NCBI GenBank assembly: GCA_965217775.1
Contig: CBDCJH010000002.1
Location: 4,480,001-4,544,000, forward strand
Origin: Acidobacteriota bacterium
Lineage (GTDB): Bacteria > Acidobacteriota > UBA6911 > RPQK01 > JAJDTT01
Direction of reading: 5' to 3'
Length of the DNA stretch: 64,000 nt
Part shown: positions 1 through 64,000 of the stretch, piece after piece
Position numbering within the stretch: position 1 is the first letter of the stretch
Layout of the letters: each line of letters opens with the position of its first letter
Notes under the pieces: generated by a model
Told to the model about the DNA's origin: nothing
The model's database searches: none
Seen by the model: only the letters and a program-made list of their open reading frames with translations
Position numbers and translations under genes: made by a program

Positions 1-2
1 GG

Positions 3-539
3 GGCCACGGTCCCAGCGTCATCCCCGACCCTCACGAGTGGTCGACGCCCACCCTCTTCTACTTCAACACCAATCTGATGGCCCCCCTGCCGGCGCCCCT
101 GGACAACGCCGGCCGTACAGCGAAATTGCTCACCCTCTACGTGGGAGACGACGTGCCCGGCGTCTCGGAACGGGTCTCCCTCCTGCGCCTCAGACTCCTG
201 CTGAACGACCCGGAGACGGGGAACACGCCCGAGTCGGAGAAGATGGATCCGGTTCAGGTTCGGGACCGCATCGTTCCCGAACGCGTGGGCGGTCCCGGTC
301 CGGCGCCGATCCGGACCAATCCCCCGCGGCACGGAATCGAGCAGAGGATACGAGTCCGTCTGAACAACCTCCCCCTGGGTCCGGGCAAGGTGCGCTCAGG
401 GTGGCTGGATTACCCGGTTCGGCCCAACCAACTGGCTCTGGGCGAGAACCTTGTGGACATCCGGGTGACGGGACGGGCCACCGGATGTGTCTCGCCGATC
501 CTGGTCGAGAAGCTGGAACTGGACGTGAAGTACGGGTGA
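3..539 (+). CDS. C-terminal part of a hypothetical protein (5' end outside the window)
   Basis: The frame of ORF 78..539 is open back to position 3 (GHGPSVIPDPHEWSTPTLFYFNTNLMAP...). It ends VEKLELDVKYG* and has typical high-GC codon usage. Confidence 0.7.
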   Translation, partial: GHGPSVIPDPHEWSTPTLFYFNTNLMAPLPAPLDNAGRTAKLLTLYVGDDVPGVSERVSLLRLRLLLNDPETGNTPESEKMDPVQVRDRIVPERVGGPGPAPIRTNPPRHGIEQRIRVRLNNLPLGPGKVRSGWLDYPVRPNQLALGENLVDIRVTGRATGCVSPILVEKLELDVKYG

Positions 540-540
540 G

Positions 541-571
541 TTGACAGTTTTGTATCGACTCTTGATACTAT
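541..571 (+). promoter_or_regulatory. Sigma70-type promoter with an overlapping palindrome, upstream of the molybdate regulator/modABC
   Basis: TTGACA (541-546), 17 bp spacer, GATACT (564-569). Inverted repeat GTATC-N7-GATAC at 552-568. The ATG at 579 has no obvious Shine-Dalgarno. Confidence 0.6.
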
Positions 572-578
572 CGTATCC

Positions 579-1610
579 ATGAGAAACAGTCTGTCCCGCC
601 GTCGCCGACGTCTGGACTGGTCCCAGCAGGAGCTGGCCCGGCGCTCCGGCCTCTCCCGCGCCGCCATCAGCGCCATCGAGACGGGCCGGGTCATTCCTTC
701 CACCGCGGCCGCACTCTCCCTGGCCCGCGCCTTCGACTGCTCCGTCGAGGAACTTTTCAGCCTGGGAGAGATCGAGGGCCCGCGCATCCGCTGGGCGTGG
801 GAGCCCCGGCGGCAACGGGGTCGATTCTGGCAGGCCAGAGTCGGGGGCAGGACCCTGGTCTTTCCCACCGAGTGGACGCTGGCGGGCAGCCTGCGCCACG
901 ACGGCGTCCATGGAGAGAAACAGCTCGAGCTGACCCGGACCTCGGACCCGGAGAAGACCCTGGTCCTCGCCGGATGCGACCCGTCGGTGGGTCTCCTCTC
1001 CTCCCACGTCCGGGCCGATTGCGGTCTGCGGGTCCTTCCCCTGATCCGCTCCAGCCGGGAAGCGATCCGGCTTCTGGGGCGGGGCCTGGTGCACGCGGCG
1101 GGCCTTCATTTCGACCGTGCCGAGAACCTCCGCGCCGCCCGCGAGGTCCTGGGGGAGAACTTCCATCTCGTCCGTGTGGCTCGATGGGAGGCGGGCGTGG
1201 CCCTGGACCCCGCTCAAAAGGCGGCTTCAGTCCGGGAAGTCCTGGCCTCGAACCTGCGCTGGGTCGGCCGGGAGGAGGGCTCGGCCGCGCGGCAATGCCT
1301 GGATCAGATCCTGGGATCGGGGGAGAAGCCCACCGGTTACCACCACACCGCCCGCGATCATCACGGAGTCAGCGAGACCATTCGGACCGGCTGGGCCCAG
1401 GCCGGGATCTGCGTCCGCCTGCCGGCACAGGAACGGGGCCTGCGCTTCCTCAAGGTCCGGGAGGAGAGCTACGACCTCTGCTACCGGGCCGACCTGGAGG
1501 CCACACTTCCCATCCGGAGTCTCCTGGAGGTCCTTCGCTCCCGGTCCTATCGATACGATCTGCAGCAACTTCCCGGCTACGAGGCCGCCGGCGCCGGAGA
1601 CCGGATCTAG
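579..1610 (+). CDS. XRE-family HTH regulator fused to a periplasmic-binding-protein-like (molybdate-binding) domain
   Basis: N-terminal HTH_3 (WSQQELARRSGLSRAAISAIETG). C-terminal PBP-like motifs (GCDPS, WVGREEGSAARQCLD, EESYDLC, LPGYE). Directly upstream of modABC. Confidence 0.85.
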   Translation: MRNSLSRRRRRLDWSQQELARRSGLSRAAISAIETGRVIPSTAAALSLARAFDCSVEELFSLGEIEGPRIRWAWEPRRQRGRFWQARVGGRTLVFPTEWTLAGSLRHDGVHGEKQLELTRTSDPEKTLVLAGCDPSVGLLSSHVRADCGLRVLPLIRSSREAIRLLGRGLVHAAGLHFDRAENLRAAREVLGENFHLVRVARWEAGVALDPAQKAASVREVLASNLRWVGREEGSAARQCLDQILGSGEKPTGYHHTARDHHGVSETIRTGWAQAGICVRLPAQERGLRFLKVREESYDLCYRADLEATLPIRSLLEVLRSRSYRYDLQQLPGYEAAGAGDRI

Positions 1611-1630
1611 AAGGCACAGCGCACCACGAC

Positions 1631-2491
1631 ATGCAGATATCTTTCCTCCCTGTTTGCCTCCGTGTCGTCGCCGCCGTCTTCTTTGCCGCCGCGACCGCGG
1701 CTTGCGGCTCCCGCGACGAGAGCCCGACTCCCATCCTCTTCTTCGCGGCGGCCAGCACTCAGGATGCCGTCCGGGAGATCTCCAGCCGCTTCGAGGCCCG
1801 TAACCAGGTGCCGGTGACCCTCAACGTCGCCGCCTCGTCGACCTTGGCCCAACAGATTCTGGCCGGCGCCGGAAGCGACCTCTTCCTCTCCGCCAACGTC
1901 CGATGGGTGGAGGAGATCATGACGCAGGGCCTGGGTTCCCGGCGGCGGGACCTGTTGGGAAACCGGCTCGTGGTCATCGCCCCGACCGGGAGCGGTCTTC
2001 AGATCCGCGGACCCTCGGACCTGCTGAGTTCGAAAATCGTCCGGCTGAGTCTGGCCGATCCCGAGGGCGTCCCCGCGGGGATCTATGCCCGGGAGGCACT
2101 GCGGCGACTCGACCTGTGGCGGTCTCTCCAATCCAAGGTGGTGCGCAGTTCCGATGTCCGTCAAACGCTGTTCTTCGTCGAGCAAGGAGAGGCGGAGGCG
2201 GGCATCGTCTATTCCACCGACCTGCGCATCTCGGAGGCGGTGCAACCGCTCCTGGAACTCGACTCCGCCTTGAGCCGACCCATCGTTTACCCGTTGGTCC
2301 TCTTGGAATCTCCCGGCGACGCGGCCAGACGTTTTTTCGAGTACCTGCTCTCGCCGGAATCCGTTGAGGTCTTTCGGCGTTTCGGATTCTCGATCCTTTC
2401 GGATCAGGCGACCGGATTCAGGTCCGGGCTGCCGGCCGATCAGCAACCTCCCAGTCGGTCTGGAGAAACGACAGCGAGGATCCCATGCTGA
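1631..2491 (+). CDS. modA: Molybdate ABC transporter substrate-binding lipoprotein
   Basis: Lipobox-like TAAC. Motifs FAAAS, AASSTLAQQI, DLFLSAN, VPAGIYA, GIVYSTD. Start placed at ATG 1631 inside ORF 797..2491. Confidence 0.9.
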   Translation: MQISFLPVCLRVVAAVFFAAATAACGSRDESPTPILFFAAASTQDAVREISSRFEARNQVPVTLNVAASSTLAQQILAGAGSDLFLSANVRWVEEIMTQGLGSRRRDLLGNRLVVIAPTGSGLQIRGPSDLLSSKIVRLSLADPEGVPAGIYAREALRRLDLWRSLQSKVVRSSDVRQTLFFVEQGEAEAGIVYSTDLRISEAVQPLLELDSALSRPIVYPLVLLESPGDAARRFFEYLLSPESVEVFRRFGFSILSDQATGFRSGLPADQQPPSRSGETTARIPC

Positions 2492-3171
2492 CCGAAGCGG
2501 AGTGGAACGCCGTGGTGACGAGCCTCAAGGTGGCCACCGCTTCCGTGGCGCTGGGACTGCCGTTCGCCATCGGCCTGGGCTATTTCCTGGCCCGTTGGCG
2601 ATCGGCCGGCAAGTGGCTCGTGGAGACGGTGGTGAACCTTCCCCTGGTGTTGCCGCCGGTGGTCACCGGCTATCTGCTCCTGCTCCTGATGGGACGAAAC
2701 GGCCCCTTGGGCCGACTGCTAGACGAGTTTCTGGGCTGGCGGGTCGTCTTCACCTGGTACGGCGCGGTGGCCGCAGGAGCCATCGTGAGCTTCCCCCTGA
2801 TGGTCCGGACGATTCAGGTCTCCTTCCGGAGCGTGGACACTCGCCTGGAGGAAGCCGCTCGGAGCCTGGGCCGGAGCCGTCTCTCCACCTTCTACCGGGT
2901 CAGCCTGCCGCTGGCCCTGTGGGGAATCGTGGCCGGCTCGGTGCTGGGCTTCGCCCGTACCCTGGGCGAGTTCGGCGCCACCATCATGGTGGCCGGCAAC
3001 ATTCCGGGACAGACCCAGACCATTCCCACCGCCATCTATTCCCTGGTCCAGAGTCCGGGCGGTGTGGAACGAAGCACGCGCCTGCTGGTGGTATCGATCC
3101 TGCTGGCCTGCGTCACGCTGGCCGCCAGCGAGATCCTGATACGGAGGCGAGAACGCCATGCGCTATCTTGA
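2485..3171 (+). CDS. modB: Molybdate ABC transporter permease
   Basis: LPLVLPPVVTGY, EAA motif (LEEAARSLG), FARTLGEFGATIMVAGNIPG. Confidence 0.95.
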   Translation: MLTEAEWNAVVTSLKVATASVALGLPFAIGLGYFLARWRSAGKWLVETVVNLPLVLPPVVTGYLLLLLMGRNGPLGRLLDEFLGWRVVFTWYGAVAAGAIVSFPLMVRTIQVSFRSVDTRLEEAARSLGRSRLSTFYRVSLPLALWGIVAGSVLGFARTLGEFGATIMVAGNIPGQTQTIPTAIYSLVQSPGGVERSTRLLVVSILLACVTLAASEILIRRRERHALS

Positions 3172-3826
3172 CTTCCGGGCCAGCCACCGATTCTCCACCG
3201 GCTTCCGCCTGCAGGCCGAGTTTGAGACCGACCAATTGGTGACGGCTCTCTGCGGTCCCTCCGGCAGCGGGAAGACCACGATTCTGGAGATGATCGCGGG
3301 ACTGAAGCAACCCCAGCGGGGACGCATCGAGGTCGGCCGCAGGGTGGTCCTGGACCGGCAGCGGCGAATCATGGTGCCCCCCGAGCGGCGGCGAATCGGG
3401 TTCGTCTTCCAGGACCGCCGACTCTTTCCCCATCTCACCGTGGGGGGCAACCTCCGCTTCGGCCAGGGACCGAAGAATCCGCCGGGAACCGGGATCCGGT
3501 TCGACCGGCTGGTGGAGGTCCTGGACCTGGAGCACCTGCTGAAACGCTATCCCCGCAACCTTTCGGGCGGGGAGCAGCAACGGGTGGCGTTGGGCCGGGC
3601 GCTGCTGATCCACCCCGAATTCCTGCTTCTGGACGAACCCACGGCCGCCCTGGACGAGCCCCTGCGGGACCGCATCCTGGACTACATTGCGCGCGTCATC
3701 GAGGAGTGGCGGATCCCCACCCTGATCGTGAGCCACGTCCGGGAGGCCGTCCTCCGCCTGGCCAGCCGGACCATCCTGTTGAAGCAGGGCCGGATCGTGT
3801 CTTCCGGCTCGCCGTCGTTACTGTAG
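3158..3826 (+). CDS. modC: Molybdate ABC transporter ATP-binding subunit (short, no TOBE domain)
   Basis: Walker A GPSGSGKTT, FQDRRLFPHL, LSGGEQQRV, Walker B LLLDEP. Confidence 0.9.
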   Translation: MRYLDFRASHRFSTGFRLQAEFETDQLVTALCGPSGSGKTTILEMIAGLKQPQRGRIEVGRRVVLDRQRRIMVPPERRRIGFVFQDRRLFPHLTVGGNLRFGQGPKNPPGTGIRFDRLVEVLDLEHLLKRYPRNLSGGEQQRVALGRALLIHPEFLLLDEPTAALDEPLRDRILDYIARVIEEWRIPTLIVSHVREAVLRLASRTILLKQGRIVSSGSPSLL

Positions 3827-3978
3827 AAGAGGACGAAAACGGCCGGGCTTGAGGTGAGGGATCAAGAACTTCCCTCTCCCTCGCCGCAACCGCCGTTTCG
3901 CAAGATCAACTCTTTGGGACAATGGCATATACTAGCGGATACGAACATCGCTCGAATTTGCTTCCCAAGGAGATCGTC

Positions 3979-4599
3979 ATGAAATCTCTCCCCGAGGGCT
4001 ACTTCGCCGCACGAGGCCTCCGCGAAACTTCATTTGAATCGCTGAACCAGGCCTTGATGGTCGTTCTCGAACAGATGGAGCCGATGGTCTATGGCGACGC
4101 CACTCGGGAACTGCCGGCCGAGGAGCAAGCCGTCCTTCGTCAAGGCGGTTTGACCCTGGAGCCCCAGCCGGGCCCCGATCCACTGGCTCGGACCGTCGTC
4201 AAATATGCCGCCATCGTCGCACGGAGCCTCTCCAGCAAGGCCGTGAGCCGCAGGCTCGGACTGAGCCCAGGCCGAATTCGCCAGATGATCGCGGATCGAT
4301 CGTTGTACAGTTTCCTGATTGGCCGCCACCGGTACATTCCGGATTTCCAATTCCAGGGTAACCAGTTAGTGCCCAATATCGCTGCAGTCAACAAGGCGCT
4401 ACCCCCAGGTCTGCATCCTGTCGAGGTGTACAACTGGTATCACCTGCCGAACCTCAATCTGTTCCTGGATGAGAACATCGACGACACCGTCAGACCCCTG
4501 GACTGGCTGAAGGGAGGGTACGACGCCGAGCGAGTGGTGTTCCTCGCCAACAGCATGGACGGGCAACATGGCAAAGCTTCCCAGGACACCAGACCGTGA
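3979..4599 (+). CDS. Putative antitoxin (HTH DNA-binding protein) of a RES toxin
   Basis: HTH-like LSSKAVSRRLGLSPGRIRQ, IPDFQF and PLDWL motifs. Overlaps the downstream RES gene. Start could be 3922 or 3979. Confidence 0.7.
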   Translation: MKSLPEGYFAARGLRETSFESLNQALMVVLEQMEPMVYGDATRELPAEEQAVLRQGGLTLEPQPGPDPLARTVVKYAAIVARSLSSKAVSRRLGLSPGRIRQMIADRSLYSFLIGRHRYIPDFQFQGNQLVPNIAAVNKALPPGLHPVEVYNWYHLPNLNLFLDENIDDTVRPLDWLKGGYDAERVVFLANSMDGQHGKASQDTRP

Positions 4600-5206
4600 A
4601 TATCTCCGGCGATTGCCTCCGAGCCTGATCTCCCTGCCCACCAGGACTCTGCTGCACCGCATTTACCGGCGCGGCGGTGACCATCCGACAGAGTGGCCCG
4701 ATTTCAGATATTTTGGACCTACTATCGCTCGCTTCGATCATCAAGAGCGCGACAGCACGGGCCGAGCGCACGTCCAAACGCGGGGAATCCTCTATCTTGC
4801 CCTCGATGTTCCGACCGCGTTGGCGGAAGCGTTTCAGAAACGACGCACCGTCAACCGAACCCATCTGCAGCCCTGGATGGTGTCATTCAAGCTTGTCAAC
4901 GGCCTGTCACTGCTCGACCTGACGGGCACTTTCTGCGTCCGAGCCGGAGGTTCCATGAAACTGGTCAGCGGACCGCCCATCTTCGCACAGAACTGGTCGC
5001 GTGCATTTTACGAATGCTACGAGGACATCCATGGCCTCTACTACCCCTCTTCGCTCACCAACCGGCCTGTGATCGCGCTCTATGAACGCGCCCTCTCCGT
5101 CAATCCGTTCCCGGATACGCCCGTCTTCCACCGCGAGTTGAGCAGTGCCCTGCTGATTGAACCCTTGCGAGACGCATGCCAGGAGATCGGTTACGACTTC
5201 TTCTGA
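4568..5206 (+). CDS. RES-domain toxin (putative NAD+ phosphorylase/ADP-ribosyltransferase)
   Basis: LHRIYRR...FRYFGP..ARFDH, LYLALDVPTALAEAF, LLDLTG, HGLYYPSS carry the R-E-S pattern. Confidence 0.85.
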   Translation: MAKLPRTPDREYLRRLPPSLISLPTRTLLHRIYRRGGDHPTEWPDFRYFGPTIARFDHQERDSTGRAHVQTRGILYLALDVPTALAEAFQKRRTVNRTHLQPWMVSFKLVNGLSLLDLTGTFCVRAGGSMKLVSGPPIFAQNWSRAFYECYEDIHGLYYPSSLTNRPVIALYERALSVNPFPDTPVFHRELSSALLIEPLRDACQEIGYDFF

Positions 5207-5224
5207 TCGGTGACGGCGGTTGGT

Positions 5225-5243
5225 GCGCCTCCTCGGGAGGCGC
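5225..5243. terminator. GC hairpin between convergent genes
   Basis: GCGCCTCC-TCG-GGAGGCGC; no clear U-tract. Confidence 0.35.
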
Positions 5244-5262
5244 CGTATCGGAAGGGTCGTTC

Positions 5263-6930
5263 CTATTGAAACTGGAAGGAATAGAACTTGCCGTTGCGGA
5301 GGTGGAAACGTAGTTGCACCGGCTGGCCGGCCAGATTCGACAGGTCGGCTGATCCAGCCCAGGAGACCGGCTGGCCGGCTACGGTGCGGGTGACCGGTTC
5401 CGCCTCCTCCGGACCGAAGCCCTCCAGCGGTTCTCCATTGGAGTCCAGCACCTCCACCCTCAGGGAGGAGTGGTGGTCCACGCCGGCCGACCCTTTCTGC
5501 GAGTCCTCGAAACTCACCAGCAGGCGGCTCCCCTCGAAGACCAGGGGCCGAGTGGTCACCGTCCCCGGATTGGGCCCGGCGTCCAGGGAGACGAAGCCGT
5601 CCAGGGGGAGGGTGGCCAGACCCACGGCCGCCTCGGCGTTCTCCCCTTCCGCAAGGAGGTCCTCCACGCCGTGGCGCCAGTTGACGCCCAGGTAGTAGAA
5701 CCAGATCTTGCCGTCGTGCACCAGCGGCTGCCGGACGTAGACGCAGCCGTCGTCCCAGGTGCCGTTGGCTCCCAAGGGAATGTAGGGACCACGGTCCGGG
5801 AGGCGCTGGAACTCCCGGCCCTCCCGGCTGTACGCGAAATGGCTCTCCATGGTCAGACTGTTGGTCCGAAACACCCAGGGAAAGCCGAGGTAGATTCCTT
5901 CGTAGAGCAGTGCCGGCATGCCGTAGAACTGGAGGTCCACGGGATCCACCGAATCGGGAATCAGGGCCGGCTCGATGGGAGACCAGCGAACGAAGTCGTC
6001 ACTCGTCGAAAACCCGATGGTCCGCTTCCGGATTCGGCCCGCGCGGGGCGCCAGTTGGTCCGGCGTATGGGAGGGCAGGCTGGCGGCTCTCACTTCGGGT
6101 GGAATGCCGTCGTAGGCGGCGACGGCCTCCCGGTAGTCCTTCCAACCCGGCCGCAGATAGGCCACGTACTTCTGCCGGGACGGGTCCCAGCCCAACACGG
6201 TGTGGGTGTCGCTCGTCCCCACCATGACCGGGTTGCCCGGGTATTCCTCCCAGGCCAGCCCGTCCGGAGAAAAATAGATGCAGAGGCCGGTCACTCCGTT
6301 CGCCGCCAGGGCAAACCCCAGGGCCTTGTAGCGCCGGACCGGATTCTGCTCCCGATGGTCCCGGAACGCGTTGGGCGCACGGCCCGAGTTGTAGAGCCCG
6401 CCTTCGGCGCGGACCGACCGGTCCGAAATGATGTTGTTGCGGGTCGAACCCTCGAACTTCACGAGGCCCAGCTCGGGTCTTTCCCAGTGAACACCGTCCC
6501 GGGAGACGGCATAGCAGGAAAGGTCCAGGTCCTCCCGGTAGTTGCTGGCCCGAAGCAGACTCTCATACTCCTCCAGCGGTCCGGGAGGCCGCTCCGCCGT
6601 GATCAGGCTGGGGACGTACCACATCTTGAAGAGGGCGTCCTCGGGATCGTAGATGACGGAACTCACGGAGGCGAAGTTCCCTTCCCACTTGCGCTCCGGC
6701 CTCAACACCGGTCCTCCCGGATGCTTGACCGGCCGGTTCAGGACTCGGGAGATGGACTCCGTGGCCTCCACGACGCCGTCGTCGATAAAGAGCTGCTTGG
6801 CAGTACCGATCCGAAGCGGTTCCCGGTCCGGGGACTGGTGCGGGGAACATCCGGCCAGTGCAGCCACGAAGAGGGAGGCAACAGCCGCCAGACAGCCGTT
6901 ACACAGTGAGCTTCTTCCGTTGCAGGTCAT
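5263..6930 (-). CDS. Exported five-bladed beta-propeller glycosidase-like lipoprotein (GH32/GH43 clan-like)
   Basis: Lipobox LAGC, KQLFIDD, SRDGVHWERPELG, SPDGLAW, DGFVSLDA, C-terminal GKFYSFQFQ. Paralogue of 31030..32523. Confidence 0.7.
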   Translation of the reverse strand: MTCNGRSSLCNGCLAAVASLFVAALAGCSPHQSPDREPLRIGTAKQLFIDDGVVEATESISRVLNRPVKHPGGPVLRPERKWEGNFASVSSVIYDPEDALFKMWYVPSLITAERPPGPLEEYESLLRASNYREDLDLSCYAVSRDGVHWERPELGLVKFEGSTRNNIISDRSVRAEGGLYNSGRAPNAFRDHREQNPVRRYKALGFALAANGVTGLCIYFSPDGLAWEEYPGNPVMVGTSDTHTVLGWDPSRQKYVAYLRPGWKDYREAVAAYDGIPPEVRAASLPSHTPDQLAPRAGRIRKRTIGFSTSDDFVRWSPIEPALIPDSVDPVDLQFYGMPALLYEGIYLGFPWVFRTNSLTMESHFAYSREGREFQRLPDRGPYIPLGANGTWDDGCVYVRQPLVHDGKIWFYYLGVNWRHGVEDLLAEGENAEAAVGLATLPLDGFVSLDAGPNPGTVTTRPLVFEGSRLLVSFEDSQKGSAGVDHHSSLRVEVLDSNGEPLEGFGPEEAEPVTRTVAGQPVSWAGSADLSNLAGQPVQLRFHLRNGKFYSFQFQ

Positions 6931-7067
6931 GCGGCCCAGTCTATCGCGCCGACATGTCCGGAGGTAGAAGCCGGGATGGGAACAGGGCACCGTTCCGATC
7001 GGCGGAAAAGGCGTGACGCACTTGCCACGGACCGGCAAGAATGTTGGCATGGAACCGAGGTGATTCC

Positions 7068-9008
7068 ATGAGCATCATCAACACATTCCGCCGGCTCCCG
7101 ATTCTCTTCCTTTTCCTGCTCGCCTCCTGCGGTGGGAATTCGGCACGGGAGACGCGGCATTGGCTGGAGCTGGAAACCGACGGGCTGACTTTCGGCATCG
7201 ACCGGGACCTGTCGCTCTCGGTTTACTACGGCTCGGATGCGGTCCCCACTTGGCGATCGATGACGCCCAGCGTCGAGATCCGAACGTCGGGTCCCCCGGA
7301 GGAGAACGGTCCACGGACCCTGAGCTGCAAGGATTCCGCCCGGCAACAAGCGGAAGAGTACCGGGAGGGCGAAATGGAAGGCTATCGGGTCCGGCTGAGC
7401 GGCTGGATGGAGACGGACGCCGTCCTGGGGTGCGATCTGGCGCTGGACCGGGAGGGGCGCCTCCACGTCCGAATATCGCAGGCGGGGGGCGAAGACACCA
7501 TTCGCGAGGTGCTGGACCTGTACACGTTGGCCCTGGAGCCGGACCCATCATCTTACCTGGTGGTCCCCTGGGGTTCCGGATACATGATCCGGTCCGACTC
7601 CCCCAGTCCGGTGGCGCTCACCGGCCTTCTTGGCGCCGAGTACAGCCTGCCCCTGTTCGGACTGGTGGCGGGCGGCCGTTCGGCCTACCCGATGGTCGAC
7701 ACCTGGTGGAACGCGGCCGTCCGCGTGGATCACGAGCCGGGACAGCAGTCCCGGGTCGCCCTGGACTGGAAGGCCTCGCTGGACCGTCTGAGCTATCCCC
7801 GGCGGGCCGTCTGGAGCTTCGAGCAGGGAAAAGACCACGTGGACCTGGCCAAGGCCTACCGCAGACACGTGGAGGCCACCCGTCCCCTGCCCTCCCTGAG
7901 CACTCGAATGGCCTCCGACCCTGGCTTGAAACGGTTTCTCTCAGGTGTCGAATACCGGCTCATCGAGTGGAACCCGGAGCACCACCCGCAGGTGCTGGAG
8001 AACATCCGCCGCTTCCAGGCCGCCGGTCTCCCCGTCAGCTTCTTCCACCCCAAGTGGCCGGCCGGGGAGAGGACGCCGGCCGGCTGGCAGGAGTACCTGA
8101 GAGAAGATCCGATGGTGCCCGGGGGCTGGCCCGCGGCCCGGCGGCTGGAAGAACAGGTCCACTCCCTGGGGTGCTCCGTCAAGTTCTTCGTCATGCCTCA
8201 CGTCTTCCACGAGGACGCACCCTACTACGATCCGGCCAAGCTCAGCGGCGTCCAGTTCCCCCGGTTCAGCGACGGTTACGCGTTGGAAGCCCTCAAGTCC
8301 CTGCTGGATCACGTCCAGGCCAAGGGATTGAAAATGGACGCCCTCTACTTTGACGGCCATGCCGCCCACCGGGGGCATTCCGAACACGCTTCTGCGGAAG
8401 GACCCATCAGCCGCCGGGAGACGTACGAGACCCAGGTGGAGACGTTTCGGGAGGCCCGGCGGCGGGGAATCGTCCCCGGCGCCGAGTTGGCCCGTTTCTG
8501 GTGCATGGGCGAGAGCGACTACTTCTTCTTCACCGACTGGTCCCGGGACCGGCTCCGGGAGGCTGAACCGATCCCTCTGTTCCAACTCGCGTTCAACGAC
8601 TGCTATGTGGCTCACTTCTCCGGCGGCGGCTACTATTCCGCCCCCAAATACGACTGGTACGCCGACCGCCACCCCCGGCTCTACGAGCTCATGTACGGGG
8701 CCATGCCCTCACACAACTGGCTTCCCGGGGGAGAGGCCCTGATCGAAGAGCACCATTGGGAGACCGACGCCATGAAACGGCGCCTGGATTGGCTCCGTCT
8801 CTGGCATGCCTATTTTCAGGCGGTGGGGTATGCCGAGATGACCCGCCACCAGTTTCTGAGCGACGACCGGACCCTGCAGCGCGTCGAGTACGCCAACGGT
8901 GTTGCCGCCGAGTTCGATCTGGCTCAGGGTCGGTTTCGAGTCCTGGGAGTCGAGGGAATCAAGGAAAACTGGCAGGAGCCCCCGGTGGTCGAACCGCTGG
9001 GAGAATGA
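7068..9008 (+). CDS. Lipoprotein, putative glycoside hydrolase-like (TIM-barrel)
   Basis: Lipobox LASC. YSLPLFGLV, VDLAKAYRRHV, MTRHQFLSDDRTLQRVEYANG resemble GH101/GH129-like architectures; the family call is uncertain. Confidence 0.55.
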   Translation: MSIINTFRRLPILFLFLLASCGGNSARETRHWLELETDGLTFGIDRDLSLSVYYGSDAVPTWRSMTPSVEIRTSGPPEENGPRTLSCKDSARQQAEEYREGEMEGYRVRLSGWMETDAVLGCDLALDREGRLHVRISQAGGEDTIREVLDLYTLALEPDPSSYLVVPWGSGYMIRSDSPSPVALTGLLGAEYSLPLFGLVAGGRSAYPMVDTWWNAAVRVDHEPGQQSRVALDWKASLDRLSYPRRAVWSFEQGKDHVDLAKAYRRHVEATRPLPSLSTRMASDPGLKRFLSGVEYRLIEWNPEHHPQVLENIRRFQAAGLPVSFFHPKWPAGERTPAGWQEYLREDPMVPGGWPAARRLEEQVHSLGCSVKFFVMPHVFHEDAPYYDPAKLSGVQFPRFSDGYALEALKSLLDHVQAKGLKMDALYFDGHAAHRGHSEHASAEGPISRRETYETQVETFREARRRGIVPGAELARFWCMGESDYFFFTDWSRDRLREAEPIPLFQLAFNDCYVAHFSGGGYYSAPKYDWYADRHPRLYELMYGAMPSHNWLPGGEALIEEHHWETDAMKRRLDWLRLWHAYFQAVGYAEMTRHQFLSDDRTLQRVEYANGVAAEFDLAQGRFRVLGVEGIKENWQEPPVVEPLGE

Positions 9009-9074
9009 AGAGCGTTCCCACGGGCCGGGGGCCGGCGATGAAGAGGGGGCAGGAATGTCCCCCCTCCGGTGCCC

Positions 9075-12000
9075 CTACCGCCTCATCTTTCGTCTCTCTT
9101 CTCCGGGGGGTCTCCAGCGACGGGTCGCCAACGGCTCGTAGATTTCATAACCCGGGCCATAGCCGGCGCTCTCCGTCCCGATCACGTACTGGTAATCCAG
9201 TATGAACCGCATGAGGTCGGCCATCTCCTGGGGGGTGACGTTCTCTTCCAGACCTTCGGGCATGAGTGACTTGCCCGTCGCCCGCATTTCCAGAATATCC
9301 TTGCGCAACACCGTGTTCTGAACGTCTTCGCCCTCCACCAGGGTGATGCTCTCCGAATTCTGGTCGGTGATGATGCCGGTGAATAGCCGCCGCTGCCGGT
9401 CGGTCACCACGTACTGGAGGTATTGGGGCTCCACGAACCGGTTCGGGTCCAGGATATTGGTGAGCAGAGGCTCCGGGTCCTGGTAGGAACCGGTGATCAG
9501 GTTGGGACCCACCAGGTGCTCCGTGGAGGAGAGGCGGTGGCACTTGCTGCACTCGCGGCGGTAAACCGCCTCGCCGTGAACCCGGTCCCCCTCGAGGGTC
9601 AGCGCGACCTGATAGTCGCCCAGGGCCTGCTGTCGAGTGCCGGGCGTCTGGGAGGCAAAGAGACCCTTGGCCTGATCCCGGATCGCCTCATCGTCATGGT
9701 TCATGAGGAGTTCGCGGCGGCTGGCGTTGAACTGGCTGGAGGCGACTCGTTCTTCCCGAATCGCCTGAAGCAGGGCACGGGTCCAGGGCCTCCGGGAGAG
9801 GAGGCTGGTCAGGACCCGGCTCCGAACGTCGGGTGTCAGAGCCGTCCACTCCTGCAGCAGAATGTCGGCGATCTCGGGAGCATCGTGACGCTCCAGGGCT
9901 TCGATCCCGGCGAGTTGCACGGCCTGGGTCTGGCTGGAGGCGACAAGTTTGGCGAGAGAGTCCCGCACCTGGGAGAAGCTGCCGTGGGCCAGGAGTCGAA
10001 TTGCCTCCAACCGGTCCTGCTCGGGGATCGATGCGTCTCCAGCCATTTCCGCAGCCCCGTTCATGAGCTCGCGGATCATCCGGGTTGCCGGGCGCGGAAG
10101 ACCTCGGAGCTGGGAGAGAGAGTGGTTGGAGATGGCCAGACCCTCCGCCAGGCCGGTGACCACGAGCCGTCGCATCCGCATGCGATCGGCCAGGGAAGCG
10201 TGCGTGGCCGCCGTACCGGCGAGCTGCCTGATCTCCGACGCGTGGTTCCGGGCGCCCACCGTCCGGGCCAGTGGTTCCAACCAGGCCCCGGCCTCCGCCT
10301 TGGCGGCAAAACCGTCCGACTCCAACAGCCGGACGAACAGGCGGTCGGCGATTTCGCTGCTGGAGCTCAAAACGGCGTTTCGAGTCCAGCGGTCGCCCGA
10401 GTCCCGCTCGGCGATCCGGAGCAGTCCGGAAAGGGGCCGGCGGTCCCGAACCTGGCCCAGTGCCAACGCGACCCGAAACCGCACCTTGGGGTTGTCGTCT
10501 TCGGCCAGCGCCAGCACCCTCCGAAACAGGGACCGGGAGCGGCCGAAACGGCGCTCGGACAGTTGCACGGCGTGAACCCGGACTCCCGGTGACGGGTCTT
10601 CCAGGGCCTGGACCAGATGGGCTTCCTTCAGGGCCCTGAGTCCGTTCAGGCTCCAGAGGGCGTGCATCCGGGCCAGCGGTTTCTCACTCTCCTTCAGGAG
10701 CTGAACGAGAGCGGGCACCGCGGACCGGTCCTGGCGTTCGAAGATGAGCCGGTGGGCCGTTTCCCGCCACCAGCCTCCCGGGTGCTCCAGGTAACTTGCC
10801 AGTTCCGCGGTCGAGGCCTCCCCCAGGCGCGGCCGCGGAGGGACCTTGAAGCCGACCGGTTCCAACCGGTAGATCCGGCCATGGTCCTGGCCCCTTGTGA
10901 AGTCGAGATGTTTGACGACACGGGCGGGGACGTGGGCCGCCTCGATCAACTCCCGGTACATGTCCAGGATGTAGAGCGTTCCGTCGGGCGCGTTGACCGA
11001 GTTCACCGGGCGAAACCAGTTGTCGGTGGAGCGCACCATTTCGACGTTCTCCGGCTCCCCCCGAACCGACCTGAAGCTCACGCCGTCTTCCTCCAGGACC
11101 CGCCGGTGCAGCAGGTTGGCGGTGTTGGCGCCGATGAAGAGGCTTCCCCGGTACTCCTCGGGGTAGGCGTGACCCCGGTAGATCTGCACGCCGGCGCCGG
11201 CGGTCTGGTAGTCGTGTCCCACGCCGGCGCTACGATTGCTCCGCCCCGCGAAGACGCGGCGGGCTTCCCGGATGGTCCGCCAGAGCTCGACGGGACTGAT
11301 CTTGTAGACCCGGGTCTGCCCCCGCACCAGGGGATTCACCTCCAGGGAGCCGTGTCCCTCCCAATGGAAGCCGTGCAGATCGAAGAACAGATAGGGGTTG
11401 CGCTGCAGATAGCCGCCGGGTATGACCACGTGCCGGCCCGACGACCCCGCGGTGCAGACGTAGCGGTTGTACCAGTCGTCGAAACTGTGGCCAAACTGGA
11501 AGGTCTGGGTGGTGAGCTCCAGCTCGCGGCTCACCGGATCGAACCGGAAGTCGCGATCGTAGACGGAGATGGGCTCGGCCTCCGGCTGGTCTCCCGGCCG
11601 GATGTAGCCGCCGTCGCCGCCCGTGGAAGCATAGATCTTGTGGTCCACCCCCCAGATCAGGTTGTTCACCATCTGTTGCTCGTTGGTGACTCCGAAACCG
11701 GTGAAGACGATTTCCTCGACGTCGGCCCTTCCGTCGCCGTCGGTGTCCTCCATGTAGTAGATGTGAGGGGGAGCGGAGACGTAGACCCCCTGCTTCCAGA
11801 CGGCGACCCCGGTGGGCCAGATCAGTCCCTCGGCAAAGACGTGGCTCAGGTCGAAGCGGCCGTCTCCGTCCTGGTCCTCCAACAGCCGGACCTGTCCCCG
11901 TGGCTTCTCGCCGTCACCCGCCTGGTAGGGATAGTGCCTCAACTCGGCCACGTACATGCGCCCGCTCTCGTCGAACGCTGCGGCCACCGGTTCGTTCACC

Positions 12001-12251
12001 ATGGGCTCGTGGGCCACCAGTTCCAACCGAAAACCGTCCGCCGTCTCGAACGTCTCGAGGGCTTCGGCCGGCGTCTTGGGCGGGACTTTCTTCAGATACT
12101 CTTTGAGGGCGGCTTCGTCCCGGGAGATGTCGACGATCCGCTTGAAACGTTCGTCGGGGGTCTCGGCCGGTTCGGGACCGCACGAAACCATCAGCGTCAG
12201 GCACAGGATGGTTGGGACCCGGCGAACGACGGATTCCTTCTCTCTCTTCAT
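9075..12251 (-). CDS. PVC-type heme-binding CxxCH membrane-bound dehydrogenase-like protein (propeller, HEAT repeats, cytochrome c)
   Basis: GFRLELVAHEPMV, DNWFRPVN, GRIYRL, HEAT repeats, CSKCH, KSLMPEGLE. Lipobox MVSC. Confidence 0.85.
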   Translation of the reverse strand: MKREKESVVRRVPTILCLTLMVSCGPEPAETPDERFKRIVDISRDEAALKEYLKKVPPKTPAEALETFETADGFRLELVAHEPMVNEPVAAAFDESGRMYVAELRHYPYQAGDGEKPRGQVRLLEDQDGDGRFDLSHVFAEGLIWPTGVAVWKQGVYVSAPPHIYYMEDTDGDGRADVEEIVFTGFGVTNEQQMVNNLIWGVDHKIYASTGGDGGYIRPGDQPEAEPISVYDRDFRFDPVSRELELTTQTFQFGHSFDDWYNRYVCTAGSSGRHVVIPGGYLQRNPYLFFDLHGFHWEGHGSLEVNPLVRGQTRVYKISPVELWRTIREARRVFAGRSNRSAGVGHDYQTAGAGVQIYRGHAYPEEYRGSLFIGANTANLLHRRVLEEDGVSFRSVRGEPENVEMVRSTDNWFRPVNSVNAPDGTLYILDMYRELIEAAHVPARVVKHLDFTRGQDHGRIYRLEPVGFKVPPRPRLGEASTAELASYLEHPGGWWRETAHRLIFERQDRSAVPALVQLLKESEKPLARMHALWSLNGLRALKEAHLVQALEDPSPGVRVHAVQLSERRFGRSRSLFRRVLALAEDDNPKVRFRVALALGQVRDRRPLSGLLRIAERDSGDRWTRNAVLSSSSEIADRLFVRLLESDGFAAKAEAGAWLEPLARTVGARNHASEIRQLAGTAATHASLADRMRMRRLVVTGLAEGLAISNHSLSQLRGLPRPATRMIRELMNGAAEMAGDASIPEQDRLEAIRLLAHGSFSQVRDSLAKLVASSQTQAVQLAGIEALERHDAPEIADILLQEWTALTPDVRSRVLTSLLSRRPWTRALLQAIREERVASSQFNASRRELLMNHDDEAIRDQAKGLFASQTPGTRQQALGDYQVALTLEGDRVHGEAVYRRECSKCHRLSSTEHLVGPNLITGSYQDPEPLLTNILDPNRFVEPQYLQYVVTDRQRRLFTGIITDQNSESITLVEGEDVQNTVLRKDILEMRATGKSLMPEGLEENVTPQEMADLMRFILDYQYVIGTESAGYGPGYEIYEPLATRRWRPPGEERRKMRR

Positions 12252-12328
12252 GCGCGCCATCATCCTTGAATGGGGTCTGAATTGAAACCCTCGAAGAATC
12301 CGCAGGGCCCCGTCCAACGGGACTCCCC

Positions 12329-13366
12329 TCAACCGGTCACCGCGCTGGCGACCCTCCAGACCCCGTTCCTGTCGCAGGCGGCGTAGTACATCCGGACACG
12401 GTTCCCATCGAGCCGGATCAGGGACATGTCCTCGGCATGGACCGCATCCAGTCCCGGACCACCATAGCCGGCCCCATCGACGATGCATGTCCGTCGCTCC
12501 CAGAGAAGGCCGTCCCCGGAGGTAGCGGTGTAGATCCGCGACCGGTAACCGGCCATGTCGGCAGCGATGGATGCAGCGGCGAAGTCCTGGCTCCGGCCGC
12601 TCGCCACGGCGTCCACGTCCTCGCTGGGATGCCGGGGCGCGACGGCCCCAGGCGGGAGATCCTGCCAGGCCGAGAAGAACATGACCCAATCCTCCCCGGC
12701 CCGCTCCGGCGGGATCACGTCAGCCGCCGTGATCCCACACTCGTCCGTCTCCCCCTGCAGGTCCCGCAGCCGAACGCCGGACTCCCACTCGAAGTCGAGA
12801 CCGTCGGAAGTCACGGCGCTCACCACGTTGTGAGCCAGCCGTTCGCTGCGGCCGGGTCCCTCGGGGCCGTACTCGGAGTCACAGCAGTAGAGGCGGGCAC
12901 CACCCTGGAGCAGAGGGACGTACCGGGGTGCGCCGAGGCCGCCCTCGGAACGGAGCCTGACCCCCTCGTACTCCCAATCGAGCTGATCTCGGGAGACGGA
13001 GCTGCAGATCACCGTCGGTTCGTGGGCGGGGCCCCTGGCTTCGAAGTACATCCGCCAGCGTCCATCGGCGACCCGGGTCACCGATGGGGCCAGGACGCGC
13101 AACGACATGTGCGAAATTCCAGGCCGAGGCGCCACTCGAATTCCCGGCTCGGGGCGGAATCGGAGGCCATCTTCGGAGACGGCGCTGAGGATGTATCCCT
13201 GACATTCCGGAAAGGGTTTCGCCGGTCCCACGGCCGTGTAGAAGAGGCGGAAGCCGCCGGAGGGAAGGGCCACGACACCGGGCGCCTGCACCTTGGACGC
13301 GTCCAGTCCACGGGACGGCTCAACGCGGGCCCCTGCTTCCCTGTGCCAACGATCCAGCATACGCAT
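12329..13366 (-). CDS. Hypothetical five-bladed beta-propeller protein
   Basis: Repeated SxDGLxW/F motifs (SEDGLRF, TSDGLDF, SGDGLLW) and WRMYF/RMYY blade motifs. Confidence 0.65.
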   Translation of the reverse strand: MRMLDRWHREAGARVEPSRGLDASKVQAPGVVALPSGGFRLFYTAVGPAKPFPECQGYILSAVSEDGLRFRPEPGIRVAPRPGISHMSLRVLAPSVTRVADGRWRMYFEARGPAHEPTVICSSVSRDQLDWEYEGVRLRSEGGLGAPRYVPLLQGGARLYCCDSEYGPEGPGRSERLAHNVVSAVTSDGLDFEWESGVRLRDLQGETDECGITAADVIPPERAGEDWVMFFSAWQDLPPGAVAPRHPSEDVDAVASGRSQDFAAASIAADMAGYRSRIYTATSGDGLLWERRTCIVDGAGYGGPGLDAVHAEDMSLIRLDGNRVRMYYAACDRNGVWRVASAVTG

Positions 13367-13463
13367 GGGTAGACCCCTTTTATATCGTCATTTCTCGGAT
13401 GAGAAAACCCGGGCTGTCGCAGCACTTGTGATTTCCCGGACGTAGAGAAGGTAGAATCCGGCA

Positions 13464-15338
13464 ATGAACAGACGCGAGTTCGTGACCTCGGGCGTTGTAG
13501 CCGCGGGAGGATTGGCGACCTCGGCATCCTGCGGCGGAGAGGAGACAATGACGAGTCCACCCAAAGCCACGGAGATCATGGGGCCCGCACGCCGGAATTC
13601 GCCCCTGCACCTTGCCGATCTGAATCGCTGCCTTCCGGCATCGTCCCTGAGCCGGGAGGGCCGGCTCTTCGGCTGGCGCATGATCGACTACGAGACGGAG
13701 AACTTCAAAGGGGTCATGCTCCGGGCCGGACCCGAGACGGCGGCGGCCGCGGTCGAATATCCCTTAGAGTTCCAGGGCTGGTACGACATCTACCTGGGAC
13801 TCTTCAACACCGCCTGGAGGCCGTATCCGGATCAGCGCCTCTGGGTGAAATTGACGGAAGACCCAGCCTTCAGCTGTCTCTTTCTCCAGGCCCCCAGCGT
13901 CGACAAGGGCCAGGTGATCCAAGACCTGTTCTGGAGGACGGCGGACCTGACGGGACAGCGTCTCAGCTTCAAGCAGGTCGCCACCGAGTTGATTCCCGCC
14001 GGGCATCCCTGCCGCAGCAACTGCGACACGGTCTGGGTCGCCTACATCAAATTGGTCCCCCTCGATCCCGACGAGGTCGAGGCACTCCAATCGGACCGGG
14101 TACAGACCGGCACCCGGCGGCTCTTCGCGACCCAGGACTGGGGTTCGGGTTTCGCTTGGGATGCCAGCGAGGGGGCTATCCGCGACATGTTGGAGGCCTA
14201 CCGGCACACGGATTTCAAACGGATCTACTGGGAGGGGGCCGCCGGTGACCTTTGCTCCTACTTCAGCCGGGTGGCCAGGACCTGGACTCCCGAGTACGCC
14301 CGAATGGAGGACTACCCGGTTCCCGCCTACCGACGGATCGTGGAGAACTTCACCGAGTACGAGCAGCGGGGGATCGATCCCTTCCGCGTCGCCATCGACT
14401 ACAGCCACGAACTGGGGCTCGAGTTCCACGCCAGCTACCGGTTCTGCGAGGGCATGGGACCGTTCCATTTTTCCCCGCCCTTCGACCAGATCAATCGGGG
14501 AGGGTTCTACGACCGGCATCCCGAGCTCAGGGCGGTGCGCCGGGATGGGAGCCGGGCGCCCAGGATCTCGTTGAGCTATCCGGAAACCCGGGAGTTTCTG
14601 ATCTCGCTCTTCCTGGAGATGGCCGAGTATCCCGTCGACGGGATCTCCATTCTCTACAACCGCCGGCCTCCCTTCGTCGAGTATGAGCCACCGCTGGTGG
14701 AGGGATTCCGGGAAGAGTTCGGGCAGGATCCCCGAGAGATCGACGAGAAAGATCCCCGTTGGCTCCGCTACCGGGCGAGTGTCCTCACCGAATTCATGCG
14801 GGAGCTCCGACAGAGACTGCACCGGCAGGCCCACCGCCAGGGACGCTCCCGGCCGGCCGCACTTTCGGCCTGGGTATTCGGCGGCGAAGAGGAAAACCTA
14901 TTCTACGCCATGGACGTCCCCGGTTGGATCCGGGAGGGCCTCATCGACGGCATCGTCCCCTACACCTCGGTCGAGGGGCTCTACAGTTGGGAGTTGGCCT
15001 GGGAAAGGGCCGAGGACATCGAGTACTGGCTGTCGCTGACCCGCGGGACGGAATGCGAGCTGGCCCTCAACGTCATGCCCAGGGCCTTGTCACCCGAGCA
15101 GTACCGGAGCAAATCCCACCAGTTGCTGAGGGCCGGCGTGCCCTATCTCGCCTTCTGGGACAGCTCCAAGACCTGGGCCGTCGACAAGATCGGCGAGGGT
15201 TCGTTCCAACACTTGCGCCGGCTCGGTCACACCGAGGAGCTGGCAGCCTGGATCCGCGCCGGCGAGCCGAGACTGGTCCACGCCTCGACGCCCCTGACCA
15301 AGGTGGGGGAGTGGGAGATGACGTTTATCGCCGAGTAG
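13464..15338 (+). CDS. Tat-exported GHL10/DUF187-like TIM-barrel hydrolase
   Basis: MNRREF twin-arginine signal, HELGLEFHASYR, YPVDGISILYNRRPP, LTEFMRELR. Confidence 0.65.
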   Translation: MNRREFVTSGVVAAGGLATSASCGGEETMTSPPKATEIMGPARRNSPLHLADLNRCLPASSLSREGRLFGWRMIDYETENFKGVMLRAGPETAAAAVEYPLEFQGWYDIYLGLFNTAWRPYPDQRLWVKLTEDPAFSCLFLQAPSVDKGQVIQDLFWRTADLTGQRLSFKQVATELIPAGHPCRSNCDTVWVAYIKLVPLDPDEVEALQSDRVQTGTRRLFATQDWGSGFAWDASEGAIRDMLEAYRHTDFKRIYWEGAAGDLCSYFSRVARTWTPEYARMEDYPVPAYRRIVENFTEYEQRGIDPFRVAIDYSHELGLEFHASYRFCEGMGPFHFSPPFDQINRGGFYDRHPELRAVRRDGSRAPRISLSYPETREFLISLFLEMAEYPVDGISILYNRRPPFVEYEPPLVEGFREEFGQDPREIDEKDPRWLRYRASVLTEFMRELRQRLHRQAHRQGRSRPAALSAWVFGGEEENLFYAMDVPGWIREGLIDGIVPYTSVEGLYSWELAWERAEDIEYWLSLTRGTECELALNVMPRALSPEQYRSKSHQLLRAGVPYLAFWDSSKTWAVDKIGEGSFQHLRRLGHTEELAAWIRAGEPRLVHASTPLTKVGEWEMTFIAE

Positions 15339-15463
15339 GAGGGGCGATTTCCAGTCGCCCACTCCTCGATGTCTCAATGGAAGTCCGGCGGCTGGAAAGC
15401 TGAAGAGGGGGACTTCCAGTCCCCCTTGACTCCCCGGAGCGGCGGTTGGAAACCGACGCTCCT
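15339..15463. repeat. REP-like palindrome cluster (GGAG-type)
   Basis: GAGGGGCGATTTCCAGTCGCCC, AGGGGGACTTCCAGTCCCCCT and GGAGCGGCGGTTGGAAACCGACGCTCC between convergent genes. Confidence 0.7.
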
Positions 15464-15464
15464 T

Positions 15465-16655
15465 TCACTGCGGCCGGATCAGGCCTTGTTTTTCCCAGGC
15501 AGCCAGCCGCTGTTGAAGTTCCTGGGACGATTTATCGCCTGATTTGAGGGCGATGAAGCTCCGGAACTCCCGGGCGGCGCCGGCGAAGTCCTTTTTCTGA
15601 GCCAGGATGGCTCCGTGGACGTAGTGGCTTCCGGCGAGGTATCTCTTGGAACTGCTCTCCCGGACCGCCGTGATCGACTTCAGGGCTTGGTCCAGCCGGC
15701 CCAGTTGCAGGTTGGCGACGGCGCTGAAGTACTGGGCCCGCGTGATGTGCGGATTCAGGCCGATGACGTGCTCGCAATTGCGGGCCACTTCTTCCCAGGA
15801 CTCGTCCCGCACCGCCATCATGGCCAGAAACATGTAGGGACGCAGATACTTGGGATCGGCGTCGGCCGCCTTTTGGAAATGTGTCCGGGCCGTCTGCCGG
15901 TCCCGGAGAGCATGGTGACATCGACCCAGGAGATACCAGGCAGCGGCGAACTTGGGGTAGAGCTCGATGGCCTTTTCCAGGTTCCGGATGGCCTTCTGCA
16001 CGTCCCCCTGCTGCTGCTTCAGCTCCAGGTCGGCCTCCCGGTAATGCTGCTGCGCCTTCTTGGGGGCGGCCAGGGTGTTGAAGCTGATCGTCGATCCGCC
16101 AACGTGCTCCCGGCGCCTCAGTACGATCACTCCCACGTCCGAGCTGTCCATGTAGCCACGGATTCCCAGGGGAATGGAGTTGGACTGAAACCCGTCCAGC
16201 GCGGTCCGGATCACACAACCGCTGAGATCGTATCTCTGGGCTTCCTGGCGTTCCCCGGGAACGCGGGAAAAGGGATCGAAGGTGTCGGAGCCTCTTCCGG
16301 TGGGGTTCATGGCCTCTTCGCTGCCACCCAACTCGAAGCTGAAACGGCCTTCCTCTCCGTAGGTATGAGTCTCCCGCCGGACCGAGCCTCCGCAGGCCAA
16401 CTCGACGTTGAGGGACTCGGGGAGGGGATTTCCGTCCTCCAGGATCACCCGTCCCGCCAGCAGCAGCCGCTTCGGTACCTGGATGCGGTTATCGTCGAAG
16501 TTTCGACCGGTTAGTTCGGCGTCCTGCGGCCGGTCGTCGCTCCGGCCGAACAGAGGACCCGGCCGGACGTTCTGGGCCGGAGACACGGGTACCGGCAACA
16601 GGGACCCGACCAGCAACGCCGCCAACCAGATTCGGGTCAGCTCATTTCCAAACAT
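15465..16655 (-). CDS. Exported TPR-repeat protein with N-terminal beta-sandwich domain
   Basis: Signal peptide, AAPKKAQQHY, YPKFAAAWYLLG TPR motifs. Paralogue of the adjacent gene. Confidence 0.8.
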   Translation of the reverse strand: MFGNELTRIWLAALLVGSLLPVPVSPAQNVRPGPLFGRSDDRPQDAELTGRNFDDNRIQVPKRLLLAGRVILEDGNPLPESLNVELACGGSVRRETHTYGEEGRFSFELGGSEEAMNPTGRGSDTFDPFSRVPGERQEAQRYDLSGCVIRTALDGFQSNSIPLGIRGYMDSSDVGVIVLRRREHVGGSTISFNTLAAPKKAQQHYREADLELKQQQGDVQKAIRNLEKAIELYPKFAAAWYLLGRCHHALRDRQTARTHFQKAADADPKYLRPYMFLAMMAVRDESWEEVARNCEHVIGLNPHITRAQYFSAVANLQLGRLDQALKSITAVRESSSKRYLAGSHYVHGAILAQKKDFAGAAREFRSFIALKSGDKSSQELQQRLAAWEKQGLIRPQ

Positions 16656-16674
16656 GAAAGGGTCGCCTGCCTGT

Positions 16675-17928
16675 CTATTGGACCGTTCGTTCGGCCTGGG
16701 TTGGGGACGGGCTGTGGGCCTGGATCAGACCCTGTTGCTCCCAGGCCACCAGATTCTCCTTGATCTGGGCCGCACCCCGGCCTTCCGGAGCGATCTTCAG
16801 GAAGTGCCTGAACTGTTCCGCGGCCGACTCGAAGTCCCCCTTGCGGGCCAGGACGGCTCCCCGGATGTAGTGGCTTCCGGACAGGAACCTGGAATCCTGG
16901 GTCTCCTGCACCTTGATGGCCGACGCTTCCGCCGCCTCCATTCGACCCAGGTTCAGACTGGCCACCGCGTGGTAGTACTGGCAACGCACCATGAACGGGT
17001 TCAACTCCACCACCTTGCCGCACAACTCGGAGACTCTCGGCCACGCGCCGGCCCGGACTTCCATGTCAACCAGCGACAGATAGGGACGAATGTAGTTCTC
17101 ATCCGACTCTATGGAGGCTTCGAAGGCTTGCCGGGCACCCTCTTCTTCCTGGTCGGCCATCCGGATCATGCCCAAAAGGTGCCAAGCGGCGGCGTACTTG
17201 GGATAGACCTGGATCGCCTTCTCCAGCTCTTTCCGAACCTTCGCCATATTTTTCTTTTCTTTCCTCAACTCCTTTTCGGCCTTGGCGTACGCCTTCCTGG
17301 CCTTCTTGGGAGCAGCCAGGGCGGTGAAACTCACCGTGGATCCGACGACCCCCTCCCTGCGTTTAACGACGATGGTGCCGATGTCGGGACGGTCCAGAGC
17401 CCTTCGCAGTCCCAACAGGATCCGGTCCGAAACGAAGCCGGGCAGATTGGCCCTCACCTCGCACCCGTTCAGGTCCATCTGTTCTCCACCGGCCCTATAT
17501 TCGCCTTGCGGAACTCGCGCGAAGGGATTCACGTTGTTGGCGTCGTTGCTTCCGACGCTGGCATCCAGGAACGCGGCGCTCGGCCGCGGACTCAAGTCGA
17601 AGCTGAAATGCCCCCCCTTGAAGGAATGGACCTGCCGCCGCACCGACCCGTGACAGACCAGCTCCACGACTATGGTCTCGGGGAACGGGCTCCCGTCCTC
17701 GGTCACCACCTTGCCCGAGAGGTACATGGGCCTGGCCATCCTCCGGTCTCGCATCTCTCCGGCCCGCTGCCTCCAGACCTGCTCGGCCGGCCCGTCGGCA
17801 TTTCTTCCGCGGGGTTGCCGGCTTGGCCCTTCACGGTCCCCCCGGCCTACGGAATCCTGCTGTCCCGGAAGGATCGAAGTGGCCACGGCCAGCACAATGC
17901 AACTTGCAAGGAAAGCTCTTGGCCCCAT
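16675..17928 (-). CDS. Exported TPR-repeat protein (tandem paralogue)
   Basis: Shares VELxCxGSVRR, AAPKKA, YPKxAAAW and AWExQGLI with 15465..16655. Confidence 0.8.
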   Translation of the reverse strand: MGPRAFLASCIVLAVATSILPGQQDSVGRGDREGPSRQPRGRNADGPAEQVWRQRAGEMRDRRMARPMYLSGKVVTEDGSPFPETIVVELVCHGSVRRQVHSFKGGHFSFDLSPRPSAAFLDASVGSNDANNVNPFARVPQGEYRAGGEQMDLNGCEVRANLPGFVSDRILLGLRRALDRPDIGTIVVKRREGVVGSTVSFTALAAPKKARKAYAKAEKELRKEKKNMAKVRKELEKAIQVYPKYAAAWHLLGMIRMADQEEEGARQAFEASIESDENYIRPYLSLVDMEVRAGAWPRVSELCGKVVELNPFMVRCQYYHAVASLNLGRMEAAEASAIKVQETQDSRFLSGSHYIRGAVLARKGDFESAAEQFRHFLKIAPEGRGAAQIKENLVAWEQQGLIQAHSPSPTQAERTVQ

Positions 17929-18171
17929 GAGGCCTCCTGGCGTGGATGATTGCCTGATTTCGTCTTTGGGCTTTCAAAAGTTATATCACTTAGTCGAGAA
18001 CCGGTCCATGAAAGCCGGGAGGACAGAAGTTCGCCCACCGACAGCCGTATCCGGTCTTCTGTTTGGACTTTGGTGCCTGGAATTTGGAATTTCCTGGAAG
18101 GCGTGAGGGGACGCCGCAAATTTGCTAAGGTGGCGCCATTGGGAGATGTTTTATTCGGCGAGTTCGTTGAC

Positions 18172-18738
18172 ATGACAAGGCTGGAGTTGGAGAGCGGCGA
18201 AATCCAATCGGCGGCGGGTATCGGACGGGCGGTGGACTCGATTCTGGAGGGGAGAGGGACCACTCCCGTGGTCTTCGTCTCGGCCATGGGGATGACCCGG
18301 AAGCAGTTGCTCGAGGCCGGACGGAAATCTGCGGACCAGGATATGGTGGTGGCGACGACGCTGGCCGAAGGACTTCGGACCTACCACATTCAGGTCGCCC
18401 GTCAATTGACATCCGGGGAGAACTGGAGTGAGGCACGGCGGCGGTTGGGACTCATATTCCAGGACGTGACCGACCTGCTCAAGGGACTCCATCTGTTGGG
18501 GGAATTGAGCCCGCGGGCGGAACTCGTCGCCTCCTTCCATGGCCAGGCCCTGGCGGCGACGATTCTGGCCCAGAGCTTGAAGGAGCGGGACCAGGAGGCT
18601 CGGGCGCTGGTGGAGAGAAACCTGGCGATCGACCCGGACCAGTCGTCTCTGCTGGAAGAAGTCGGCCTCCTGGTGGCGGAAGGGACGGTTCCGGTACTGC
18701 CTCAGAGCTTGGCCGGAAGATTTTCCGGAAGTCCGTAG
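18172..18738 (+). CDS. Degenerate, truncated aspartokinase-like protein (N-terminal amino-acid-kinase fold only)
   Basis: VVFVSAMG and GLHLLGELSPR match aspartokinase segments, but KFGG is absent and the protein stops after VPVLP. Confidence 0.6.
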   Translation: MTRLELESGEIQSAAGIGRAVDSILEGRGTTPVVFVSAMGMTRKQLLEAGRKSADQDMVVATTLAEGLRTYHIQVARQLTSGENWSEARRRLGLIFQDVTDLLKGLHLLGELSPRAELVASFHGQALAATILAQSLKERDQEARALVERNLAIDPDQSSLLEEVGLLVAEGTVPVLPQSLAGRFSGSP

Positions 18739-18827
18739 TCTGAACTTGGCGTCGTCCCCACCAGACGCAATACGGACCAACAGGGCGGACTGCAGAGGGG
18801 ACGGGGGCGAAGGTAGAATAGGGGGAC

Positions 18828-19727
18828 ATGGGCCAGATCCATCCCCGTTGGAAAGAATACGCTGGGACGGCCGGGGCGGTGCTCCTCGGGGTGGTGTTCC
18901 TGATCGCCGCGTTCGCCAAGGCCTGGTATCCCGACGACTTTGGCGCCTTCATCGATCAGATCCGGCTAGAGCAACTGGATTTCCTGTTCACGGCCGTTCA
19001 GGTGGCGCTGATCGCGCTGGCCCTGGAGGCTGGGCTGGGGACGGCGCTGTTACTAGGTGTCCGGCACCTCGGCGTCCTGCTGCCCACAGTGGCCCTGGTG
19101 GTCTTCTTCATCTTCCTGAACGGACGCAACTACTGGCTCGTGTCCCAGGGACTGCGGGAACCCGGGAGTTGCGGTTGCTTCGGGTCCCTGATCGAGCGGA
19201 CTCCCGCGGAGGCGTTCTGGCAGGACCTTCTGCTGATGGTTCCCCTGACCCTCCTTTGTTTCTGGAGGAGGCGCAAATCGGAAGGTGTCCCGAGGAGGCG
19301 GCTCGCCGTGGCGCTGCTGGCGGCCCTGGGGGTCTCCCTCTGGGCCTCGCGGAGCCCCGATATCGATTACATCGAAGCCGCCCACCGGCTCGGTTCACTG
19401 GCCGAGACCTCCCGGTTCGTGCCCAGCGCGAGCTACTCCCTCACCATCGACGGCCGTCCCGATGAACGGGCCCGGATTTATGAATCGGAAGGGGCCAGCG
19501 CCTTTCTCATTCAGGTCCCCGGCCTGGACGGGCCGCTTCTGATGGACCTTCGCAGCAGCACCGTCCGTAGAATCGATCCGGATTCGGTCCGGACCGTCTC
19601 GGGAGACGCCTTGGAACTGATGGTTTCTCCGCGACGAGGCGAGGAGACACCGTTCACCCCCGGAGCCGGCGGTGTCCGCTTCGAGCTGGGGGGACAGAGA
19701 TTCACCCTGGGACCACCGGCCCGGTAG
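18828..19727 (+). CDS. MauE/DoxX-family membrane protein with C-terminal extension
   Basis: LGVVFLIAAFAK, LEAGLG, SCGCFG motif, several TM helices. Confidence 0.75.
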   Translation: MGQIHPRWKEYAGTAGAVLLGVVFLIAAFAKAWYPDDFGAFIDQIRLEQLDFLFTAVQVALIALALEAGLGTALLLGVRHLGVLLPTVALVVFFIFLNGRNYWLVSQGLREPGSCGCFGSLIERTPAEAFWQDLLLMVPLTLLCFWRRRKSEGVPRRRLAVALLAALGVSLWASRSPDIDYIEAAHRLGSLAETSRFVPSASYSLTIDGRPDERARIYESEGASAFLIQVPGLDGPLLMDLRSSTVRRIDPDSVRTVSGDALELMVSPRRGEETPFTPGAGGVRFELGGQRFTLGPPAR

Positions 19728-19742
19728 CCCCAACGCCGGGAT

Positions 19743-20471
19743 TCACGACGAGGGCATGCGCGTGAGGCGCGGCCTGACCTTGCACAGTTTCAACAACTCG
19801 AGCAGGCGGATGACGGGCCAAGCCGGGTCGATCTCGCTGAGACGAAGGCTCAGCTTGGGTGACGACGGAGCATGGTGGTGATTGTTGTGCAGCCCCTCGC
19901 CGGCGGTGATCCAAGCCACCCAACGAAGGTTGGTGGCCGTGTTGTGGAAGTTCTTGTAGCCCAGGACGTGGCAAGCGCCGTTGATCATGCCGTTGAGGAA
20001 GATGTAGACCGCCGCCTGCAGTAGAAACGTCACGATCCCGGCCAGCGGACCCAATAGCAGACCCGCGGCCAGCACACCCAGGAAAAGTCCCAGGTAGCCG
20101 TGACGGTGCATGAAATCCTCGAAACGGTTGGTGCGGATGTCCCGGGTGTACCGGGTCACGGTCTCCGGGTTGGCCGCTTCCTTGTGGTAAAGGTAGGCGT
20201 TGGTCAGCAGGACCTTCCAGAGACCTTCCAGCTGCGGACTATGGGGATCCCCGTGCTCGTCGGGAAACTGATGGTGCTTGCGGTGAACCGCGACCCACTC
20301 CCGCGGATCGATGGCGGTGTGCAACCAGAGCCAGAACTGCATGGCCATGGCCACCGAGGGATGTAACTTGAGGGCATGATGGGACATGTGCCGGTGAAGG
20401 TAGATGGTGGTGCACAGATTGGAAATCTGAACCACCACGGCCAGGTAGATGGCCGCATAGAGGAAAATCAT
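19743..20471 (-). CDS. Membrane fatty-acid desaturase (delta-9-like)
   Basis: His boxes HRHMSH, HRKHH, GDPHSP, EGLHNNHH. Confidence 0.9.
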   Translation of the reverse strand: MIFLYAAIYLAVVVQISNLCTTIYLHRHMSHHALKLHPSVAMAMQFWLWLHTAIDPREWVAVHRKHHQFPDEHGDPHSPQLEGLWKVLLTNAYLYHKEAANPETVTRYTRDIRTNRFEDFMHRHGYLGLFLGVLAAGLLLGPLAGIVTFLLQAAVYIFLNGMINGACHVLGYKNFHNTATNLRWVAWITAGEGLHNNHHHAPSSPKLSLRLSEIDPAWPVIRLLELLKLCKVRPRLTRMPSS

Positions 20472-20796
20472 TTTCAGGTCCTTTCTTCGACCATGGAAAG
20501 CCGGCGCCGAACGCCGGTGGGACGGGGAGACTCTGATCCGGGGATACGTACTCCCCGAGGAGATGCCGATACCGGCCGCCGAAGACTCACTTCCTGCAAC
20601 TTCTCACTGCTGCCGAACTCAGCCGCCGTCGATTCACTCCAATCCAACCCGGAACCAGGAGATCGGCAGCAAGTATACCACCTGGGAGGAGCAGTGAAAA
20701 ACGAGCCCCGAGGGCTCTCCCACCTCTCTTTTCTCTTATCTCACCGGTGCTGAAACCCCCGTTCTCATGTGCTATTCTCGCGGTTCGGAGGCATGT

Positions 20797-21801
20797 ATGG
20801 GACGACCGGTCACTTTGTTTACGGGGCAATGGGCGGACCTGGATTTCGACACCATGTGCCTCAAGGCCAAGGAGTTCGGCTACGACGGCCTGGAGCTGGC
20901 CTGCTGGGGAGATCACTTCGAGGTCGGTCGGGCGCTGGAAGAGGATTCCTACTGCCGGAATCACTGGGAGACGCTGAACCGGCACGGACTCCAGTGCTAC
21001 GCCATCAGCAATCACCTCGTGGGCCAGGCGGTCTGCGACAACATCGACGACCGCCACCAGGCCATCCTGCCCCCGTCGATCTGGGGAGACGGCGACCCGG
21101 AGGGCGTTCGGGACAGAGCCGCCCGGGAGATGGAGAACACGGCCCGGGCCGCGGCCGCGTTCGGGGTCAAAATCGTGAACGGGTTTACGGGAAGCGGCAT
21201 CTGGCACCTCCTCTACTCCTTTCCCCCGGTGGACCCGGAGACCATCGAGCGGGGTTTTCAGGATGTGGGCCGCCGCTGGCTGCCCATCCTCCAGGTGTTC
21301 CAGGACTGCGGCGTGCGGTTCGGACTGGAGGTCCATCCCACCGAGATCGCCTTCGACATCGCCACCGCCGAGAGAACCATTGAAGCCGTCGGCGGCCATG
21401 AAAGCTTCGGCTTCAACTACGATCCCAGCCATCTGGGCTACCAGGGAGTCGACTATGTGGACTTCATCCGGACCTTCCGGGACCGGATCGTCCACGTCCA
21501 CATGAAGGACGCATACTGGTCGCAGACGCCGACCCGGGCCGGTGTGTTCGGCGGGCATCTCCCCTTCGGACACCCGGACCGATTCTGGGACTTCCGGTCT
21601 TTGGGCCGGGGCAGCGTCCGTTTCGAAGAGGTGATCCGGGCCCTGAACGATATCGGATACGACGGCCCGCTCTCGGTGGAATGGGAAGACCCCGGCATGG
21701 ACCGGGAGCATGGAGCCACCGAGTCCGCCGCATTCGTCCGATCCATCGACTTCAAGCCCTCCGGTGTGGCTTTCGACGCCGCCTTTGCCAAGGAGGACTG
21801 A
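20797..21801 (+). CDS. Sugar-phosphate isomerase/epimerase (xylose isomerase-like TIM barrel)
   Basis: [40 protein letters not shown]. Confidence 0.9.
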
Positions 21802-21837
21802 CCGCCCTGGTTACGGGGCCGAGATCCTCGCCAGCCC

Positions 21838-23049
21838 ATGAACCGGCTCCTCTCCCTCCTGGTCCTCAACCTCAGCCTGCTGCAGGCCGAGGAGTGGCCC
21901 CAGTTTCGGGGTCCGGACGGACAGGGTCATTCGAGCGAAGAAAAACTGCCCCTGAACTGGTCCGAGGACGAGAACATCCGCTGGAAGGTCCCGGTCCCCG
22001 GATCCGGCTGGTCATCCCCGGTGGTTCGGAACGGCCGGATCTGGCTCACCGCCGCCCGGGATAAGGGCCGGTCCCTTCGAGTCGTTAGCCTGGAACTGGA
22101 AACCGGGAAGTTGCTTCACGACCTGGAGGTCTTTCGACGCAACGACCCGGGAAGCATCCACTCCAAGAACAGCTATGCGTCTCCCACCGCCTTGCTGGAG
22201 GGGGACCGGGTCTTCGTCCACTACGGCGCCAACGGGACGGCCGCGGTTTCGACCGATGGACGAGTGCTTTGGCGCCACCGGCTCGAGTACCAGCATGGAC
22301 ACGGACCGGGGGGGTCCCCGGTGCTGTTCGAGGACCTGCTCATCGTCGCCTGCGACGGGACCGACGTTCAGTACCTGGCCGCGCTGGACAAAGAAAGCGG
22401 CGAGCTCCGCTGGAAGACCCAGCGCCAGGGGTACATGGCCTATGCCACCCCCTTGATCATCCAGGTGGGGGACCAGGTCCAGTTGGTCAGTCCGGGTGGA
22501 CACCAAGTTGGCGCTTACGATCCGAGAAGCGGCGAGCCAATCTGGTGGATCGCCCACAACGGTTTCTCGGGGGTGCCCCGCCCCGTCTTCGGCCACGATC
22601 TGGTCTTCGTCGTCTCCGGGTACAACCGCCCCGTCCTCTACGCCGTCCGACCCGGCGGCAGCGGAGACGTCACCGAGAGCCACACCGCCTGGGAGCTTTC
22701 CCGGGGAGCTCCCCTGAATCCGTCACCGATCCTGGTGGGGGACGAGCTCTACGTGGTCAGTGACGTGGGGGTGGCGACCTGCCTGGACGCCAAGACCGGA
22801 AAGGTGCATTGGAAGCAGCGGCTGAGAGGCCGGTTCTCCGCCTCTCCCCTCTACGGAGCCGAACGGATCTACTTCCTCAACGAGACGGGAGAGACCTTCG
22901 TCGTCGCGCCCAGGAAGGCTTTTCGGGAGTTGGCGAGGAATCAGGTCGAGGGCCGCACTCTGGCCTCCCTGGCGGTCGCGGGTGAAACGCTGCTGTTGAG
23001 GACCGATACGCACTTGTATCGGATTGAACAGACTTCGGAAGAGTATTAG
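21838..23049 (+). CDS. PQQ-binding-like (BamB-type) beta-propeller protein
   Basis: WPQFRGPDGQG, GWSSPVV, YASPT and repeated Trp-docking motifs; signal peptide. Confidence 0.85.
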   Translation: MNRLLSLLVLNLSLLQAEEWPQFRGPDGQGHSSEEKLPLNWSEDENIRWKVPVPGSGWSSPVVRNGRIWLTAARDKGRSLRVVSLELETGKLLHDLEVFRRNDPGSIHSKNSYASPTALLEGDRVFVHYGANGTAAVSTDGRVLWRHRLEYQHGHGPGGSPVLFEDLLIVACDGTDVQYLAALDKESGELRWKTQRQGYMAYATPLIIQVGDQVQLVSPGGHQVGAYDPRSGEPIWWIAHNGFSGVPRPVFGHDLVFVVSGYNRPVLYAVRPGGSGDVTESHTAWELSRGAPLNPSPILVGDELYVVSDVGVATCLDAKTGKVHWKQRLRGRFSASPLYGAERIYFLNETGETFVVAPRKAFRELARNQVEGRTLASLAVAGETLLLRTDTHLYRIEQTSEEY

Positions 23050-23054
23050 TTCCA

Positions 23055-23243
23055 GGAGGGGCGGTTTCCAACCGCCCGGCTCCGTCGCAACAACACGATA
23101 ACGTGGGAGCGGGCGATTGGATGTCGCCCCTCCGCCTTTCCCAAGAGGGCGACTGGAAATCGCCCCTCCTGGGCGACAAGGATGTCGCCCCTCCTGGGCG
23201 ACTGGAAATCGCCTCTCCTGGGCGACAAGGATGTCGCCCCTCC
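23055..23243. repeat. REP-like palindrome cluster
   Basis: Alternating GGGCGACTGGAAATCGCCCCTCCT and GGGCGACAAGGATGTCGCCCCTCCT units, preceded by an inverted GGAGGGGCGGTTTCCAACCGCCC. Confidence 0.8.
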
Positions 23244-26078
23244 TTACCGCACCTGCAACTCGACCGCCGAGAGGATGGGCCAGACTCCGCCGGCGGGTGA
23301 GGTGAAGACGGCCCGGTACTGGGCCCAGCGTCGTTTTCCATTCAGGCCGGCGATCTCGGTGCCGGATTCCTGGTAGAAGGAGCCGGCGCCGGAGGGTCCC
23401 GTCCACTCGGCGGACTTCAGGCCGTCGCGGCTGGACGCGGTCCGGATCTGGAACTGGAGACGGGCTCCGTGGGGTTCCTCACCCTCCCAGATCAAGCGGA
23501 CTCCGCCGGGTCCAGGTAACTCCAGAGGTGGCGAGACGTATTCCTCCTCCAAGCGCCGGGTGTAGAGGTCCCCCGGATCGGTCATCTGGCTGTAGTGGGG
23601 ACCGAAGCTGGGGATCTCGGTCTTCCGGTCCCGGTGGAACCCTTCCGGGCCGTTCCAGTAGATGTAGGTATTGATGCTGTGGTCACCGTCCTTCATGTGG
23701 TTGTGGACCACGATTTCGGGATAGCCGTCCCGGTTCAAGTCCACCGTCTGGATGGCGGAGGAAGAATAGGCGGGAAGATCGGTCCGGTTGGTCCGGCTGT
23801 ACGCGCCCCCCTCGGCGCCCCAGTAGATGAACACCGGCAGGGTACGGGTGCGGCCCGACATGTAGTTGGACATCACCAGGTCCAGGTGTCCGTCCCGGTT
23901 GAGGTCGGCGATGCCGCACTCGATGGGCGAGTGGCCCTCCAACTCCACCTTGCCCTCCAGCGTGGGAATCCCTTCGGGAGTCCCCCAGAGCAGGTAGCTG
24001 TTGCCGGTATATTTCCGGGTCTCGGGATCGAAGCTCCCCACCAGCATGAAATCCAGGTTCCCGTCCGAGTTCAGGTCGGCCAGCTCCACGTTGCCGGCAG
24101 GCAGGACCTGGCTCCAGCTCCGCTCCGGCGAGTAGCCGTCCCGGTCTCCCCAGAAGATCTGGTAGATGCCGTACCAGCTTCCCGGAAAGAGCAGGTCCAG
24201 ATGGCCGTCGCGGTTCAGGTCCGCCACCCGGTTGTTGCTGCACCTCTGGTTCTTCAGGGGAAGCGAGGTCCGGCGGGCGTCGGCGTAGCCCTCTGCCCCT
24301 CCCCAGTAGATGGTCCCCAGTTTCTGGCCGCTTCCGTGGGTGAAGACCAGCTCCAGGTAGCCGTCCCGGTTCAGGTCGGCCGCGCTCACCCCATGGGCGT
24401 TGGCGACGGCCAGTTCCTGCCGGTTCCCGGGGGAGTAACCCTCCCGGCTTCCCCAGTAGAGCCAACTGTATCCGACGTAGGAGTTGGTCAGGACCAGATC
24501 GTTGAAGCTGTCGTCATTGAGGTCGGCGACGGCGACGGCATAGGCCCCGCGCCCCGGCAGGGCCGTCCGGGAGGCGGTGGAATAGTAGTGATGGGGGTTG
24601 CCCCAGTAGATGTTGTTCAAGACCTTCCCGGGGTGCGTGCCGCTCCACCGGTTCACCAGCACCACCTCCAGATGGCCGTCCTGGTTCAAGTCGGCCACGT
24701 TGACGCTGTTGCCGCCGAATCCCTGCAGTTCAGTCCGCATGTAGGGCGCGAACCCGGTGGGACTGCCCCAATAGACGTAGGAAGGCACGTCGACGGTCTG
24801 GCTGTCGTGGGAGTTGGCGAAGACCAGGTCGGGATGACCGTCCCGGTTCAGGTCGCCCGAGGCCACGTCGGCCGGAGCCAGAGTCGGGAGCTGGGACCGC
24901 CGTTGGACGGAGAAGCCCTCGGGTCCGCCCCAGTACACGTAGGACTCGGGTAGCGGATCCTCGTTGGAGGAATTGGACACGGCCAGGTCCAGGTATCCGT
25001 TTCCGTCCAGGTCGGCGATGTCGGAGCCGGTGGGAGCGATGGCCGGAAGGGTCTGGCTGGGGGACGGGGCGGGCCCGTTTTTCCCTCCCAAGAACAGGAG
25101 GAGGCTGCCGTCCTGGGCGCCCTGGCCCGAGACCGTGACCACCACGTCGTCGTATCCGTCGCGGTCCAGGTCGCCGGACCCGACACTGCCGGGAGGAGCC
25201 GTCTCCGCCTCCCAGGAGCGGTCGGCGGTGTAGACGCCCTGCCGGCCCAGGAACACCTGAACCCCCTTCGTCTGGGGACTGTTGTTGACGAAGATCAGGT
25301 CGGGATCTCCATCCCCGTTCACGTCACCGCTGGTCACGTCCCGGGCGCCGCGGGTGGGGACCAGTCCCGGACGGTCGGGATCGAAACCGTTGGCGCTGCC
25401 CCAGTAGATGTAGGACGAGAGGTCCACCTGGGGCGAGATCTTCTCCGCTCCCGCCTCTACCCCCTGATTGGCGAAGACCAGGTCCGGATACCCGTCGGAG
25501 TTCAAATCGCGGGCCACCACACCCGCCGCCCAGCGGGTGGGCAGTTCGGTTCGTCCAACGCGAGAATACCCGTCGCCGCTCCCCCAGTAGACGTACGCCG
25601 TGCGGACACCCGGGTAGTTGTGGATGTAGTTGCAAAAGACCAGATCGGGATAGCCGTCTTGGTTCAGGTCCGCAACCGCCGACCGGCCGCCGCCGAAGGA
25701 GGGGAGCCGGGTGACCTGATCGGTTCGGTCCATCAAGCCGTAGACCACCTGCGCCAGGGGCCGTTCCCGCCAGAGTTCGGGCAGAAGGGAGCGAGGACCG
25801 TCGGCGCTGCCCCAGTAGACGAGCGCGTCCACCACACTCATGTTGTCGTGGGTGTTGCTCAGGACCAGGTCCACGTACCCGTCCCGGTTCAGGTCCCACT
25901 GATTGATGACCTGGACGGACCCTTTCCTGGAAACGTAGAGGTTCGCGCCTGAGTTCCCCAAGGTCCCCTGGCTGAAATCCTCGAAATCGGCATGCCGGAT
26001 GATGCCGTCTCTGGAGTGCGACACTCCCATGAATCCCAACCAAAGCACCCCCAGGACTGCCAGCCGTCGTTTGAGCAT
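23244..26078 (-). CDS. Large secreted FG-GAP/VCBS repeat protein
   Basis: More than 10 DLNxDGxxDLV motifs, each followed by YxYWG. Confidence 0.9.
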   Translation of the reverse strand: MLKRRLAVLGVLWLGFMGVSHSRDGIIRHADFEDFSQGTLGNSGANLYVSRKGSVQVINQWDLNRDGYVDLVLSNTHDNMSVVDALVYWGSADGPRSLLPELWRERPLAQVVYGLMDRTDQVTRLPSFGGGRSAVADLNQDGYPDLVFCNYIHNYPGVRTAYVYWGSGDGYSRVGRTELPTRWAAGVVARDLNSDGYPDLVFANQGVEAGAEKISPQVDLSSYIYWGSANGFDPDRPGLVPTRGARDVTSGDVNGDGDPDLIFVNNSPQTKGVQVFLGRQGVYTADRSWEAETAPPGSVGSGDLDRDGYDDVVVTVSGQGAQDGSLLLFLGGKNGPAPSPSQTLPAIAPTGSDIADLDGNGYLDLAVSNSSNEDPLPESYVYWGGPEGFSVQRRSQLPTLAPADVASGDLNRDGHPDLVFANSHDSQTVDVPSYVYWGSPTGFAPYMRTELQGFGGNSVNVADLNQDGHLEVVLVNRWSGTHPGKVLNNIYWGNPHHYYSTASRTALPGRGAYAVAVADLNDDSFNDLVLTNSYVGYSWLYWGSREGYSPGNRQELAVANAHGVSAADLNRDGYLELVFTHGSGQKLGTIYWGGAEGYADARRTSLPLKNQRCSNNRVADLNRDGHLDLLFPGSWYGIYQIFWGDRDGYSPERSWSQVLPAGNVELADLNSDGNLDFMLVGSFDPETRKYTGNSYLLWGTPEGIPTLEGKVELEGHSPIECGIADLNRDGHLDLVMSNYMSGRTRTLPVFIYWGAEGGAYSRTNRTDLPAYSSSAIQTVDLNRDGYPEIVVHNHMKDGDHSINTYIYWNGPEGFHRDRKTEIPSFGPHYSQMTDPGDLYTRRLEEEYVSPPLELPGPGGVRLIWEGEEPHGARLQFQIRTASSRDGLKSAEWTGPSGAGSFYQESGTEIAGLNGKRRWAQYRAVFTSPAGGVWPILSAVELQVR

Positions 26079-26097
26079 ATCGATCTCCGCCTCTCTG

Positions 26098-26688
26098 CTA
26101 TTTCCTGGCCAGGTCCGCGATGAAGCACCCCACGGCCCGGGTCTCCGGTTCCGCGACCGTTTCCCCTTGGAGCACGGATTCCAGGGCCAGCTTCAGGTCG
26201 CGGCGATTGGGTTGGGCCCGCGCCTTTCCGAAATCGGGGTACCGGTCGTCGATGCGCCCACGGTAGACGAGCCGTCCGTCGGCGTCGAAGACGGCCGCTT
26301 CAGGAGTGACCCGGGCGCCCGTGAGGCGCACCAGGTCGTGATGGGAATCGCGAAGGATCTCGCCTGGAACTTGATATTCCTCCGCGTGCCGCCCGATGGC
26401 CTCGGCCTCTTCCTGCGGATCCACATAAACCAGCCAGAACCGCACCCCTCGGGGCGAGAACGTCTCATGCAGACGCCGCAGCTCGGGCGCATACCGGTTG
26501 GCGATGGGACAATCGCTGCGCATGAACAGGAAGACGCTGGCCGGGTCGCTGGCCGCGAGCGGGTCCACGCGCTCTCCCGAAAGGCTCGTCAGGTTAAACC
26601 CCGAGGGGCCCGAACCGCAGCCCCAAAAGATCAATAGGCTCAGAAGCCAGGCCGCCACGCTGGATCGACACCGTCGAAGAGCCTTCAC
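26098..26688 (-). CDS. Redoxin (AhpC/TSA-like) lipoprotein
   Basis: SDCPIANRY, ARVTPEA, YRGRIDD, AVGCFI. Confidence 0.85.
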   Translation of the reverse strand: MKALRRCRSSVAAWLLSLLIFWGCGSGPSGFNLTSLSGERVDPLAASDPASVFLFMRSDCPIANRYAPELRRLHETFSPRGVRFWLVYVDPQEEAEAIGRHAEEYQVPGEILRDSHHDLVRLTGARVTPEAAVFDADGRLVYRGRIDDRYPDFGKARAQPNRRDLKLALESVLQGETVAEPETRAVGCFIADLARK

Positions 26689-26754
26689 GCTTCAATTTTT
26701 ACATGATGCGCCAGCGTACGCGAGCGATCTCCTCATCTTGCTAGACTGGCAGAG

Positions 26755-28431
26755 ATGATCGCGACGTTGCTGCTTCTTCTCTCAAGCGGCGTTCACTTCA
26801 CGGAGGTGAGCCGTGAGGCGGGGCTGGAGTTTCGGCACCGGGGCGGCGGCAGCGCCAAGGACCATATCCTGGAGACGGTGGGCAGCGGCGTCGGTTGGAT
26901 CGACTTCGACCAGGACGGCTGGCTCGATCTGTATGCCGTCAACGGCGGCCTCTGGGAGGAGCTGGGAACGGGGAAGCGAAGCGTCTCCAACGCCCTTTTC
27001 CGCAACCAGGGGGACGGCAGTTTCCGTCTGGTGACGCCCGAGGCGGGCGTGGAGGGGCGGCATTGGGGCATGGGGGTGACCGTCGCCGATTACGACAACG
27101 ACGGTTGGCCCGATCTCTACGTCTGCAACTACGGGCCCAACGTCCTGTACCGGAACAACGGCGACGGCACCTTTCGGGACGTGACTCGGGAAGCGGGGGT
27201 AGGGGATCCGTCCTGGAGTTCCAGTGCAGCCTTCGCCGACGCTAACGGGGACGGATGGCTCGACCTTTACGTGGCCAACTACGTGGAATTCGACCACGGG
27301 AATCCGCCGGCCGCATCGCCCGATTGCCAGTACCGCGGGGTCCGGGTCCACTGTGGGCCGGGGGGACTTCCGGCGGCCCGGGACACCTTCTACCTGAGCA
27401 ACGGCGACGGCGCCTTCCGGCAAGCCAGCAAGGCGGCCGGTATGGACGCACCGGCCGCCTACGGGATGGGCGCGGTCTGGTGCGACTACGACAGCGACGG
27501 CGACAGCGACCTCTACGTGGCCAACGATTCCATGGCCAACTTTCTCTTCCGCAATCGGGGAGACGGAACCTTCGAGGAACGGGGACTGGTGGCGGCCGTG
27601 GCCTTCAACGAAGACGGGCAGGCCCAGGCCGGCATGGGGGTGACCTTCGGAGACTACGACCGGGACGGACGCTTCGACCTGTACGTGACCAATTTCTCGG
27701 CGGACTACAACACCCTGTACCGGAACCTGGGAGGGGACCTCTTTCGGGACGTGACCCGCGCCACCGGATTGATCCTGCCCAGCCTGCGTTTCCTGGGGTG
27801 GAGCACCCACTTCTTCGACTACGACAACGACGGCTGGGAGGACCTCTTCGTGGCCAACGGGCACGTCTTCCCGCAGGTGGATACGCGGCCCGTGGGGACC
27901 CGCTTCCGACAGCGGAACCTCCTCTTCCGGAATCTGGGAAACGGCCGCTTCCGGGAGCTGGCCTCGGACGAGGCACTGGGGCTTTCCCAGGCTTATTCCA
28001 GCCGCGGGGCCGCATTTGCAGATTTCGATAACGACGGGGACGGGGACGTGGTCGTCTCCAACATAGACCGAGGGCTTTCTCTCTACCGCAACGACGGAAG
28101 CAAGGGGCATTGGCTGCGCTTGCGGCTGGAGGGGAAGGAGTCCAACCGGGGAGCCGTGGGAACCCGGGTCACGCTCACCACCGGGGACGCCACCCAGATC
28201 CGGGAGGTTCGGGCCGGCTCGGGCTACCAGTCGTCGGACGACCCGCGGCTCCACTTCGGGTTGGGCGCGACGACCCAGGTCCAGCGGATCGAGGTGCGCT
28301 GGAGCCGGGGACGGCAGCAGGTTTTGGAGAATCTGGAGGCGGATCGGGAGTATCTGGTCAAGGAAGGCGAATCGCTTCGGAGGAGAGAGGAAAGAGGGAA
28401 GATCGGCGAGGAGCGGAGCGGCGGTTTGTAG
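26755..28431 (+). CDS. CRTAC1-family FG-GAP protein with ASPIC/UnbV domain
   Basis: ILETVGSGV, repeated DYDNDGWxDL, SRGAAFAD, GSGYQSSDDPRLHFGLG. Confidence 0.9.
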   Translation: MIATLLLLLSSGVHFTEVSREAGLEFRHRGGGSAKDHILETVGSGVGWIDFDQDGWLDLYAVNGGLWEELGTGKRSVSNALFRNQGDGSFRLVTPEAGVEGRHWGMGVTVADYDNDGWPDLYVCNYGPNVLYRNNGDGTFRDVTREAGVGDPSWSSSAAFADANGDGWLDLYVANYVEFDHGNPPAASPDCQYRGVRVHCGPGGLPAARDTFYLSNGDGAFRQASKAAGMDAPAAYGMGAVWCDYDSDGDSDLYVANDSMANFLFRNRGDGTFEERGLVAAVAFNEDGQAQAGMGVTFGDYDRDGRFDLYVTNFSADYNTLYRNLGGDLFRDVTRATGLILPSLRFLGWSTHFFDYDNDGWEDLFVANGHVFPQVDTRPVGTRFRQRNLLFRNLGNGRFRELASDEALGLSQAYSSRGAAFADFDNDGDGDVVVSNIDRGLSLYRNDGSKGHWLRLRLEGKESNRGAVGTRVTLTTGDATQIREVRAGSGYQSSDDPRLHFGLGATTQVQRIEVRWSRGRQQVLENLEADREYLVKEGESLRRREERGKIGEERSGGL

Positions 28432-28546
28432 CCGCCGAACTCCGTGTTGGGCATCGGGGCGTTGAAGAGTGGGGGACAAGAATGTCCCCCCTCCTGTTCC
28501 CCCTCCCGGCGTGGCGACTTTCACCGGGTACTGCTAACCTTTGGTC

Positions 28547-29659
28547 ATGAGACTTGACGAGAATTCCGGCCGGATCAGCCGGCGCAGGTGGTTCGGGTAC
28601 GCCTCCGCGTTGTTGCTGACGCGATCGGTCAGGGGTCAGGCCCAATCGACTCAGGGCACTCCTCTGGAGGACGATCGAGTCTCTTTGAGCGCCATGGCGG
28701 ACGTGGAAGGGACACTGACCCCCGCAGACCGTTTCTTCGTCCGGAGCCACCATGCTCAGCCCCGCTTGTCACTGAAGACTTGGCGGTTGCGGGTGGAGGG
28801 TGCGGTGGCCAATCCCCTGGAGTTGTCCTTCCCGGACCTGGTGGAGACCTCCACCAAGTCCCTGGAGGGGCTCCTGGAATGCGCGGGTAACCGGACGGGC
28901 CTGGTGAGCAACGGGCTCTGGGAGGGGGTCCCCCTCTCCGACCTGATCCGGCGGGCCCAGCCCAAGGAGGGGGCCAAGAGGGTCATGCTCCAAGGAGCGG
29001 ACAAGGGGTCCCTGATTCCCGACATGCCCGAATCCCCCTACTCCCGGATCCTGCCTCTGGAGAAATGTCTGGCTCCCGAAACCCTGGTAGCCTTCAAGCT
29101 CAACGGGCAGTTCCTGCCCCGGCGCAACGGCTTTCCGGCCCGGGCCTTCATTCCGGGCTGGTACGGCATGGACTCGGTCAAGTGGTTGACGCGGGTCCGC
29201 ATCCTGGACGCCTTCGACTGGCCCCCCGCCTATTACTCCAGCGGCATGGACCTGCTCTATCAGAAGTATGTCAAGTTCGGGACGCAGGAGCAGATCACGG
29301 GCCGGGTCTCGGAGATCCAGGTCAATTCCGGGTTCTCCTTTCCGCCCCCGGGGGCCAACCTGGCTCCGGGCCGGTATCCGGTTCGGGGCTTTGCCTGGGC
29401 CGGTCCCCACCGGGTGGGCGCCGTCCAGGTCAGTCCGGACCGGGGAAGAAGCTGGAGGCCGGCCCGGCTGGAGGGCGAATCCCGTCCCTTCACCTGGGTC
29501 CGGTGGAGCTATGACTGGGCAGCTCCCAAGGGAGAGCATCTGCTGATGGCCCGGGCTCAGGACCATCGGGGACGCTGGCAGCCGACTCGCCGAGACACCA
29601 ACAGAACCGACGGATACGAACTCAACTGGTACCCCTCCGTCCAATGCAACGTGCTCTGA
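28547..29659 (+). CDS. Tat-exported sulfite oxidase-family molybdoenzyme
   Basis: SRRRWF signal, FFVRSH, LECAGN (Mo-ligating Cys), NGFPARAFIPGWYGMDSVKWL, dimerisation domain. Confidence 0.85.
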   Translation: MRLDENSGRISRRRWFGYASALLLTRSVRGQAQSTQGTPLEDDRVSLSAMADVEGTLTPADRFFVRSHHAQPRLSLKTWRLRVEGAVANPLELSFPDLVETSTKSLEGLLECAGNRTGLVSNGLWEGVPLSDLIRRAQPKEGAKRVMLQGADKGSLIPDMPESPYSRILPLEKCLAPETLVAFKLNGQFLPRRNGFPARAFIPGWYGMDSVKWLTRVRILDAFDWPPAYYSSGMDLLYQKYVKFGTQEQITGRVSEIQVNSGFSFPPPGANLAPGRYPVRGFAWAGPHRVGAVQVSPDRGRSWRPARLEGESRPFTWVRWSYDWAAPKGEHLLMARAQDHRGRWQPTRRDTNRTDGYELNWYPSVQCNVL

Positions 29660-31029
29660 TCCTGATCCCAGCGGCCTCGGTTGCCGCTTTCCTGTCCCTC
29701 TGTTCGGCGGCGGCATTCGGATCCGCGCAAGCACCTTTCCAGGAGCCTCCGCAGCTCTCCGAACTGGAGGGCCCCCAGAGCCAGCACGCCCTGGCACGAT
29801 TGCAACAGTTCTTCCGGACCGTGTCGGACGCGAAGGCGCCCGCCGTCCTGCACAAAGTCCTGGAGGGAACGACAGCCGCCGCGGCGCACACCGTTGTCCT
29901 GGAGGAATACCACCGCCGGAAGCTGCATGCCCAAGGACGCACGACCCTGGAGGCGCTGAGCAAGGAGCACCCGGCTCGGGCCCTCTATGTGATCGACCTG
30001 GTGCAGTTGGCGGTCCTGGAAGGGGACCTGGAGAAAGCCAAGGCGGACCTGCGGTCGGCCGCGGCCCGATTCCCCCATGACACCGAACTGCACGCCAGTC
30101 TGGGGCGCTGGTTGTACGGCCGGCAGCAGACCGATCTTGCCCTGGCCGAGCTGCTCCGGGCCCAACGGTCCGGACTGAACGACCCGCAGACGAATCTGGT
30201 TCTGGCCAGCCTTCTGGCCCGGGCCGGGGCGTTGGAGGACGCCATCGACACGGCCGCTTCCATCGTCTTCACGCCCGGCCTGGATCCCGTGATCCAGGGA
30301 GAAGCGGCGGCGCTGGCCGGCAAGAGCCACGCCATCCTGCGCAACGAGGCCAAGGCGGTGGAGTTTCTGGAGCGGGCCATCCAATTGTCTCCGCAGGTGG
30401 AGGACTACTATCTCTCCATGGCCAGCGCTCACCAGCAGGCCGACAATCCGGCGGCGGCCGCCCAAGCTCTGAAACGCGGGTGGGACCGGCTTCCCGGGGC
30501 GCCCGGGATCGGACAGAACCTGAGCCGTCAACTGCTGGCCGCCGGCGACGCCGAGGAAGCGGTCCGGGTGCTGGTGCTCCTGACCTCTCGGCACCCGAAC
30601 CACGCGGATGCGCTCCGCCTGCTGGCTCAGGCCTACCGGTCCGCCGGGGATGCGGCCAAGGCGTCCCAGACCTGGCGGAGGCTGATCCGGCAGCAGCCCC
30701 GATACCCCATGGCCAACATCTTCCTGGCCCAGTCCCTGGCCGAGGAGGGGGCTCCCCCCGATCAGGTCCTGGCGGCCCTGGACCGGGCGGAGCAGATCTC
30801 CCCGCAGGACGCGGACCTCTACTACCTGAGGGGACGGATCTTCAACTCCCTGGGACGCCATCAGGACGCCGCGGCCCAACTCCAACGGGCCATCCGGCTC
30901 CAACCCAACTTCTCGGGAGCCTATTACCAACTGGGGCTGGCCTACCAACAGTTGGGGCAGCCGGAACTGGCCCAGGAGCAGTTCCGGCGCAGGTCCCACC
31001 TGGAGGAGGGGACGGGCAGGACCCGGTGA
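29644..31029 (+). CDS. TPR-repeat protein
   Basis: Multiple TPR motifs (AYYQLGLAYQQLGQPE); overlaps the upstream stop. Confidence 0.8.
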   Translation: MQRALILIPAASVAAFLSLCSAAAFGSAQAPFQEPPQLSELEGPQSQHALARLQQFFRTVSDAKAPAVLHKVLEGTTAAAAHTVVLEEYHRRKLHAQGRTTLEALSKEHPARALYVIDLVQLAVLEGDLEKAKADLRSAAARFPHDTELHASLGRWLYGRQQTDLALAELLRAQRSGLNDPQTNLVLASLLARAGALEDAIDTAASIVFTPGLDPVIQGEAAALAGKSHAILRNEAKAVEFLERAIQLSPQVEDYYLSMASAHQQADNPAAAAQALKRGWDRLPGAPGIGQNLSRQLLAAGDAEEAVRVLVLLTSRHPNHADALRLLAQAYRSAGDAAKASQTWRRLIRQQPRYPMANIFLAQSLAEEGAPPDQVLAALDRAEQISPQDADLYYLRGRIFNSLGRHQDAAAQLQRAIRLQPNFSGAYYQLGLAYQQLGQPELAQEQFRRRSHLEEGTGRTR

Positions 31030-32523
31030 CTACTTGAACTGGAACGAGTAGAGCTTGGCGTTCTTGAAGTAGATCCTCAGCTTGATGGGTCTGTCCTTCA
31101 GACCACTGAGGTCGCTCTTTCCCTTCCACGACGCGACGTGGGCCAGACCGGTGGTGGTGATGGGATCCGCGTCCTTGAAACCGTAGCCCTCGATGGGGTG
31201 GTGGTCGGCTCCGATGATCTCCACGCGCACCTCGCAGGGGCCGGCACCCCACTGGCGAAGGGCCGACCGGACGTTCAGATGGAGGCGGTCTCCACTGAAG
31301 GTGAAGGAGCGGGTCACGACCTCGCTGAAGGGATAGCGTTGGCGCTCGTGCCCCTGCGCTCCGTCCAGGGAGACGAAGCCGTCCGGCGGCGTCACGGCCA
31401 GACCCACGGCCCCCAGGGCCTTGTTCCCCAAGTGGTACAGGCTCTCGGGGGAACGCCAGTTCACTCCGGTGTAGTAGTTGAGCAGACGCCCCTCGTGGAC
31501 CTTGGGGTCCTGGGCATAGACCACGGCCGAGTCGAAGCTGCCGTTGGGACCGGCCGGTATGAAGGGCTCCCGGTAGTCCCGATTGTAGTGGATGCCGTTA
31601 CGGCTGAAGACGGCCTGGGGCAGGATGCTGGTGTTGGTGGTCCGGAAGTTCCAGAGCATTCCCACGTACATCCCCTCATAGACAGTGACGGCCATGTGGT
31701 AGAACTGGAGGTCCGGGTAGTCCTGCTCGTCCGGGAGGATGATGGTCTCGGGCTGGCTCCAGTGAATCATGTCGGGGCTCTCGGCGCGGCCGATGAGCCG
31801 CTTGCCCAGGGGACAACGAAGATGAGCGCAGTTCTCCATGTGCACGGCGTAGGTCTGCCGGATGGGGTCCCAACCCATGAAGCCGGTGGGTCCCCAGCGC
31901 CCCACCCGGGGAGAGGTGTCGATGATGGGATTGTTCTCGTAGGCCGTCCACTGGAAGCCGTCGGGTGAGTAGTAGAGGTCGAATTGCATCCCCGGTGTCC
32001 CGGTGGTCCCCGTGCGCTCGAGCCCCTTGTAGCGCTTGGCCGGATCCTTCTCGTGCCGGTCCTTGAAGAAGTAGGGCCGGAACAGCTCCCGGGGGAGGAT
32101 GTTGTTCTCACGGGAGCCTTGGAATTCCACCTTTCCCAGGTTGGGCTTCTCCCAATGGAAACCGTCCTTGGAAATGGCGATGCAGAGCTTCCCGTCGCCT
32201 GATTCGACGATGAACTCTCCCTGGCCCTGACTGGCCTTGTAGGAATTCCCGCTGTACCACATCCGGAAGAGGCCCTCTTCCTCCTCGTAGATCACCTTGC
32301 TGACCCGGACGTCATTGCCCTCCCAGGGCTTCTCGGGACGAATGATGGGGTTGTGGTCGACTTTCCGGGCGGGATTCAGTACCTGGCGCGTGGCCAGCAT
32401 GCTCTCGATCAGATAGTCGTCGATGAAGAACTGCTTTTGGGACCCGATGTGGATCAGACCCGCCTGGACGTGGACGGCCAGGAGCCACCCGCAGACTGCC
32501 ATGGTGCCGATTTTCGTGTGCAT
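31030..32523 (-). CDS. Exported five-bladed propeller glycosidase-like protein
   Basis: KQFFIDD, SKDGFHWEKPNLG, DGFVSLD, AKLYSFQF. Paralogue of 5263..6930. Confidence 0.7.
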   Translation of the reverse strand: MHTKIGTMAVCGWLLAVHVQAGLIHIGSQKQFFIDDYLIESMLATRQVLNPARKVDHNPIIRPEKPWEGNDVRVSKVIYEEEEGLFRMWYSGNSYKASQGQGEFIVESGDGKLCIAISKDGFHWEKPNLGKVEFQGSRENNILPRELFRPYFFKDRHEKDPAKRYKGLERTGTTGTPGMQFDLYYSPDGFQWTAYENNPIIDTSPRVGRWGPTGFMGWDPIRQTYAVHMENCAHLRCPLGKRLIGRAESPDMIHWSQPETIILPDEQDYPDLQFYHMAVTVYEGMYVGMLWNFRTTNTSILPQAVFSRNGIHYNRDYREPFIPAGPNGSFDSAVVYAQDPKVHEGRLLNYYTGVNWRSPESLYHLGNKALGAVGLAVTPPDGFVSLDGAQGHERQRYPFSEVVTRSFTFSGDRLHLNVRSALRQWGAGPCEVRVEIIGADHHPIEGYGFKDADPITTTGLAHVASWKGKSDLSGLKDRPIKLRIYFKNAKLYSFQFK

Positions 32524-32529
32524 TTGATT

Positions 32530-34203
32530 TCAACCCCTTCCGCCCGGATAGTCCCAAGTCCCGGGAGTCCAGAACTTGGGGATGTGCTCCTCTTCCTTGG
32601 TAATGGTCTCGATCAGCGCCGGCCTCCCGCCACGGGTCACCTCCAGGGCCTTGCGGATGGCGGGAGCCAGCCCGTCGGGCGTGTCCACCCGCTCGGCATG
32701 GGCCCCCAGCCCGCGGGCGACCCGGGCATACTCGCCGCTGAAGGCGTTGCTGCCCCAGTGCTTGGTGGCATAGGGCATGTGACTGGAATAGTGGGTCATG
32801 ACGCCGTTGTTCAGGACGATATGGAGGGTCCCGATCCGGTTTCGGGCCGCGGTCTCCAGATCCATGCCCGCCATTCCGAAAGCGGCGTCTCCCATGATAT
32901 GGATCACGTCCTTCTCGGGAGCCGCCATCTTGGCCCCCAGTGCCAGGCCCAGGCCGTAGCCCAACTGGGTGGACTTGCCCCATCCGATATAGCCGCGCGG
33001 GGTGACCGCCGGCCAGAAGGGCACCAACTGGTCCCGGGGAAAGCCCGAATCGTGGGTGGCGATGACGTTGGCCGGGTCCACGGCCCGGATCACCTCGCGG
33101 AAGACGCGGTAAGGACTGATGGGAACCTCGTCCGACTCGAAGTGGGGGCGCCACTCGGCCACGAAATCCGCCCTGACCCGGGCGATCTCCGCCGCCACGC
33201 CCTGCTCGTCCGCCCGTCCGCCGGTGCCGATCTGGCGCTGGACCTCCTGGATGATCTGCCGCAGCACGACCTTGGCGTCGCCGATGGCGCCGTAGTCGAC
33301 ACGGTGATCCTTGTTCAGGTCCTCCGGACAGTTGGTGAGTTGGGCCAGGGGGACGCCCACCGGGACCGGTCCGTTGAAGACCGAGTGGGTGAAACTGGTG
33401 CCGGCGCCCAAGATGAAGTCGGTCTTCCGGAGGAAGTGGTCGACCATCCGCGTGCTAGTGTAGCCCGCCGTGCCCAGGGCCAGGGGATGGTTCTCGGGAA
33501 AGGCGCTCTTCCCGGCCAGGGAGGTGAGCACCGGAATCTGGATCAGCTCCGCCAACTCCACCAGCTCGGACGTGGCCTCGGCGTAGAGAGAGCCCTGCCC
33601 GGCGTTGATGACGGGGCAGTCGGCGGCCAACATGGCCCGGACCAGATCCCGGACCTCATCCGGGTCCGCCGCCGAGCGGTGCCTGCGAACGGGCGTGTAG
33701 TTCAGCTCGCCCGGATACTCGTCGGTTCCCACGTCGTCGGGGATCTCGAGAAGGACGGGACCGGGACGTCCATGTTTGACGAGAGTGAACGCATAGCGCA
33801 ACATCTCGGGAATCCGCTCCACCATGTTGCAGTTCCGGGTGTACTTGGTGATTCCGTGGTACTGATCGCAAGAGGCGAAGTCGGGATGGACCTGCATCCG
33901 CCTCCTGGGAGCCCCTCCCGGGAAGAGGAGAATGGGCACCGAGTCGGCGAAGGCCTGCGCCACCCCGCCATAGGCGTTCTCGGCGCCGGGGCCCCTCTGC
34001 ATGGTGAACACGCCGATCTGGTTCCCGTTGCGGACGCGGCTGAAACCGTCGGCCATGTTGACGCCGGCTCGTTCCTGCCGGCTGATGATGGGACGGATGC
34101 CCTCCTTGGCCACGGCGTCGATGAGCTTCTGTTCCGGGAAGGCGGCGATCCATTCCACCCCTTCCAACTTCAGAATCTTCGCGATCACGGAATTACCGTT
34201 CAT
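32530..34203 (-). CDS. Thiamine pyrophosphate-dependent enzyme (acetolactate synthase-like superfamily)
   Basis: RQERAGVNMADG, GRPGPVLLEIP, TPP motif GDAAFGM...LNN. Confidence 0.9.
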   Translation of the reverse strand: MNGNSVIAKILKLEGVEWIAAFPEQKLIDAVAKEGIRPIISRQERAGVNMADGFSRVRNGNQIGVFTMQRGPGAENAYGGVAQAFADSVPILLFPGGAPRRRMQVHPDFASCDQYHGITKYTRNCNMVERIPEMLRYAFTLVKHGRPGPVLLEIPDDVGTDEYPGELNYTPVRRHRSAADPDEVRDLVRAMLAADCPVINAGQGSLYAEATSELVELAELIQIPVLTSLAGKSAFPENHPLALGTAGYTSTRMVDHFLRKTDFILGAGTSFTHSVFNGPVPVGVPLAQLTNCPEDLNKDHRVDYGAIGDAKVVLRQIIQEVQRQIGTGGRADEQGVAAEIARVRADFVAEWRPHFESDEVPISPYRVFREVIRAVDPANVIATHDSGFPRDQLVPFWPAVTPRGYIGWGKSTQLGYGLGLALGAKMAAPEKDVIHIMGDAAFGMAGMDLETAARNRIGTLHIVLNNGVMTHYSSHMPYATKHWGSNAFSGEYARVARGLGAHAERVDTPDGLAPAIRKALEVTRGGRPALIETITKEEEHIPKFWTPGTWDYPGGRG

Positions 34204-35068
34204 TGACTGTCTCCTCCTCTTCTTGAAACGCCTGTCGTAGAAGCCATTGTGCGGCCCGACTGTAACCGCCCTCCGGGACCCGGTGGCCATCCGATGGTTC
34301 GACATGGAGTTGGACCCGGGTTCCGGTCTTCCGGGACACCGCCTCCCGGCTCACGGCCAGGGCCAGTTCCATTGCCTGCCGGGTGCCGACCCGCTCATCC
34401 TGGTGACCGATGATGATCCAGAGATTCCGGGACGCCAGCTTTTCGGCCTTCGTTACCAGGGCGAGAGAGCGGGTCAGCGAATCGTCTTCCAGATCCTGGA
34501 ACTCGCGCAAGACGGCGAGATCGGTGACGGGGGCGAAAGCGGCGACCGCACGGACCCGAGAATCCGCTGCCCCCAGGTGCAGGGCGGCGAATCCCCCGCG
34601 GGAGGTGCCCGATGCCAGGATCCGCCGTGGATCCGACAACCCTTCTTCGATGAGGGCATCCAGGACCTCGCGCGCCCGGCTCACGAAGCCGGCCATGAGA
34701 TCCTCTCCCTGCCGAACACGGTCACTCCAACCCTTCAGTCCCTGCGGCTCCCCGGCCCGGACCTCTTGTCCATGATCGGGCAGGTCCAGGGAGACACAGC
34801 GGAACCCGTGCTCCATGAGCCGGGAGCAACAACTGCTGTAGATGGGATGGGTCAGGCTGTCTTCCAAGGTACCGGCAAAAACGAAGAGTGTCGGGGAAGG
34901 ACCATCGGGACCGCCTCCCAGGTGGCCGTATCGGACGCCTCCGCCGGTGTGGGCCAGGATGGGTGCTGCGGGGGTTGTGGACGGCTGTCGATCCAACGAC
35001 CTCTGGAAGCCGAGCGTGGGAGTCGCGAAAGAAATCGACGCCATCAGGAGTGCGGCCCCAACCCACAT
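34193..35068 (-). CDS. Alpha/beta hydrolase (esterase-like)
   Basis: LDLPDHG, nucleophile elbow GTSRGG, DERVG, GHRV. Start position uncertain. Confidence 0.75.
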   Translation of the reverse strand: MWVGAALLMASISFATPTLGFQRSLDRQPSTTPAAPILAHTGGGVRYGHLGGGPDGPSPTLFVFAGTLEDSLTHPIYSSCCSRLMEHGFRCVSLDLPDHGQEVRAGEPQGLKGWSDRVRQGEDLMAGFVSRAREVLDALIEEGLSDPRRILASGTSRGGFAALHLGAADSRVRAVAAFAPVTDLAVLREFQDLEDDSLTRSLALVTKAEKLASRNLWIIIGHQDERVGTRQAMELALAVSREAVSRKTGTRVQLHVEPSDGHRVPEGGYSRAAQWLLRQAFQEEEETVNER

Positions 35069-35485
35069 GAAGTGTCCCCAGTGGCCAAGGATGGACGCTT
35101 CGGGATGAAAACGCGCCACTACGGCGCCGCACCCATCGGGCACATTATCCGGGCGTCCGGTGAGGCGGTCAACCGCTGGGCCGGAGGACTTGAGCTGTTC
35201 CTCAAAGGATTGTGGGACTGGCGAGCGGGACAAGTCGGAGCGAGGCCGGGGTCAAAGGAGTCCGATTCCGGGGAACGGACGGATCAGAGCAGCCAGATCC
35301 AACGGAGCGGAACTATCGAGCCATCCACATTCTCAAGATTCGGGGGCTGCAAGCCCCCGCTCCCAGATGAGGGCTCGATGTAGCTCACAGTCCATCACTG
35401 GCACCCAACCAATCCTGGTTGGACCCGCCCACGACCGGTGATGCACGTTTGTCGGCGTTCTCCGAGACAGCAGGGACGCACCGGA

Positions 35486-35779
35486 TCAATCGGCCTTGAT
35501 TCCCATGTTCGTGAAAGTGCAATGGATCATGGAGCCGATGTTCCCGGTAGGATCGTCGATCAGAATGACTTTGTACGAACGCTCATCCCAGGCGCAATAC
35601 ATGGATGCCGGGAGGCCGTCCAATCGATTCCAGGACCGAAAAAATCCGATGGTCACCTTCCAGACACTCTTTTCGTTGTCGAATACCACCTCTTCGACAC
35701 CCACGTGACTGATATCTTCCCCGGCAAAGAACTCGGCAACGCAGTTCCGTGCCTTTTCCACCGCTTCTCTGACGTCCAT
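35486..35779 (-). CDS. Small hypothetical protein (97 aa)
   Basis: MDVREAVEKARNCVAEFF...LEEV-like GVEEV, WKVTIGF, RSYKVI; GAGG upstream of the start. Confidence 0.6.
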   Translation of the reverse strand: MDVREAVEKARNCVAEFFAGEDISHVGVEEVVFDNEKSVWKVTIGFFRSWNRLDGLPASMYCAWDERSYKVILIDDPTGNIGSMIHCTFTNMGIKAD

Positions 35780-35828
35780 CCGAACCTCCTCTACCATGAC
35801 GCTCACGATATCCGCTCCTGCTCCGTTA

Positions 35829-35988
35829 ACAGTCCGTGGTGAAAGTCGCGCGAGCACCGAGACCGTTCCTGCGCCCGCCGGACAAGGCGCGATTCGGGTG
35901 CATACCGGGAGTATGTGCCCGAATCGCAACGCCGTCCGCCGGGATGCAGGGACGGTCGAATGCCGTGACGACTTTTGCCACGGGCTGT
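35829..35988 (+). mobile_element. 160-bp MITE, copy 1
   Basis: Imperfect TIRs CAGTCCGTGGTGAAAGTC / GACTTTTGCCACGGGCTG, TA on both flanks, internal hairpin. Near-identical inverted copy at 41056-41215. Confidence 0.85.
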
Positions 35989-36092
35989 TAAGACCTGCCT
36001 TTACTTCAACGCCGCCGGCTCAAAAACTACTAGCGTGAAATCTTCACCTGTGGCCCATCTCCGAGGCGGCGTAGTAGACTGGTTGCCGGGAA

Positions 36093-38585
36093 ATGCGGTC
36101 AGTAGGCGCCCTGAATTCCATCTATCCCCCGGAGCGGGTCCTTTCGGGTCCGGCCCAGTTGGCCCCCTATGAATCGGATGCGCTGACGGCGTTTCGGGAA
36201 CGGCCACTGGCGGTGGTCCTGGCCGAGTCCCAGGAGGAGGTGATCGAGACGGTACGCCTCTGCCACCGGGAGAACCTGCCCTTCGTGGCGCGAGGGAGCG
36301 GCACCAGCCTCTCGGGGGGATCGCTCCCGATCCGGGAGGGCATCATCATCGGGCTCAACCGCCTCAACCGGGTCCTGGAGTTGGATCCGGCCGAGCGGTG
36401 CGCCGTGGTGGAGCCGGGAGTCATCAACCTGGACCTGAGCGCGGTGGGAGCTCCACACGGACTCTATTACGCCCCCGATCCCTCGAGCCAATCCATCTGC
36501 ACCATCGGCGGGAACGTGGCCTTCAACTCCGGCGGAGCCCACTGCCTGCGCCACGGCATGACCAGCAACCATGTCCTGGGCCTGAAGGCGGTGCTGCCTG
36601 ACGGCGCCGTGGTGGAGCTGGGGAGCAAGAGCATGGAAGGGGTGGGACCGGACCTCACCGGGTTCTTCGTGGGTTCGGAGGGGCTCTTCGGCATCGCTCT
36701 GGAGATCACGGTTCGTCTCATCCCGAAGCCCGAGTCGTACAAGACGATCCTGGCCGCCTACAACAGTCTGGAGGCCGCCGGGGACGCCGTGGCTCGGGTG
36801 GTGGCCACGGGACTCCTCCCGGGCGCCATGGAGATCATGGACCATCTGGCCATCGAGGCAGCCGAAGCCGCAGTCCACGCCGGCTATCCCCAGACAGCCA
36901 CGGCTCTTCTCATCGTGGAGTTGGAAGGGGAGACGGCCGAGGTGGAGGCCGAGTTCCAGCTCCTGGAACCGGTGATTCAGGCTTCGGGGGCCTTCGAGAT
37001 CCGTGTCGCCCGAGATGAGGCGGAACGACTCCGGATCTGGAAGGGACGCAAGAGCGCGTTCTCGGCGGTAGGACGGCTCAGCCCCGACTACATCGTCCAG
37101 GACGGGGTGGTTCCCCGGAAGCAACTGGGGTCGACCCTGGCCGAAATCGAGATGCTGGCGCGGAAGCATGGGATCCGGGTGGCCAATGTCTTTCACGCCG
37201 GAGACGGAAATCTCCATCCCCTGATCCTGTTCGACGGCACCGAGGCGGGCGCCCTGGAGAAGGCCGAGGAACTGGCCGGCGAAATCCTGCAGATGTGCAT
37301 CCGCAGGGGGGGCTCCATCACCGGAGAGCACGGCGTGGGCATGGAGAAGCGCGAGTACCTGGCCCACATGTTCGCACCCACCGACATGGAGGTCATGAGG
37401 AGACTGCGGCGATCCATCGACCCGCTGGAGATCGCCAATCGGCGCAAGATGTTCCCCGACGGGCACGGGCGCGTCCCGGCCCCTGAGATCATCCCTTCGG
37501 ACAACGGGGCGCGGACGGCCCTGAGACCCGAATCGTTTCGGCAGGTGCAGCAGGCCGTCGCGGATCACGCGCGTATCCGGCCGCGCGGCGGCGGTACCAA
37601 GCCGGCTCTTTCCCAGCCGCCCGAGGGGATTGTCTCCCTGGACCTGAGAGGTTTGTCCGGCATCGTGGAGTACGAGCCGGAAGAGTACACCTTCACGGCT
37701 CTGGCGGGCACACCGGTAGCCGAAGTCCAGGAGAGATTGGCTCAGGAGGGACAGTATCTGCCCTTCGATCCGGTGTTGGTGCGAGCCGGAGCCACTCTCG
37801 GCGGGACGGTGGCGGCGGGGACCGGCGGCTCGGGACGTTACCGCTACGGCGGCATCCGTGACTTCCTCCTGGGGATCCGGTTCGTCAGCGGCCGCGCCGA
37901 GCTGGTGCGAGGCGGCAGCCGGGTGGTCAAGAACGCCGCCGGGTTCGATCTTCCCAAGCTCATGGTCGGCAGCCTGGGAAGGTTGGGAGTCCTGGTGGAA
38001 ATGACGTTCAAGGTCTTCCCCCTTGCCCAGCGCTGGCTGACCCTGGAAGTGGAACTGCCCGACCTCTCGCAGGCTCTGGAGGCCATACGTCGCCTGCGGG
38101 CTGCTCCCCTGGACTTGGCCGCCGTGGATCTGGAGCCTCCGGGGCGACTGCTGATACGGGTTGGAGGTCGGAGCGAGTCGGTCTCCGTTCGTCTGGACCG
38201 GGTTCGAGAGCTGGTGGGGCAGGGGGTGGAACTACAGGGGCAGGAGGAGCAGGACCATTGGGATGAGGTCCGGGAATTCGACTGGGTCCCGGCCGATTGG
38301 AGCCTGATGAAGGTCCCCATGACCACGAGCCGAATCGCCGATTTGGAAGAGAGTCTGACCTCTGTCCCGTGCCGGTCGCGCTACTGCGCCGACGGTAGCT
38401 TGGCGTGGCTGTCCTGGTCCGGACCGTTGGACCCCTTGGACTCGGCGTTGGCCCATCTGGGTCTCACCGGCCTCGTTCTACGGGGAAACGGAGACATCGC
38501 CCGCCCGGGCCGTAGGCAAGACCGGGTCTTCTCCGAAAGGATCCGGAACGCACTGGATCCGGACGGGCGATTTTCGGAGGAATAG
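36093..38585 (+). CDS. glcD: Fused glycolate oxidase GlcD-GlcE (two FAD-binding PCMH domains)
   Basis: GlcD motifs [35 protein letters not shown], continuing in frame into GlcE motifs [34 protein letters not shown]. Confidence 0.85.
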
Positions 38586-39848
38586 GTGCAACACGGCATC
38601 GACGCAGAACGATACGGGCCTCAGGGCGAAGCCATGGCCCACCAGGTGAAGACGTGTGTGCACTGCGGCTTCTGTCTGCCGGTCTGTCCCACTTACAAGG
38701 ACCTGGGCCAGGAGATGGACTCACCCCGCGGACGCATCCTGCTGATGAAGGAGATGCTGGAGGGGAACCTCGAAATGGAGGAAGGTCTCCCCTACGTGGA
38801 CAAGTGCCTGGGCTGCATGGCGTGTGTCACCGCCTGCCCTTCGGGGGTCGAGTACGGCGAGTTGCTGACGCCGTTTCGAGCGCTGGCCCGGGACCGGGTC
38901 AAGGGGACTCTGCTGGATCGCCTGACCCGCCTCAGCTTTCGACTGCTCCTGCCCTTTCCTCGCCGGTTCCGAGCCGCCGCATATCTGGGCCGTCTGGCTC
39001 GCCCGTTCACCGGGATGCTCCCGGAGCGGATGGCCTCCATGCTGGAGCTGCTGCCCCGGAGGCTGCCGGCTTCTCCTCCGCTTCCGTCTGTCTACCCGGC
39101 CCAAGGGAGGCGCCGGGCTCGCGTCGCCCTATTGTCGGGTTGCGTGCAACAGGTGCTGTCGCCGTCCATCAACTGGGCCACGTTAAGGGTTCTGGCTCGT
39201 AACGGCGTGGAGGTGATCGTCCCCGCCGAACAGGGGTGTTGCGGCGCCCTGGCGCTGCACAACGGCGACGCCGAGCAAGCCCGGCGGTTGGCGGCCCACA
39301 ATTTCGAAGCCTTGCCTGACGACGTGGACGCCATCATCACCAACGCCGCCGGTTGCGGGTCCGGGATCAAGGAGTACCCGCTGCTGTTCCGGAGCCATGG
39401 CCTGGAAGAGGAGGCACGCCGCTTTTCGGCTCGCGTCCGGGACGTGAGCGTATTCTTGGACGAGCTCGGCTTGGAACGGGATCCTCCGCCCCTGCCTGCG
39501 GCAATGAAGGTCGCCTACCACGACGCCTGCCACCTGGCCCACGCCCAAGGCATCCGATCGGCGCCCCGGAAACTCCTGAAAAGGATTCCGAATCTGACCC
39601 TGATGGAGCTTATGGACGGCGAAACCTGCTGCGGCTCCGCGGGGACTTACAATCTGGAACAACCGGAGATCGCAAACCGCTTGGGGGCAAACAAGACAGA
39701 CGTTATCGAGCGATTGCAGCCGGATGCGGTGGCCGCCGGGAACGTCGGTTGCCTGATGCAGATCGAGAGCCACCTCAAGCGGCGGAACAGTCCACTACCT
39801 GTACTCCATACGGTCGAGTTGCTGGATCGAGCTTACGAATCGGCGTGA
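38586..39848 (+). CDS. glcF: Glycolate oxidase iron-sulfur subunit
   Basis: [34 protein letters not shown], two CCG domains. Confidence 0.9.
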
Positions 39849-39914
39849 CTCAACGGCCGCATCGGATCCTTTTGCGGCCAGTGCGGATAGTTTTCGGAGG
39901 CAAAAGAAGAAATG

Positions 39915-40301
39915 TCACGCTACGGTGCCGCGTCCGGTCCCAACGAAGAACTCCCGCAGCACGTCCAGGGTCCCCTCGATCCGGCCCATTCGGTCCCGCA
40001 GGTCGCTGGTCTGCAACTCCATTCGATCGCGCAGGTCGCTGGTCTGTGACTCCATTCGGTCCCGCAGGTCGCTGGTCTGCGACTCCATTCGGTCCCGCAG
40101 GTCGCTGGTCTGCGACTTCATTTGGTCCCGCAGGTCGCTGGTCTGCGACTTCAAGCCGTCGATTCTCCCGGCCAAGCGAGACTCCATCCGATCAATCCGG
40201 GAACCGATCTCCACGCGCTGATTGCGAATCGTTCGGGCCGTGAAAAGGAACCCCAAGATGACTATGGCGGGCGTGATCCACTGGGCTAGTTCAGTCGGCA
40301 T
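39915..40301 (-). CDS. Small TM + coiled-coil protein with 11-aa tandem repeats
   Basis: N-terminal TM (WITPAIVILGFLF), 5x (QTSDLRDRMES), ending MGRIEG. Confidence 0.75.
   Translation of the reverse strand: MPTELAQWITPAIVILGFLFTARTIRNQRVEIGSRIDRMESRLAGRIDGLKSQTSDLRDQMKSQTSDLRDRMESQTSDLRDRMESQTSDLRDRMELQTSDLRDRMGRIEGTLDVLREFFVGTGRGTVA
39988..40152. repeat. 33-bp in-frame tandem repeat (5 units)
   Basis: Unit ATTCGGTCCCGCAGGTCGCTGGTCTGCGACTCC with few substitutions. Confidence 0.9.
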
Positions 40302-40591
40302 CGGTTTCTCGTGAGAAGGGAACAGTCACCGTATTCCGCGCCGGGAACTTGTCCGGCACGCTGCGGCGAAAACTTCCTTACTCTCCGTCCCTCTTTGACT
40401 ATAACGCTTCAACCACGGAATCTGCGATGATGCCGGCCAAAAAAAGGAGCCAACCCGGAGGATGGACCTTTTGGAACGCTAGATCTCGCTTGGATCGCCA
40501 GAACAACGAATAGGGGGCAGTCACTTTCTTCCGCCGTCTCGCTCCAAACGAGTCCGGATTACGGAGGGGACAAGGGAGTTGAGCTAACTGG

Positions 40592-40798
40592 TTACACCCT
40601 CGCTTTGGGTTGGTGCACGAAAGCGAAATCCCGGATGTTGGCACGCTCCACAGCATGTTCAATAGTCATCGCGACCAAGTTTTCATTCTCGTCCAGATCC
40701 AAGTAGATGTTCTCAGACACCTCTCGCGTCTCGACGATCAGCTCCGAAGTAAACTCGATGAGAGCAGTGTCGGTATCTTCAAAGTAATTGATCTTCAT
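40592..40798 (-). CDS. DUF2283-family small protein
   Basis: MKINYFEDTDTALIEF...IYLDLDENENLVAMTIEHA matches the DUF2283 pattern; GAGG RBS. Confidence 0.75.
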   Translation of the reverse strand: MKINYFEDTDTALIEFTSELIVETREVSENIYLDLDENENLVAMTIEHAVERANIRDFAFVHQPKARV

Positions 40799-40932
40799 TT
40801 CCTCGGATTGTACTCCACCGAGATCGCACTCGTTCTCCTTGCCATTCCTGCCCGTTGTCAATGGCCATCGAAAAAAATGTCAGGGTACGGCCGCTGTCAT
40901 CGAATCGAATCGGCCACCGTCACTTTCTTCCG

Positions 40933-41230
40933 CGCGTCCAGGACGTGAGCGTGTTTTTCGGCGAGCTCGATCTGGATCAGGATCCTGAACCCCTCGCGGC
41001 GGTGGACCAGTCCGCTATCTGTACTCCATACAGTCGTGTTGCTGGATCGAGCTTACCAGCCCGTGGCAAAAGTCATCACGGCATTCGACCGTCCCTGCAT
41101 CCCGGCGGACGGCGTTGCGATTCGGGCACATACTCCCGGTATGTACCCGAATCGCGCCTTGTCCGGCGGGCGCAGGAACGGTCTCGGTGCTCGCGGGACT
41201 TTCACCACGGACTGCTACGAATCGGCGTGA
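40933..41230 (+). pseudogene. Decayed, internally deleted duplicate of the glcF 3' end, interrupted by a MITE
   Basis: 40933-41000 aligns with 39432-39500; 41001-41055 with 39781-39835; 41216-41230 with the glcF stop region. Confidence 0.8.
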
Positions 41231-41596
41231 CTCAACGCCCGCATCGGATCCTTTTGCGGCCAGAGTGAGTGGTTTTCGGAGGCAAAAGAAGAAATGTGAC
41301 GTTACGGAGCCGCGTCCAGTCCCGACGAAGAACTCCTGCAGCACGTCGAGGGTCCCCTCGATCCGGCCCATGCGGTCCCGCAGGTCGCTGGTCTGCGACT
41401 CTAAGCCGTGGATTCTCGCGGCCAAGCGAGACTCCACGCCTTCAATTCTCCCGGTCAGGCGAGACTCCATCCGGTCCATCCGGGACCCGAATCGGGATTC
41501 CATCTCCACGCGCTGGTTGCGAATCGTGCGGGCCGTGAAAAGGAACCCCAAGATCACAATTGCGGGCGTGATCCACTGGGCTAGTTCACTCGGCAT
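41015..41596 (-). CDS. Paralogue of 39915..40301 that has lost its stop codon (reads through into the MITE; possibly a pseudogene)
   Basis: MPSELAQWITPAIVILGFLF...MGRIEG; the TGA of copy 1 is TCA here (~41297-41299). Confidence 0.6.
   Translation of the reverse strand: MPSELAQWITPAIVILGFLFTARTIRNQRVEMESRFGSRMDRMESRLTGRIEGVESRLAARIHGLESQTSDLRDRMGRIEGTLDVLQEFFVGTGRGSVTSHFFFCLRKPLTLAAKGSDAGVESRRFVAVRGESPASTETVPAPAGQGAIRVHTGSMCPNRNAVRRDAGTVECRDDFCHGLVSSIQQHDCMEYR
41056..41215 (-). mobile_element. 160-bp MITE, copy 2
   Basis: Reverse complement of 35829-35988. The empty site GAGCTTACGAATC at ~39829-39841 becomes GAGCT-TA-[element]-TA-CGAATC. Confidence 0.9.
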
Positions 41597-41852
41597 CGGT
41601 TCCTCGTGAGAAGGGAACAGTCATTGTATTTCGCGCCGGGAACTTGTCCGGAGTCCAACGTTGAAAATCTCCTTACTCCCTGTCCCTCATTAGACTATAA
41701 CGCTTCAACCACGGAATCTGCGCTGATGCCGGCCAAAACAACGCCGATCCGGAGGTTGGACTTTCTTGAACGTCGAACGAATAGGGGACAGTCCCTTTCT
41801 TCCTCTTGGTATCATCCAATGGCGCTAACCCAACACGCAGAGGAGTACCGTC

Positions 41853-43076
41853 ATGACAAGCTACGTCCTTCTGAAAGATGCCAATGCGGGACGGCGGCGA
41901 AGCTGGTTCGAAGGTTCGCAGAGCGTGGGCGGAGTGCCGTCTTACGGCGGGATGTCGACGATGTCCGGGGACATGCCGCCCGAACCGGAAGTGAGCGTGG
42001 AAAACCTGGAGCCACAAGACCTGCGGGAAGCGACACGTGACCCAGGGATTCTGGATTTGGCGCGGACCATGCCGACACGTTTGATTGCACCGATGGCCTC
42101 GGACACAGCGGCAACGAAAGGGCCGACTTGGGGGATTCAGGCCGTAGGGGCTGACAAGAGCCCCGCCGATGGCCGGGACGTTCTGGTCTGCGTTCTGGAC
42201 ACCGGCATTGACGCCGATCATCAGGCCTTTACGGGGGTGGATCTGGTGCAGCGGGATTTCACTGGAACGGGTAATGGCGATGTGCAGGGGCACGGCACCC
42301 ATTGTGCGGGCACGATGTTCGGACGGGACGTGGACGGCACGCGAATCGGCGTGGCGCCGGGAGTGAGCCGAGCACTGATCGGCAAGGTATTGGGCAATAA
42401 GGGCAATGGCGAATCGGACAGGCTGTTCAACGCAATATTGTGGGCTTCGTCGTTGAATGCAAAGGTTCTCTCGATGTCACTCGGCTTCGATTTCCCCGGT
42501 CTGAGCAAGAAGCTGGCCGATAGGGGATACCCGGTGGATCTGGCGACCTCCATCGCGCTGGAGGGATATAGGGCCAATCTGCGGGTATTTGACAACCTGA
42601 TGGACTTGATTGCCAGTAAGGCAGCATTCAATGGCGGAATGGTCATCGTTGCGGCCTCGGGAAACGAGAGCAAGCGCCAGAAGAATCCGAAGTATGAGGT
42701 CAGCGCTTCGGTACCGGCAGCAGCCAAGGGAATCGTATCGGTGGGAGCACTCGGGGAAGCCGGCGACGGCTTGAACGTGGCGGATTTTTCCAACACCAAC
42801 CCGCTGCTGAGCGCCCCCGGGGTCAATGTGGTGTCGGCGAAAGCCGGAGGCGGACTGGTAGCGTTCCAAGGGACTTCCATGGCCTGTCCCCATGCGGCCG
42901 GTGTCGCGGCTCTGTGGTGGCAGAGAGTGAAGGAGGAAGCCAGCATACCGGCAACCGCGAGCGCGGTGGTGACCCGCATGCGCGCCACCTGCCGGACCGA
43001 TGTATTCCGTGCCGGTGTCGACATGCTGGACCGCGGCGACGGGCTGATCCAGGCGCCTGTTGCATCGGGTGCCTGA
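41853..43076 (+). CDS. S8 subtilisin-family serine peptidase
   Basis: Catalytic LDTG, HGTHCAG, oxyanion AASGNES, GTSMACPHAAG; GAGGAG RBS; no clear signal peptide. Confidence 0.92.
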   Translation: MTSYVLLKDANAGRRRSWFEGSQSVGGVPSYGGMSTMSGDMPPEPEVSVENLEPQDLREATRDPGILDLARTMPTRLIAPMASDTAATKGPTWGIQAVGADKSPADGRDVLVCVLDTGIDADHQAFTGVDLVQRDFTGTGNGDVQGHGTHCAGTMFGRDVDGTRIGVAPGVSRALIGKVLGNKGNGESDRLFNAILWASSLNAKVLSMSLGFDFPGLSKKLADRGYPVDLATSIALEGYRANLRVFDNLMDLIASKAAFNGGMVIVAASGNESKRQKNPKYEVSASVPAAAKGIVSVGALGEAGDGLNVADFSNTNPLLSAPGVNVVSAKAGGGLVAFQGTSMACPHAAGVAALWWQRVKEEASIPATASAVVTRMRATCRTDVFRAGVDMLDRGDGLIQAPVASGA

Positions 43077-43165
43077 GCGTACGCCCGTCTAAACCCTGCT
43101 CCCGAGACGCGTAATAGTTCACGGAACAGAGAAGGGAACAGGCACCCTCTTCCCCGCTCCTCCCA

Positions 43166-43300
43166 TGTTTGAAGCCGTCGAAGAAGTCCGCTAGAACGTC
43201 GACGGTCTTGTCTTTTCCGAAGGCGAAATTCTTGTGCAACGAGAGATCCACAAGGGGAATACCGTCGTAGCGCAGCCGATCGGGGACGCCGTTGACCAAG
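43166..43300 (-). pseudogene. Decayed fragment of the TonB-dependent receptor C-terminus
   Basis: Translates NGVPDRLRYDGIPLVDLSLHKNFAFGKDKTVDVLADFFDGFKH, versus NGAPYPLRYDGVPVVDLSLHKNFAMGEDKTFDVRADFFNAFNH at 44270-44404. Confidence 0.85.
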
Positions 43301-43407
43301 AAACCGAGAAGGGGAGAGTCACCTTTTTCCGCGTCGCGCAGCCTCACAAGACTGGAGAGGACGCCGTTTCCCCGATCTGCGAGCTCCGCGCATGCGGTTG
43401 ATCGAAG

Positions 43408-43671
43408 TCAACAAGGGGGTCCTGGGCTGACTCCAATCCGAATCCCCAGACTCCCCTTGATATGGCCCATATCGATCTCCACGTTACGGAGCCTCTCATC
43501 AATTTTTTGAATTCTGTGGTCAATGCTATTGAGATACCATCCGCCCGCACCCAGCAAAAGAAGAAGTAAAACCCGGAAAATCCAGTTCACATTCAATCCC
43601 CCATTGGTTTCCCGGTGAGAAGAAAAATCCATCTTCTCTAAGTCCGGATCCTTCGGGAGTTTAGCTTTCAT
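43408..43671 (-). CDS. Small TM + coiled-coil protein (87 aa)
   Basis: TM WIFRVLLLLLLGAGGWYL, then IDERLRNVEIDMGHIKG; AT-richer than its surroundings. Confidence 0.6.
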   Translation of the reverse strand: MKAKLPKDPDLEKMDFSSHRETNGGLNVNWIFRVLLLLLLGAGGWYLNSIDHRIQKIDERLRNVEIDMGHIKGSLGIRIGVSPGPPC

Positions 43672-43681
43672 CGTTGTCCCC

Positions 43682-43879
43682 CTACTCTCCGTTCCGCAAT
43701 ATTGGAGGAGCCTTGGTGAATCCCTCGAAGAGCCCCTCCAATCGGGCCATCCGCTCGCGCAGGTCTGCGATGTCCTTACGAATATCCGAAATCTCACGCC
43801 GCATGGACCATTGACCGGGAACGAGGGCGCCAGCGGGCGCGATTGTGGCCACGATGATTCCGATGAGATCCGAACTCAT
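43682..43879 (-). CDS. Small TM + coiled-coil protein (65 aa)
   Basis: Hydrophobic N-terminus, then ISDIRKDIADLRERMARLEG; AAGGA RBS. Confidence 0.65.
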   Translation of the reverse strand: MSSDLIGIIVATIAPAGALVPGQWSMRREISDIRKDIADLRERMARLEGLFEGFTKAPPILRNGE

Positions 43880-44101
43880 GAATCCTTCCGACTACGGTTT
43901 GCCCTCGGCGGGTCAAAGTATCGAAACCCTACCACGACCGTGTCTGCCGGGAATACGGGCTGGTGCCGGTCTCCCGGCAAGCCCCGGCAGGTTCCTTCAG
44001 AGCCATGTGACCCGCTCCGAGTATGGCCACCGTCCCCTCAATTGATTCGGTCCCTCTATGACTGTAACGCTTCAGTCACGGAATCTGCGTGGACACCGGA
44101 C

Positions 44102-44134
44102 AAAAAAAAGGGCCAGCCCGAGGGCTGGCCCTTT
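44102..44134 (-). terminator. Rho-independent terminator of TonB receptor 1
   Basis: AAAAAAAAGGGCCAGCCC-GA-GGGCTGGCCCTTTT. Confidence 0.85.
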
Positions 44135-44160
44135 TGGAACGCTCGATTGCGCTTGGATCG

Positions 44161-47100
44161 CTAGAACGAGAAGCGGAATCCAATCTGAATCTGCCGCGCC
44201 GTCGCCGCCGAGGTTACCCGGCCAACGCCACCACTGGCATGGTTGCCGTTGGGTGCGTTGAAGATGGCGTGGTTGAAGGCGTTGAAGAAGTCCGCCCGGA
44301 CGTCGAAGGTCTTGTCTTCTCCCATGGCGAAATTCTTGTGCAGTGAGAGGTCCACGACGGGAACTCCGTCGTACCGCAGCGGATAGGGGGCTCCGTTACC
44401 CAGGGACCGCCTTGCCGCCTCGTGGCAGAAGTTGGCACCGCCGCAAAGCGACGTGTCCATGATCCGCTGGCCAGGCACACTCGGGTTCTCGATGCCGGGG
44501 GCCGTGAAGGCGCTCGTGTCATACCACCGCTCCACCGTGGCTCCGCCGCCCAAGGCCCCGTCCTTGATCCGGTCGGTGTACCGGCGCGAACGTCCGCCCT
44601 GGTTCCACAGATCGGTGCTGTAGTAGACGCGGAAGGGGGCTCCCGTAGTGAGAGTGGTGATGCTGGTGAGCTCCCAACCGCCCAGCAGGGACTTGGTGAC
44701 CCCGCCGGCGTTCCGGAAGAAAGGCAGCTCCCAGATGGCGGACATGTAGTAGGTGCTGGAGCGGTCGTGCTGCATGGGCGCCCGCAGGGCGTGGCGCTCG
44801 TAGTCACGCGACCCGGACCAGTCTCCCCAGTTGCCGTTGTAGTTCATGGCCATGGCCTTGGACCAGGTGTAACCCATGGAAAGGGCGATACCGTCGCTGA
44901 AGCGGCGCTCCAACTTGGTCTGCAGGGAGTTGTAGTTCATGCTCCCGTGCGGCCGCAGCATGGTGTTGGGAATGACCTGGGGATAAGGCCGCCGGGCCAA
45001 CTGCCCATTCCATTCACGCCCGACCTCGCCACGAGTCTCGGCCGGAATCCACTCGCGAGGCCCGGCCGTGATGGGGTCGCTGGTCAAGGTCGCGGTGCCG
45101 CCACCGATGAGAGGCACCACATACCCTTCCGGCATGGCGACGTTGAAGGGGCTGATCTCGCGGATGTGACGCCCCTGGTTGCCAACATAACCGATTTCCC
45201 ACTTGGTCCCCTGGAACAGCTCGTGCTGAATCATGAGGTTGTAGGAAAAGACTTGGCCTTCCTGCCAATCCAATTCGGAGAAGTAGCAGGTGCGGTAGTT
45301 GCTGTTGACCCGAATGCCATCCGCGTTGATCGCACCCGTATCCCGGGGCAGGTTGAGCCGTATGCCGCTGATGAGGGAGGGGACTGCCTCTCCTCGTACG
45401 GCCGGCAGGTTGATGACGCCGACGTTGGGCCGCATGACCCGGGCGCGGAGAATTCCGAACTCCTGGTCATAGGTCAGGCCCGCACCGGCGCGGAGCACCG
45501 TCCGGTTGGTCCCGAACATGCGCCAGGCCAGACCGAGCCGAGGCGCGAAGTAGCGCCACTTGGCCTTGTAACAACCGCGGTGAGGCAGGTTGGCGAAGGG
45601 AACGGCGATTCCGACGGCTCCCTGCCACTGGGCGATGTCGAAATCCTTCGGCATCATCTCTACCGGATCGATCCGGTTGGTGGCCTGGGTGTAGTCGTAG
45701 CTACAGTAGTAGTAGTCCCTGGTATAGGACCCGTTCGGGTGCCCCTCGTAGAAGGGCGGCCGCGGCTGCTCCCAGCGAAGACCCATGTTCAGGGTCAGGT
45801 TCGGACCCACCTTCCAGTCGTCGTTGATGAACCAGTTGTAATGGCTTTGGTTGAAGTGGCCCGTGTTCTCGCCGATGCCCAGCACGTTGCCGAAGACCGA
45901 GGAGGGCGTTCCCAGCATGAAATCGGCCCAGCCCTCGCCCTCGCTGACGCCCGCGAAGCTTCCGTCCGGGTTGTACTGGAGCTGGCCCGTCGAAAAGCCG
46001 TTGAAGCTGTCGCCACCGGCCGCATAGGGCGGAATCCAGTAGTAGTGGACATCCAGGTTCCGAACGTGCTCGATGCCGAACTTCAGGTAGTGGTCTCCCT
46101 TTCTCCAGGAGGCCGTGTACTTGAAGCCCAGGCCCCAGTCCGCAAGCGGCGATTCGGTGGCGCCGCCCCAACCGGTGTAGCCGGAGGGGCTCAGGCGGGG
46201 CATGTTGGCGCCGCCGCGGTTGCCGTTGGGCAGATAAACTTCCCAGTTCTGGCCGTCGTCGAATCCCAGAACCCGAGGCCAGTTGGTGTCCTCGATGGGC
46301 CGTGAGATGAGCCAGGTGAACTTCCAGATGGACTGGGTGTACTCGGTCACCAGGTTGGATCCGATGGGGTTCACCCAACTGATGCCGATCTGGTAGCCGC
46401 GGGACCGGTCCTGGAACTGGCGGTAGATGCCGTCCTGGTTGGCGCCGGGGACCCCCCACCTCCCGGTATGGGTAAAGGCGGGCGACCGCTGCCAACTGTA
46501 ACGTCCGAAGATGTTGTCGTCGTTGGAGAACTGGTGGTCGACGCGGAACGAGTACTTGTCGATCTTGGTGTTGGTGGCCCGGGGATAGGCGTAGTTGCTG
46601 GTGAGCTCACCCGCCTGATTGGGTGCCGGCGGGGGCATCAACTCCATCACCTTCTTGTAGACCGCACCCTGCATGCTGGCCGGGATCTGGTTGTTGGGGA
46701 AAGCAGCCCGCATTCCCGTTGCGTCCTCTTGGCTTCCGCTGAAGTCGAACGGATTGTAGAGCTGATTGATGGGCCCCTTGGCGCCCGATCCCGAAAAGTC
46801 GCCCTGAGTGATGGCCGTGGAAGGCGCGGTAGCGAAGCCGGCCGTCTGCAGGTTGTCGATGAACTTCTCGTAATGGCCGTGGAAGAAGGTCTTGTCCTTG
46901 AGGACGGGACCACCGATGGAGCCGCCGCCGATGTGGTAGTCCACCGGCAGTTTCTTCAGCCCCGACCGGTTCTGGAAGAAGTTGGCCGCATCCAGAGTCT
47001 CATCCCGGAAGTAGTACCAGGCATGGCCGTGGAACTCGTTGCTCCCGCTCTTGGAGAGCATGGTGATGACTGCCCCGCCCACGCGGCCGTACTCGGCCGA

Positions 47101-47808
47101 GTAGTTGTTGGTGATCACCTTGAACTCCTGCACCGTCTCCGGAGTCGGCTGCACCGTGGGCCGCTGCGTGATGTAGCCCATGTTGTTGGAACCGTCCAAC
47201 TGGATCTGGTTGGAGTGGGAATAGAGGCCGTTGAAGGTGGGGTAGCCGCCGCCGTAGGCGTAGAGGGCCGTGTAGCCGACCTCCTGCCGCTCCTGCGTTC
47301 CGCCCGTGGTCAGGTAGGCCAGCTTCACCATGTCGCGGCCCGCCAGAGGAAGATCCAGGATCTTCTTCTCTTCGATGACCGCCGCCACCTCGGCATTGTC
47401 GGTGTCGATGATGGTGGACTGTCCGGTGACCGTCACCTGCTCGGAGATGTCGCCGGGGGACATGGTGAGATCGATGCGGGATACCGTCTGAACCTCCAGA
47501 CGGACCCCCAGGGAGCGGGCCGTCTTGAAGCCGGGCAACTCCGCCGAAATGTCATAGAAACCGGGGATCAACTTGTCGATGACGTAGTCACCGCGGTCGT
47601 TGGTCACCGCCATGTGCGGCACGTTGGTCGCCGTGGCCGTGGCCGTGACTTCCACCCCGGGCACCACCGCTCCGGTCTGGTCCTTGACGGTACCCAGCAA
47701 CCGGGAAAAGGTGGCAGCTTGCCCGTAGGCCAGCGGCGCCGCCAGCGCATGAACGACGAGCACCAGGGCCGCCGTCGCCAACCATAGAGACTTGTTCTTG
47801 TAGCTCAT
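44161..47808 (-). CDS. TonB-dependent receptor (Oar-like, carboxypeptidase regulatory-like N-terminus), paralogue 1
   Basis: GTVKDQTGAVVPG, VQEFKVITNNYSAEYGR, FAPRLGLAW, C-terminal ARQIQIGFRFSF. Confidence 0.93.
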   Translation of the reverse strand: MSYKNKSLWLATAALVLVVHALAAPLAYGQAATFSRLLGTVKDQTGAVVPGVEVTATATATNVPHMAVTNDRGDYVIDKLIPGFYDISAELPGFKTARSLGVRLEVQTVSRIDLTMSPGDISEQVTVTGQSTIIDTDNAEVAAVIEEKKILDLPLAGRDMVKLAYLTTGGTQERQEVGYTALYAYGGGYPTFNGLYSHSNQIQLDGSNNMGYITQRPTVQPTPETVQEFKVITNNYSAEYGRVGGAVITMLSKSGSNEFHGHAWYYFRDETLDAANFFQNRSGLKKLPVDYHIGGGSIGGPVLKDKTFFHGHYEKFIDNLQTAGFATAPSTAITQGDFSGSGAKGPINQLYNPFDFSGSQEDATGMRAAFPNNQIPASMQGAVYKKVMELMPPPAPNQAGELTSNYAYPRATNTKIDKYSFRVDHQFSNDDNIFGRYSWQRSPAFTHTGRWGVPGANQDGIYRQFQDRSRGYQIGISWVNPIGSNLVTEYTQSIWKFTWLISRPIEDTNWPRVLGFDDGQNWEVYLPNGNRGGANMPRLSPSGYTGWGGATESPLADWGLGFKYTASWRKGDHYLKFGIEHVRNLDVHYYWIPPYAAGGDSFNGFSTGQLQYNPDGSFAGVSEGEGWADFMLGTPSSVFGNVLGIGENTGHFNQSHYNWFINDDWKVGPNLTLNMGLRWEQPRPPFYEGHPNGSYTRDYYYCSYDYTQATNRIDPVEMMPKDFDIAQWQGAVGIAVPFANLPHRGCYKAKWRYFAPRLGLAWRMFGTNRTVLRAGAGLTYDQEFGILRARVMRPNVGVINLPAVRGEAVPSLISGIRLNLPRDTGAINADGIRVNSNYRTCYFSELDWQEGQVFSYNLMIQHELFQGTKWEIGYVGNQGRHIREISPFNVAMPEGYVVPLIGGGTATLTSDPITAGPREWIPAETRGEVGREWNGQLARRPYPQVIPNTMLRPHGSMNYNSLQTKLERRFSDGIALSMGYTWSKAMAMNYNGNWGDWSGSRDYERHALRAPMQHDRSSTYYMSAIWELPFFRNAGGVTKSLLGGWELTSITTLTTGAPFRVYYSTDLWNQGGRSRRYTDRIKDGALGGGATVERWYDTSAFTAPGIENPSVPGQRIMDTSLCGGANFCHEAARRSLGNGAPYPLRYDGVPVVDLSLHKNFAMGEDKTFDVRADFFNAFNHAIFNAPNGNHASGGVGRVTSAATARQIQIGFRFSF

Positions 47809-47911
47809 TTCCGCCTTACCTCCTCGAAAAGCTACCCATAGTTACGCGTTCCCGGCCATTACGACCGTCCGCATGAAACAAAAAATTGATCTACGCCTAC
47901 ACGTCCGGGCT

Positions 47912-47940
47912 CTTTTAGCCGATTCGATTCGGCGCGTCAA
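47912..47940 (-). promoter_or_regulatory. Possible sigma70 promoter for receptor 1
   Basis: TTGACG-17 bp-TAAAAG, with AATCGAATC in the spacer (also upstream of receptor 2). Confidence 0.4.
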
Positions 47941-48019
47941 CAAAAAAATTCGCCTGCTCCAGGGAACCGACCCTTTTGGATGCAGGCTGAATCCGTTCCT
48001 CGGACTCGTGTGCTAACTA

Positions 48020-48035
48020 AGCAACTTGGGTGCCA
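48020..48035 (-). promoter_or_regulatory. Sigma54 (-24/-12) promoter upstream of receptor 1
   Basis: TGGCAC-CCAAG-TTGCT on the minus strand; upstream is an AT-rich tract with an IHF-like TATCAACGTTTTT. Confidence 0.7.
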
Positions 48036-48333
48036 AGATCTTAAACAACATAGAAAAAACGTTGATATGAAGGGATTTATTAAGTTCGTCCAGAATATCT
48101 TCCAAGTCCGATTCTCCAACGATTTGAACCGACCCGGTAGACTCGGGCCAAAAAAGTGAATCGTGGAATTTTCGGACTGGAGAGGCTGCGATGCCGCCGT
48201 GGCGTTCGGGAATCGAATCCGAGGTCGCTTGGTTGACGTGCAGTTGAGAACGGGCGAACACAAGGGTCGTCCCTACGAAAAACTCTTCGTCCATCGGGGA
48301 ATGAGGATTGGGGGACAAGAATGTCCCCCTACT

Positions 48334-48367
48334 AAAAAGGGGCTAGCCCGCCGGGCTGGCCCCTTTT
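48334..48367 (-). terminator. Rho-independent terminator of TonB receptor 2
   Basis: AAAAAGGGGCTAGCCC-GCC-GGGCTGGCCCCTTTT. Confidence 0.8.
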
Positions 48368-48392
48368 GGAACGCTGACTGCTGCTTGGACCG

Positions 48393-51300
48393 CTAGAACG
48401 AGAAGCGGAATCCGATCTGAATCTGCCGCGCCGTCGCCGCCGAGGTTACCCGGCCCACCGCCGAAGACGAATGGTTTCCGTTGGGTGCGTTGAAGATGGC
48501 GTGGTTGAAAGCGTTGAAGAAGTCCGCCCGGACGTCGAAGACCCTCTCTTCTCCGAGGGCGAAATTCTTGTGCAGCGAGAGATCCACGACGGGAACACCG
48601 TCGTACCGCAGCGGATAGGGGGCACCGTTGCCCAGGGCCCGCCTTGCCGATTCGTGACAGAAGCCGGCTCCGCCGCAAAGCGACGTGTCCATGATCCGCT
48701 GGCCAGACACGTTCGGGTTTTCGACGCCGGGGGCCGTGAAGGCGCTGGTGTCATACCACCGCTCCACCGTGGCTCCGCCGCCGAGATTCCCGTCCCGGAT
48801 GCGGTCCGTGTAACGGCGCGACCGGCGACCCTGGTTCCACAGGTCGGTGCTGTAGTAGACCCGGAAGGGGGCACCGGTGGTGAGGGTGGTGATGCCGGTG
48901 AGCTCCCAACCGCCCAGCAGGGACTTGGACAGTCCGCCTGCGTTCTGGAAGAAGGGCAGCACCCAGATGGCGGACATGTAGTAAGTGCTGGAGCGATCGT
49001 GCTGCATGGGCGCACGCAGGGCGTGGCGCTCATAGTCGCGCGATCCGGACCAGTCGCCCCAGTTGCCGTTGTAGTTCATGGCCATGGCCTTGGACCAGGT
49101 GTAGCCCATGGCAAGGGCCAGACCGTCGCTGAAGCGCCGCTCCAGTTTGGTCTGCAGGGAGTTGTAGTTCATGCTCCCGTGCGGCCGCAGCATGGTGTTG
49201 GGAATGACCTGAGGATAGGGCCGACGGGCCAACTGGTCCGTCCAGGCACGGCTGGTTTCCGTGCGATTCTCGGCCGGAATCCACTCGCGAGGCCCGGCCG
49301 TGATGGTGTCGCCGGTCAGCGTGGCAGTGCCTCCTGCGACGAGAGGAACCACGTACCCTTTCGGCATGGCCACGTTGAAGGGGCTGATCTCGCGGATGTG
49401 GCGTCCCTGGTTGCCGACGTAGCCGATCTCCCACTTGGTCCCCTGGAACAGCTCGTGCTGAATCATGAGGTTGTAGGAGTAGACCTGTCCTTCCTGCCAA
49501 TCCAACTCGGAAAAGTAGCAGACGTAATAGTTGCTGTCGACCAGCACTCCATCCGCATTGACGTTACCCCTCTGACGGGGAAGGTCGATCCGTTTTCCGG
49601 TGATGAGTTCCGGGTACTCGTATCCCCGCGTTGCGGACAAACTGATGACGCCGGCACTCGGCCTCATGGTCCGAGCTCTGAGGATGCCGAACTCCTGATC
49701 GTAGGTCAGGCCGGTGCCGGCGCGGAGCACGGTCCGGTTGGTCCCGAACATGCGCCAAGCCAGACCGAACCGGGGAGCGAAGTAGCGCCACTTGGCCTTG
49801 TAGCAACCGCGGTGAGGAAGGTTCTCAAAGGGAACCGCGATCCCGTCGGGCCCCTGCCACTGGGCGATGTCGAAACCCTTGGGCATCATTTCCACCGGAT
49901 CGATCCGGTTCGTGACCCGGCTGTAATCGTACGCGCAGTAGTAATAGTCGGTGGTATACGACCCGCTGGGATGCCCCTCATAGTAGGGTGGCCGCGGCTG
50001 CTCCCAGCGAAGGCCGATGTTCAGGGTCAGGTCCGGACCCACCTTCCAGTCGTCGTTGATGAACCAATTGTAATGGCTTTGGTTGAAGTGGCCCGTGTTC
50101 TCGCCGATTCCGAGCACGTTGCCGCTAACCGCGGAGGGCGTTCCCAGCAGGAAGTCGGCCCAGCCCTCGCCATAGGTGACGCCGGCGTATTTTCCTTCGG
50201 GGGTGTACTCGAGCTGGCCCGTGGCAAAGCCGTTGAAGGTGTCGGATCCGTTTCCGTACTCCGGAATGTAGTAGTAGTGGACGTCCAGGTTCCGGACGTG
50301 CTCGAAACCGAACTTCAGGTAGTGGTCTCCCTTCCTCCAAGAGGCCGTGTACTTGAAGCCCAGGCCCCAATCCGCCAGCGGCGATTCCCTGCCGCCGCGA
50401 TAACGGGTGTAGCCGTCGGGCTGCAGGCGGGGCATGTTGGCGCCGCCCCGGTTGCCGTTGGGCAGATAGACCTCCCAGTTGTGGCCGTCGTCGAATCCCA
50501 GCACCCGCGGCCAGTTGGTGTCCTCGATGGGCCGTCCGATCAGCCACGTGAACTTCCAGATGGACTGGGTGTACTCGGTCACCAGGTTGGAGCCGATGGG
50601 GTTCACCCAGCTTATTCCGATCTGGTAGCCGCGGGACCGGTCATAGAAATAACGGTAGATGCCGTCCTGATTGGCGCCGGGGATTCCCAGATCCCCGGAA
50701 TGCGCGAACGTGGGCGAGCGTTGCCAACTGTAACGTCCGAAGATGTTGTCGTCGTTGGCGAACTGGTGGTCGACGCGGAACGAGTACTTGTCGATCCGGG
50801 TGTTGGTCGCCCGGGGATAGGCGTAGTTGTTGGCGGTCACGCCCGACTGGTTGGGGGCCGGAGGGGGCATCAACTCCATCACCTTCCTGTAGACCGCGCC
50901 CTGCATGCTGGCCGGGATCTGGTTGTTGGGGAAAGGAGCCCGCTTGCCGGTTCCTTCGGCGCGGCTTCCGGTGAAATCGAACGGATTGTAGAGCTGATTG
51001 ATGGGCCCCTTGGCGCCCGCGCCCGAAAAGTCGCCCTGGGTGATGGCCGTGGAAGGCACCGTGGCGAAGCCGGCTTGGTTCAGGTCGTCGACGAACTTCT
51101 CGTAATGGCCGTGGAAGAAGGTCTTGTCCTTGATGATGGGACCGCCGATGGAGCCGCCGCCGATGTGGTAATCAACCGGCAGCTTCTCCCGCAGGGACCG
51201 GTTCGCGAAGAAGTTGTTCGCATCCAGAGTCTCGTCCCGGAAGTAGTACCAGGCATGGCCGTGGAACTCGTTGCTCCCGCTCTTGGAGAGCATGGTGATG

Positions 51301-52040
51301 ACCGCCCCGCCCACGCGGCCGTACTCGGCCGAGTAGTTGTTGGTGATGACCTTGAACTCCTGCACCGTCTCCGGCGTCGGCTGCACCGTGGGCCGCTGCG
51401 TGATGTAGCCCATGTTGTTGGAGCCGTCCAACTGGATCTGGTTGGAATGCGAATAGAGGCCGTTGAAGGTGGGATAGCCGCCGCCGTAGGCGTAGAGGGC
51501 GGTGTAGCCGATCTCCTGCCGCTCCTGCGTTCCGCCCGTGGTCAGGTAGGCCAACTTCACCATGTCGCGGCCCGCCAGAGGAAGATCCAGGATCTTCTTT
51601 TCTTCGATGACCGCCGCCACCTCGGCATTGTCGGTGTCGATGATGGTGGACTGTCCCGTGACCGTCACCTGCTCGGAGATGTCACCGGGTTCCATGACGA
51701 GATCCACCCGGGATACGGTCTGGACCTCGAGACGAATGCCCAGAGAGGCCGCCTTCTTGAAGCCGGGCAACTCCGCCGAGACATCGTAGAAACCGGGGAT
51801 CAACTTGTCGATGACGTAGTCACCGCGGTCGTTGGTCACCGCCATGTGCGGGATGTTGGTCGCTGTGGCCGTGGCCGTGATCTCTACCCCTGGCACCACC
51901 GCTCCGGTCTGGTCCCTGATGGTTCCCAGCAACCGGGAAAATGTGGCCGCCTGTCCGTAGGCCAGCGGCGCCGCAAGCGCATGCACCACGAGCACCAGAC
52001 ACGCTGCCGCCAACCACAGAGACTTACTCCTGTAGTTCAT
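48393..52040 (-). CDS. TonB-dependent receptor (Oar-like), paralogue 2
   Basis: Same 1215-aa length and largely identical sequence to paralogue 1; start MNYRSKS after AAGGAGG. Confidence 0.93.
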   Translation of the reverse strand: MNYRSKSLWLAAACLVLVVHALAAPLAYGQAATFSRLLGTIRDQTGAVVPGVEITATATATNIPHMAVTNDRGDYVIDKLIPGFYDVSAELPGFKKAASLGIRLEVQTVSRVDLVMEPGDISEQVTVTGQSTIIDTDNAEVAAVIEEKKILDLPLAGRDMVKLAYLTTGGTQERQEIGYTALYAYGGGYPTFNGLYSHSNQIQLDGSNNMGYITQRPTVQPTPETVQEFKVITNNYSAEYGRVGGAVITMLSKSGSNEFHGHAWYYFRDETLDANNFFANRSLREKLPVDYHIGGGSIGGPIIKDKTFFHGHYEKFVDDLNQAGFATVPSTAITQGDFSGAGAKGPINQLYNPFDFTGSRAEGTGKRAPFPNNQIPASMQGAVYRKVMELMPPPAPNQSGVTANNYAYPRATNTRIDKYSFRVDHQFANDDNIFGRYSWQRSPTFAHSGDLGIPGANQDGIYRYFYDRSRGYQIGISWVNPIGSNLVTEYTQSIWKFTWLIGRPIEDTNWPRVLGFDDGHNWEVYLPNGNRGGANMPRLQPDGYTRYRGGRESPLADWGLGFKYTASWRKGDHYLKFGFEHVRNLDVHYYYIPEYGNGSDTFNGFATGQLEYTPEGKYAGVTYGEGWADFLLGTPSAVSGNVLGIGENTGHFNQSHYNWFINDDWKVGPDLTLNIGLRWEQPRPPYYEGHPSGSYTTDYYYCAYDYSRVTNRIDPVEMMPKGFDIAQWQGPDGIAVPFENLPHRGCYKAKWRYFAPRFGLAWRMFGTNRTVLRAGTGLTYDQEFGILRARTMRPSAGVISLSATRGYEYPELITGKRIDLPRQRGNVNADGVLVDSNYYVCYFSELDWQEGQVYSYNLMIQHELFQGTKWEIGYVGNQGRHIREISPFNVAMPKGYVVPLVAGGTATLTGDTITAGPREWIPAENRTETSRAWTDQLARRPYPQVIPNTMLRPHGSMNYNSLQTKLERRFSDGLALAMGYTWSKAMAMNYNGNWGDWSGSRDYERHALRAPMQHDRSSTYYMSAIWVLPFFQNAGGLSKSLLGGWELTGITTLTTGAPFRVYYSTDLWNQGRRSRRYTDRIRDGNLGGGATVERWYDTSAFTAPGVENPNVSGQRIMDTSLCGGAGFCHESARRALGNGAPYPLRYDGVPVVDLSLHKNFALGEERVFDVRADFFNAFNHAIFNAPNGNHSSSAVGRVTSAATARQIQIGFRFSF

Positions 52041-52127
52041 TCCTGTTCCCTCCTTGAAGCTCAAAAGGCTTCGAACTTCCGGCCGTTCATACCGGAAGAA
52101 CGCTCCGTGAGCGCTAATGTTGAGAAG

Positions 52128-52156
52128 TTTGTACAGGATTCGATTTGGGGAGTCAA
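52128..52156 (-). promoter_or_regulatory. Possible sigma70 promoter for receptor 2
   Basis: TTGACT-17 bp-TACAAA, with AATCGAATC in the spacer. Confidence 0.4.
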
Positions 52157-52317
52157 ACAATAAGGAGATAACGATTTAGGACCGAGTCAGACGGGCTCGG
52201 ACGGCCGCGGCAGGATAATTATTCGTTGGCTTCTTCGCCAACCTGACGCCTCCTCTTTTCTCTTTCCTCACCTCTCGTGGGCACCTTCTTTACTCTTTCA
52301 AATGATCCAGTCACCCT

Positions 52318-52518
52318 TCATGATCGGCCGTCATGCTCCGAACCGGGGTGGCGCAACTCGTCAATTGCCGCCTCGAACCCGTCGTCCTCTTCACCCGGCC
52401 AAGTGCCAAACAGAGCCCGGACGTCCGCCAACGGTTGCACGTCCTGCGAGTGCGACAAATCTTCCAGTGAAGGTGATTCCCAAAACGATTGTGATTTCGG
52501 ATCGTCAGCGTTCGACAT
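52318..52518 (-). CDS. Small acidic hypothetical protein (66 aa), antitoxin-like
   Basis: MSNADDPKSQSFWESPSLEDL...FGTWPGEEDDGFEAAIDELR; start overlaps the upstream gene end. Confidence 0.5.
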   Translation of the reverse strand: MSNADDPKSQSFWESPSLEDLSHSQDVQPLADVRALFGTWPGEEDDGFEAAIDELRHPGSEHDGRS

Positions 52519-54907
52519 AGGGCTTTCGCTCGCGGTAGAGGTCCAGCCGTTCCTGCAGTAACCGTCCCAGCGGGTTCCCGGGACGGGTGGATGCCAACCG
52601 GATCGCCTTCCGGGCCGTGGCGACGGCTTGATCGAAGTCCCCCCCGGCGGCATAGGCTGCCGCCAGGACGTCCAGCATGCGAGGGTCCTGCTCCCGGGTC
52701 ATCCGGACCACTCTGCGACCGATACGGACCGCGTCCTGCGGACGGCGCCGGGATGGATCGGGGTGAGTGGCCAGGATCCAGGCCAGCGCCGCTTGGGGAG
52801 CGGGCCACCCGGGTTGGCGGCGGGCCGCCTCCTCCAGGTAGCGGCCGGCCTCATCGAAGCGTCCGGACATGCGGAGGGCCAAGCCCAGGTTGCCCAGGGC
52901 CTCAACCGAGTCCGGCTTCAACTCCACCGCCTTGCGGAAATGCGCCAGGGCCTCCTCCATACGGCCGCTTGCGGCCAAAAGGTTCCCCAGGTTGTTGTGG
53001 GCGTCGAAGCTGTCCGGATCGAGCCGCAGGGCATTCCGGAACTGCTCGACCGCCTCCGGCATTCGGTTCCGGGCCACCAGAGCGCGTCCCAGTCCGGTGT
53101 GTATTTCCACAGACGGGAGTCCGGTCTCCAGAGCCCGGCGAAAGTGGGTCGCCGCCGCCTTGAAGTTCCCTTCTTCCGCCAGGGCGGCGGCCAGGTTCCG
53201 ATGCGATTCCATGGAATCGGGATCGATCCGGAGCGCCTGCCGGAAATGCCGGACCGCCTCGGGCCGCCTCCCCGTGGATTGGAGGACCACCGCCAGGTTG
53301 TTGTGGGCCCGGGCCTGCCGTGGCTTCAGCTCCAGCGTCTTCCGGTACCAGGTCACGGCTTCACTGGGCCGTTTCATCTGGTCGAAGACGTGACCCAAGT
53401 TGAAGTAGTAGCCCCAGAACCGGGGACTCAGGCGGATGGCCTCCTTCCACTCGTCGACGGCCTTGGACATTTCGCCGAGCCGGATGTAGCGATGGGCCAG
53501 CGTGTCGCGAAAGTTGGGATCTTCGGGATGGTCCCGAACCAGCTTTTCATAGCCCTCCACGTCGGCCAGCAGCTCCCGATGGGCGTGGTCCCGGACCAGT
53601 TGGTCCAGCCCCTTCCCGTCGGAGGCCAGGACCTGAAGCCAGAGGTCCCCCATCTCGTCCGAAGATTGGGGTCCGTAGACGACTCTCTGTGGGGGGTTGT
53701 GCGGATTGCGCAGATTATCCGCCGAATTGTCGTAGATGTACTCCATCTCCAGGGTGGTGCCGGCCGGCAACGAGATCGGGGAAGAGTAGCGGTACTCGTC
53801 CTGCCAGTTGAAATCCCAGTCCCGGATATGGACCAGCCAGCGGAGACGCCCGTCGGGCAGCCGCGCCGTCCCCTTCATCTCCCGGGCCAGGTAGTGGGCA
53901 TGGGGATAGACGCTCAGGAGCCGGGTATCCACGGGGAGGCGATAGGTGTCGCGGATCTTGTAGGCGGCGTCTCCGGCCTGGATGTCGATCACCTTGGAGC
54001 CCAGACGGAGCATGTAGGGCGTCTTGGTGGGCGGCTCCTTGGCGAAGAAGAGCCCCAGAGAGGACTGAATCGGCTCCGGCTTGCCCGTGGGCAGCATATG
54101 GAGCTGAAACACCACGTCGGTGCCGGGGTCTAGGCGCCAGGCCATGTCGGCGGGCCTCAGAAAGGGACTCTTGCCCGGCGTCCAACCCTCGAAGTGGCCG
54201 CCGGGACTGGTGGCCTGGTTGTAGAGCATGCCGTCGTAACCCGGCTCCGGGTCCTTGGCCTCGTGGGCGCGGGAGGTCCCGGTGGAGTCCACCAGGATTA
54301 CGACGTGGTGGACGATGGGGGCGTTGCCGGGACGGAACTCCACGCCTCTCACGTAACGGGTGCGGTCGACGGAACCGGGGATCACGAAGTTGCGGACCAC
54401 GTCGGGACCGTCGGCCGGGAGGGTGTAGGCCTGCGGCATCCGGATGACCAGGTCGGGCTCGCCCAGTTGCCAGCCCTGGGGCCATTCGGGTGGAGCGGGC
54501 AGGTCCGCCGGGTCCCCTTCCAGCAGCTCTTCTCGCAGCCAATTCTGGAGCAGCTCCAGTTCCCGGACGGTGAGACGCCGGTTCCCGACGAAGCGGCCCC
54601 TTCCCGTCTCGGGCAGCCAGGGCGGCATGTAGCGGTTGCGCGTGACCACCTCGATCTGGTTCGCCCGCGCCTTGACCTCCTCGTAGGTCAGGAGGCTGAA
54701 GGGGGCCACCTGCCCGGGCCGGTGGCAGGGAGCACAGCGCTTGTGGACGATGGGGGCGACGTCCCGGTTGAAGGTGACGGGTCCGGTGGGCTCCTGGGAG
54801 GGGTCGGGGGGACTGCAGGCTGCGAGGAGAACCGTCAGGCCGAGGCCGATCAGACGGGGCGGGAGGCGGGTGGATTCGAGATTTCTAACGGCACGGGGGG
54901 ATTGCAT
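52505..54907 (-). CDS. Lipoprotein with CxxCH, copper type-II monooxygenase (PHM)-like domains and TPR repeats
   Basis: LAAC lipobox, CAPCH, MPPW, IVHH, YPHAH, WDFNWQ, DEM, then about 8 TPRs. Confidence 0.85.
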   Translation of the reverse strand: MQSPRAVRNLESTRLPPRLIGLGLTVLLAACSPPDPSQEPTGPVTFNRDVAPIVHKRCAPCHRPGQVAPFSLLTYEEVKARANQIEVVTRNRYMPPWLPETGRGRFVGNRRLTVRELELLQNWLREELLEGDPADLPAPPEWPQGWQLGEPDLVIRMPQAYTLPADGPDVVRNFVIPGSVDRTRYVRGVEFRPGNAPIVHHVVILVDSTGTSRAHEAKDPEPGYDGMLYNQATSPGGHFEGWTPGKSPFLRPADMAWRLDPGTDVVFQLHMLPTGKPEPIQSSLGLFFAKEPPTKTPYMLRLGSKVIDIQAGDAAYKIRDTYRLPVDTRLLSVYPHAHYLAREMKGTARLPDGRLRWLVHIRDWDFNWQDEYRYSSPISLPAGTTLEMEYIYDNSADNLRNPHNPPQRVVYGPQSSDEMGDLWLQVLASDGKGLDQLVRDHAHRELLADVEGYEKLVRDHPEDPNFRDTLAHRYIRLGEMSKAVDEWKEAIRLSPRFWGYYFNLGHVFDQMKRPSEAVTWYRKTLELKPRQARAHNNLAVVLQSTGRRPEAVRHFRQALRIDPDSMESHRNLAAALAEEGNFKAAATHFRRALETGLPSVEIHTGLGRALVARNRMPEAVEQFRNALRLDPDSFDAHNNLGNLLAASGRMEEALAHFRKAVELKPDSVEALGNLGLALRMSGRFDEAGRYLEEAARRQPGWPAPQAALAWILATHPDPSRRRPQDAVRIGRRVVRMTREQDPRMLDVLAAAYAAGGDFDQAVATARKAIRLASTRPGNPLGRLLQERLDLYRERKPYVER

Positions 54908-54959
54908 TTCCGTTGATCAGTTTACTACCAGGCTGGCGAGGCTTTCAGGGGGGGTGGGA

Positions 54960-55056
54960 GTAGAGGGTGTAGAGTGGGGACTAGCGTCCCCCCTTGACCC
55001 CCCGACAGGGCGACAAGAAAGTCGCCTGCTATTCGGCGACAAGAAAGTCGCCACGC
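54960..55056. repeat. REP-like palindromes
   Basis: GGCGACAAGAAAGTCGCC twice, plus GGGGACTAGCGTCCCC. Confidence 0.6.
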
Positions 55057-56286
55057 CTACTTGGCGTCTCTTTCTTTCAGGTGGAGCCAGATCATGGAGA
55101 TGAGGCCCAGCAGGCCCAGGATTGAGGAGACGCCGAAGACCCAGGAACCCAGGCCGGCCTGGCTGAAGAGCCAGGCGCCCACCAGGGGCGCCGCCAGACC
55201 CCGGAAGCCGGTCAGCGCCACGTGGACGGTGTTGTAGAGAACCACCTGCCGGGGACGGGCGAAGTAGAGCGATCCGGTGGTCCAGACGATCTGATTCCCG
55301 CTGTTGGTCACGCCCTGGATCAGGCTGCCCACCAGGAAGGGCCAGATCAGCAGGTGCAACCCGCCGAAACAGTAGAGGGCGTTGACGGCGGCCATGAAGA
55401 AACTGAAGACGGCGCGCCCCTGCATGGGATTCACGCGGTCCAGGAAGCGGCCCCAGAGGGGCGAGGAGACGGGCTGGAGGACCTGGGGCAGGACCGCCAC
55501 GGCCAGTCCCATGGCCCACACCGGCGCGTCGAGGGACTCCCGCATGACCTCGGCCACCAGCACCATGGACATGAAGTTCCCCCAACCCGTGGAGAAGAAG
55601 GCCGCCTCGTACAAGAGGAAGCTCCGGTCCGAAAGGAGGGCCTTGAGCCCTTCCCTCAACGCCGTGGAGTAACGGGTGGAACCGTCGGACAGGGCCTGCG
55701 CCCGGGCCGGGATCCGGATCTTTCCGTAAAACCAGGCGGAGCAGATCAGGAGGACTCCCGCCAGAACGTAGACGATCCCGTAGAGGGCGCCGCCGGCGTC
55801 GATGAGCCAGGTTCCGGCCACGGTGGCCAATCCGCCCGCGACGAACGCGATTCCCTTGAGCCAACCCACGGCCAGTGACCGGTGGGAGTCCGGATAGAAG
55901 ATCCGGTAGAGGCTCATTTCCGTGAGGCGAGTGGGAACGGCCACCAGGTAGGCCAAGCTCACGACCAAGACGAAAGCCGTGGCGTCGGACACCAGGGCGA
56001 CACCGGCCAGGGCCACGCCGGCCACCATGTTGGGCCAGACCACCAGGCGCTGGAGACCGGCTTGGCGACCCAGATAGGCCCATCCGGGAGCCAACAGTCC
56101 CGACATGCCCCAGATGCATCCCAGGACCGTCAACTGCCAGAGTTCGCCGTCCAATACGGTCTTGAGGACGACCCAGCTCAGCGGCAGCAGGGCGACAAAG
56201 GCACCCCGGCCGATGCTGTAGAGGCTCTCGTAGTAGAGAGCCGGACGGCTGCGGTAGGGGACCGTCCGGAGGTAGCGCCGGAGCAT
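55057..56286 (-). CDS. MFS transporter
   Basis: About 12 hydrophobic helices; WGRFLDRVNP loop motif. Confidence 0.8.
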   Translation of the reverse strand: MLRRYLRTVPYRSRPALYYESLYSIGRGAFVALLPLSWVVLKTVLDGELWQLTVLGCIWGMSGLLAPGWAYLGRQAGLQRLVVWPNMVAGVALAGVALVSDATAFVLVVSLAYLVAVPTRLTEMSLYRIFYPDSHRSLAVGWLKGIAFVAGGLATVAGTWLIDAGGALYGIVYVLAGVLLICSAWFYGKIRIPARAQALSDGSTRYSTALREGLKALLSDRSFLLYEAAFFSTGWGNFMSMVLVAEVMRESLDAPVWAMGLAVAVLPQVLQPVSSPLWGRFLDRVNPMQGRAVFSFFMAAVNALYCFGGLHLLIWPFLVGSLIQGVTNSGNQIVWTTGSLYFARPRQVVLYNTVHVALTGFRGLAAPLVGAWLFSQAGLGSWVFGVSSILGLLGLISMIWLHLKERDAK

Positions 56287-56362
56287 GAACCGCAGAATAC
56301 AGGAGTGCTTCTCAGATTTGGGGGGTTTTCGGGAAAGATCTGAGCCGATAGGATTACGCGGC

Positions 56363-57565
56363 ATGAGACGAGGTCTTTCCGTCGCGTGTTCAGTGTTGGT
56401 CTTGACGGTTTCGGTTGCGGTCCCGGCAGAGCGGCACAAAGTCGTGGCTCCGCCGGGGACGGGGATGGGACTTCCCTTCAGTCCGGCGATCGAGGCGGAC
56501 GGATTTCTCTATCTCTCCGGCGCCTTGGGAAATACGCCGGGGACCCGCGAGGTCAAAGGGGACATTCGGGTCCAGACTCGTCAGACTCTCAAGAATCTGG
56601 GAACCGTCCTGAAGGCGGCGGGAATGAGCTTCGCCGACGTGGTCAGCGCCAACGTGTTCCTCTCGGACACTCGCCTGTTTTCGTCGTTCAACGAAGTCTA
56701 CCGGGAGTATTTTCCCGAGAATCCGCCGGCGCGGGCCACGGTGGAAGGGGCCATCGTCTTTCCCAAGGCGGTGGTGGAGATCGCCCTGGTGGCCGCACGG
56801 CCCGAACGGGGGAAGACCATCGTCACGCCGAGCAGTTGGAAGCGTCCGGGCTCCCCATCCAGTTGGGGGGTGCTGGCCGGCGACACTTTGTTCGTCTCGG
56901 GCATCATCAGCAGCGATCCGGTCACCGGGAAGTCGAAGGCTGGCGACGTCTCTTCCCAGACCCGCACCGTGCTGGAGAATGTCGGGGCCATCCTGCGGGA
57001 GGCCGGAATGGACTATGGGGACGTGGTCTCCTCCAAGGTCTTTCTGGCCGATTCGCGCGACTTTTCCGAAATGAACCGGGTCTACCGCTCCTTCTTCCCC
57101 AAAGACCCTCCGGCCCGGGCCACCAGCCAGACCAGGCTCATGCACCAGGATTGGAAGGTGGAGATCCAGTGCGTCGCGGTGCGGGGAGGCGCCCGGCAGG
57201 TGGTGGCCGCGGCGGGCGAACCCCTTCCGGCCAGTCCCTACTCCCCGGGAATCCGAGCCGGCGGACGGCTCTACCTGGCGGGTATGGTGGGCCGGGGAAA
57301 GACCGGCTGGGCCGACGGGATCGAGGCCCAGACCCGGCAGACCCTGGAGAATCTCCATGCGGTCCTGACCCAGGCGGGACTGGACTTCGGCCACGTGGTG
57401 GAAGCCACCGTCTATTTGTCCGACATCCGCTATTACGGCCAGATGAATCAAGTCTACAAGACGGTCTTCCCCGGAGCGCCTCCGGCCCGGGCCACCTTCG
57501 GCTCGGTGCTGATGTCTCCCGATGCCCTGGTGGAGATCATGATGACGGCCCACGAGGCTCCGTAA
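56363..57565 (+). CDS. Exported protein with three tandem RidA/YjgF domains
   Basis: Signal peptide; three repeats of LYLSG...QTRQTLxN...PPARAT...VEI. Confidence 0.88.
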   Translation: MRRGLSVACSVLVLTVSVAVPAERHKVVAPPGTGMGLPFSPAIEADGFLYLSGALGNTPGTREVKGDIRVQTRQTLKNLGTVLKAAGMSFADVVSANVFLSDTRLFSSFNEVYREYFPENPPARATVEGAIVFPKAVVEIALVAARPERGKTIVTPSSWKRPGSPSSWGVLAGDTLFVSGIISSDPVTGKSKAGDVSSQTRTVLENVGAILREAGMDYGDVVSSKVFLADSRDFSEMNRVYRSFFPKDPPARATSQTRLMHQDWKVEIQCVAVRGGARQVVAAAGEPLPASPYSPGIRAGGRLYLAGMVGRGKTGWADGIEAQTRQTLENLHAVLTQAGLDFGHVVEATVYLSDIRYYGQMNQVYKTVFPGAPPARATFGSVLMSPDALVEIMMTAHEAP

Positions 57566-57617
57566 CGAACTTCGGGGGAGGGCTTCGGAGCGGAATTCAC
57601 TCTTCGCGAGGTGACAG

Positions 57618-58235
57618 GTGAAAGCGACGATCCTCTCCTTCTCCGGCAAACAGGATCTGCTCGAGGGCTTGGTCGGCGCCGGGGCCATCCTGTTGGGAGC
57701 GGAAGTGCAGCGCCGTTACGGCCTGCGAACTCCCGTTTTCATCGATCTTCGAACCGCCGTCTACACCGATCTGGCTCTCTTCTCACTTCTGGGCTCCAGT
57801 TTCGCCGAGATCCTGGAGAGATGGTCGACGCCCGAGACGCCCCAACAGGTGATCGGAGTCCCGGACACTGGCATCCCTCTCGCCACGGCGACCTCCCTGG
57901 CCAGCCTCCGGGAAGGGCGGGAACCCTTCATCACGCTCTCGGTGTTGCGAAAGCAGGCGCGAGTCTATCCCGGCGAGATCGTCTCCGAATTCGTGGGCAG
58001 GCCGGACCCGAGCCGGGAAGCCAATCTGATCGACGACGTCATCGCGTCCGGAGGCAGCCTTCGGCGGGCGGTGACACGCCTGAATGAATTGGAGATCCCG
58101 GTCGGACGCATCGTGGTCTGCGTCGACCGGGAGCAGGGGGGCGTCGACGCTCTGGCCGACCTGGGGATTCCCATCTACGCCCTGTTCAATCTCGCGGAGA
58201 TCGGAGCCTTTTGCAAGGAGCGGAAGCTGATCTGA
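57618..58235 (+). CDS. pyrE: Orotate phosphoribosyltransferase-like PRTase
   Basis: TPVFIDLR, IGVPDTGIPLA, LRKQ, PRPP loop LIDDVIASGGSL, VDREQGG. Confidence 0.65.
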   Translation: MKATILSFSGKQDLLEGLVGAGAILLGAEVQRRYGLRTPVFIDLRTAVYTDLALFSLLGSSFAEILERWSTPETPQQVIGVPDTGIPLATATSLASLREGREPFITLSVLRKQARVYPGEIVSEFVGRPDPSREANLIDDVIASGGSLRRAVTRLNELEIPVGRIVVCVDREQGGVDALADLGIPIYALFNLAEIGAFCKERKLI

Positions 58236-58254
58236 GGAGCTTTCCCACCGGCCG

Positions 58255-58428
58255 GAGCGGCGGTTTCCAGCCGCCGACAGGAGGGGCGGTTTCCAGCCGC
58301 CCCGGAACAGCGGTTTCCAGCCGCCGACGGGAGGGGCGGTTTCCAGCCGCCCCGGAACAGCGGTTTCCAGCCGCCGACGGGAGGGGCGGTTTCCAGCCGC
58401 CCCGGAACAGCGGTTTCCAACCGCCGGA
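58255..58428. repeat. Tandem REP array, 50-bp period, 7 copies of GCGGTTTCCAGCCGCC
   Basis: CGGTTTCCAG recurs at 58261, 58311, 58361 and 58411 with interleaved copies. Confidence 0.9.
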
Positions 58429-58494
58429 CTCCCATTCACGTTGGAAAACGAAAGATTGGGGGACAAGAATGTCCCCTCCGGTATCTGTGGGGGA

Positions 58495-58647
58495 CTATGA
58501 CTTGTCTTGGATTGGCCGGTTCCCGGGGCTGGAATCGGAGCCCTGCTTCTTCTTCAGTTGAAGGTAAGCTCCCGTGCAATACCCGCCGACGCAGGAGGCC
58601 AACACGGCTCCGAACCAGGCAATTCCGATCAGGATGTCATTGATCAT
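58495..58647 (-). CDS. 50-aa membrane microprotein (absent from the ORF track)
   Basis: MINDILIGIAWFGAVLASCVGGYCTGAYLQLKKKQ...; ATGA overlap with the upstream stop. Confidence 0.5.
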   Translation of the reverse strand: MINDILIGIAWFGAVLASCVGGYCTGAYLQLKKKQGSDSSPGNRPIQDKS

Positions 58648-58835
58648 CTCTTCTCTTCCGGACGGGTCATCAATATCCAGACAATGAAGCCCGACAATAC
58701 CACGAAAGGGCTGAGAACATTCTTGGCCTCTTCGTTCTGACCGGTGAACAGGAAGCAGACCAGCGTCACCAGGACCAACAGAAAAATCCCCGTGATCACG
58801 AAAAGAATGACGAACAGAATCGAATTCTTGTCCAT
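58644..58835 (-). CDS. 63-aa two-TM membrane protein
   Basis: MDKNSILFVILFVITGIFLLVLVTLVCFLF...PFVVLSGFIVWILM. Confidence 0.55.
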   Translation of the reverse strand: MDKNSILFVILFVITGIFLLVLVTLVCFLFTGQNEEAKNVLSPFVVLSGFIVWILMTRPEEKR

Positions 58836-58912
58836 TACCCGCTCAGTCCATGGTTCAGCCCTGCTTGCCGGCGCATGACAAGAATGGTCACGGCCTACTG
58901 ACCACAACGAAG

Positions 58913-59554
58913 TCATTCCGAAAACCGTTGAAGGCGTTCCCAGTCGGCGGGTGTGTTCACGTTGAGGAAACCCTCGTCCGGCAGATCCCACGCCTGTGCC
59001 GAAAGAACGTGAACCCGCAGATCCTTCGATTCCAACACGGAGTCGACCCGGCGGGCGCCGGCTTCCAGGAGTCTTCGGATCGGGTCGGCAGCAGCACGAG
59101 AATAGTAGGCGCACAGGGGATGGAGCCCGCCCTTGGAGTCCCGGGGAACCACTACGTCGAAATCGCAGCCGATCTTGACCAGGACCCGGTAGAGCCGGGG
59201 GGAGACCAAGGGCGTGTCGCAGGGAATGAAGTAATTGTCCCGGGAACGGGAAGCGGTCAATGCAGTGTATACGGCCGCCAAGGGACCCGCCCCGGAAACC
59301 CGGTCCACCAACACGGGCAAGCCCAAGCTCCGAAACCGCTCTCTGGAGTCGGCCACGATGGTGACAGGCAGGCCCACCGACTCCAGACAGCGCCGCGAGA
59401 CCTCGATCAGGGGGGATCCCCGGTATCGCAGGAAAGCCTTGTCCCGCCCCAGCCGCCCGCTCTTCCCCCCGGCCAGGATGAATCCCTCACCGTTCAGGGG
59501 AATCTCCGGCAGGTTCGGGTCGGTCGAAACGCTCATCCTCGAGTCGCCAGGCAT
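58913..59554 (-). CDS. mobA: Molybdenum cofactor guanylyltransferase
   Basis: ILAGGKSGRLGRDKA, GPLAAV, PCDTP, HPLCAYY, FLNVNTPAD. Confidence 0.9.
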   Translation of the reverse strand: MPGDSRMSVSTDPNLPEIPLNGEGFILAGGKSGRLGRDKAFLRYRGSPLIEVSRRCLESVGLPVTIVADSRERFRSLGLPVLVDRVSGAGPLAAVYTALTASRSRDNYFIPCDTPLVSPRLYRVLVKIGCDFDVVVPRDSKGGLHPLCAYYSRAAADPIRRLLEAGARRVDSVLESKDLRVHVLSAQAWDLPDEGFLNVNTPADWERLQRFSE

Positions 59555-59637
59555 TTCAGGAAATCATCAAGTGCGAGTGCCATTCTCAGCGCAGCACAGA
59601 ACTATCACCAGCGGCTGTTAGGATATTGCACTGATTC

Positions 59638-60894
59638 ATGCGCCGATACGTCCGCTGCAGTGCCGTCTTCATGTTCCTCGTCCTGACCGGGGCGCCCCTG
59701 AACACCGTTTACGGCGAGCTCCTGTTGAGACCCGTCGATCCCCGGGAAGTGGGAGTCTCCCCGCAGAGACTCGAAAAACTGGACGCGATCACACTGGAGC
59801 ACATCGAAAGGAAGCAGTTTCCGGGCGCCGTCATTCTGGTCGCCCGAAAAGGGGGCATCGTCTACCGGAAGGCCTTCGGCGATCGAACCGTCTCCCCCAG
59901 CCGCTCGCCCCTGGAAGTGGACACCATCTTCGACATGGCCTCCCTGACCAAGATCATGCCCACGGCCGTCTCCATCATGATCCTGGTGGAGGAAGGGCGC
60001 CTCTCTCTTTCCGACCCGGTCTCCAAGCATCTCAACCGTTTTTCCCAGTACGGCAAGCACCGGGTGACCGTGCGGCAGCTCCTGACCCACTATTCGGGAC
60101 TGCGCCCCAGTCTGGCCCTGAAGACCAAGTGGTCGGGTTACGAGACGGCTGTCGCCCGCGCCTGCCGGGAGCGACTGGCGACCCGGCCCGGCGCGCGTTT
60201 CAAGTACAGCGACATCAACTACGTGGTTCTCGGCGAGCTGGTGCGGGTCATCTCGGGAGACCATCTGGACGCGTTCTCACGAAAACGGGTCTTCGAACCG
60301 CTGGGCATGAAGGACACCTCCTTCAATCCAAGGGAGCGAATGAAGTCCAGGATCGCTCCCACCGAACGGCATGAAGGAGAGTTCCTTCATGGAAGGGTCC
60401 ACGACCCCACCGCGGCGCGAATGGGAGGATGCGCCGGACACGCCGGGGTCTTTTCCACCGCCGACGACGTGGCCCGGTACGGGCAGATGATCCTCAACGG
60501 GGGCGTCTACGACGGCAGGCGAATCCTCTCGCCGCTTGCCGTCCTGCAAATGACCACGCCCCAATCTCCAACCGGAAAGCCGGTGCTTCGGGGTCTAGGA
60601 TTCGACATCCACAGCCGATACCACGCCCCGCGCGGAGACCTCTTCCCGGTGGGGTCCTTCGGCCACAGCGGCTTCACCGGGACCTCACTCTGGATCGACC
60701 CCTACACGGAAACCCTGGTGGTGATTCTGACCAGCCGGCTCCATCCCAGAGGGCGCGGCGACGCGGTGCCTTTCCGCAAGCGGGTGGCTTCAATCGTGGG
60801 CGCCTCGATTGTCGACCGGGTCCCGATTCAAGCCATCCGATCAACCCTCTGGAGCGGGCCCGCCACGTCCTCGCCCGTCAGCCGAACTCGCTGA
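59638..60894 (+). CDS. Serine hydrolase, beta-lactamase family
   Basis: ASLTK (SxxK), LLTHYSGL, YSD, GHSGFTG; signal peptide. Confidence 0.88.
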   Translation: MRRYVRCSAVFMFLVLTGAPLNTVYGELLLRPVDPREVGVSPQRLEKLDAITLEHIERKQFPGAVILVARKGGIVYRKAFGDRTVSPSRSPLEVDTIFDMASLTKIMPTAVSIMILVEEGRLSLSDPVSKHLNRFSQYGKHRVTVRQLLTHYSGLRPSLALKTKWSGYETAVARACRERLATRPGARFKYSDINYVVLGELVRVISGDHLDAFSRKRVFEPLGMKDTSFNPRERMKSRIAPTERHEGEFLHGRVHDPTAARMGGCAGHAGVFSTADDVARYGQMILNGGVYDGRRILSPLAVLQMTTPQSPTGKPVLRGLGFDIHSRYHAPRGDLFPVGSFGHSGFTGTSLWIDPYTETLVVILTSRLHPRGRGDAVPFRKRVASIVGASIVDRVPIQAIRSTLWSGPATSSPVSRTR

Positions 60895-62515
60895 AACCCC
60901 GGGGAATCCGGACATCGATCAAGGTGGTCCGATCGGATCCGACGGCTTCCTCCAGGACCGGCAGCAGTTCCGCCAGAGAATCGACCCGCGCTCCGGCGAC
61001 GCCAAACCCTTCGGCAATCTTCACGAAATCGGGGTTGGCCAGATCGGTTCCCAGGTATCTGCCGCCGTAGCTGTTCTTCTGCATCCACTTCAAGACGCCC
61101 CAAGCTTCATCGTTGAAGAGGACGACGGTGACGTTCAAGCCATATTGGACGGAGGTCGCCAACTCGGCCATGCAGTACTGGAACCCGCCATCTCCCGAAA
61201 AGCAGACCACGGGGGTTCCGGGATTGGCCGCCTTGGCTCCCAGGGCGGCCGGGAAGGAGAAACCGATGCTGACCCAGCCGTACGGGTTCAGGAAGGTGCG
61301 GGGGCCATAGACCTGAAAGGCGCGGCTGGCGCGGCTGGCGGGGACGGTGGTGTCCCAAGTGGTGATGGTCTCCCGGGGGAGCACGCTCCGGATGGCTTCC
61401 ATGGCCCGGGTCTCGGCCGGCCACTCACGCCGGAGCTCGGTGCGGATACTCCGTTTGAGGCTCCGGATCTCCTCTCGGTAGCCGGTTCCGGTGGAGAGGT
61501 CCCGACCCTGGATCCGCTCCAGGATCTGACCCGCCACCACGCCGCCGTCGGCCAGGACACCCAGGCTGACGGGATAGTTCCGTCCCAGGTAGTCCGGGTC
61601 CAAGACCACTTGCACCAATTGTTCCGGGAATCGGACCCCGAGCTGCACCGTGCTGCGATGGATGAGTCCGGACCCCAGAGCCAGCACCAGGTCACACTCC
61701 GGGATGAAATCGTGGACCGGGTTCCGGGCCCAGATCCGCTGTCCCAGGCAGGTGCCCAGGGAGAGGGGGTGGTCCTCCGGGAAAGCGTCCTTGGCGCCGT
61801 CTCCGGTGACGACGGGGGCTCCCAGAGTCTCGGCCAGAAGGATCAAGCTCCCATGGGCTCCGGTGTGGGCTAGTTCCTCACCGGCCCAGATCAGGGGCCG
61901 CTCGGCTCGCCCCAGGGCGGCCACGATCTGCTCCAACTCCTCCTCGCCCGCTCCCGGTGGTTCGGGGAGAGCCGGAAGATCGCCGCCCGGACCACACGGA
62001 GCTCCCAGAAGATCGGTGGGGAACTGGAGGACGGCGGGGCGCCGGCGCCCTGAGGACAGTGCCGCGAAAGCCTCGTCCACGGCCGGAACCAGGGTCTGGG
62101 CATCCTCCACGCGGCGGGCGTGGCCGGTCACCGAGCGGAGCATCCGGAACTGCTGCTTGGGTTCATGGATCAGGCCCAGACCCGTCTCCCGCTCACCTCG
62201 CCCGACGGTGGTGGTCAAATGCAATACGGGAGAACTGGAGTGAAAAGCCTCTCCCACGGAGTGCATGGAGTTGGCCGCACCGGGCCCCGTGCTGGTGACC
62301 AGAATGCCGGGCCGGCCACTGGAACGGGCGTACCCGTCCGCCATGAAACCGCAGCCCAACTCCGAGCGGCCCCCGATGTGGCGCACCCGATCCTGATAGC
62401 GGTAGAGGGCGTCGAAGATATCGAGATTATGGATGGAGATAATGCCGAATAGGAGGTCCGCCTTGTGGTTCGCCAAACGCTCCACAAGTGCCTCGCCGCC
62501 GGTCCTGTTGGCCAT
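60878..62515 (-). CDS. Thiamine pyrophosphate-binding protein (acetolactate synthase-like)
   Basis: MADGYAR, STGPGAAN, GDGGFQY...LFND. Confidence 0.88.
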   Translation of the reverse strand: MANRTGGEALVERLANHKADLLFGIISIHNLDIFDALYRYQDRVRHIGGRSELGCGFMADGYARSSGRPGILVTSTGPGAANSMHSVGEAFHSSSPVLHLTTTVGRGERETGLGLIHEPKQQFRMLRSVTGHARRVEDAQTLVPAVDEAFAALSSGRRRPAVLQFPTDLLGAPCGPGGDLPALPEPPGAGEEELEQIVAALGRAERPLIWAGEELAHTGAHGSLILLAETLGAPVVTGDGAKDAFPEDHPLSLGTCLGQRIWARNPVHDFIPECDLVLALGSGLIHRSTVQLGVRFPEQLVQVVLDPDYLGRNYPVSLGVLADGGVVAGQILERIQGRDLSTGTGYREEIRSLKRSIRTELRREWPAETRAMEAIRSVLPRETITTWDTTVPASRASRAFQVYGPRTFLNPYGWVSIGFSFPAALGAKAANPGTPVVCFSGDGGFQYCMAELATSVQYGLNVTVVLFNDEAWGVLKWMQKNSYGGRYLGTDLANPDFVKIAEGFGVAGARVDSLAELLPVLEEAVGSDRTTLIDVRIPRGFSEFG

Positions 62516-62540
62516 CTCAGGTGTCCGAGGATACGAAGAG

Positions 62541-62564
62541 GGCGGCCACCAGGGCCGCCCCTAC
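62541..62564 (-). repeat. GTAG-type REP
   Basis: Minus strand GTAGGGCGGCCCTGGTGGCCGCCC; a related copy GTAGGGACGACCCTTGTGTTCGCCC lies at ~48252-48276. Confidence 0.6.
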
Positions 62565-62657
62565 ACCATATTTCTCACCGGGGCGGTACGATGCACGCGC
62601 AGGATTTTCGCCATGCGCTCAGCGACCCCGGAACGAATCCCAGGTTAGACCCATTTC

Positions 62658-63716
62658 TCATTCCTCGGACTGGCGCTCGGGGCGAAGCTCCCGGACCACC
62701 TTGCCGATCCGCCACATCTCCGACTGCTCGACCTCCTTCAGCTCCCGGGTGAGAGCCTCCCGGTAGTCGGCAGCCCGGTTGGCGGCCAGGACCCGGCGGG
62801 TTTCGTCACCGCGAGCCACCTTGTCGTAGAGCTCCTCGAAGATCGGAACGTTGGCGTCGCGGAAGCGCTTGAACCAGTCCAGAGCGCCCCGTTGGGCCGT
62901 GGTGGAGCAGTTGGCGTACATCCAGTCCATCCCGTTCTCGGCGATGAGAGGATAGAGGCTCTGGGTGGCCTCCTCCACGGTCTCGTTGAAGGCCTCCTGG
63001 GGACTGTGGCCCCGGGCCCTCAGGACCTCGTACTGGGCCAGCCAGAGTCCGTAGATGGCGCCCATCAGGACCCCCCTCTCGCCCGTCAGGTCGCTGTAGA
63101 CTTCCTTCTTGAAATCGGTCTCGAAAAGGAATCCGGACCCGATGGCGATTCCCAGGGCCAGGCAGCGCTCCCGGGCGCGGCCCGTGTAATCCTGATCCAC
63201 CGCGTAGCTGGAATTGATCCCCCGGCCCTCGAGGAAGAGCCGCCTCACGGTGGTCCCGGAGCCCTTGGGCGCCACCAGGATGACGTCGATGTCGGGCGGT
63301 GGAACCACTCCGGTCTGGTCGCTGTAGGTGAGGGCGAAGCCGTGGGAAAAGCAGAGGGCGTCGCCCGGCTTGAAGTGGGGCTTGATATTGTGCCACTGCT
63401 GTCCCTGGCCGGCGTCGCTCAACAGGTACATGACCAGCGTGGACCGCTCCACCACCTCGGTGATGTCCTCGATCAGGTTGACGCCCGGAACCCAGCCGTC
63501 CTCGACCGCCTTCTTCCAGCCGTTGCCGCCGCGGCGCTGGCCGACGATGACCTCGATCCCGTTGTCCCGGCAATTCAGGGACTGGCCATGGCCCTGAGGA
63601 CCATATCCAATGACGCCGACGCGCTCGCGACCCAGGATCTCCCGGACTTTTCCCATCGGATAGTCGCTGCGCTCGATCACGTCCTCGACATAGTCTCCGA
63701 TCTGGATTCTTCTCAT
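62658..63716 (-). CDS. ilvC: Ketol-acid reductoisomerase
   Basis: IGYGPQGHGQ, FSHGF, VAPKGSG, SDLTGERGVLMG, ANCSTTAQRGALDW. Confidence 0.95.
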   Translation of the reverse strand: MRRIQIGDYVEDVIERSDYPMGKVREILGRERVGVIGYGPQGHGQSLNCRDNGIEVIVGQRRGGNGWKKAVEDGWVPGVNLIEDITEVVERSTLVMYLLSDAGQGQQWHNIKPHFKPGDALCFSHGFALTYSDQTGVVPPPDIDVILVAPKGSGTTVRRLFLEGRGINSSYAVDQDYTGRARERCLALGIAIGSGFLFETDFKKEVYSDLTGERGVLMGAIYGLWLAQYEVLRARGHSPQEAFNETVEEATQSLYPLIAENGMDWMYANCSTTAQRGALDWFKRFRDANVPIFEELYDKVARGDETRRVLAANRAADYREALTRELKEVEQSEMWRIGKVVRELRPERQSEE

Positions 63717-63848
63717 GATTCCCTCTCTTTGGAAGATTCGATATCCTTCGCTTGCTCAGCAGGATGACGGAGCGAGTTTATACCAAATCCTGCAAACGCG
63801 ACTCAACAGCCCCGGGACGAAGCTCCCGTGGACGGACAAGGAGCACTC

Positions 63849-64000
63849 ATGGAGATCAAGCAGGTTTGGGACCTGACCCGGTTTCGTCCCGAGAAAATGC
63901 AAAAGGTGAACCTCTTCGAGACCCCCCGAATGTTCTGCGACATCTACTGCTTCGAACCGGGCCAGGAGCAGAAGGTTCACGCCCATCATGGGAACGACAA
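63849..64000 (+). CDS. Cupin-domain protein (runs off the window)
   Basis: AAGGAG RBS; MEIKQ...EKMQKVNLFETPRMFCDIYCFEPGQEQKVHAH. Confidence 0.7.
   Translation, partial: MEIKQVWDLTRFRPEKMQKVNLFETPRMFCDIYCFEPGQEQKVHAHHGND

Follow-up and report, generated by a model that had tools for sequence, protein, structure and literature searches.

Between a glcF-like gene and a TonB-dependent-type receptor gene of an uncultured Acidobacteriota bacterium, a series of short sites in one orientation separates small genes and gene fragments. The question raised by this arrangement is whether the sites delimit an integron-like array of captured single-gene cassettes, moved by a recombinase encoded elsewhere, as the original prediction proposed, or whether they have another origin. 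The window analyzed was the whole 64-kb stretch of DNA containing the interval, and comparisons were extended to the 6.4-Mb genome and its relatives.

Sites and segments in the glcF–receptor interval

Scanning the window with the predicted core AGGGGAC-A-GTCMCYT, with up to two mismatches allowed, gave 7 matches against 0.62 expected, a number reached in 0 of 100 shuffles. These corresponded to S1, S2, S4–S7 and one unrelated match at 47961, with S3 being missed. On a weight matrix derived from copies across the genome, scores of at least 10 bits were confined to S1–S7, of which S3 was weak (14.3 bits) and the remaining six reached 28–35 bits. The seven 25-mers, all on the plus strand and aligned without gaps, are thus real, while an eighth site proposed at 44020–44044 remained below 10 bits on this matrix and is not supported. 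The contents of the interval were as predicted, Pfam and BLAST being in agreement: Pfam matches in the window identified the glcF-like gene, DUF2283, Peptidase_S8 and the CarboxypepD_reg/beta-barrel receptor, and BLAST supported S4/S5 as a duplicate of S1/S2 as well as the glcF remnant and the receptor-derived pieces. The features were, in order:

38586–39848, plus strand: glcF-like Fe-S subunit gene, left border of the interval (Pfam CCG, Fer4)
39915–40301, minus strand: small TM/coiled-coil gene, copy A (ORF list; 33-bp tandem repeats at 39986–40153, family D1)
40313–40337, plus strand: site S1, 30.7 bits, located 11 nt upstream of where the minus-strand gene starts
40384–40504, unstranded: copy of the receptor gene's downstream region, 83% identical to 44047–44167, adjoining the left side of S2
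40508–40532, plus strand: site S2, 32.9 bits, where a 1271-bp difference from G002/G003 has its left breakpoint
40592–40861, minus strand: DUF2283 gene (Pfam PF10049, E 3e-14)
40907–40931, plus strand: site S3, degenerate, 14.3 bits, right half good and left half poor
40933–41056, unstranded: glcF remnant, pieces matching 39432–39501 and 39779–39836
41015–41596, minus strand: second coiled-coil gene, copy A' (ORF list, sequence comparison)
41057–41215, unstranded: palindromic MITE, 159 bp, in the glcF remnant, with a TAC target duplication
41608–41632, plus strand: site S4, duplicate of S1, 29.4 bits
41682–41775, unstranded: second copy of the receptor downstream region, adjoining the left side of S5
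41779–41803, plus strand: site S5, with an equivalent site upstream of the protease gene in 7/7 relatives, one of them weak
41853–43076, plus strand: subtilase (Peptidase_S8) gene (Pfam E 2e-37)
43129–43153, plus strand: site S6, 27.9 bits
43166–43305, unstranded: fragment lying between S6 and S7, with ~82% identity to the 3' coding portion of the receptor genes
43306–43330, plus strand: site S7, 35.2 bits
43344–43879, minus strand: overlapping small ORFs with hydrophobic stretches (ORF list; no Pfam family)
44047–44160, unstranded: original receptor downstream region, with a terminator-like inverted repeat at 44106–44135
44161–47808, minus strand: TonB-dependent-type receptor gene, right border of the interval (Pfam OMP_b-brl_4, CarboxypepD_reg)

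Copy A of the coiled-coil gene gave only sub-threshold coiled-coil-like matches in Pfam, and in A' a change at copy A's stop codon lets the frame read on through the MITE. The right half of S3 runs into the glcF remnant. The glcF-like gene itself had an orthologue in 7 of 8 genus mates, and the extra receptor 3' fragment at 43166–43305 was found in this genome only. The segments described as captured flanking DNA are better termed local partial duplications. The 159-bp MITE, with 212 full-length copies in the genome flanked by 3-bp duplications, was excluded from the system of the sites on account of these target duplications and its location away from Y1 genes. An Rfam scan of 38000–46000 returned nothing at the sites and one sub-threshold suhB match at the receptor terminator. 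As predicted, the 64-kb window gave 0 matches to Y1 transposases, tyrosine recombinases or serine recombinases, and the sites, 25 bp long and devoid of attC boxes, were not attC-like.

A dispersed repeat family linked to a Y1/HUH transposase gene

Across the genome, 127 non-redundant weight-matrix matches of at least 20 bits were found, and the exact core occurred 148 times, whereas 40 permuted 10-mers averaged 27.6. According to rough gene calls, 104 of the 127 were intergenic in a genome that is ~16% non-coding. The repeats lay in co-oriented clusters, of which there were 11, and neighbouring sites no more than 3 kb apart had the same orientation in 63 cases vs 11 opposite. The scan placed the clusters in variable, accessory regions, in line with the original prediction, although the glcF–receptor array, being just one cluster among the 11 of a dispersed 127-copy family, is not a special local platform. 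Cluster intervals held one or two genes each, among them complete toxin–antitoxin pairs and defence genes (MazF, AbiEii/AbiEi, PIN/Phd, TumE with an HTH protein, and a ThsB-like TIR protein). Genes pointed either way with respect to the sites, with 44 same and 60 opposite upstream, and 45 same and 59 opposite downstream. The consensus was a 23-bp near-palindrome with 11-1-11 symmetry about one base; right halves were cluster-specific, and half-sites were repeated in a fixed register around GTC, forming tandem stutters. The hairpin expected of a Y1 substrate was not evident, since none of 10 sites folded as single-stranded DNA better than shuffles (z –0.8 to +1.35 for 8/8 window sites, the 2 gene-flanking sites being alike) and one test of palindrome covariation was not significant (p 0.36).

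A gene encoding a Y1/HUH transposase of 311 residues was present elsewhere in the genome as 11 full copies, 83–100% identical, and 1 fragment, with 0/11 copies within 500 kb of the window. Every full copy was enclosed by the core GGGGACAGTC in inverted orientation (11/11), with a forward site 126–300 bp upstream and an inverted site 160–320 bp downstream, and DNA homology among the copies stopped near these flanking sites. The portion common to array and gene-flanking sites was RARAAGGGGACAGTC. The upstream core was GGGGACAG in 9 gene copies and GGGACAG behind an A in 2, while the downstream core was mostly AGGGACAG, one base short of GGGGWSAS. In the right half, array sites mostly had GTCAC, and sites at the 11 gene copies had GTCT[GA]TTTT or GTCT[CT]GA; therefore only ~15 nt were common to the two. 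The protein (P0002) matched Pfam Y1_Tnp (PF01797) with 37.3 bits against a cut-off of 23, and residues H63, H65, Y162 and N166 were invariant among 24 homologues; JGI labels homologues of the protein 'REP element-mobilizing transposase RayT'. The NCBIfam model NF047646 REP_Tyr_transpos scored 50.7 bits, under its cut-off of 80, the PDB held no meaningful match by either sequence or profile search, and an AlphaFold model from the 24-sequence alignment was too poor for use (mean pLDDT 50.9). Two other Y1_Tnp genes (C2:5635244 and C2:4665597) had no core-like sequence within ~1.5 kb on either side.

The motif was abundant (16–87 pattern matches) in exactly those 10 of 41 related genomes with an enzyme homologue of at least 73% identity. 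The other 31 genomes had at most 5 motif matches, and their enzyme homologues were at most 58% identical or absent. The predicted co-occurrence with one HUH family was thus found. Nine of the carriers belong to one genus and the tenth, G023, to another family; the co-occurrence represents two independent lineages only. The enzyme gene had 3–11 matches in each relative. In G023 it was 79% identical (36.6 bits with Y1_Tnp) and likewise flanked by sites, and dense site arrays lay in divergent promoter regions.

Such flanking repeats are known, as part of the survey by Di Nocera, De Gregorio and Rocco (2013, BMC Genomics 14:522; PMC3733652) describes, from TIRYT genes, which are bounded by inverted repeats with a common GGGGWSAS, include a sharply defined Acidobacteria group, and have some repeats that form dispersed families, in dimers or clusters. 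The upstream core GGGGACAG agrees with this terminal-repeat motif of TIRYT/TIRtron elements as given there (PMC3733652). The flanking of the gene, the fit to GGGGWSAS and the co-occurrence across genomes therefore indicate REP-like repeats whose transposase acts in trans, rather than an integron. The view of the sites as recognition-type repeats tied to a RAYT-like Y1/HUH enzyme encoded elsewhere was accordingly borne out, with 11/11 gene copies flanked.

Rearrangements at the sites among sister species

Comparison of the glcF–receptor interval in seven sister species revealed differences by segments ending at sites, with a permuted segment order. In the closest relative, G007, a single site took the place of S6, the fragment and S7, and combined the left flank of S6 with the right flank of S7. 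G002 and G003 had one site in place of S2 through S5. DUF2283, present in only G006 and G001 among the 7 compared loci, stood alone between two sites in G006, and was placed differently in G001, where the protease preceded it. The protease gene, in contrast to its proposed role as captured cargo, was found behind a site in 7/7 sister species examined, with copies 85–92% identical within the same interval; it is a long-standing resident and no recent capture. Four other clusters, rich in toxin–antitoxin and defence genes, showed like rearrangement, with 16 of 44 homology-block ends (hand-curated, boundaries picked by eye) within 12 bp of a site, vs 2.8% of the sequence. This coincidence is inflated because sites and block ends are both confined to intergenic DNA, and under a null of 20–30% intergenic sequence the same eye-picked boundaries gave p 2e-4 to 1e-6. 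The breakpoints of species differences therefore fell at sites, as had been expected, in the interval and in four other clusters. The species comparison shows that segments are deleted, duplicated, inserted and re-ordered, and the cassette-like behaviour of the arrays is genuine in part.

These results suggest that the 25-mers are probably a dispersed REP-like family, of the TIRYT terminal-repeat type, in which recombination between close co-oriented copies reshuffles segments. The element itself would consist of the 311-residue Y1 (HUH) gene between inverted copies of the shared core. From the known chemistry of its family, the enzyme most likely binds the sites in trans and nicks one strand, and most likely seeded the repeats through intergenic DNA; where co-oriented copies are near one another, they recombine, with deletion, duplication, insertion or re-ordering of what lies between. 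Weighing against this reading are the differing right halves of array and gene-flanking sites, the lack of an evident hairpin, the sub-cut-off NCBIfam score, the want of a PDB match and the two-lineage basis of the co-occurrence. As to the catalyst, we lean slightly toward single-strand cuts and joins made by the enzyme over host recombination or slippage between the 25-bp direct repeats, of which host recombination predicts identical patterns.

A dedicated cassette system, in which the Y1 enzyme excises an inter-site segment as a single-stranded one-site circle and re-inserts it at another site, so that the arrays are integron-like stores of exchangeable genes, is unlikely. The co-orientation of neighbours up to 3 kb apart (63 vs 11), the one- or two-gene intervals with complete toxin–antitoxin pairs and defence genes, the site-to-site segment boundaries whose order or location differs in other species, and the cluster-specific right halves with half-sites in fixed register around GTC are all consistent with it. 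A precedent exists in the E. coli TnpA-REP, for which part of the published account describes in vitro cutting and joining of single-stranded REP DNA (PMC8266576). Against this, the protease and several sites are kept in place in 7/7 species, genes face in both directions relative to the sites, a shared promoter or entry site is absent, and many of the 'cargoes' are degenerating copies of adjacent genes, a sign of duplication and not of import. Neither circles nor excision junctions were seen in the contigs of four metagenome runs, in which joints had 20–39 letters on the shorter side and may derive from sister species. One joint at sites, from 40497 to 41785 in one short contig of run X4, equals the single-site form of G002/G003, and was discounted as a sign of ongoing excision since that form is already present in sister species and only a single contig has it. 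The stronger claim that co-oriented TIRYT repeats delimit exchangeable modules, which a trans-acting Y1/HUH enzyme, after cutting one strand at two sites, releases as a single-stranded circle and pastes at another site, is rather doubtful; if true, it would provide a second, integrase-free path to cassette arrays, stocking toxin–antitoxin and defence genes in Acidobacteriota, and a concrete function for RAYT-like 'domesticated' transposases. Of the original prediction, the Y1-linked sites, the variable regions and the breakpoints at sites hold, while the special platform and the protease cargo do not, and no integrase, promoter or attI-like entry site spoke for dedicated capture.

The breakpoints also bear on whether the sites are operators, or other protein-binding sites, of an accessory-gene regulator with no part in recombination. 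A 23-bp near-palindromic consensus, the intergenic location and the dense arrays in divergent promoter regions of G023 would suit a regulator. This explanation is very improbable, however, given that position and orientation relative to gene starts are not fixed (44/60 same/opposite upstream, 45/59 downstream), that sites form inverted repeats around the transposase gene in 11/11 copies, that interspecies breakpoints fall on them, and that half-sites stutter in tandem.

Relation to known mobile systems

Resemblance to TIRYT/TIRtron elements, within the part of PMC3733652 considered, extends to a RAYT-like Y1 gene with inverted GGGGWSAS-type repeats at comparable distances, an Acidobacteria-specific protein group, and repeats also dispersed singly, in dimers and in clusters. 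Compared to the descriptions in that part of the paper, the present genome differs in its 11 gene copies and ~130 repeats, in co-oriented clusters with kb-scale spacing that bound gene modules, and in interspecies differences that break at repeats. With 311 residues and the signatures NHFH and YVELNA, the protein comes closest to subclasses 2.1/2.3 of Quentin et al. (2018; PMC6006769), for which the part of that work considered reports no REP-like sequences found. Subclass 2.1 is tabulated there with NH[YF]H and YIELNP, so that the difference is I to V and P to A, in a comparison of motifs rather than a tree with reference TIRYTs. The family here is unusually active-looking, with its 11 gene copies and ~130 repeats, and the repeats mark the breakpoints at which, across sister species, modules in several accessory regions have been gained, lost, duplicated or permuted. 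The question at stake is the host role of RAYT-/TIRYT-type enzymes and their repeats, on which literature for TIRYT repeats is sparse. The present case offers a concrete, testable system for asking if host genes can be moved between short sites by a Y1/HUH enzyme, or if dispersed short repeats suffice by themselves for cassette-like arrays.

In canonical REP/RAYT systems, the enzyme gene is single-copy and vertically inherited, and the repeat is an imperfect palindrome that forms a stem-loop with a 5' GT[AG]G. The likeness to these systems (REPtron, REPIN; Proteobacteria) lies in a Y1/HUH enzyme between inverted copies of an abundant extragenic repeat, and in the co-occurrence of repeat and enzyme. 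Here, by contrast, the enzyme is multi-copy and also occurs in another family (G023, 79%), while RAYTs are typically single-copy according to part of a published account (PMC5581495). Further differences are the absence of the 5' GT[AG]G head (no GTAG or GTGG) and of a stable hairpin (0/10 sites), and the prevalence of co-oriented singlets over inverted doublets.

Elements of the IS200/IS605 group have a Y---Q motif and subterminal hairpins, and often tnpB. What the present system has in common with the IS608 type is its Y1 HUH enzyme, which would presumably cut and join single strands at specific short sequences. However, the motif here is Y---N (YVELN), and the ends are inverted repeats, not distinct left and right subterminal hairpins, with flanking sites that form no stable hairpin. 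A replichore-dependent orientation, as in IS608, was dismissed on visual inspection, given that clusters alternate in orientation from one end of the contig to the other; site orientation is independent of the replichore.

The arrays are not integrons. They share with integron arrays co-oriented recombination-type sites between one- or two-gene units, many toxin–antitoxin or unknown genes, and contents that vary among relatives, but they lack IntI, attI and Pc, the 25-bp sites are not built like attC, genes face either way, adjacent DNA is the source of many units, and there are numerous arrays at scattered places. A tyrosine or serine site-specific recombinase of integron, Xer/dif-module or island type is scarcely credible as the enzyme acting on the sites, even though a short semi-palindromic site that delimits modules resembles dif-like modules and one integrase C-terminal fragment lies within the cluster at 2.11 Mb. 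That fragment was the only one of 26 Phage_integrase matches inside a cluster, none being within 300 kb of the window; two further integrase fragments lay 4–5 kb from another cluster, so that fragments only were found in or near 2 of the 11 clusters, and the sole resolvase was far from all of them. In addition to the missing attC-like boxes, the sites are co-oriented rather than alternating: Xer/dif-like modules have 28-bp sites of 11-6-11 structure that alternate, whereas the symmetry here is 11-1-11 and neighbours are co-oriented (63 vs 11).

Sites and gene content of the interval

The seven 25-bp sites of the original prediction (S1–S7) were found at their predicted coordinates, all on the + strand, between a glcF-like gene on the left and a TonB-dependent-type receptor gene on the right.

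40313, +, S1
40508, +, S2
40907, +, S3, a weak site (14.3 bits with the weight matrix) that contains the start of a glcF piece
41608, +, S4
41779, +, S5
43129, +, S6
43306, +, S7

With up to two mismatches, the predicted core matched the window 7 times, against 0.62 expected, and none of 100 shuffles reached 7. The motif was confined to S1–S7 within the 64-kb window, with no other position reaching 10 bits with a matrix from the genome-wide copies; a proposed eighth site at 44020 scored below 10 bits and is unsupported. The gene calls were borne out (glcF-like, DUF2283, Peptidase_S8, and a receptor with CarboxypepD_reg plus beta-barrel), as were the local duplications, 39779–40532 being copied at 40999–41803 with 82–92% identity. 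Downstream of the receptor gene lies a stretch (44047–44167) with copies at 40384–40504 and 41682–41775, and a receptor coding piece (~82% identity, 43166–43305) lay precisely in the S6-to-S7 gap. This extra fragment was found in none of the seven sister species, and the window's genome held no closer source for it. Neighbouring DNA is present in many decaying copies, which suggests duplication no less than import.

The final codons of the receptor (...FRFSF stop, 44161–44190) read GAGAAGCGGAA on the + strand, a near-match to the site's left half, and copies of the gene end break off exactly at S2 and S5. The small TM/coiled-coil gene carries internal 33-bp tandem repeats (11-residue units) at 39986–40153 and 41369–41479, whose copy number varies between the two local paralogues and among species. 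In the second paralogue (41015–41596, - strand) the stop codon of the first copy is lost and the frame continues through a 159-bp palindromic MITE. This MITE, at 41057–41215 and 35830–35987, has 3-bp target duplications (TAC, TAG, TAA and similar) and 212 full-length genome copies, of which 47 reach ≥99% identity, and it does not lie near the Y1 genes; its contig depth was 18,000–36,000 versus roughly 5–400 in neighbouring bins (four metagenome runs).

A dispersed repeat family associated with a Y1 transposase

Reading the array as a local device proved untenable, the repeat being a family of 127 copies dispersed over the 6.43 Mb, two-contig genome. The weight-matrix scan gave 135 matches of at least 20 bits, reduced to 127 by removing second-strand readings of palindromic copies (two matches ≤5 bp apart). 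The consensus, GAGAAGGGGACAGTCAC[CG]TTCTC, is a near-palindrome of 23 bp, and conservation ends at about 24 bp. Occurrences of the exact core GGGGACAGTC numbered 148, whereas 40 permuted 10-mers averaged 27.6, with a maximum of 87. Based on rough ORF-based gene calls, 104 of the 127 copies were intergenic in a genome that is 16% non-coding, and the remaining 23 were mostly close to ORF ends. The copies had no single orientation with respect to the genes beside them; right halves were specific to each cluster, and half-sites were frequently repeated in tandem around GTC.

The repeats cluster co-oriented in accessory regions. Gaps of ≤3 kb numbered 74 against about 7 expected, and neighbours shared orientation in 63 cases versus 11 (50 versus 11 without the window and tandem stutters). 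The window's array is one of 11 clusters with at least four sites. Intervals in the others held one or two genes each, including MazF, AbiEii/AbiEi, PIN/Phd, TumE plus an HTH protein and a ThsB-like TIR protein, together with a DruA-Tn5-like fusion and ordinary enzymes. The fusion is a 783-residue ORF (L024:2646–4997; G000:C1:124145–126496, - strand) with a DruA-like (Druantia) domain and Tn5-type transposase domains, located between two sites on a 144-kb contig and adjoining MazF, AbiE and PIN/Phd pairs.

The repeats also go together with a gene for a 311-residue Y1/HUH transposase encoded outside the window. Among 41 related genomes, a 15-letter pattern was abundant (16–87 matches) in the window's genome, eight genus mates and G023, a genome of another family; the other 31 (30 without the unpublished G016) had 0–5 matches, and the reversed pattern gave 0–1. 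Exactly those 10 pattern-rich genomes encoded a Y1 homologue of at least 73% identity, while in the pattern-poor genomes it was ≤58% identical or absent. The proposed co-occurrence with one HUH family was upheld; the ten genomes represent two independent lineages. In G023, 56 matches lay mostly inside 70 kb in dense arrays, and its Pfam Y1_Tnp gene, also encoding 311 residues, had sites on its flanks.

The window's genome holds 11 full-length Y1 copies and one fragment; the copies are 83–100% identical to the query copy, and one carries an in-frame TAG. All 11 have a forward site 126–300 bp upstream and an inverted site 160–320 bp downstream, and DNA homology among them (87–92%) stops near these sites. 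The protein, 78% identical to that of G023, scored above the cut-off on PF01797 (37.3 bits, cut-off 23) and below it on NCBIfam REP_Tyr_transpos (50.7 bits, cut-off 80). It contains the motifs NHFH and YVELNA, with H63, H65, Y162 and N166 invariant among 24 homologues, some of which bear the JGI name 'REP element-mobilizing transposase RayT'. Neither searches of the PDB nor a structure model yielded anything usable. In the species collection, close homologues were all in MAGs, labelled Acidobacteriota and in one case Aminicenantes.

Di Nocera et al. (2013; PMC3733652) describe RAYT-like genes with inverted repeats rather than REPs, named TIRYT/TIRtron; many of these repeats share GGGGWSAS, fitted here by GGGGACAG, some form moderately abundant families in dimers or clusters, and one sharply defined protein group is from Acidobacteria. 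The terms TIRYT and TIRtron occurred in just three records of the literature searched, which represent two works. Quentin et al. (2018; PMC6006769) assign TIRYTs to subclass 2.1 (NH[YF]H, YIELNP) and describe subclass 2.3 as long and multi-copy; they found REP-like sequences for neither. Bertels et al. (2017; PMC5581495) emphasise that a RAYT mostly occurs as a single copy. Rather than an integron, the sites form a REP-like repeat family of TIRYT type.

Differences between species at the sites

The interval was compared in seven sister species, an eighth genus mate without a glcF match being left out. The protease gene was present in all seven, with an S5-equivalent site upstream (weak in G005), so the sites predate these species. 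The closest relative, G007, lacked the first coiled-coil/DUF2283/remnant block (1382 bp) and had one site in place of S6, fragment and S7, with the left flank of S6 and the right flank of S7. G002 and G003 had one site in place of the S2-to-S5 stretch (1271 bp), with an exact junction on the left and one on the right that resumed inside about 40 bp. Two sites enclosed DUF2283 alone in G006. The order was protease, glcF piece, site, DUF2283, coiled-coil gene in G001, and protease, glcF piece, coiled-coil gene in G004.

At four other clusters, homology blocks against five sister genomes often started or stopped a few bp from a site.

Block ends near sites (locus positions)
L025: 4752, 4786, 5236, 10685
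L023: 5310, 6109/6116, 7465–7493
L026: 1433, 3015, 3748, 3793, 7531/7534
L027: 1216, 9660, 10226

Among 44 distinct ends, chosen by eye from four comparisons (high-identity blocks only, ends up to about 100 bp apart merged), 16 lay ≤12 bp from a site, versus 2.8% of the sequence; an intergenic-only null (20–30% of regions) gave p = 2e-4 to 1e-6. Where the window's genome has three modules spanning 4.8 kb from one site to another, G007 has one site, and G003 had zero sites at this locus. Two modules were in reversed order in G007. A site abutted by a copy of a nearby flank or gene 3' end was recurrent. Structural differences between species break at the repeats, in the interval and in all four clusters, as the original prediction anticipated.

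The sites do undergo cassette-like turnover. Of the predicted integron-like capture platform, this turnover stands and the integron does not; a dedicated capture system is only putative. Judging from the chemistry of its family, the Y1 enzyme would nick and join single strands at the sites; E. coli TnpA-REP cut and recombined single-stranded REP DNA in vitro (PMC8266576). Three observations do not favour a straightforward enzyme account: the sites of the window folded no better than shuffles, one covariation test was not significant, and the array-type right half (GTCAC) is unlike the gene-adjoining right halves. Recombination by the host, or slippage, between direct repeats of 25 bp gives the same products and may equally have made the module-level events. 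Joints at sites in public metagenome contigs were weak only. Tyrosine and serine recombinases, considered as movers, did not track the clusters.

A tyrosine recombinase C-terminal fragment lies within the 2.11-Mb site cluster (L023:5080–5274; G000:C2:2115579–2115773, - strand). Another short repeat (L026:1–302; G000:C2:5167500–5167801) has at least 10 copies, 93–96% identical, in sister genome G002. The dense arrays of G023 (L001–L004; G023:C1:1415001–1495000) are non-coding and intergenic, mostly between divergent large genes, with up to 12–18 co-oriented sites per 1.5–2.2 kb, spacings of 15–231 bp and partly periodic units; their right halves are ATCATTTAGGC, unlike those of the window's genus.

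Follow-up and report, generated by a model that had tools for sequence, protein, structure and literature searches.

The window, the whole stretch of 64,000 nucleotides of Acidobacteriota DNA that we analyzed, contains a 4.3-kb gap between a gene for a glcF-like Fe-S subunit and TBDR-A, a gene for a 1215-aa TonB-dependent-receptor-like protein. A tandem receptor paralogue follows at 48393-52160. The G+C content of the gap is lower than that of its surroundings (0.58 vs 0.63–0.66). Within it lie four small genes for membrane-anchored coiled-coil proteins (TM1–TM4), a DUF2283 gene, and an S8 peptidase gene, together with seven copies of a short motif, here called S, and several pieces copied from the bordering genes and from the receptor's downstream flank. 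The features and their coordinates are given in Table 1.

Table 1. Features of the glcF-receptor gap and its borders, in window coordinates
Feature	Position	Strand	Remarks
glcF-like Fe-S subunit gene	38586..39848	+	Pfam CCG and Fer4 (4Fe-4S) families; left array boundary and source of the internal glcF fragments
TM1	39915-40301	-	Small membrane and coiled-coil gene
S1	40312..40337	+	Diverged TM-start type; on the opposite strand, TM1 starts 10 nt away, with S1 upstream; nhmmer profile match
Spacer preF	40338..40383	+	Between S1 and flank copy A
Flank copy A	40384..40504	+	Degenerate duplicate of 44047-44167, with the conserved block, the remains of the terminator, and the last codon and stop of the receptor
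S2	40507..40532	+	Abuts the end of copy A; 1 mismatch to the 20-nt consensus
DUF2283 gene	40592..40801	-	Module between S2 and S3; PF10049, E = 1.8e-14; in 2/7 relatives (L001, L006)
S3	40906..40931	+	Right side joined to the glcF 3' fragment; profile match
glcF 3' fragment	40918..41056	+	Copies 39417-39501 (73%, 85 nt) and 39779-39836 (90%, 58 nt); intervening stretch absent
MITE-like insertion	41052..41217		166 nt, within the duplicated unit; inverted copy at 35827-35992, 97% complementary
TM2	41296..41596	-	Small membrane and coiled-coil gene, TM1 paralogue (81% aa identity); 86% to the L002 orthologue
S4	41607..41632	+	Duplicate of S1; profile match
Flank copy B	41682..41772	+	Truncated 23 nt short of the stop; terminator eroded
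S5	41778..41803	+	Upstream of the peptidase gene; profile and 20-nt consensus
S8 (subtilase) peptidase gene	41853..43076	+	Module S5-S6; PF00082, E = 2.3e-37; in 7/7 relatives, 86–95% identity by tblastn
S6	43128..43153	+	Profile match
Receptor coding fragment	43166..43298	+	Module S6-S7; copy of 44270-44402; 82% over 133 nt to each receptor paralogue
S7	43305..43330	+	One right-hand context, three left-hand contexts in the window, L002, and L001
TM3	43408-43584	-	Small membrane/coiled-coil gene, start uncertain; adjoins the true flank
TM4	43682-43879	-	Small membrane/coiled-coil gene; adjoins the true flank
True flank	44047..44167	+	Receptor stop 44161-44163; intrinsic terminator 44106-44135 (minus-strand reading); conserved 30-nt block 44058-44090
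TBDR-A	44161..47808	-	CarboxypepD_reg (PF13620) and outer-membrane beta-barrel receptor (PF25183, E = 5e-173); right array boundary

The TM proteins have an N-terminal membrane helix followed by a coil of 11-residue (33-nt) repeats, the number of which differs among paralogues and genomes; those of TM1 lie at 39987-40163. A protein collection held 152 unnamed homologues of 55–175 aa and gave no family match. Searches of the module genes against NCBIfam and PADLOC returned just coiled-coil noise and generic subtilase matches, the only matches in a plasmid collection were two distant S8 peptidases, and a phage collection gave none. No tRNA genes were found. An Rfam search of window positions 35–49 kb at E ≤ 1 gave a single sub-threshold match on the terminator (suhB/mmgR, 22.9 bits vs a gathering score of 41), and five relatives gave zero matches at the gathering score. 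Integrase, resolvase, DDE, Rep/HUH, and reverse-transcriptase families were all absent from the 48 window frames compared with Pfam (longest open reading frame per stretch). Directly upstream of glcF, an 830-aa open reading frame (36093-38585) with FAD_binding_4 in two stretches and FAD-oxidase_C looks like a fused glcD-glcE and is kept in all relatives and outgroups.

The interval between S1 and S2 was initially annotated as a captured piece of the array's right flank, with 40388-40504 as a decayed copy of 44050-44167. Our repeat search confirmed this copy, with an ungapped match of 83% over 121 nt (copy A; E = 8e-31 by blastn on the whole window), and the two 30-mers quoted for it are present. 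As described, the copy reaches the receptor stop: its end, CCAGAAC, aligns with CTAGAAC in the receptor, which holds the last codon and the stop codon (on the minus strand, TAG has become TGG in the copy). Erosion of the terminator was equally evident. The true flank forms a hairpin of 13 pairs (z = −4.5; 0/200 shuffles were equally stable), which is absent from both copies (z = −0.47 in A and +1.70 in B). The further, more eroded copy expected at ~41682-41778 corresponds to copy B, which matches the true flank at 73% over 93 nt and copy A at 94% over 52 nt. The preF spacer that separates copy A from S1 had no significant relation to the left side of the true flank (local alignment score 9, shuffled mean 8.4).

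A search of genome contigs with the receptor protein yielded 25 related loci, which together with the window form a sequence set of 562,012 nt. Throughout this set, matches to the 5' part of the flank are confined to the arrays and to the DNA downstream of receptor orthologues; the segment is therefore locus-specific, as first proposed, and not a dispersed repeat. Only the terminator portion has a further match, in the flank of the tandem paralogue (48334-48402); the 30-nt block upstream has none there. The last 399 nt of the two paralogues, terminator included, are 88% identical (44104-44500 vs 48334-48732).

Copy A is bounded on both sides by S, a discrete 26-nt motif of the form (C)GAR-NN-GGGGACAGTCACTTTCTTCC. 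A profile built from the seven window sites recovers these seven at E ≤ 0.04, which follows by construction since the profile was made from them; the informative result is that the next best match in 64 kb has E = 3, so the placement of the flank copy between two real motif sites stands. A 20-nt consensus drawn from the window sites has 4 matches in the window at ≤3 mismatches, vs 0.02 expected. Across the 562,012 nt, the profile, iterated with sites from relatives, gave 25 matches with E < 1, every one within the glcF-receptor gap of the window or of the seven orthologous loci L001–L007, and S was absent from three more loci (L020, L022, and L023) belonging to two of these genomes. The full set comprises 28 S sites in eight genomes, 22 of them with distinct flank pairs, and all 28 share one orientation relative to the receptor. 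The edges of the motif are sharp: information rises from ~0 to >1 bit within 3–4 nt at position −5 and drops after +19.

Conservation of S differs between site types. Upstream of the peptidase in distant relatives, the motif shows 2–3 changes per 20 nt, vs about one-third of the next 30 nt (counted by eye), and the core is still recognizable in L005–L007 though the adjoining non-coding DNA has drifted. At the S1-type sites before TM genes, conservation is not above that of the flanks. A weak dyad surrounds the central GTCAC (by eye), and none of the seven window sites, folded as DNA with 10 nt of flank on each side, beat its shuffles (z −0.69 to +1.84). A possible eighth S, badly decayed, lies upstream of TM3 at 43613-43645 (GGTGAGAAGAAAAATCC...); its profile score is below significance, and its counterpart in L007 has E = 14.

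Several simpler identities for S were tried and rejected. A promoter or 5' UTR does not fit sites that are found both before and after neighboring genes and in both orientations to them; a consensus promoter scan found 2 sites vs 1.2 expected, one of which overlaps an S (S4, minus strand, 9/12). Nor is S decayed coding sequence of the receptor C terminus, given that S2, S5, and S6 aligned to 44158-44275 with a score of 8 vs shuffled means of 6.9–7.2; the receptor's last codons resemble the first 11 nt of S only. Positions in intact glcF and receptor that correspond to the junctions are not secondary S sites, with a best score of −3 vs 16–42 for real sites, and only 3/8 of these junction partners reach a local P of ~0.1. 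A chromosomal dif or terminus at the locus was rejected on the absence of a GC-skew switch.

We then compared the locus across relatives. L001–L007 are Acidobacteriota MAGs whose receptor is 91–97% identical at the amino acid level, and their orthologous loci were taken with 10 kb on each side; an eighth contig stops just past the receptor. The order of TPR gene, receptor(s), gap, glcF, and glcDE is kept in all seven relatives, and the 10-kb flanks, compared by tblastn with 12 window proteins, carry the same genes. The synteny of glcF extends further, to three outgroup loci. The receptor is intact in all eight genomes. The gap itself is a mosaic whose order in the seven relatives differs from that in the window, with S at the junctions, and its pieces are small membrane genes, the S8 peptidase, DUF2283, and fragments of glcF, the receptor, and tnpB.

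Read from glcF to the receptor, the window holds TM1, S, flank copy, S, DUF2283, S, a glcF fragment with TM2, S, flank copy, S, peptidase, S, receptor fragment, S, TM3, TM4, and flank. The order in L002 is TM, S, flank copy, S, peptidase, S, TM3, TM4, flank, and L003 and L004 have TM, S, flank copy, S, other DNA with the peptidase, TM4, flank. L001 has TM1, a tnpB pseudogene, 9 nt of flank copy, S, DUF2283, S, the peptidase with other DNA, S, TM3, TM4, flank. L005 consists of unit, S, peptidase, S, unit. L006 and L007 show further orders: the DUF2283 gene of L006 lies across the peptidase, on the side opposite to that in the window and L001, and L007 carries a C-terminal fragment of the receptor. 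The tnpB of L001 (17002-17712) is frameshifted and truncated at both its 5' and 3' ends (OrfB_IS605 and Cas12f1-like TNB); it stands in place of the window's copy A, with the TM1 start on one side and the 9 nt of flank copy and S on the other.

These arrays supply pairs of occupied and empty states. A single S in L002 replaces S6, the receptor fragment, and S7 of the window; its entire core is of the S7 type, and the position of the crossover within S is not placeable. The right side of S7 is joined to the receptor fragment in the window, to the peptidase 3' end in L002, and to the start of a TM gene in L001, and in these comparisons divergence begins at the left edge of S. In L001, the DUF2283 module is directly joined to the S before the peptidase, where the window has the glcF fragment, TM2, S4, and copy B. 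Similarity between arrays ended near S in 66/303 cases vs 25 expected (p = 4e-13), a crude count that is inflated because of repeats within the TM genes. The other ends of the borrowed pieces vary. Fragments of glcF start at ~39417 in the window, ~39643 in L005 and L006, and ~39908 in L007, and flank copies end at the stop, 23 nt short of it, or within the terminator.

To date the flank copies relative to the genomes, we aligned 17 flank sequences, eight true flanks and nine internal copies from the eight genomes. Internal flank copies are also present in other arrays with this motif, and copies match the true flank of the same genome at 60–76% (full alignment). True flanks cluster together (77–95%). 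An internal copy groups with copies of its type in other genomes and not with the true flank of the genome that carries it. Copy A matches its counterparts in L003 and L004 at 89% over the full aligned length (88% over 160 nt by blastn), copy B matches the internal copy of L002 at 92%, and the internal copies of L005 and L006 match each other at 93%; copies A and B are 82% identical (full alignment). Clustering by type across genomes implies either that the duplication predates these species or that modules were exchanged between lineages. On this alignment, copy A appears to be an old, inherited piece of the array and not a fresh capture, and the window's two flank copies probably represent two old lineages as opposed to a recent duplication in place. 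The window array resembles a composite in which a left part of the L003 type meets, at S3, a segment of the L002 type that came with a glcF end of its own.

The best-conserved part of all 17 flank sequences, true and internal, is the block GACTRTAACGCTTCA..GGAATCTGCG (44058-44090), just past the terminator. Its conservation in all eight genomes suggests a function, which could be that of a promoter or binding site for the downstream TM gene; a sigma-70 consensus scan left the block uncalled. The initial annotation had also noted a −10-like TATAGT on the minus strand of copy A, about 100 bp upstream of the small TM genes. The hexamer exists (ACTATA on the plus strand, 40398-40403), 97 nt from the TM1 start, but in the same scan it was without a −35 partner and likewise uncalled.

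In L005, the flank copy ends an 827-nt unit (glcF 3' end, TM gene, spacer, and flank). A second unit, with 80% identity to the first, adjoins the receptor, and S-peptidase-S lies exactly between the two. The duplication of this whole unit indicates that the flank was not captured alone, and the arrangement is the shape given by a single-crossover insertion or unequal exchange.

These results bear on the mechanism first proposed for copy A, a recent capture that co-mobilized adjacent DNA, for instance by rolling-circle read-through. In one-ended transposition of the IS91/ISCR type, one end is fixed and read-through would copy the adjacent flank into the array. IS91 has a target preference for GTTC, and GAAC, its complement, is found at the junction of the flank with S2. 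The fixed S end with a variable other end, the uniform orientation of the sites, and junction partners that do not resemble S would also follow from such a process. We nevertheless consider it very improbable: the window frames scanned hold no HUH/Rep gene, S forms no hairpin, the captured pieces carry S on both sides, the copies appear older than the species split, and the L005 copy belongs to a larger two-sided duplication. The sole transposon relic seen in the relatives' arrays is the L001 tnpB pseudogene, which is not a rolling-circle transposase. The earlier interpretation was thus partly right, in recognizing a locus-specific flank copy between sites, and wrong on its timing and likely mechanism. 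Internalization is also wider than had been seen, as it includes the receptor fragment between S6 and S7 and the glcF fragment after S3.

The receptor fragment has 24/133 mismatches to each paralogue, at all codon positions and without adenine bias. Its equal distance to both paralogues and the spread of its mismatches over all codon positions suggest that it is old or imported; the equidistance is also compatible with homogenization of both receptor 3' ends after the fragment split off. The glcF fragment belongs to a larger duplication of 1.1–1.5 kb, in which 39417-40532 and 40918-41803 each comprise a glcF end, TM gene, S, flank copy, and S. A MITE-like element with terminal inverted repeats of ~18 nt (read by eye) splits the duplicated glcF fragment and must therefore have moved after the duplication. 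The same element occurs in L002 (20687-20795) and twice in L007 (935-1082 and 21394-21486).

Duplications of this kind are what would be expected of an ordinary recombination-prone region with no dedicated system, built by tandem or unequal duplication, Campbell-type or homology-facilitated illegitimate insertion of DNA that came from diverged relatives, and short-repeat deletions. S would then do no more than supply homology, as a short element common to the modules that might be a relic of junctions or a regulatory box. Both the 827-nt unit around the L005 peptidase module, which fits a single-crossover insertion, and the window's own duplicated unit speak for this account, and the modules are 8–40% diverged, as for exchange between lineages. 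No recombinase was found among the scanned window frames, and the junction partners are not S-like. The available part of PMC5361080 gives this explanation for similar arrays at T6SS, Rhs, and CDI loci, where gene ends have been displaced. Every rearrangement seen could also have come from homologous exchange between the 26-nt repeats, or slippage at them, with deletions afterwards. What this account leaves unexplained is that ~22 flank pairs all break at the same 26-nt stretch, to within a few bases at either edge, that S has a uniform orientation, and that its core remains recognizable in L005–L007 amid drifted non-coding DNA. Undirected duplication and deletion alone would hardly yield sharp S edges, one orientation, and the observed occupied and empty states. 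We regard a purely ordinary origin as somewhat unlikely, and keep it in play because the enzyme was not found, the crossover is not placeable, the S1-type sites are decaying, and the partners are not S-like.

Another origin for the flank copies would be serial integration at the receptor 3' end. Genomic islands that target gene 3' ends, such as those of tRNA genes, carry a replacement gene end. Here, the last codons of the receptor would be the attachment site, and incoming elements would bring replacement codons, stop, and terminator, so that each insertion would shift the previous end and terminator inward and leave flank copies each followed by S. The array shares with such islands direct repeats of the gene end and downstream DNA around an insert, and an intact target, the receptor being whole in 8/8 genomes. 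At its left end, the S consensus agrees with the last codons of the receptor at 10/11 positions (CGAGAAGGGGA vs CGAGAAGCGGA, counted by hand), exactly where flank-copy homology ends; where a flank copy is full-length, as in the window, L003, and L004, S comes after it at the stop codon; L001 retains no more than the final 9 nt of a copy ahead of S; and the receptor C-terminal fragment of L007 begins at the same point. However, a flank copy stands to the left of only 2/7 window sites (S2 and S5), most S sites being without a left repeat, and the repeats are 17–36% diverged. The S matrix gives the receptor end a score of −3, the profile misses it, local alignment of S to it is not above shuffles, no integrase was found among the scanned window frames, and the paralogue's end, with identical sequence, has no array. 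Serial integration is therefore, in our judgment, quite improbable.

The S1-S2 interval is best described as a non-coding module of the hypervariable array that occupies the glcF-receptor gap in this clade of Acidobacteriota. In the reading that we prefer, to which we assign a probability of roughly 0.5, the array would be rearranged by recombination centered on S, a candidate site for an enzyme encoded elsewhere. Exchange of one S for another would delete, duplicate, and reassort modules, also between diverged alleles of the locus, and events with one end at S and the other at an arbitrary neighboring point would trim and internalize pieces of glcF, the receptor, and the flank. The first duplication would most simply have been a single-crossover (Campbell-type) or unequal exchange of a whole unit, not of the flank alone. 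We rank recombination at S first on the strength of its sharp two-sided edges, single orientation, and the occupied vs empty comparisons. A bolder form of this proposal, that S marks a new chromosomal cassette system in Acidobacteriota, with its recombinase elsewhere, that turns neighboring DNA into S-bounded cassettes, seems unlikely to us. If it were true, the receptor terminator, the receptor and glcF coding pieces, and the tnpB fragment would be cassette genesis caught in the act.

The S-delimited, differently shuffled array in eight related soil-type genomes is a more interesting result than the flank copy itself. For integrons and dif modules, it is not yet clear how ordinary chromosomal DNA first gives rise to site-bounded gene cassettes. 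Here, the same two conserved genes surround different mosaics in eight genomes, with sharp 26-nt joints and fragments of both border genes inside. If S is active, these loci would offer natural before-and-after states for how flanking DNA becomes a module. If it is inactive, they would be a clean case of duplication and diverged-allele exchange that mimics a cassette array, and a useful caution when mobile arrays are called from motifs.

S resembles no site family among those compared, and the locus is filed under none of the known systems considered. Nearest in logic are the dif modules of Acinetobacter plasmids, which likewise have sites of ~26–28 bp around small, shuffled modules and no recombinase of their own. 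In the accessible portions of the reports, these modules are bounded by 28-bp pdif XerC/XerD sites and shuffled among replicons (PMC13141974; PMC6449649), and include genes of toxin-antitoxin size as well as modules without open reading frames, with crossovers that center on the sites (PMC13141974). The pdif sites have XerC and XerD arms with a 6-bp spacer and alternate in orientation, whereas S is direct in 28/28 cases. Unlike pdif, S is also chromosomal and G+C-rich, and has no evident 11-6-11 arms when set against the dif consensus.

Integrons and CALINs resemble the array in their small, mostly single-gene units, a recurring site, the lack of an integrase nearby, and content that varies among close relatives. 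No intI or Phage_integrase match was found in the 48 window frames, though a CALIN would need none. The attC sites of integrons are imperfect inverted repeats of ~57–141 nt that fold as single strands, whereas S has 26 nt and no fold (0/7). Also unlike integrons, the array has genes on both strands, and several of its units are gene fragments or non-coding.

In the displacement arrays of Rhs, CDI, and T6SS loci, as here, copies of a conserved gene's 3' end and downstream region pile up beside the gene. The part of PMC5361080 available proposes that such displaced ends arose through homologous exchange on one side combined with illegitimate joining on the other. In the window and L002–L004, a flank copy precedes S and a small TM gene when read in gene orientation; the coding remnants are 4–5 codons or internal pieces. 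Unlike in those arrays, the receptor is not a polymorphic toxin, the fragments are short (133 nt and ~100 nt) and without alternative tips, fragments of glcF from the other side are internalized too, and there is a discrete junction motif.

IS91/ISCR elements share one fixed end and the capture of adjacent DNA; they differ in that the window frames scanned yielded no Rep/HUH gene and in that the pieces here are motif-bounded on both sides. Three further candidates were rejected. IS200/IS605 or REP/RAYT elements do not fit an S without a hairpin, and the only Y1_Tnp gene lies in the gap of outgroup L012, which has no S. A diversity-generating retroelement does not fit the 24 receptor-fragment mismatches, which are of all types, or the absence of reverse-transcriptase families from the window frames scanned. 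A CRISPR array does not fit an irregular inter-site spacing of ~170–1350 nt that holds genes.

The three outgroup loci (L012, L018, and L019), in which the receptor is 65–69% identical, keep the order of receptor, gap, and glcF, and no S was found in their gaps, which makes the S array a trait of the inner clade. The outgroup gaps hold a DUF427 gene, and that of L012 also holds an IS200-like Y1 transposase gene with palindromic repeats (repeats seen by eye); the gap contents noted in L012 and L019 are at 13753-14834 and 13763-14044, respectively. The space between receptor and glcF is a recurrent landing place for different mobile DNA. Elsewhere in the window, a RES-domain open reading frame (4568-5203), preceded by one without a family match (3922-4596), may form with it a RES-type toxin-antitoxin pair that is unrelated to the array.
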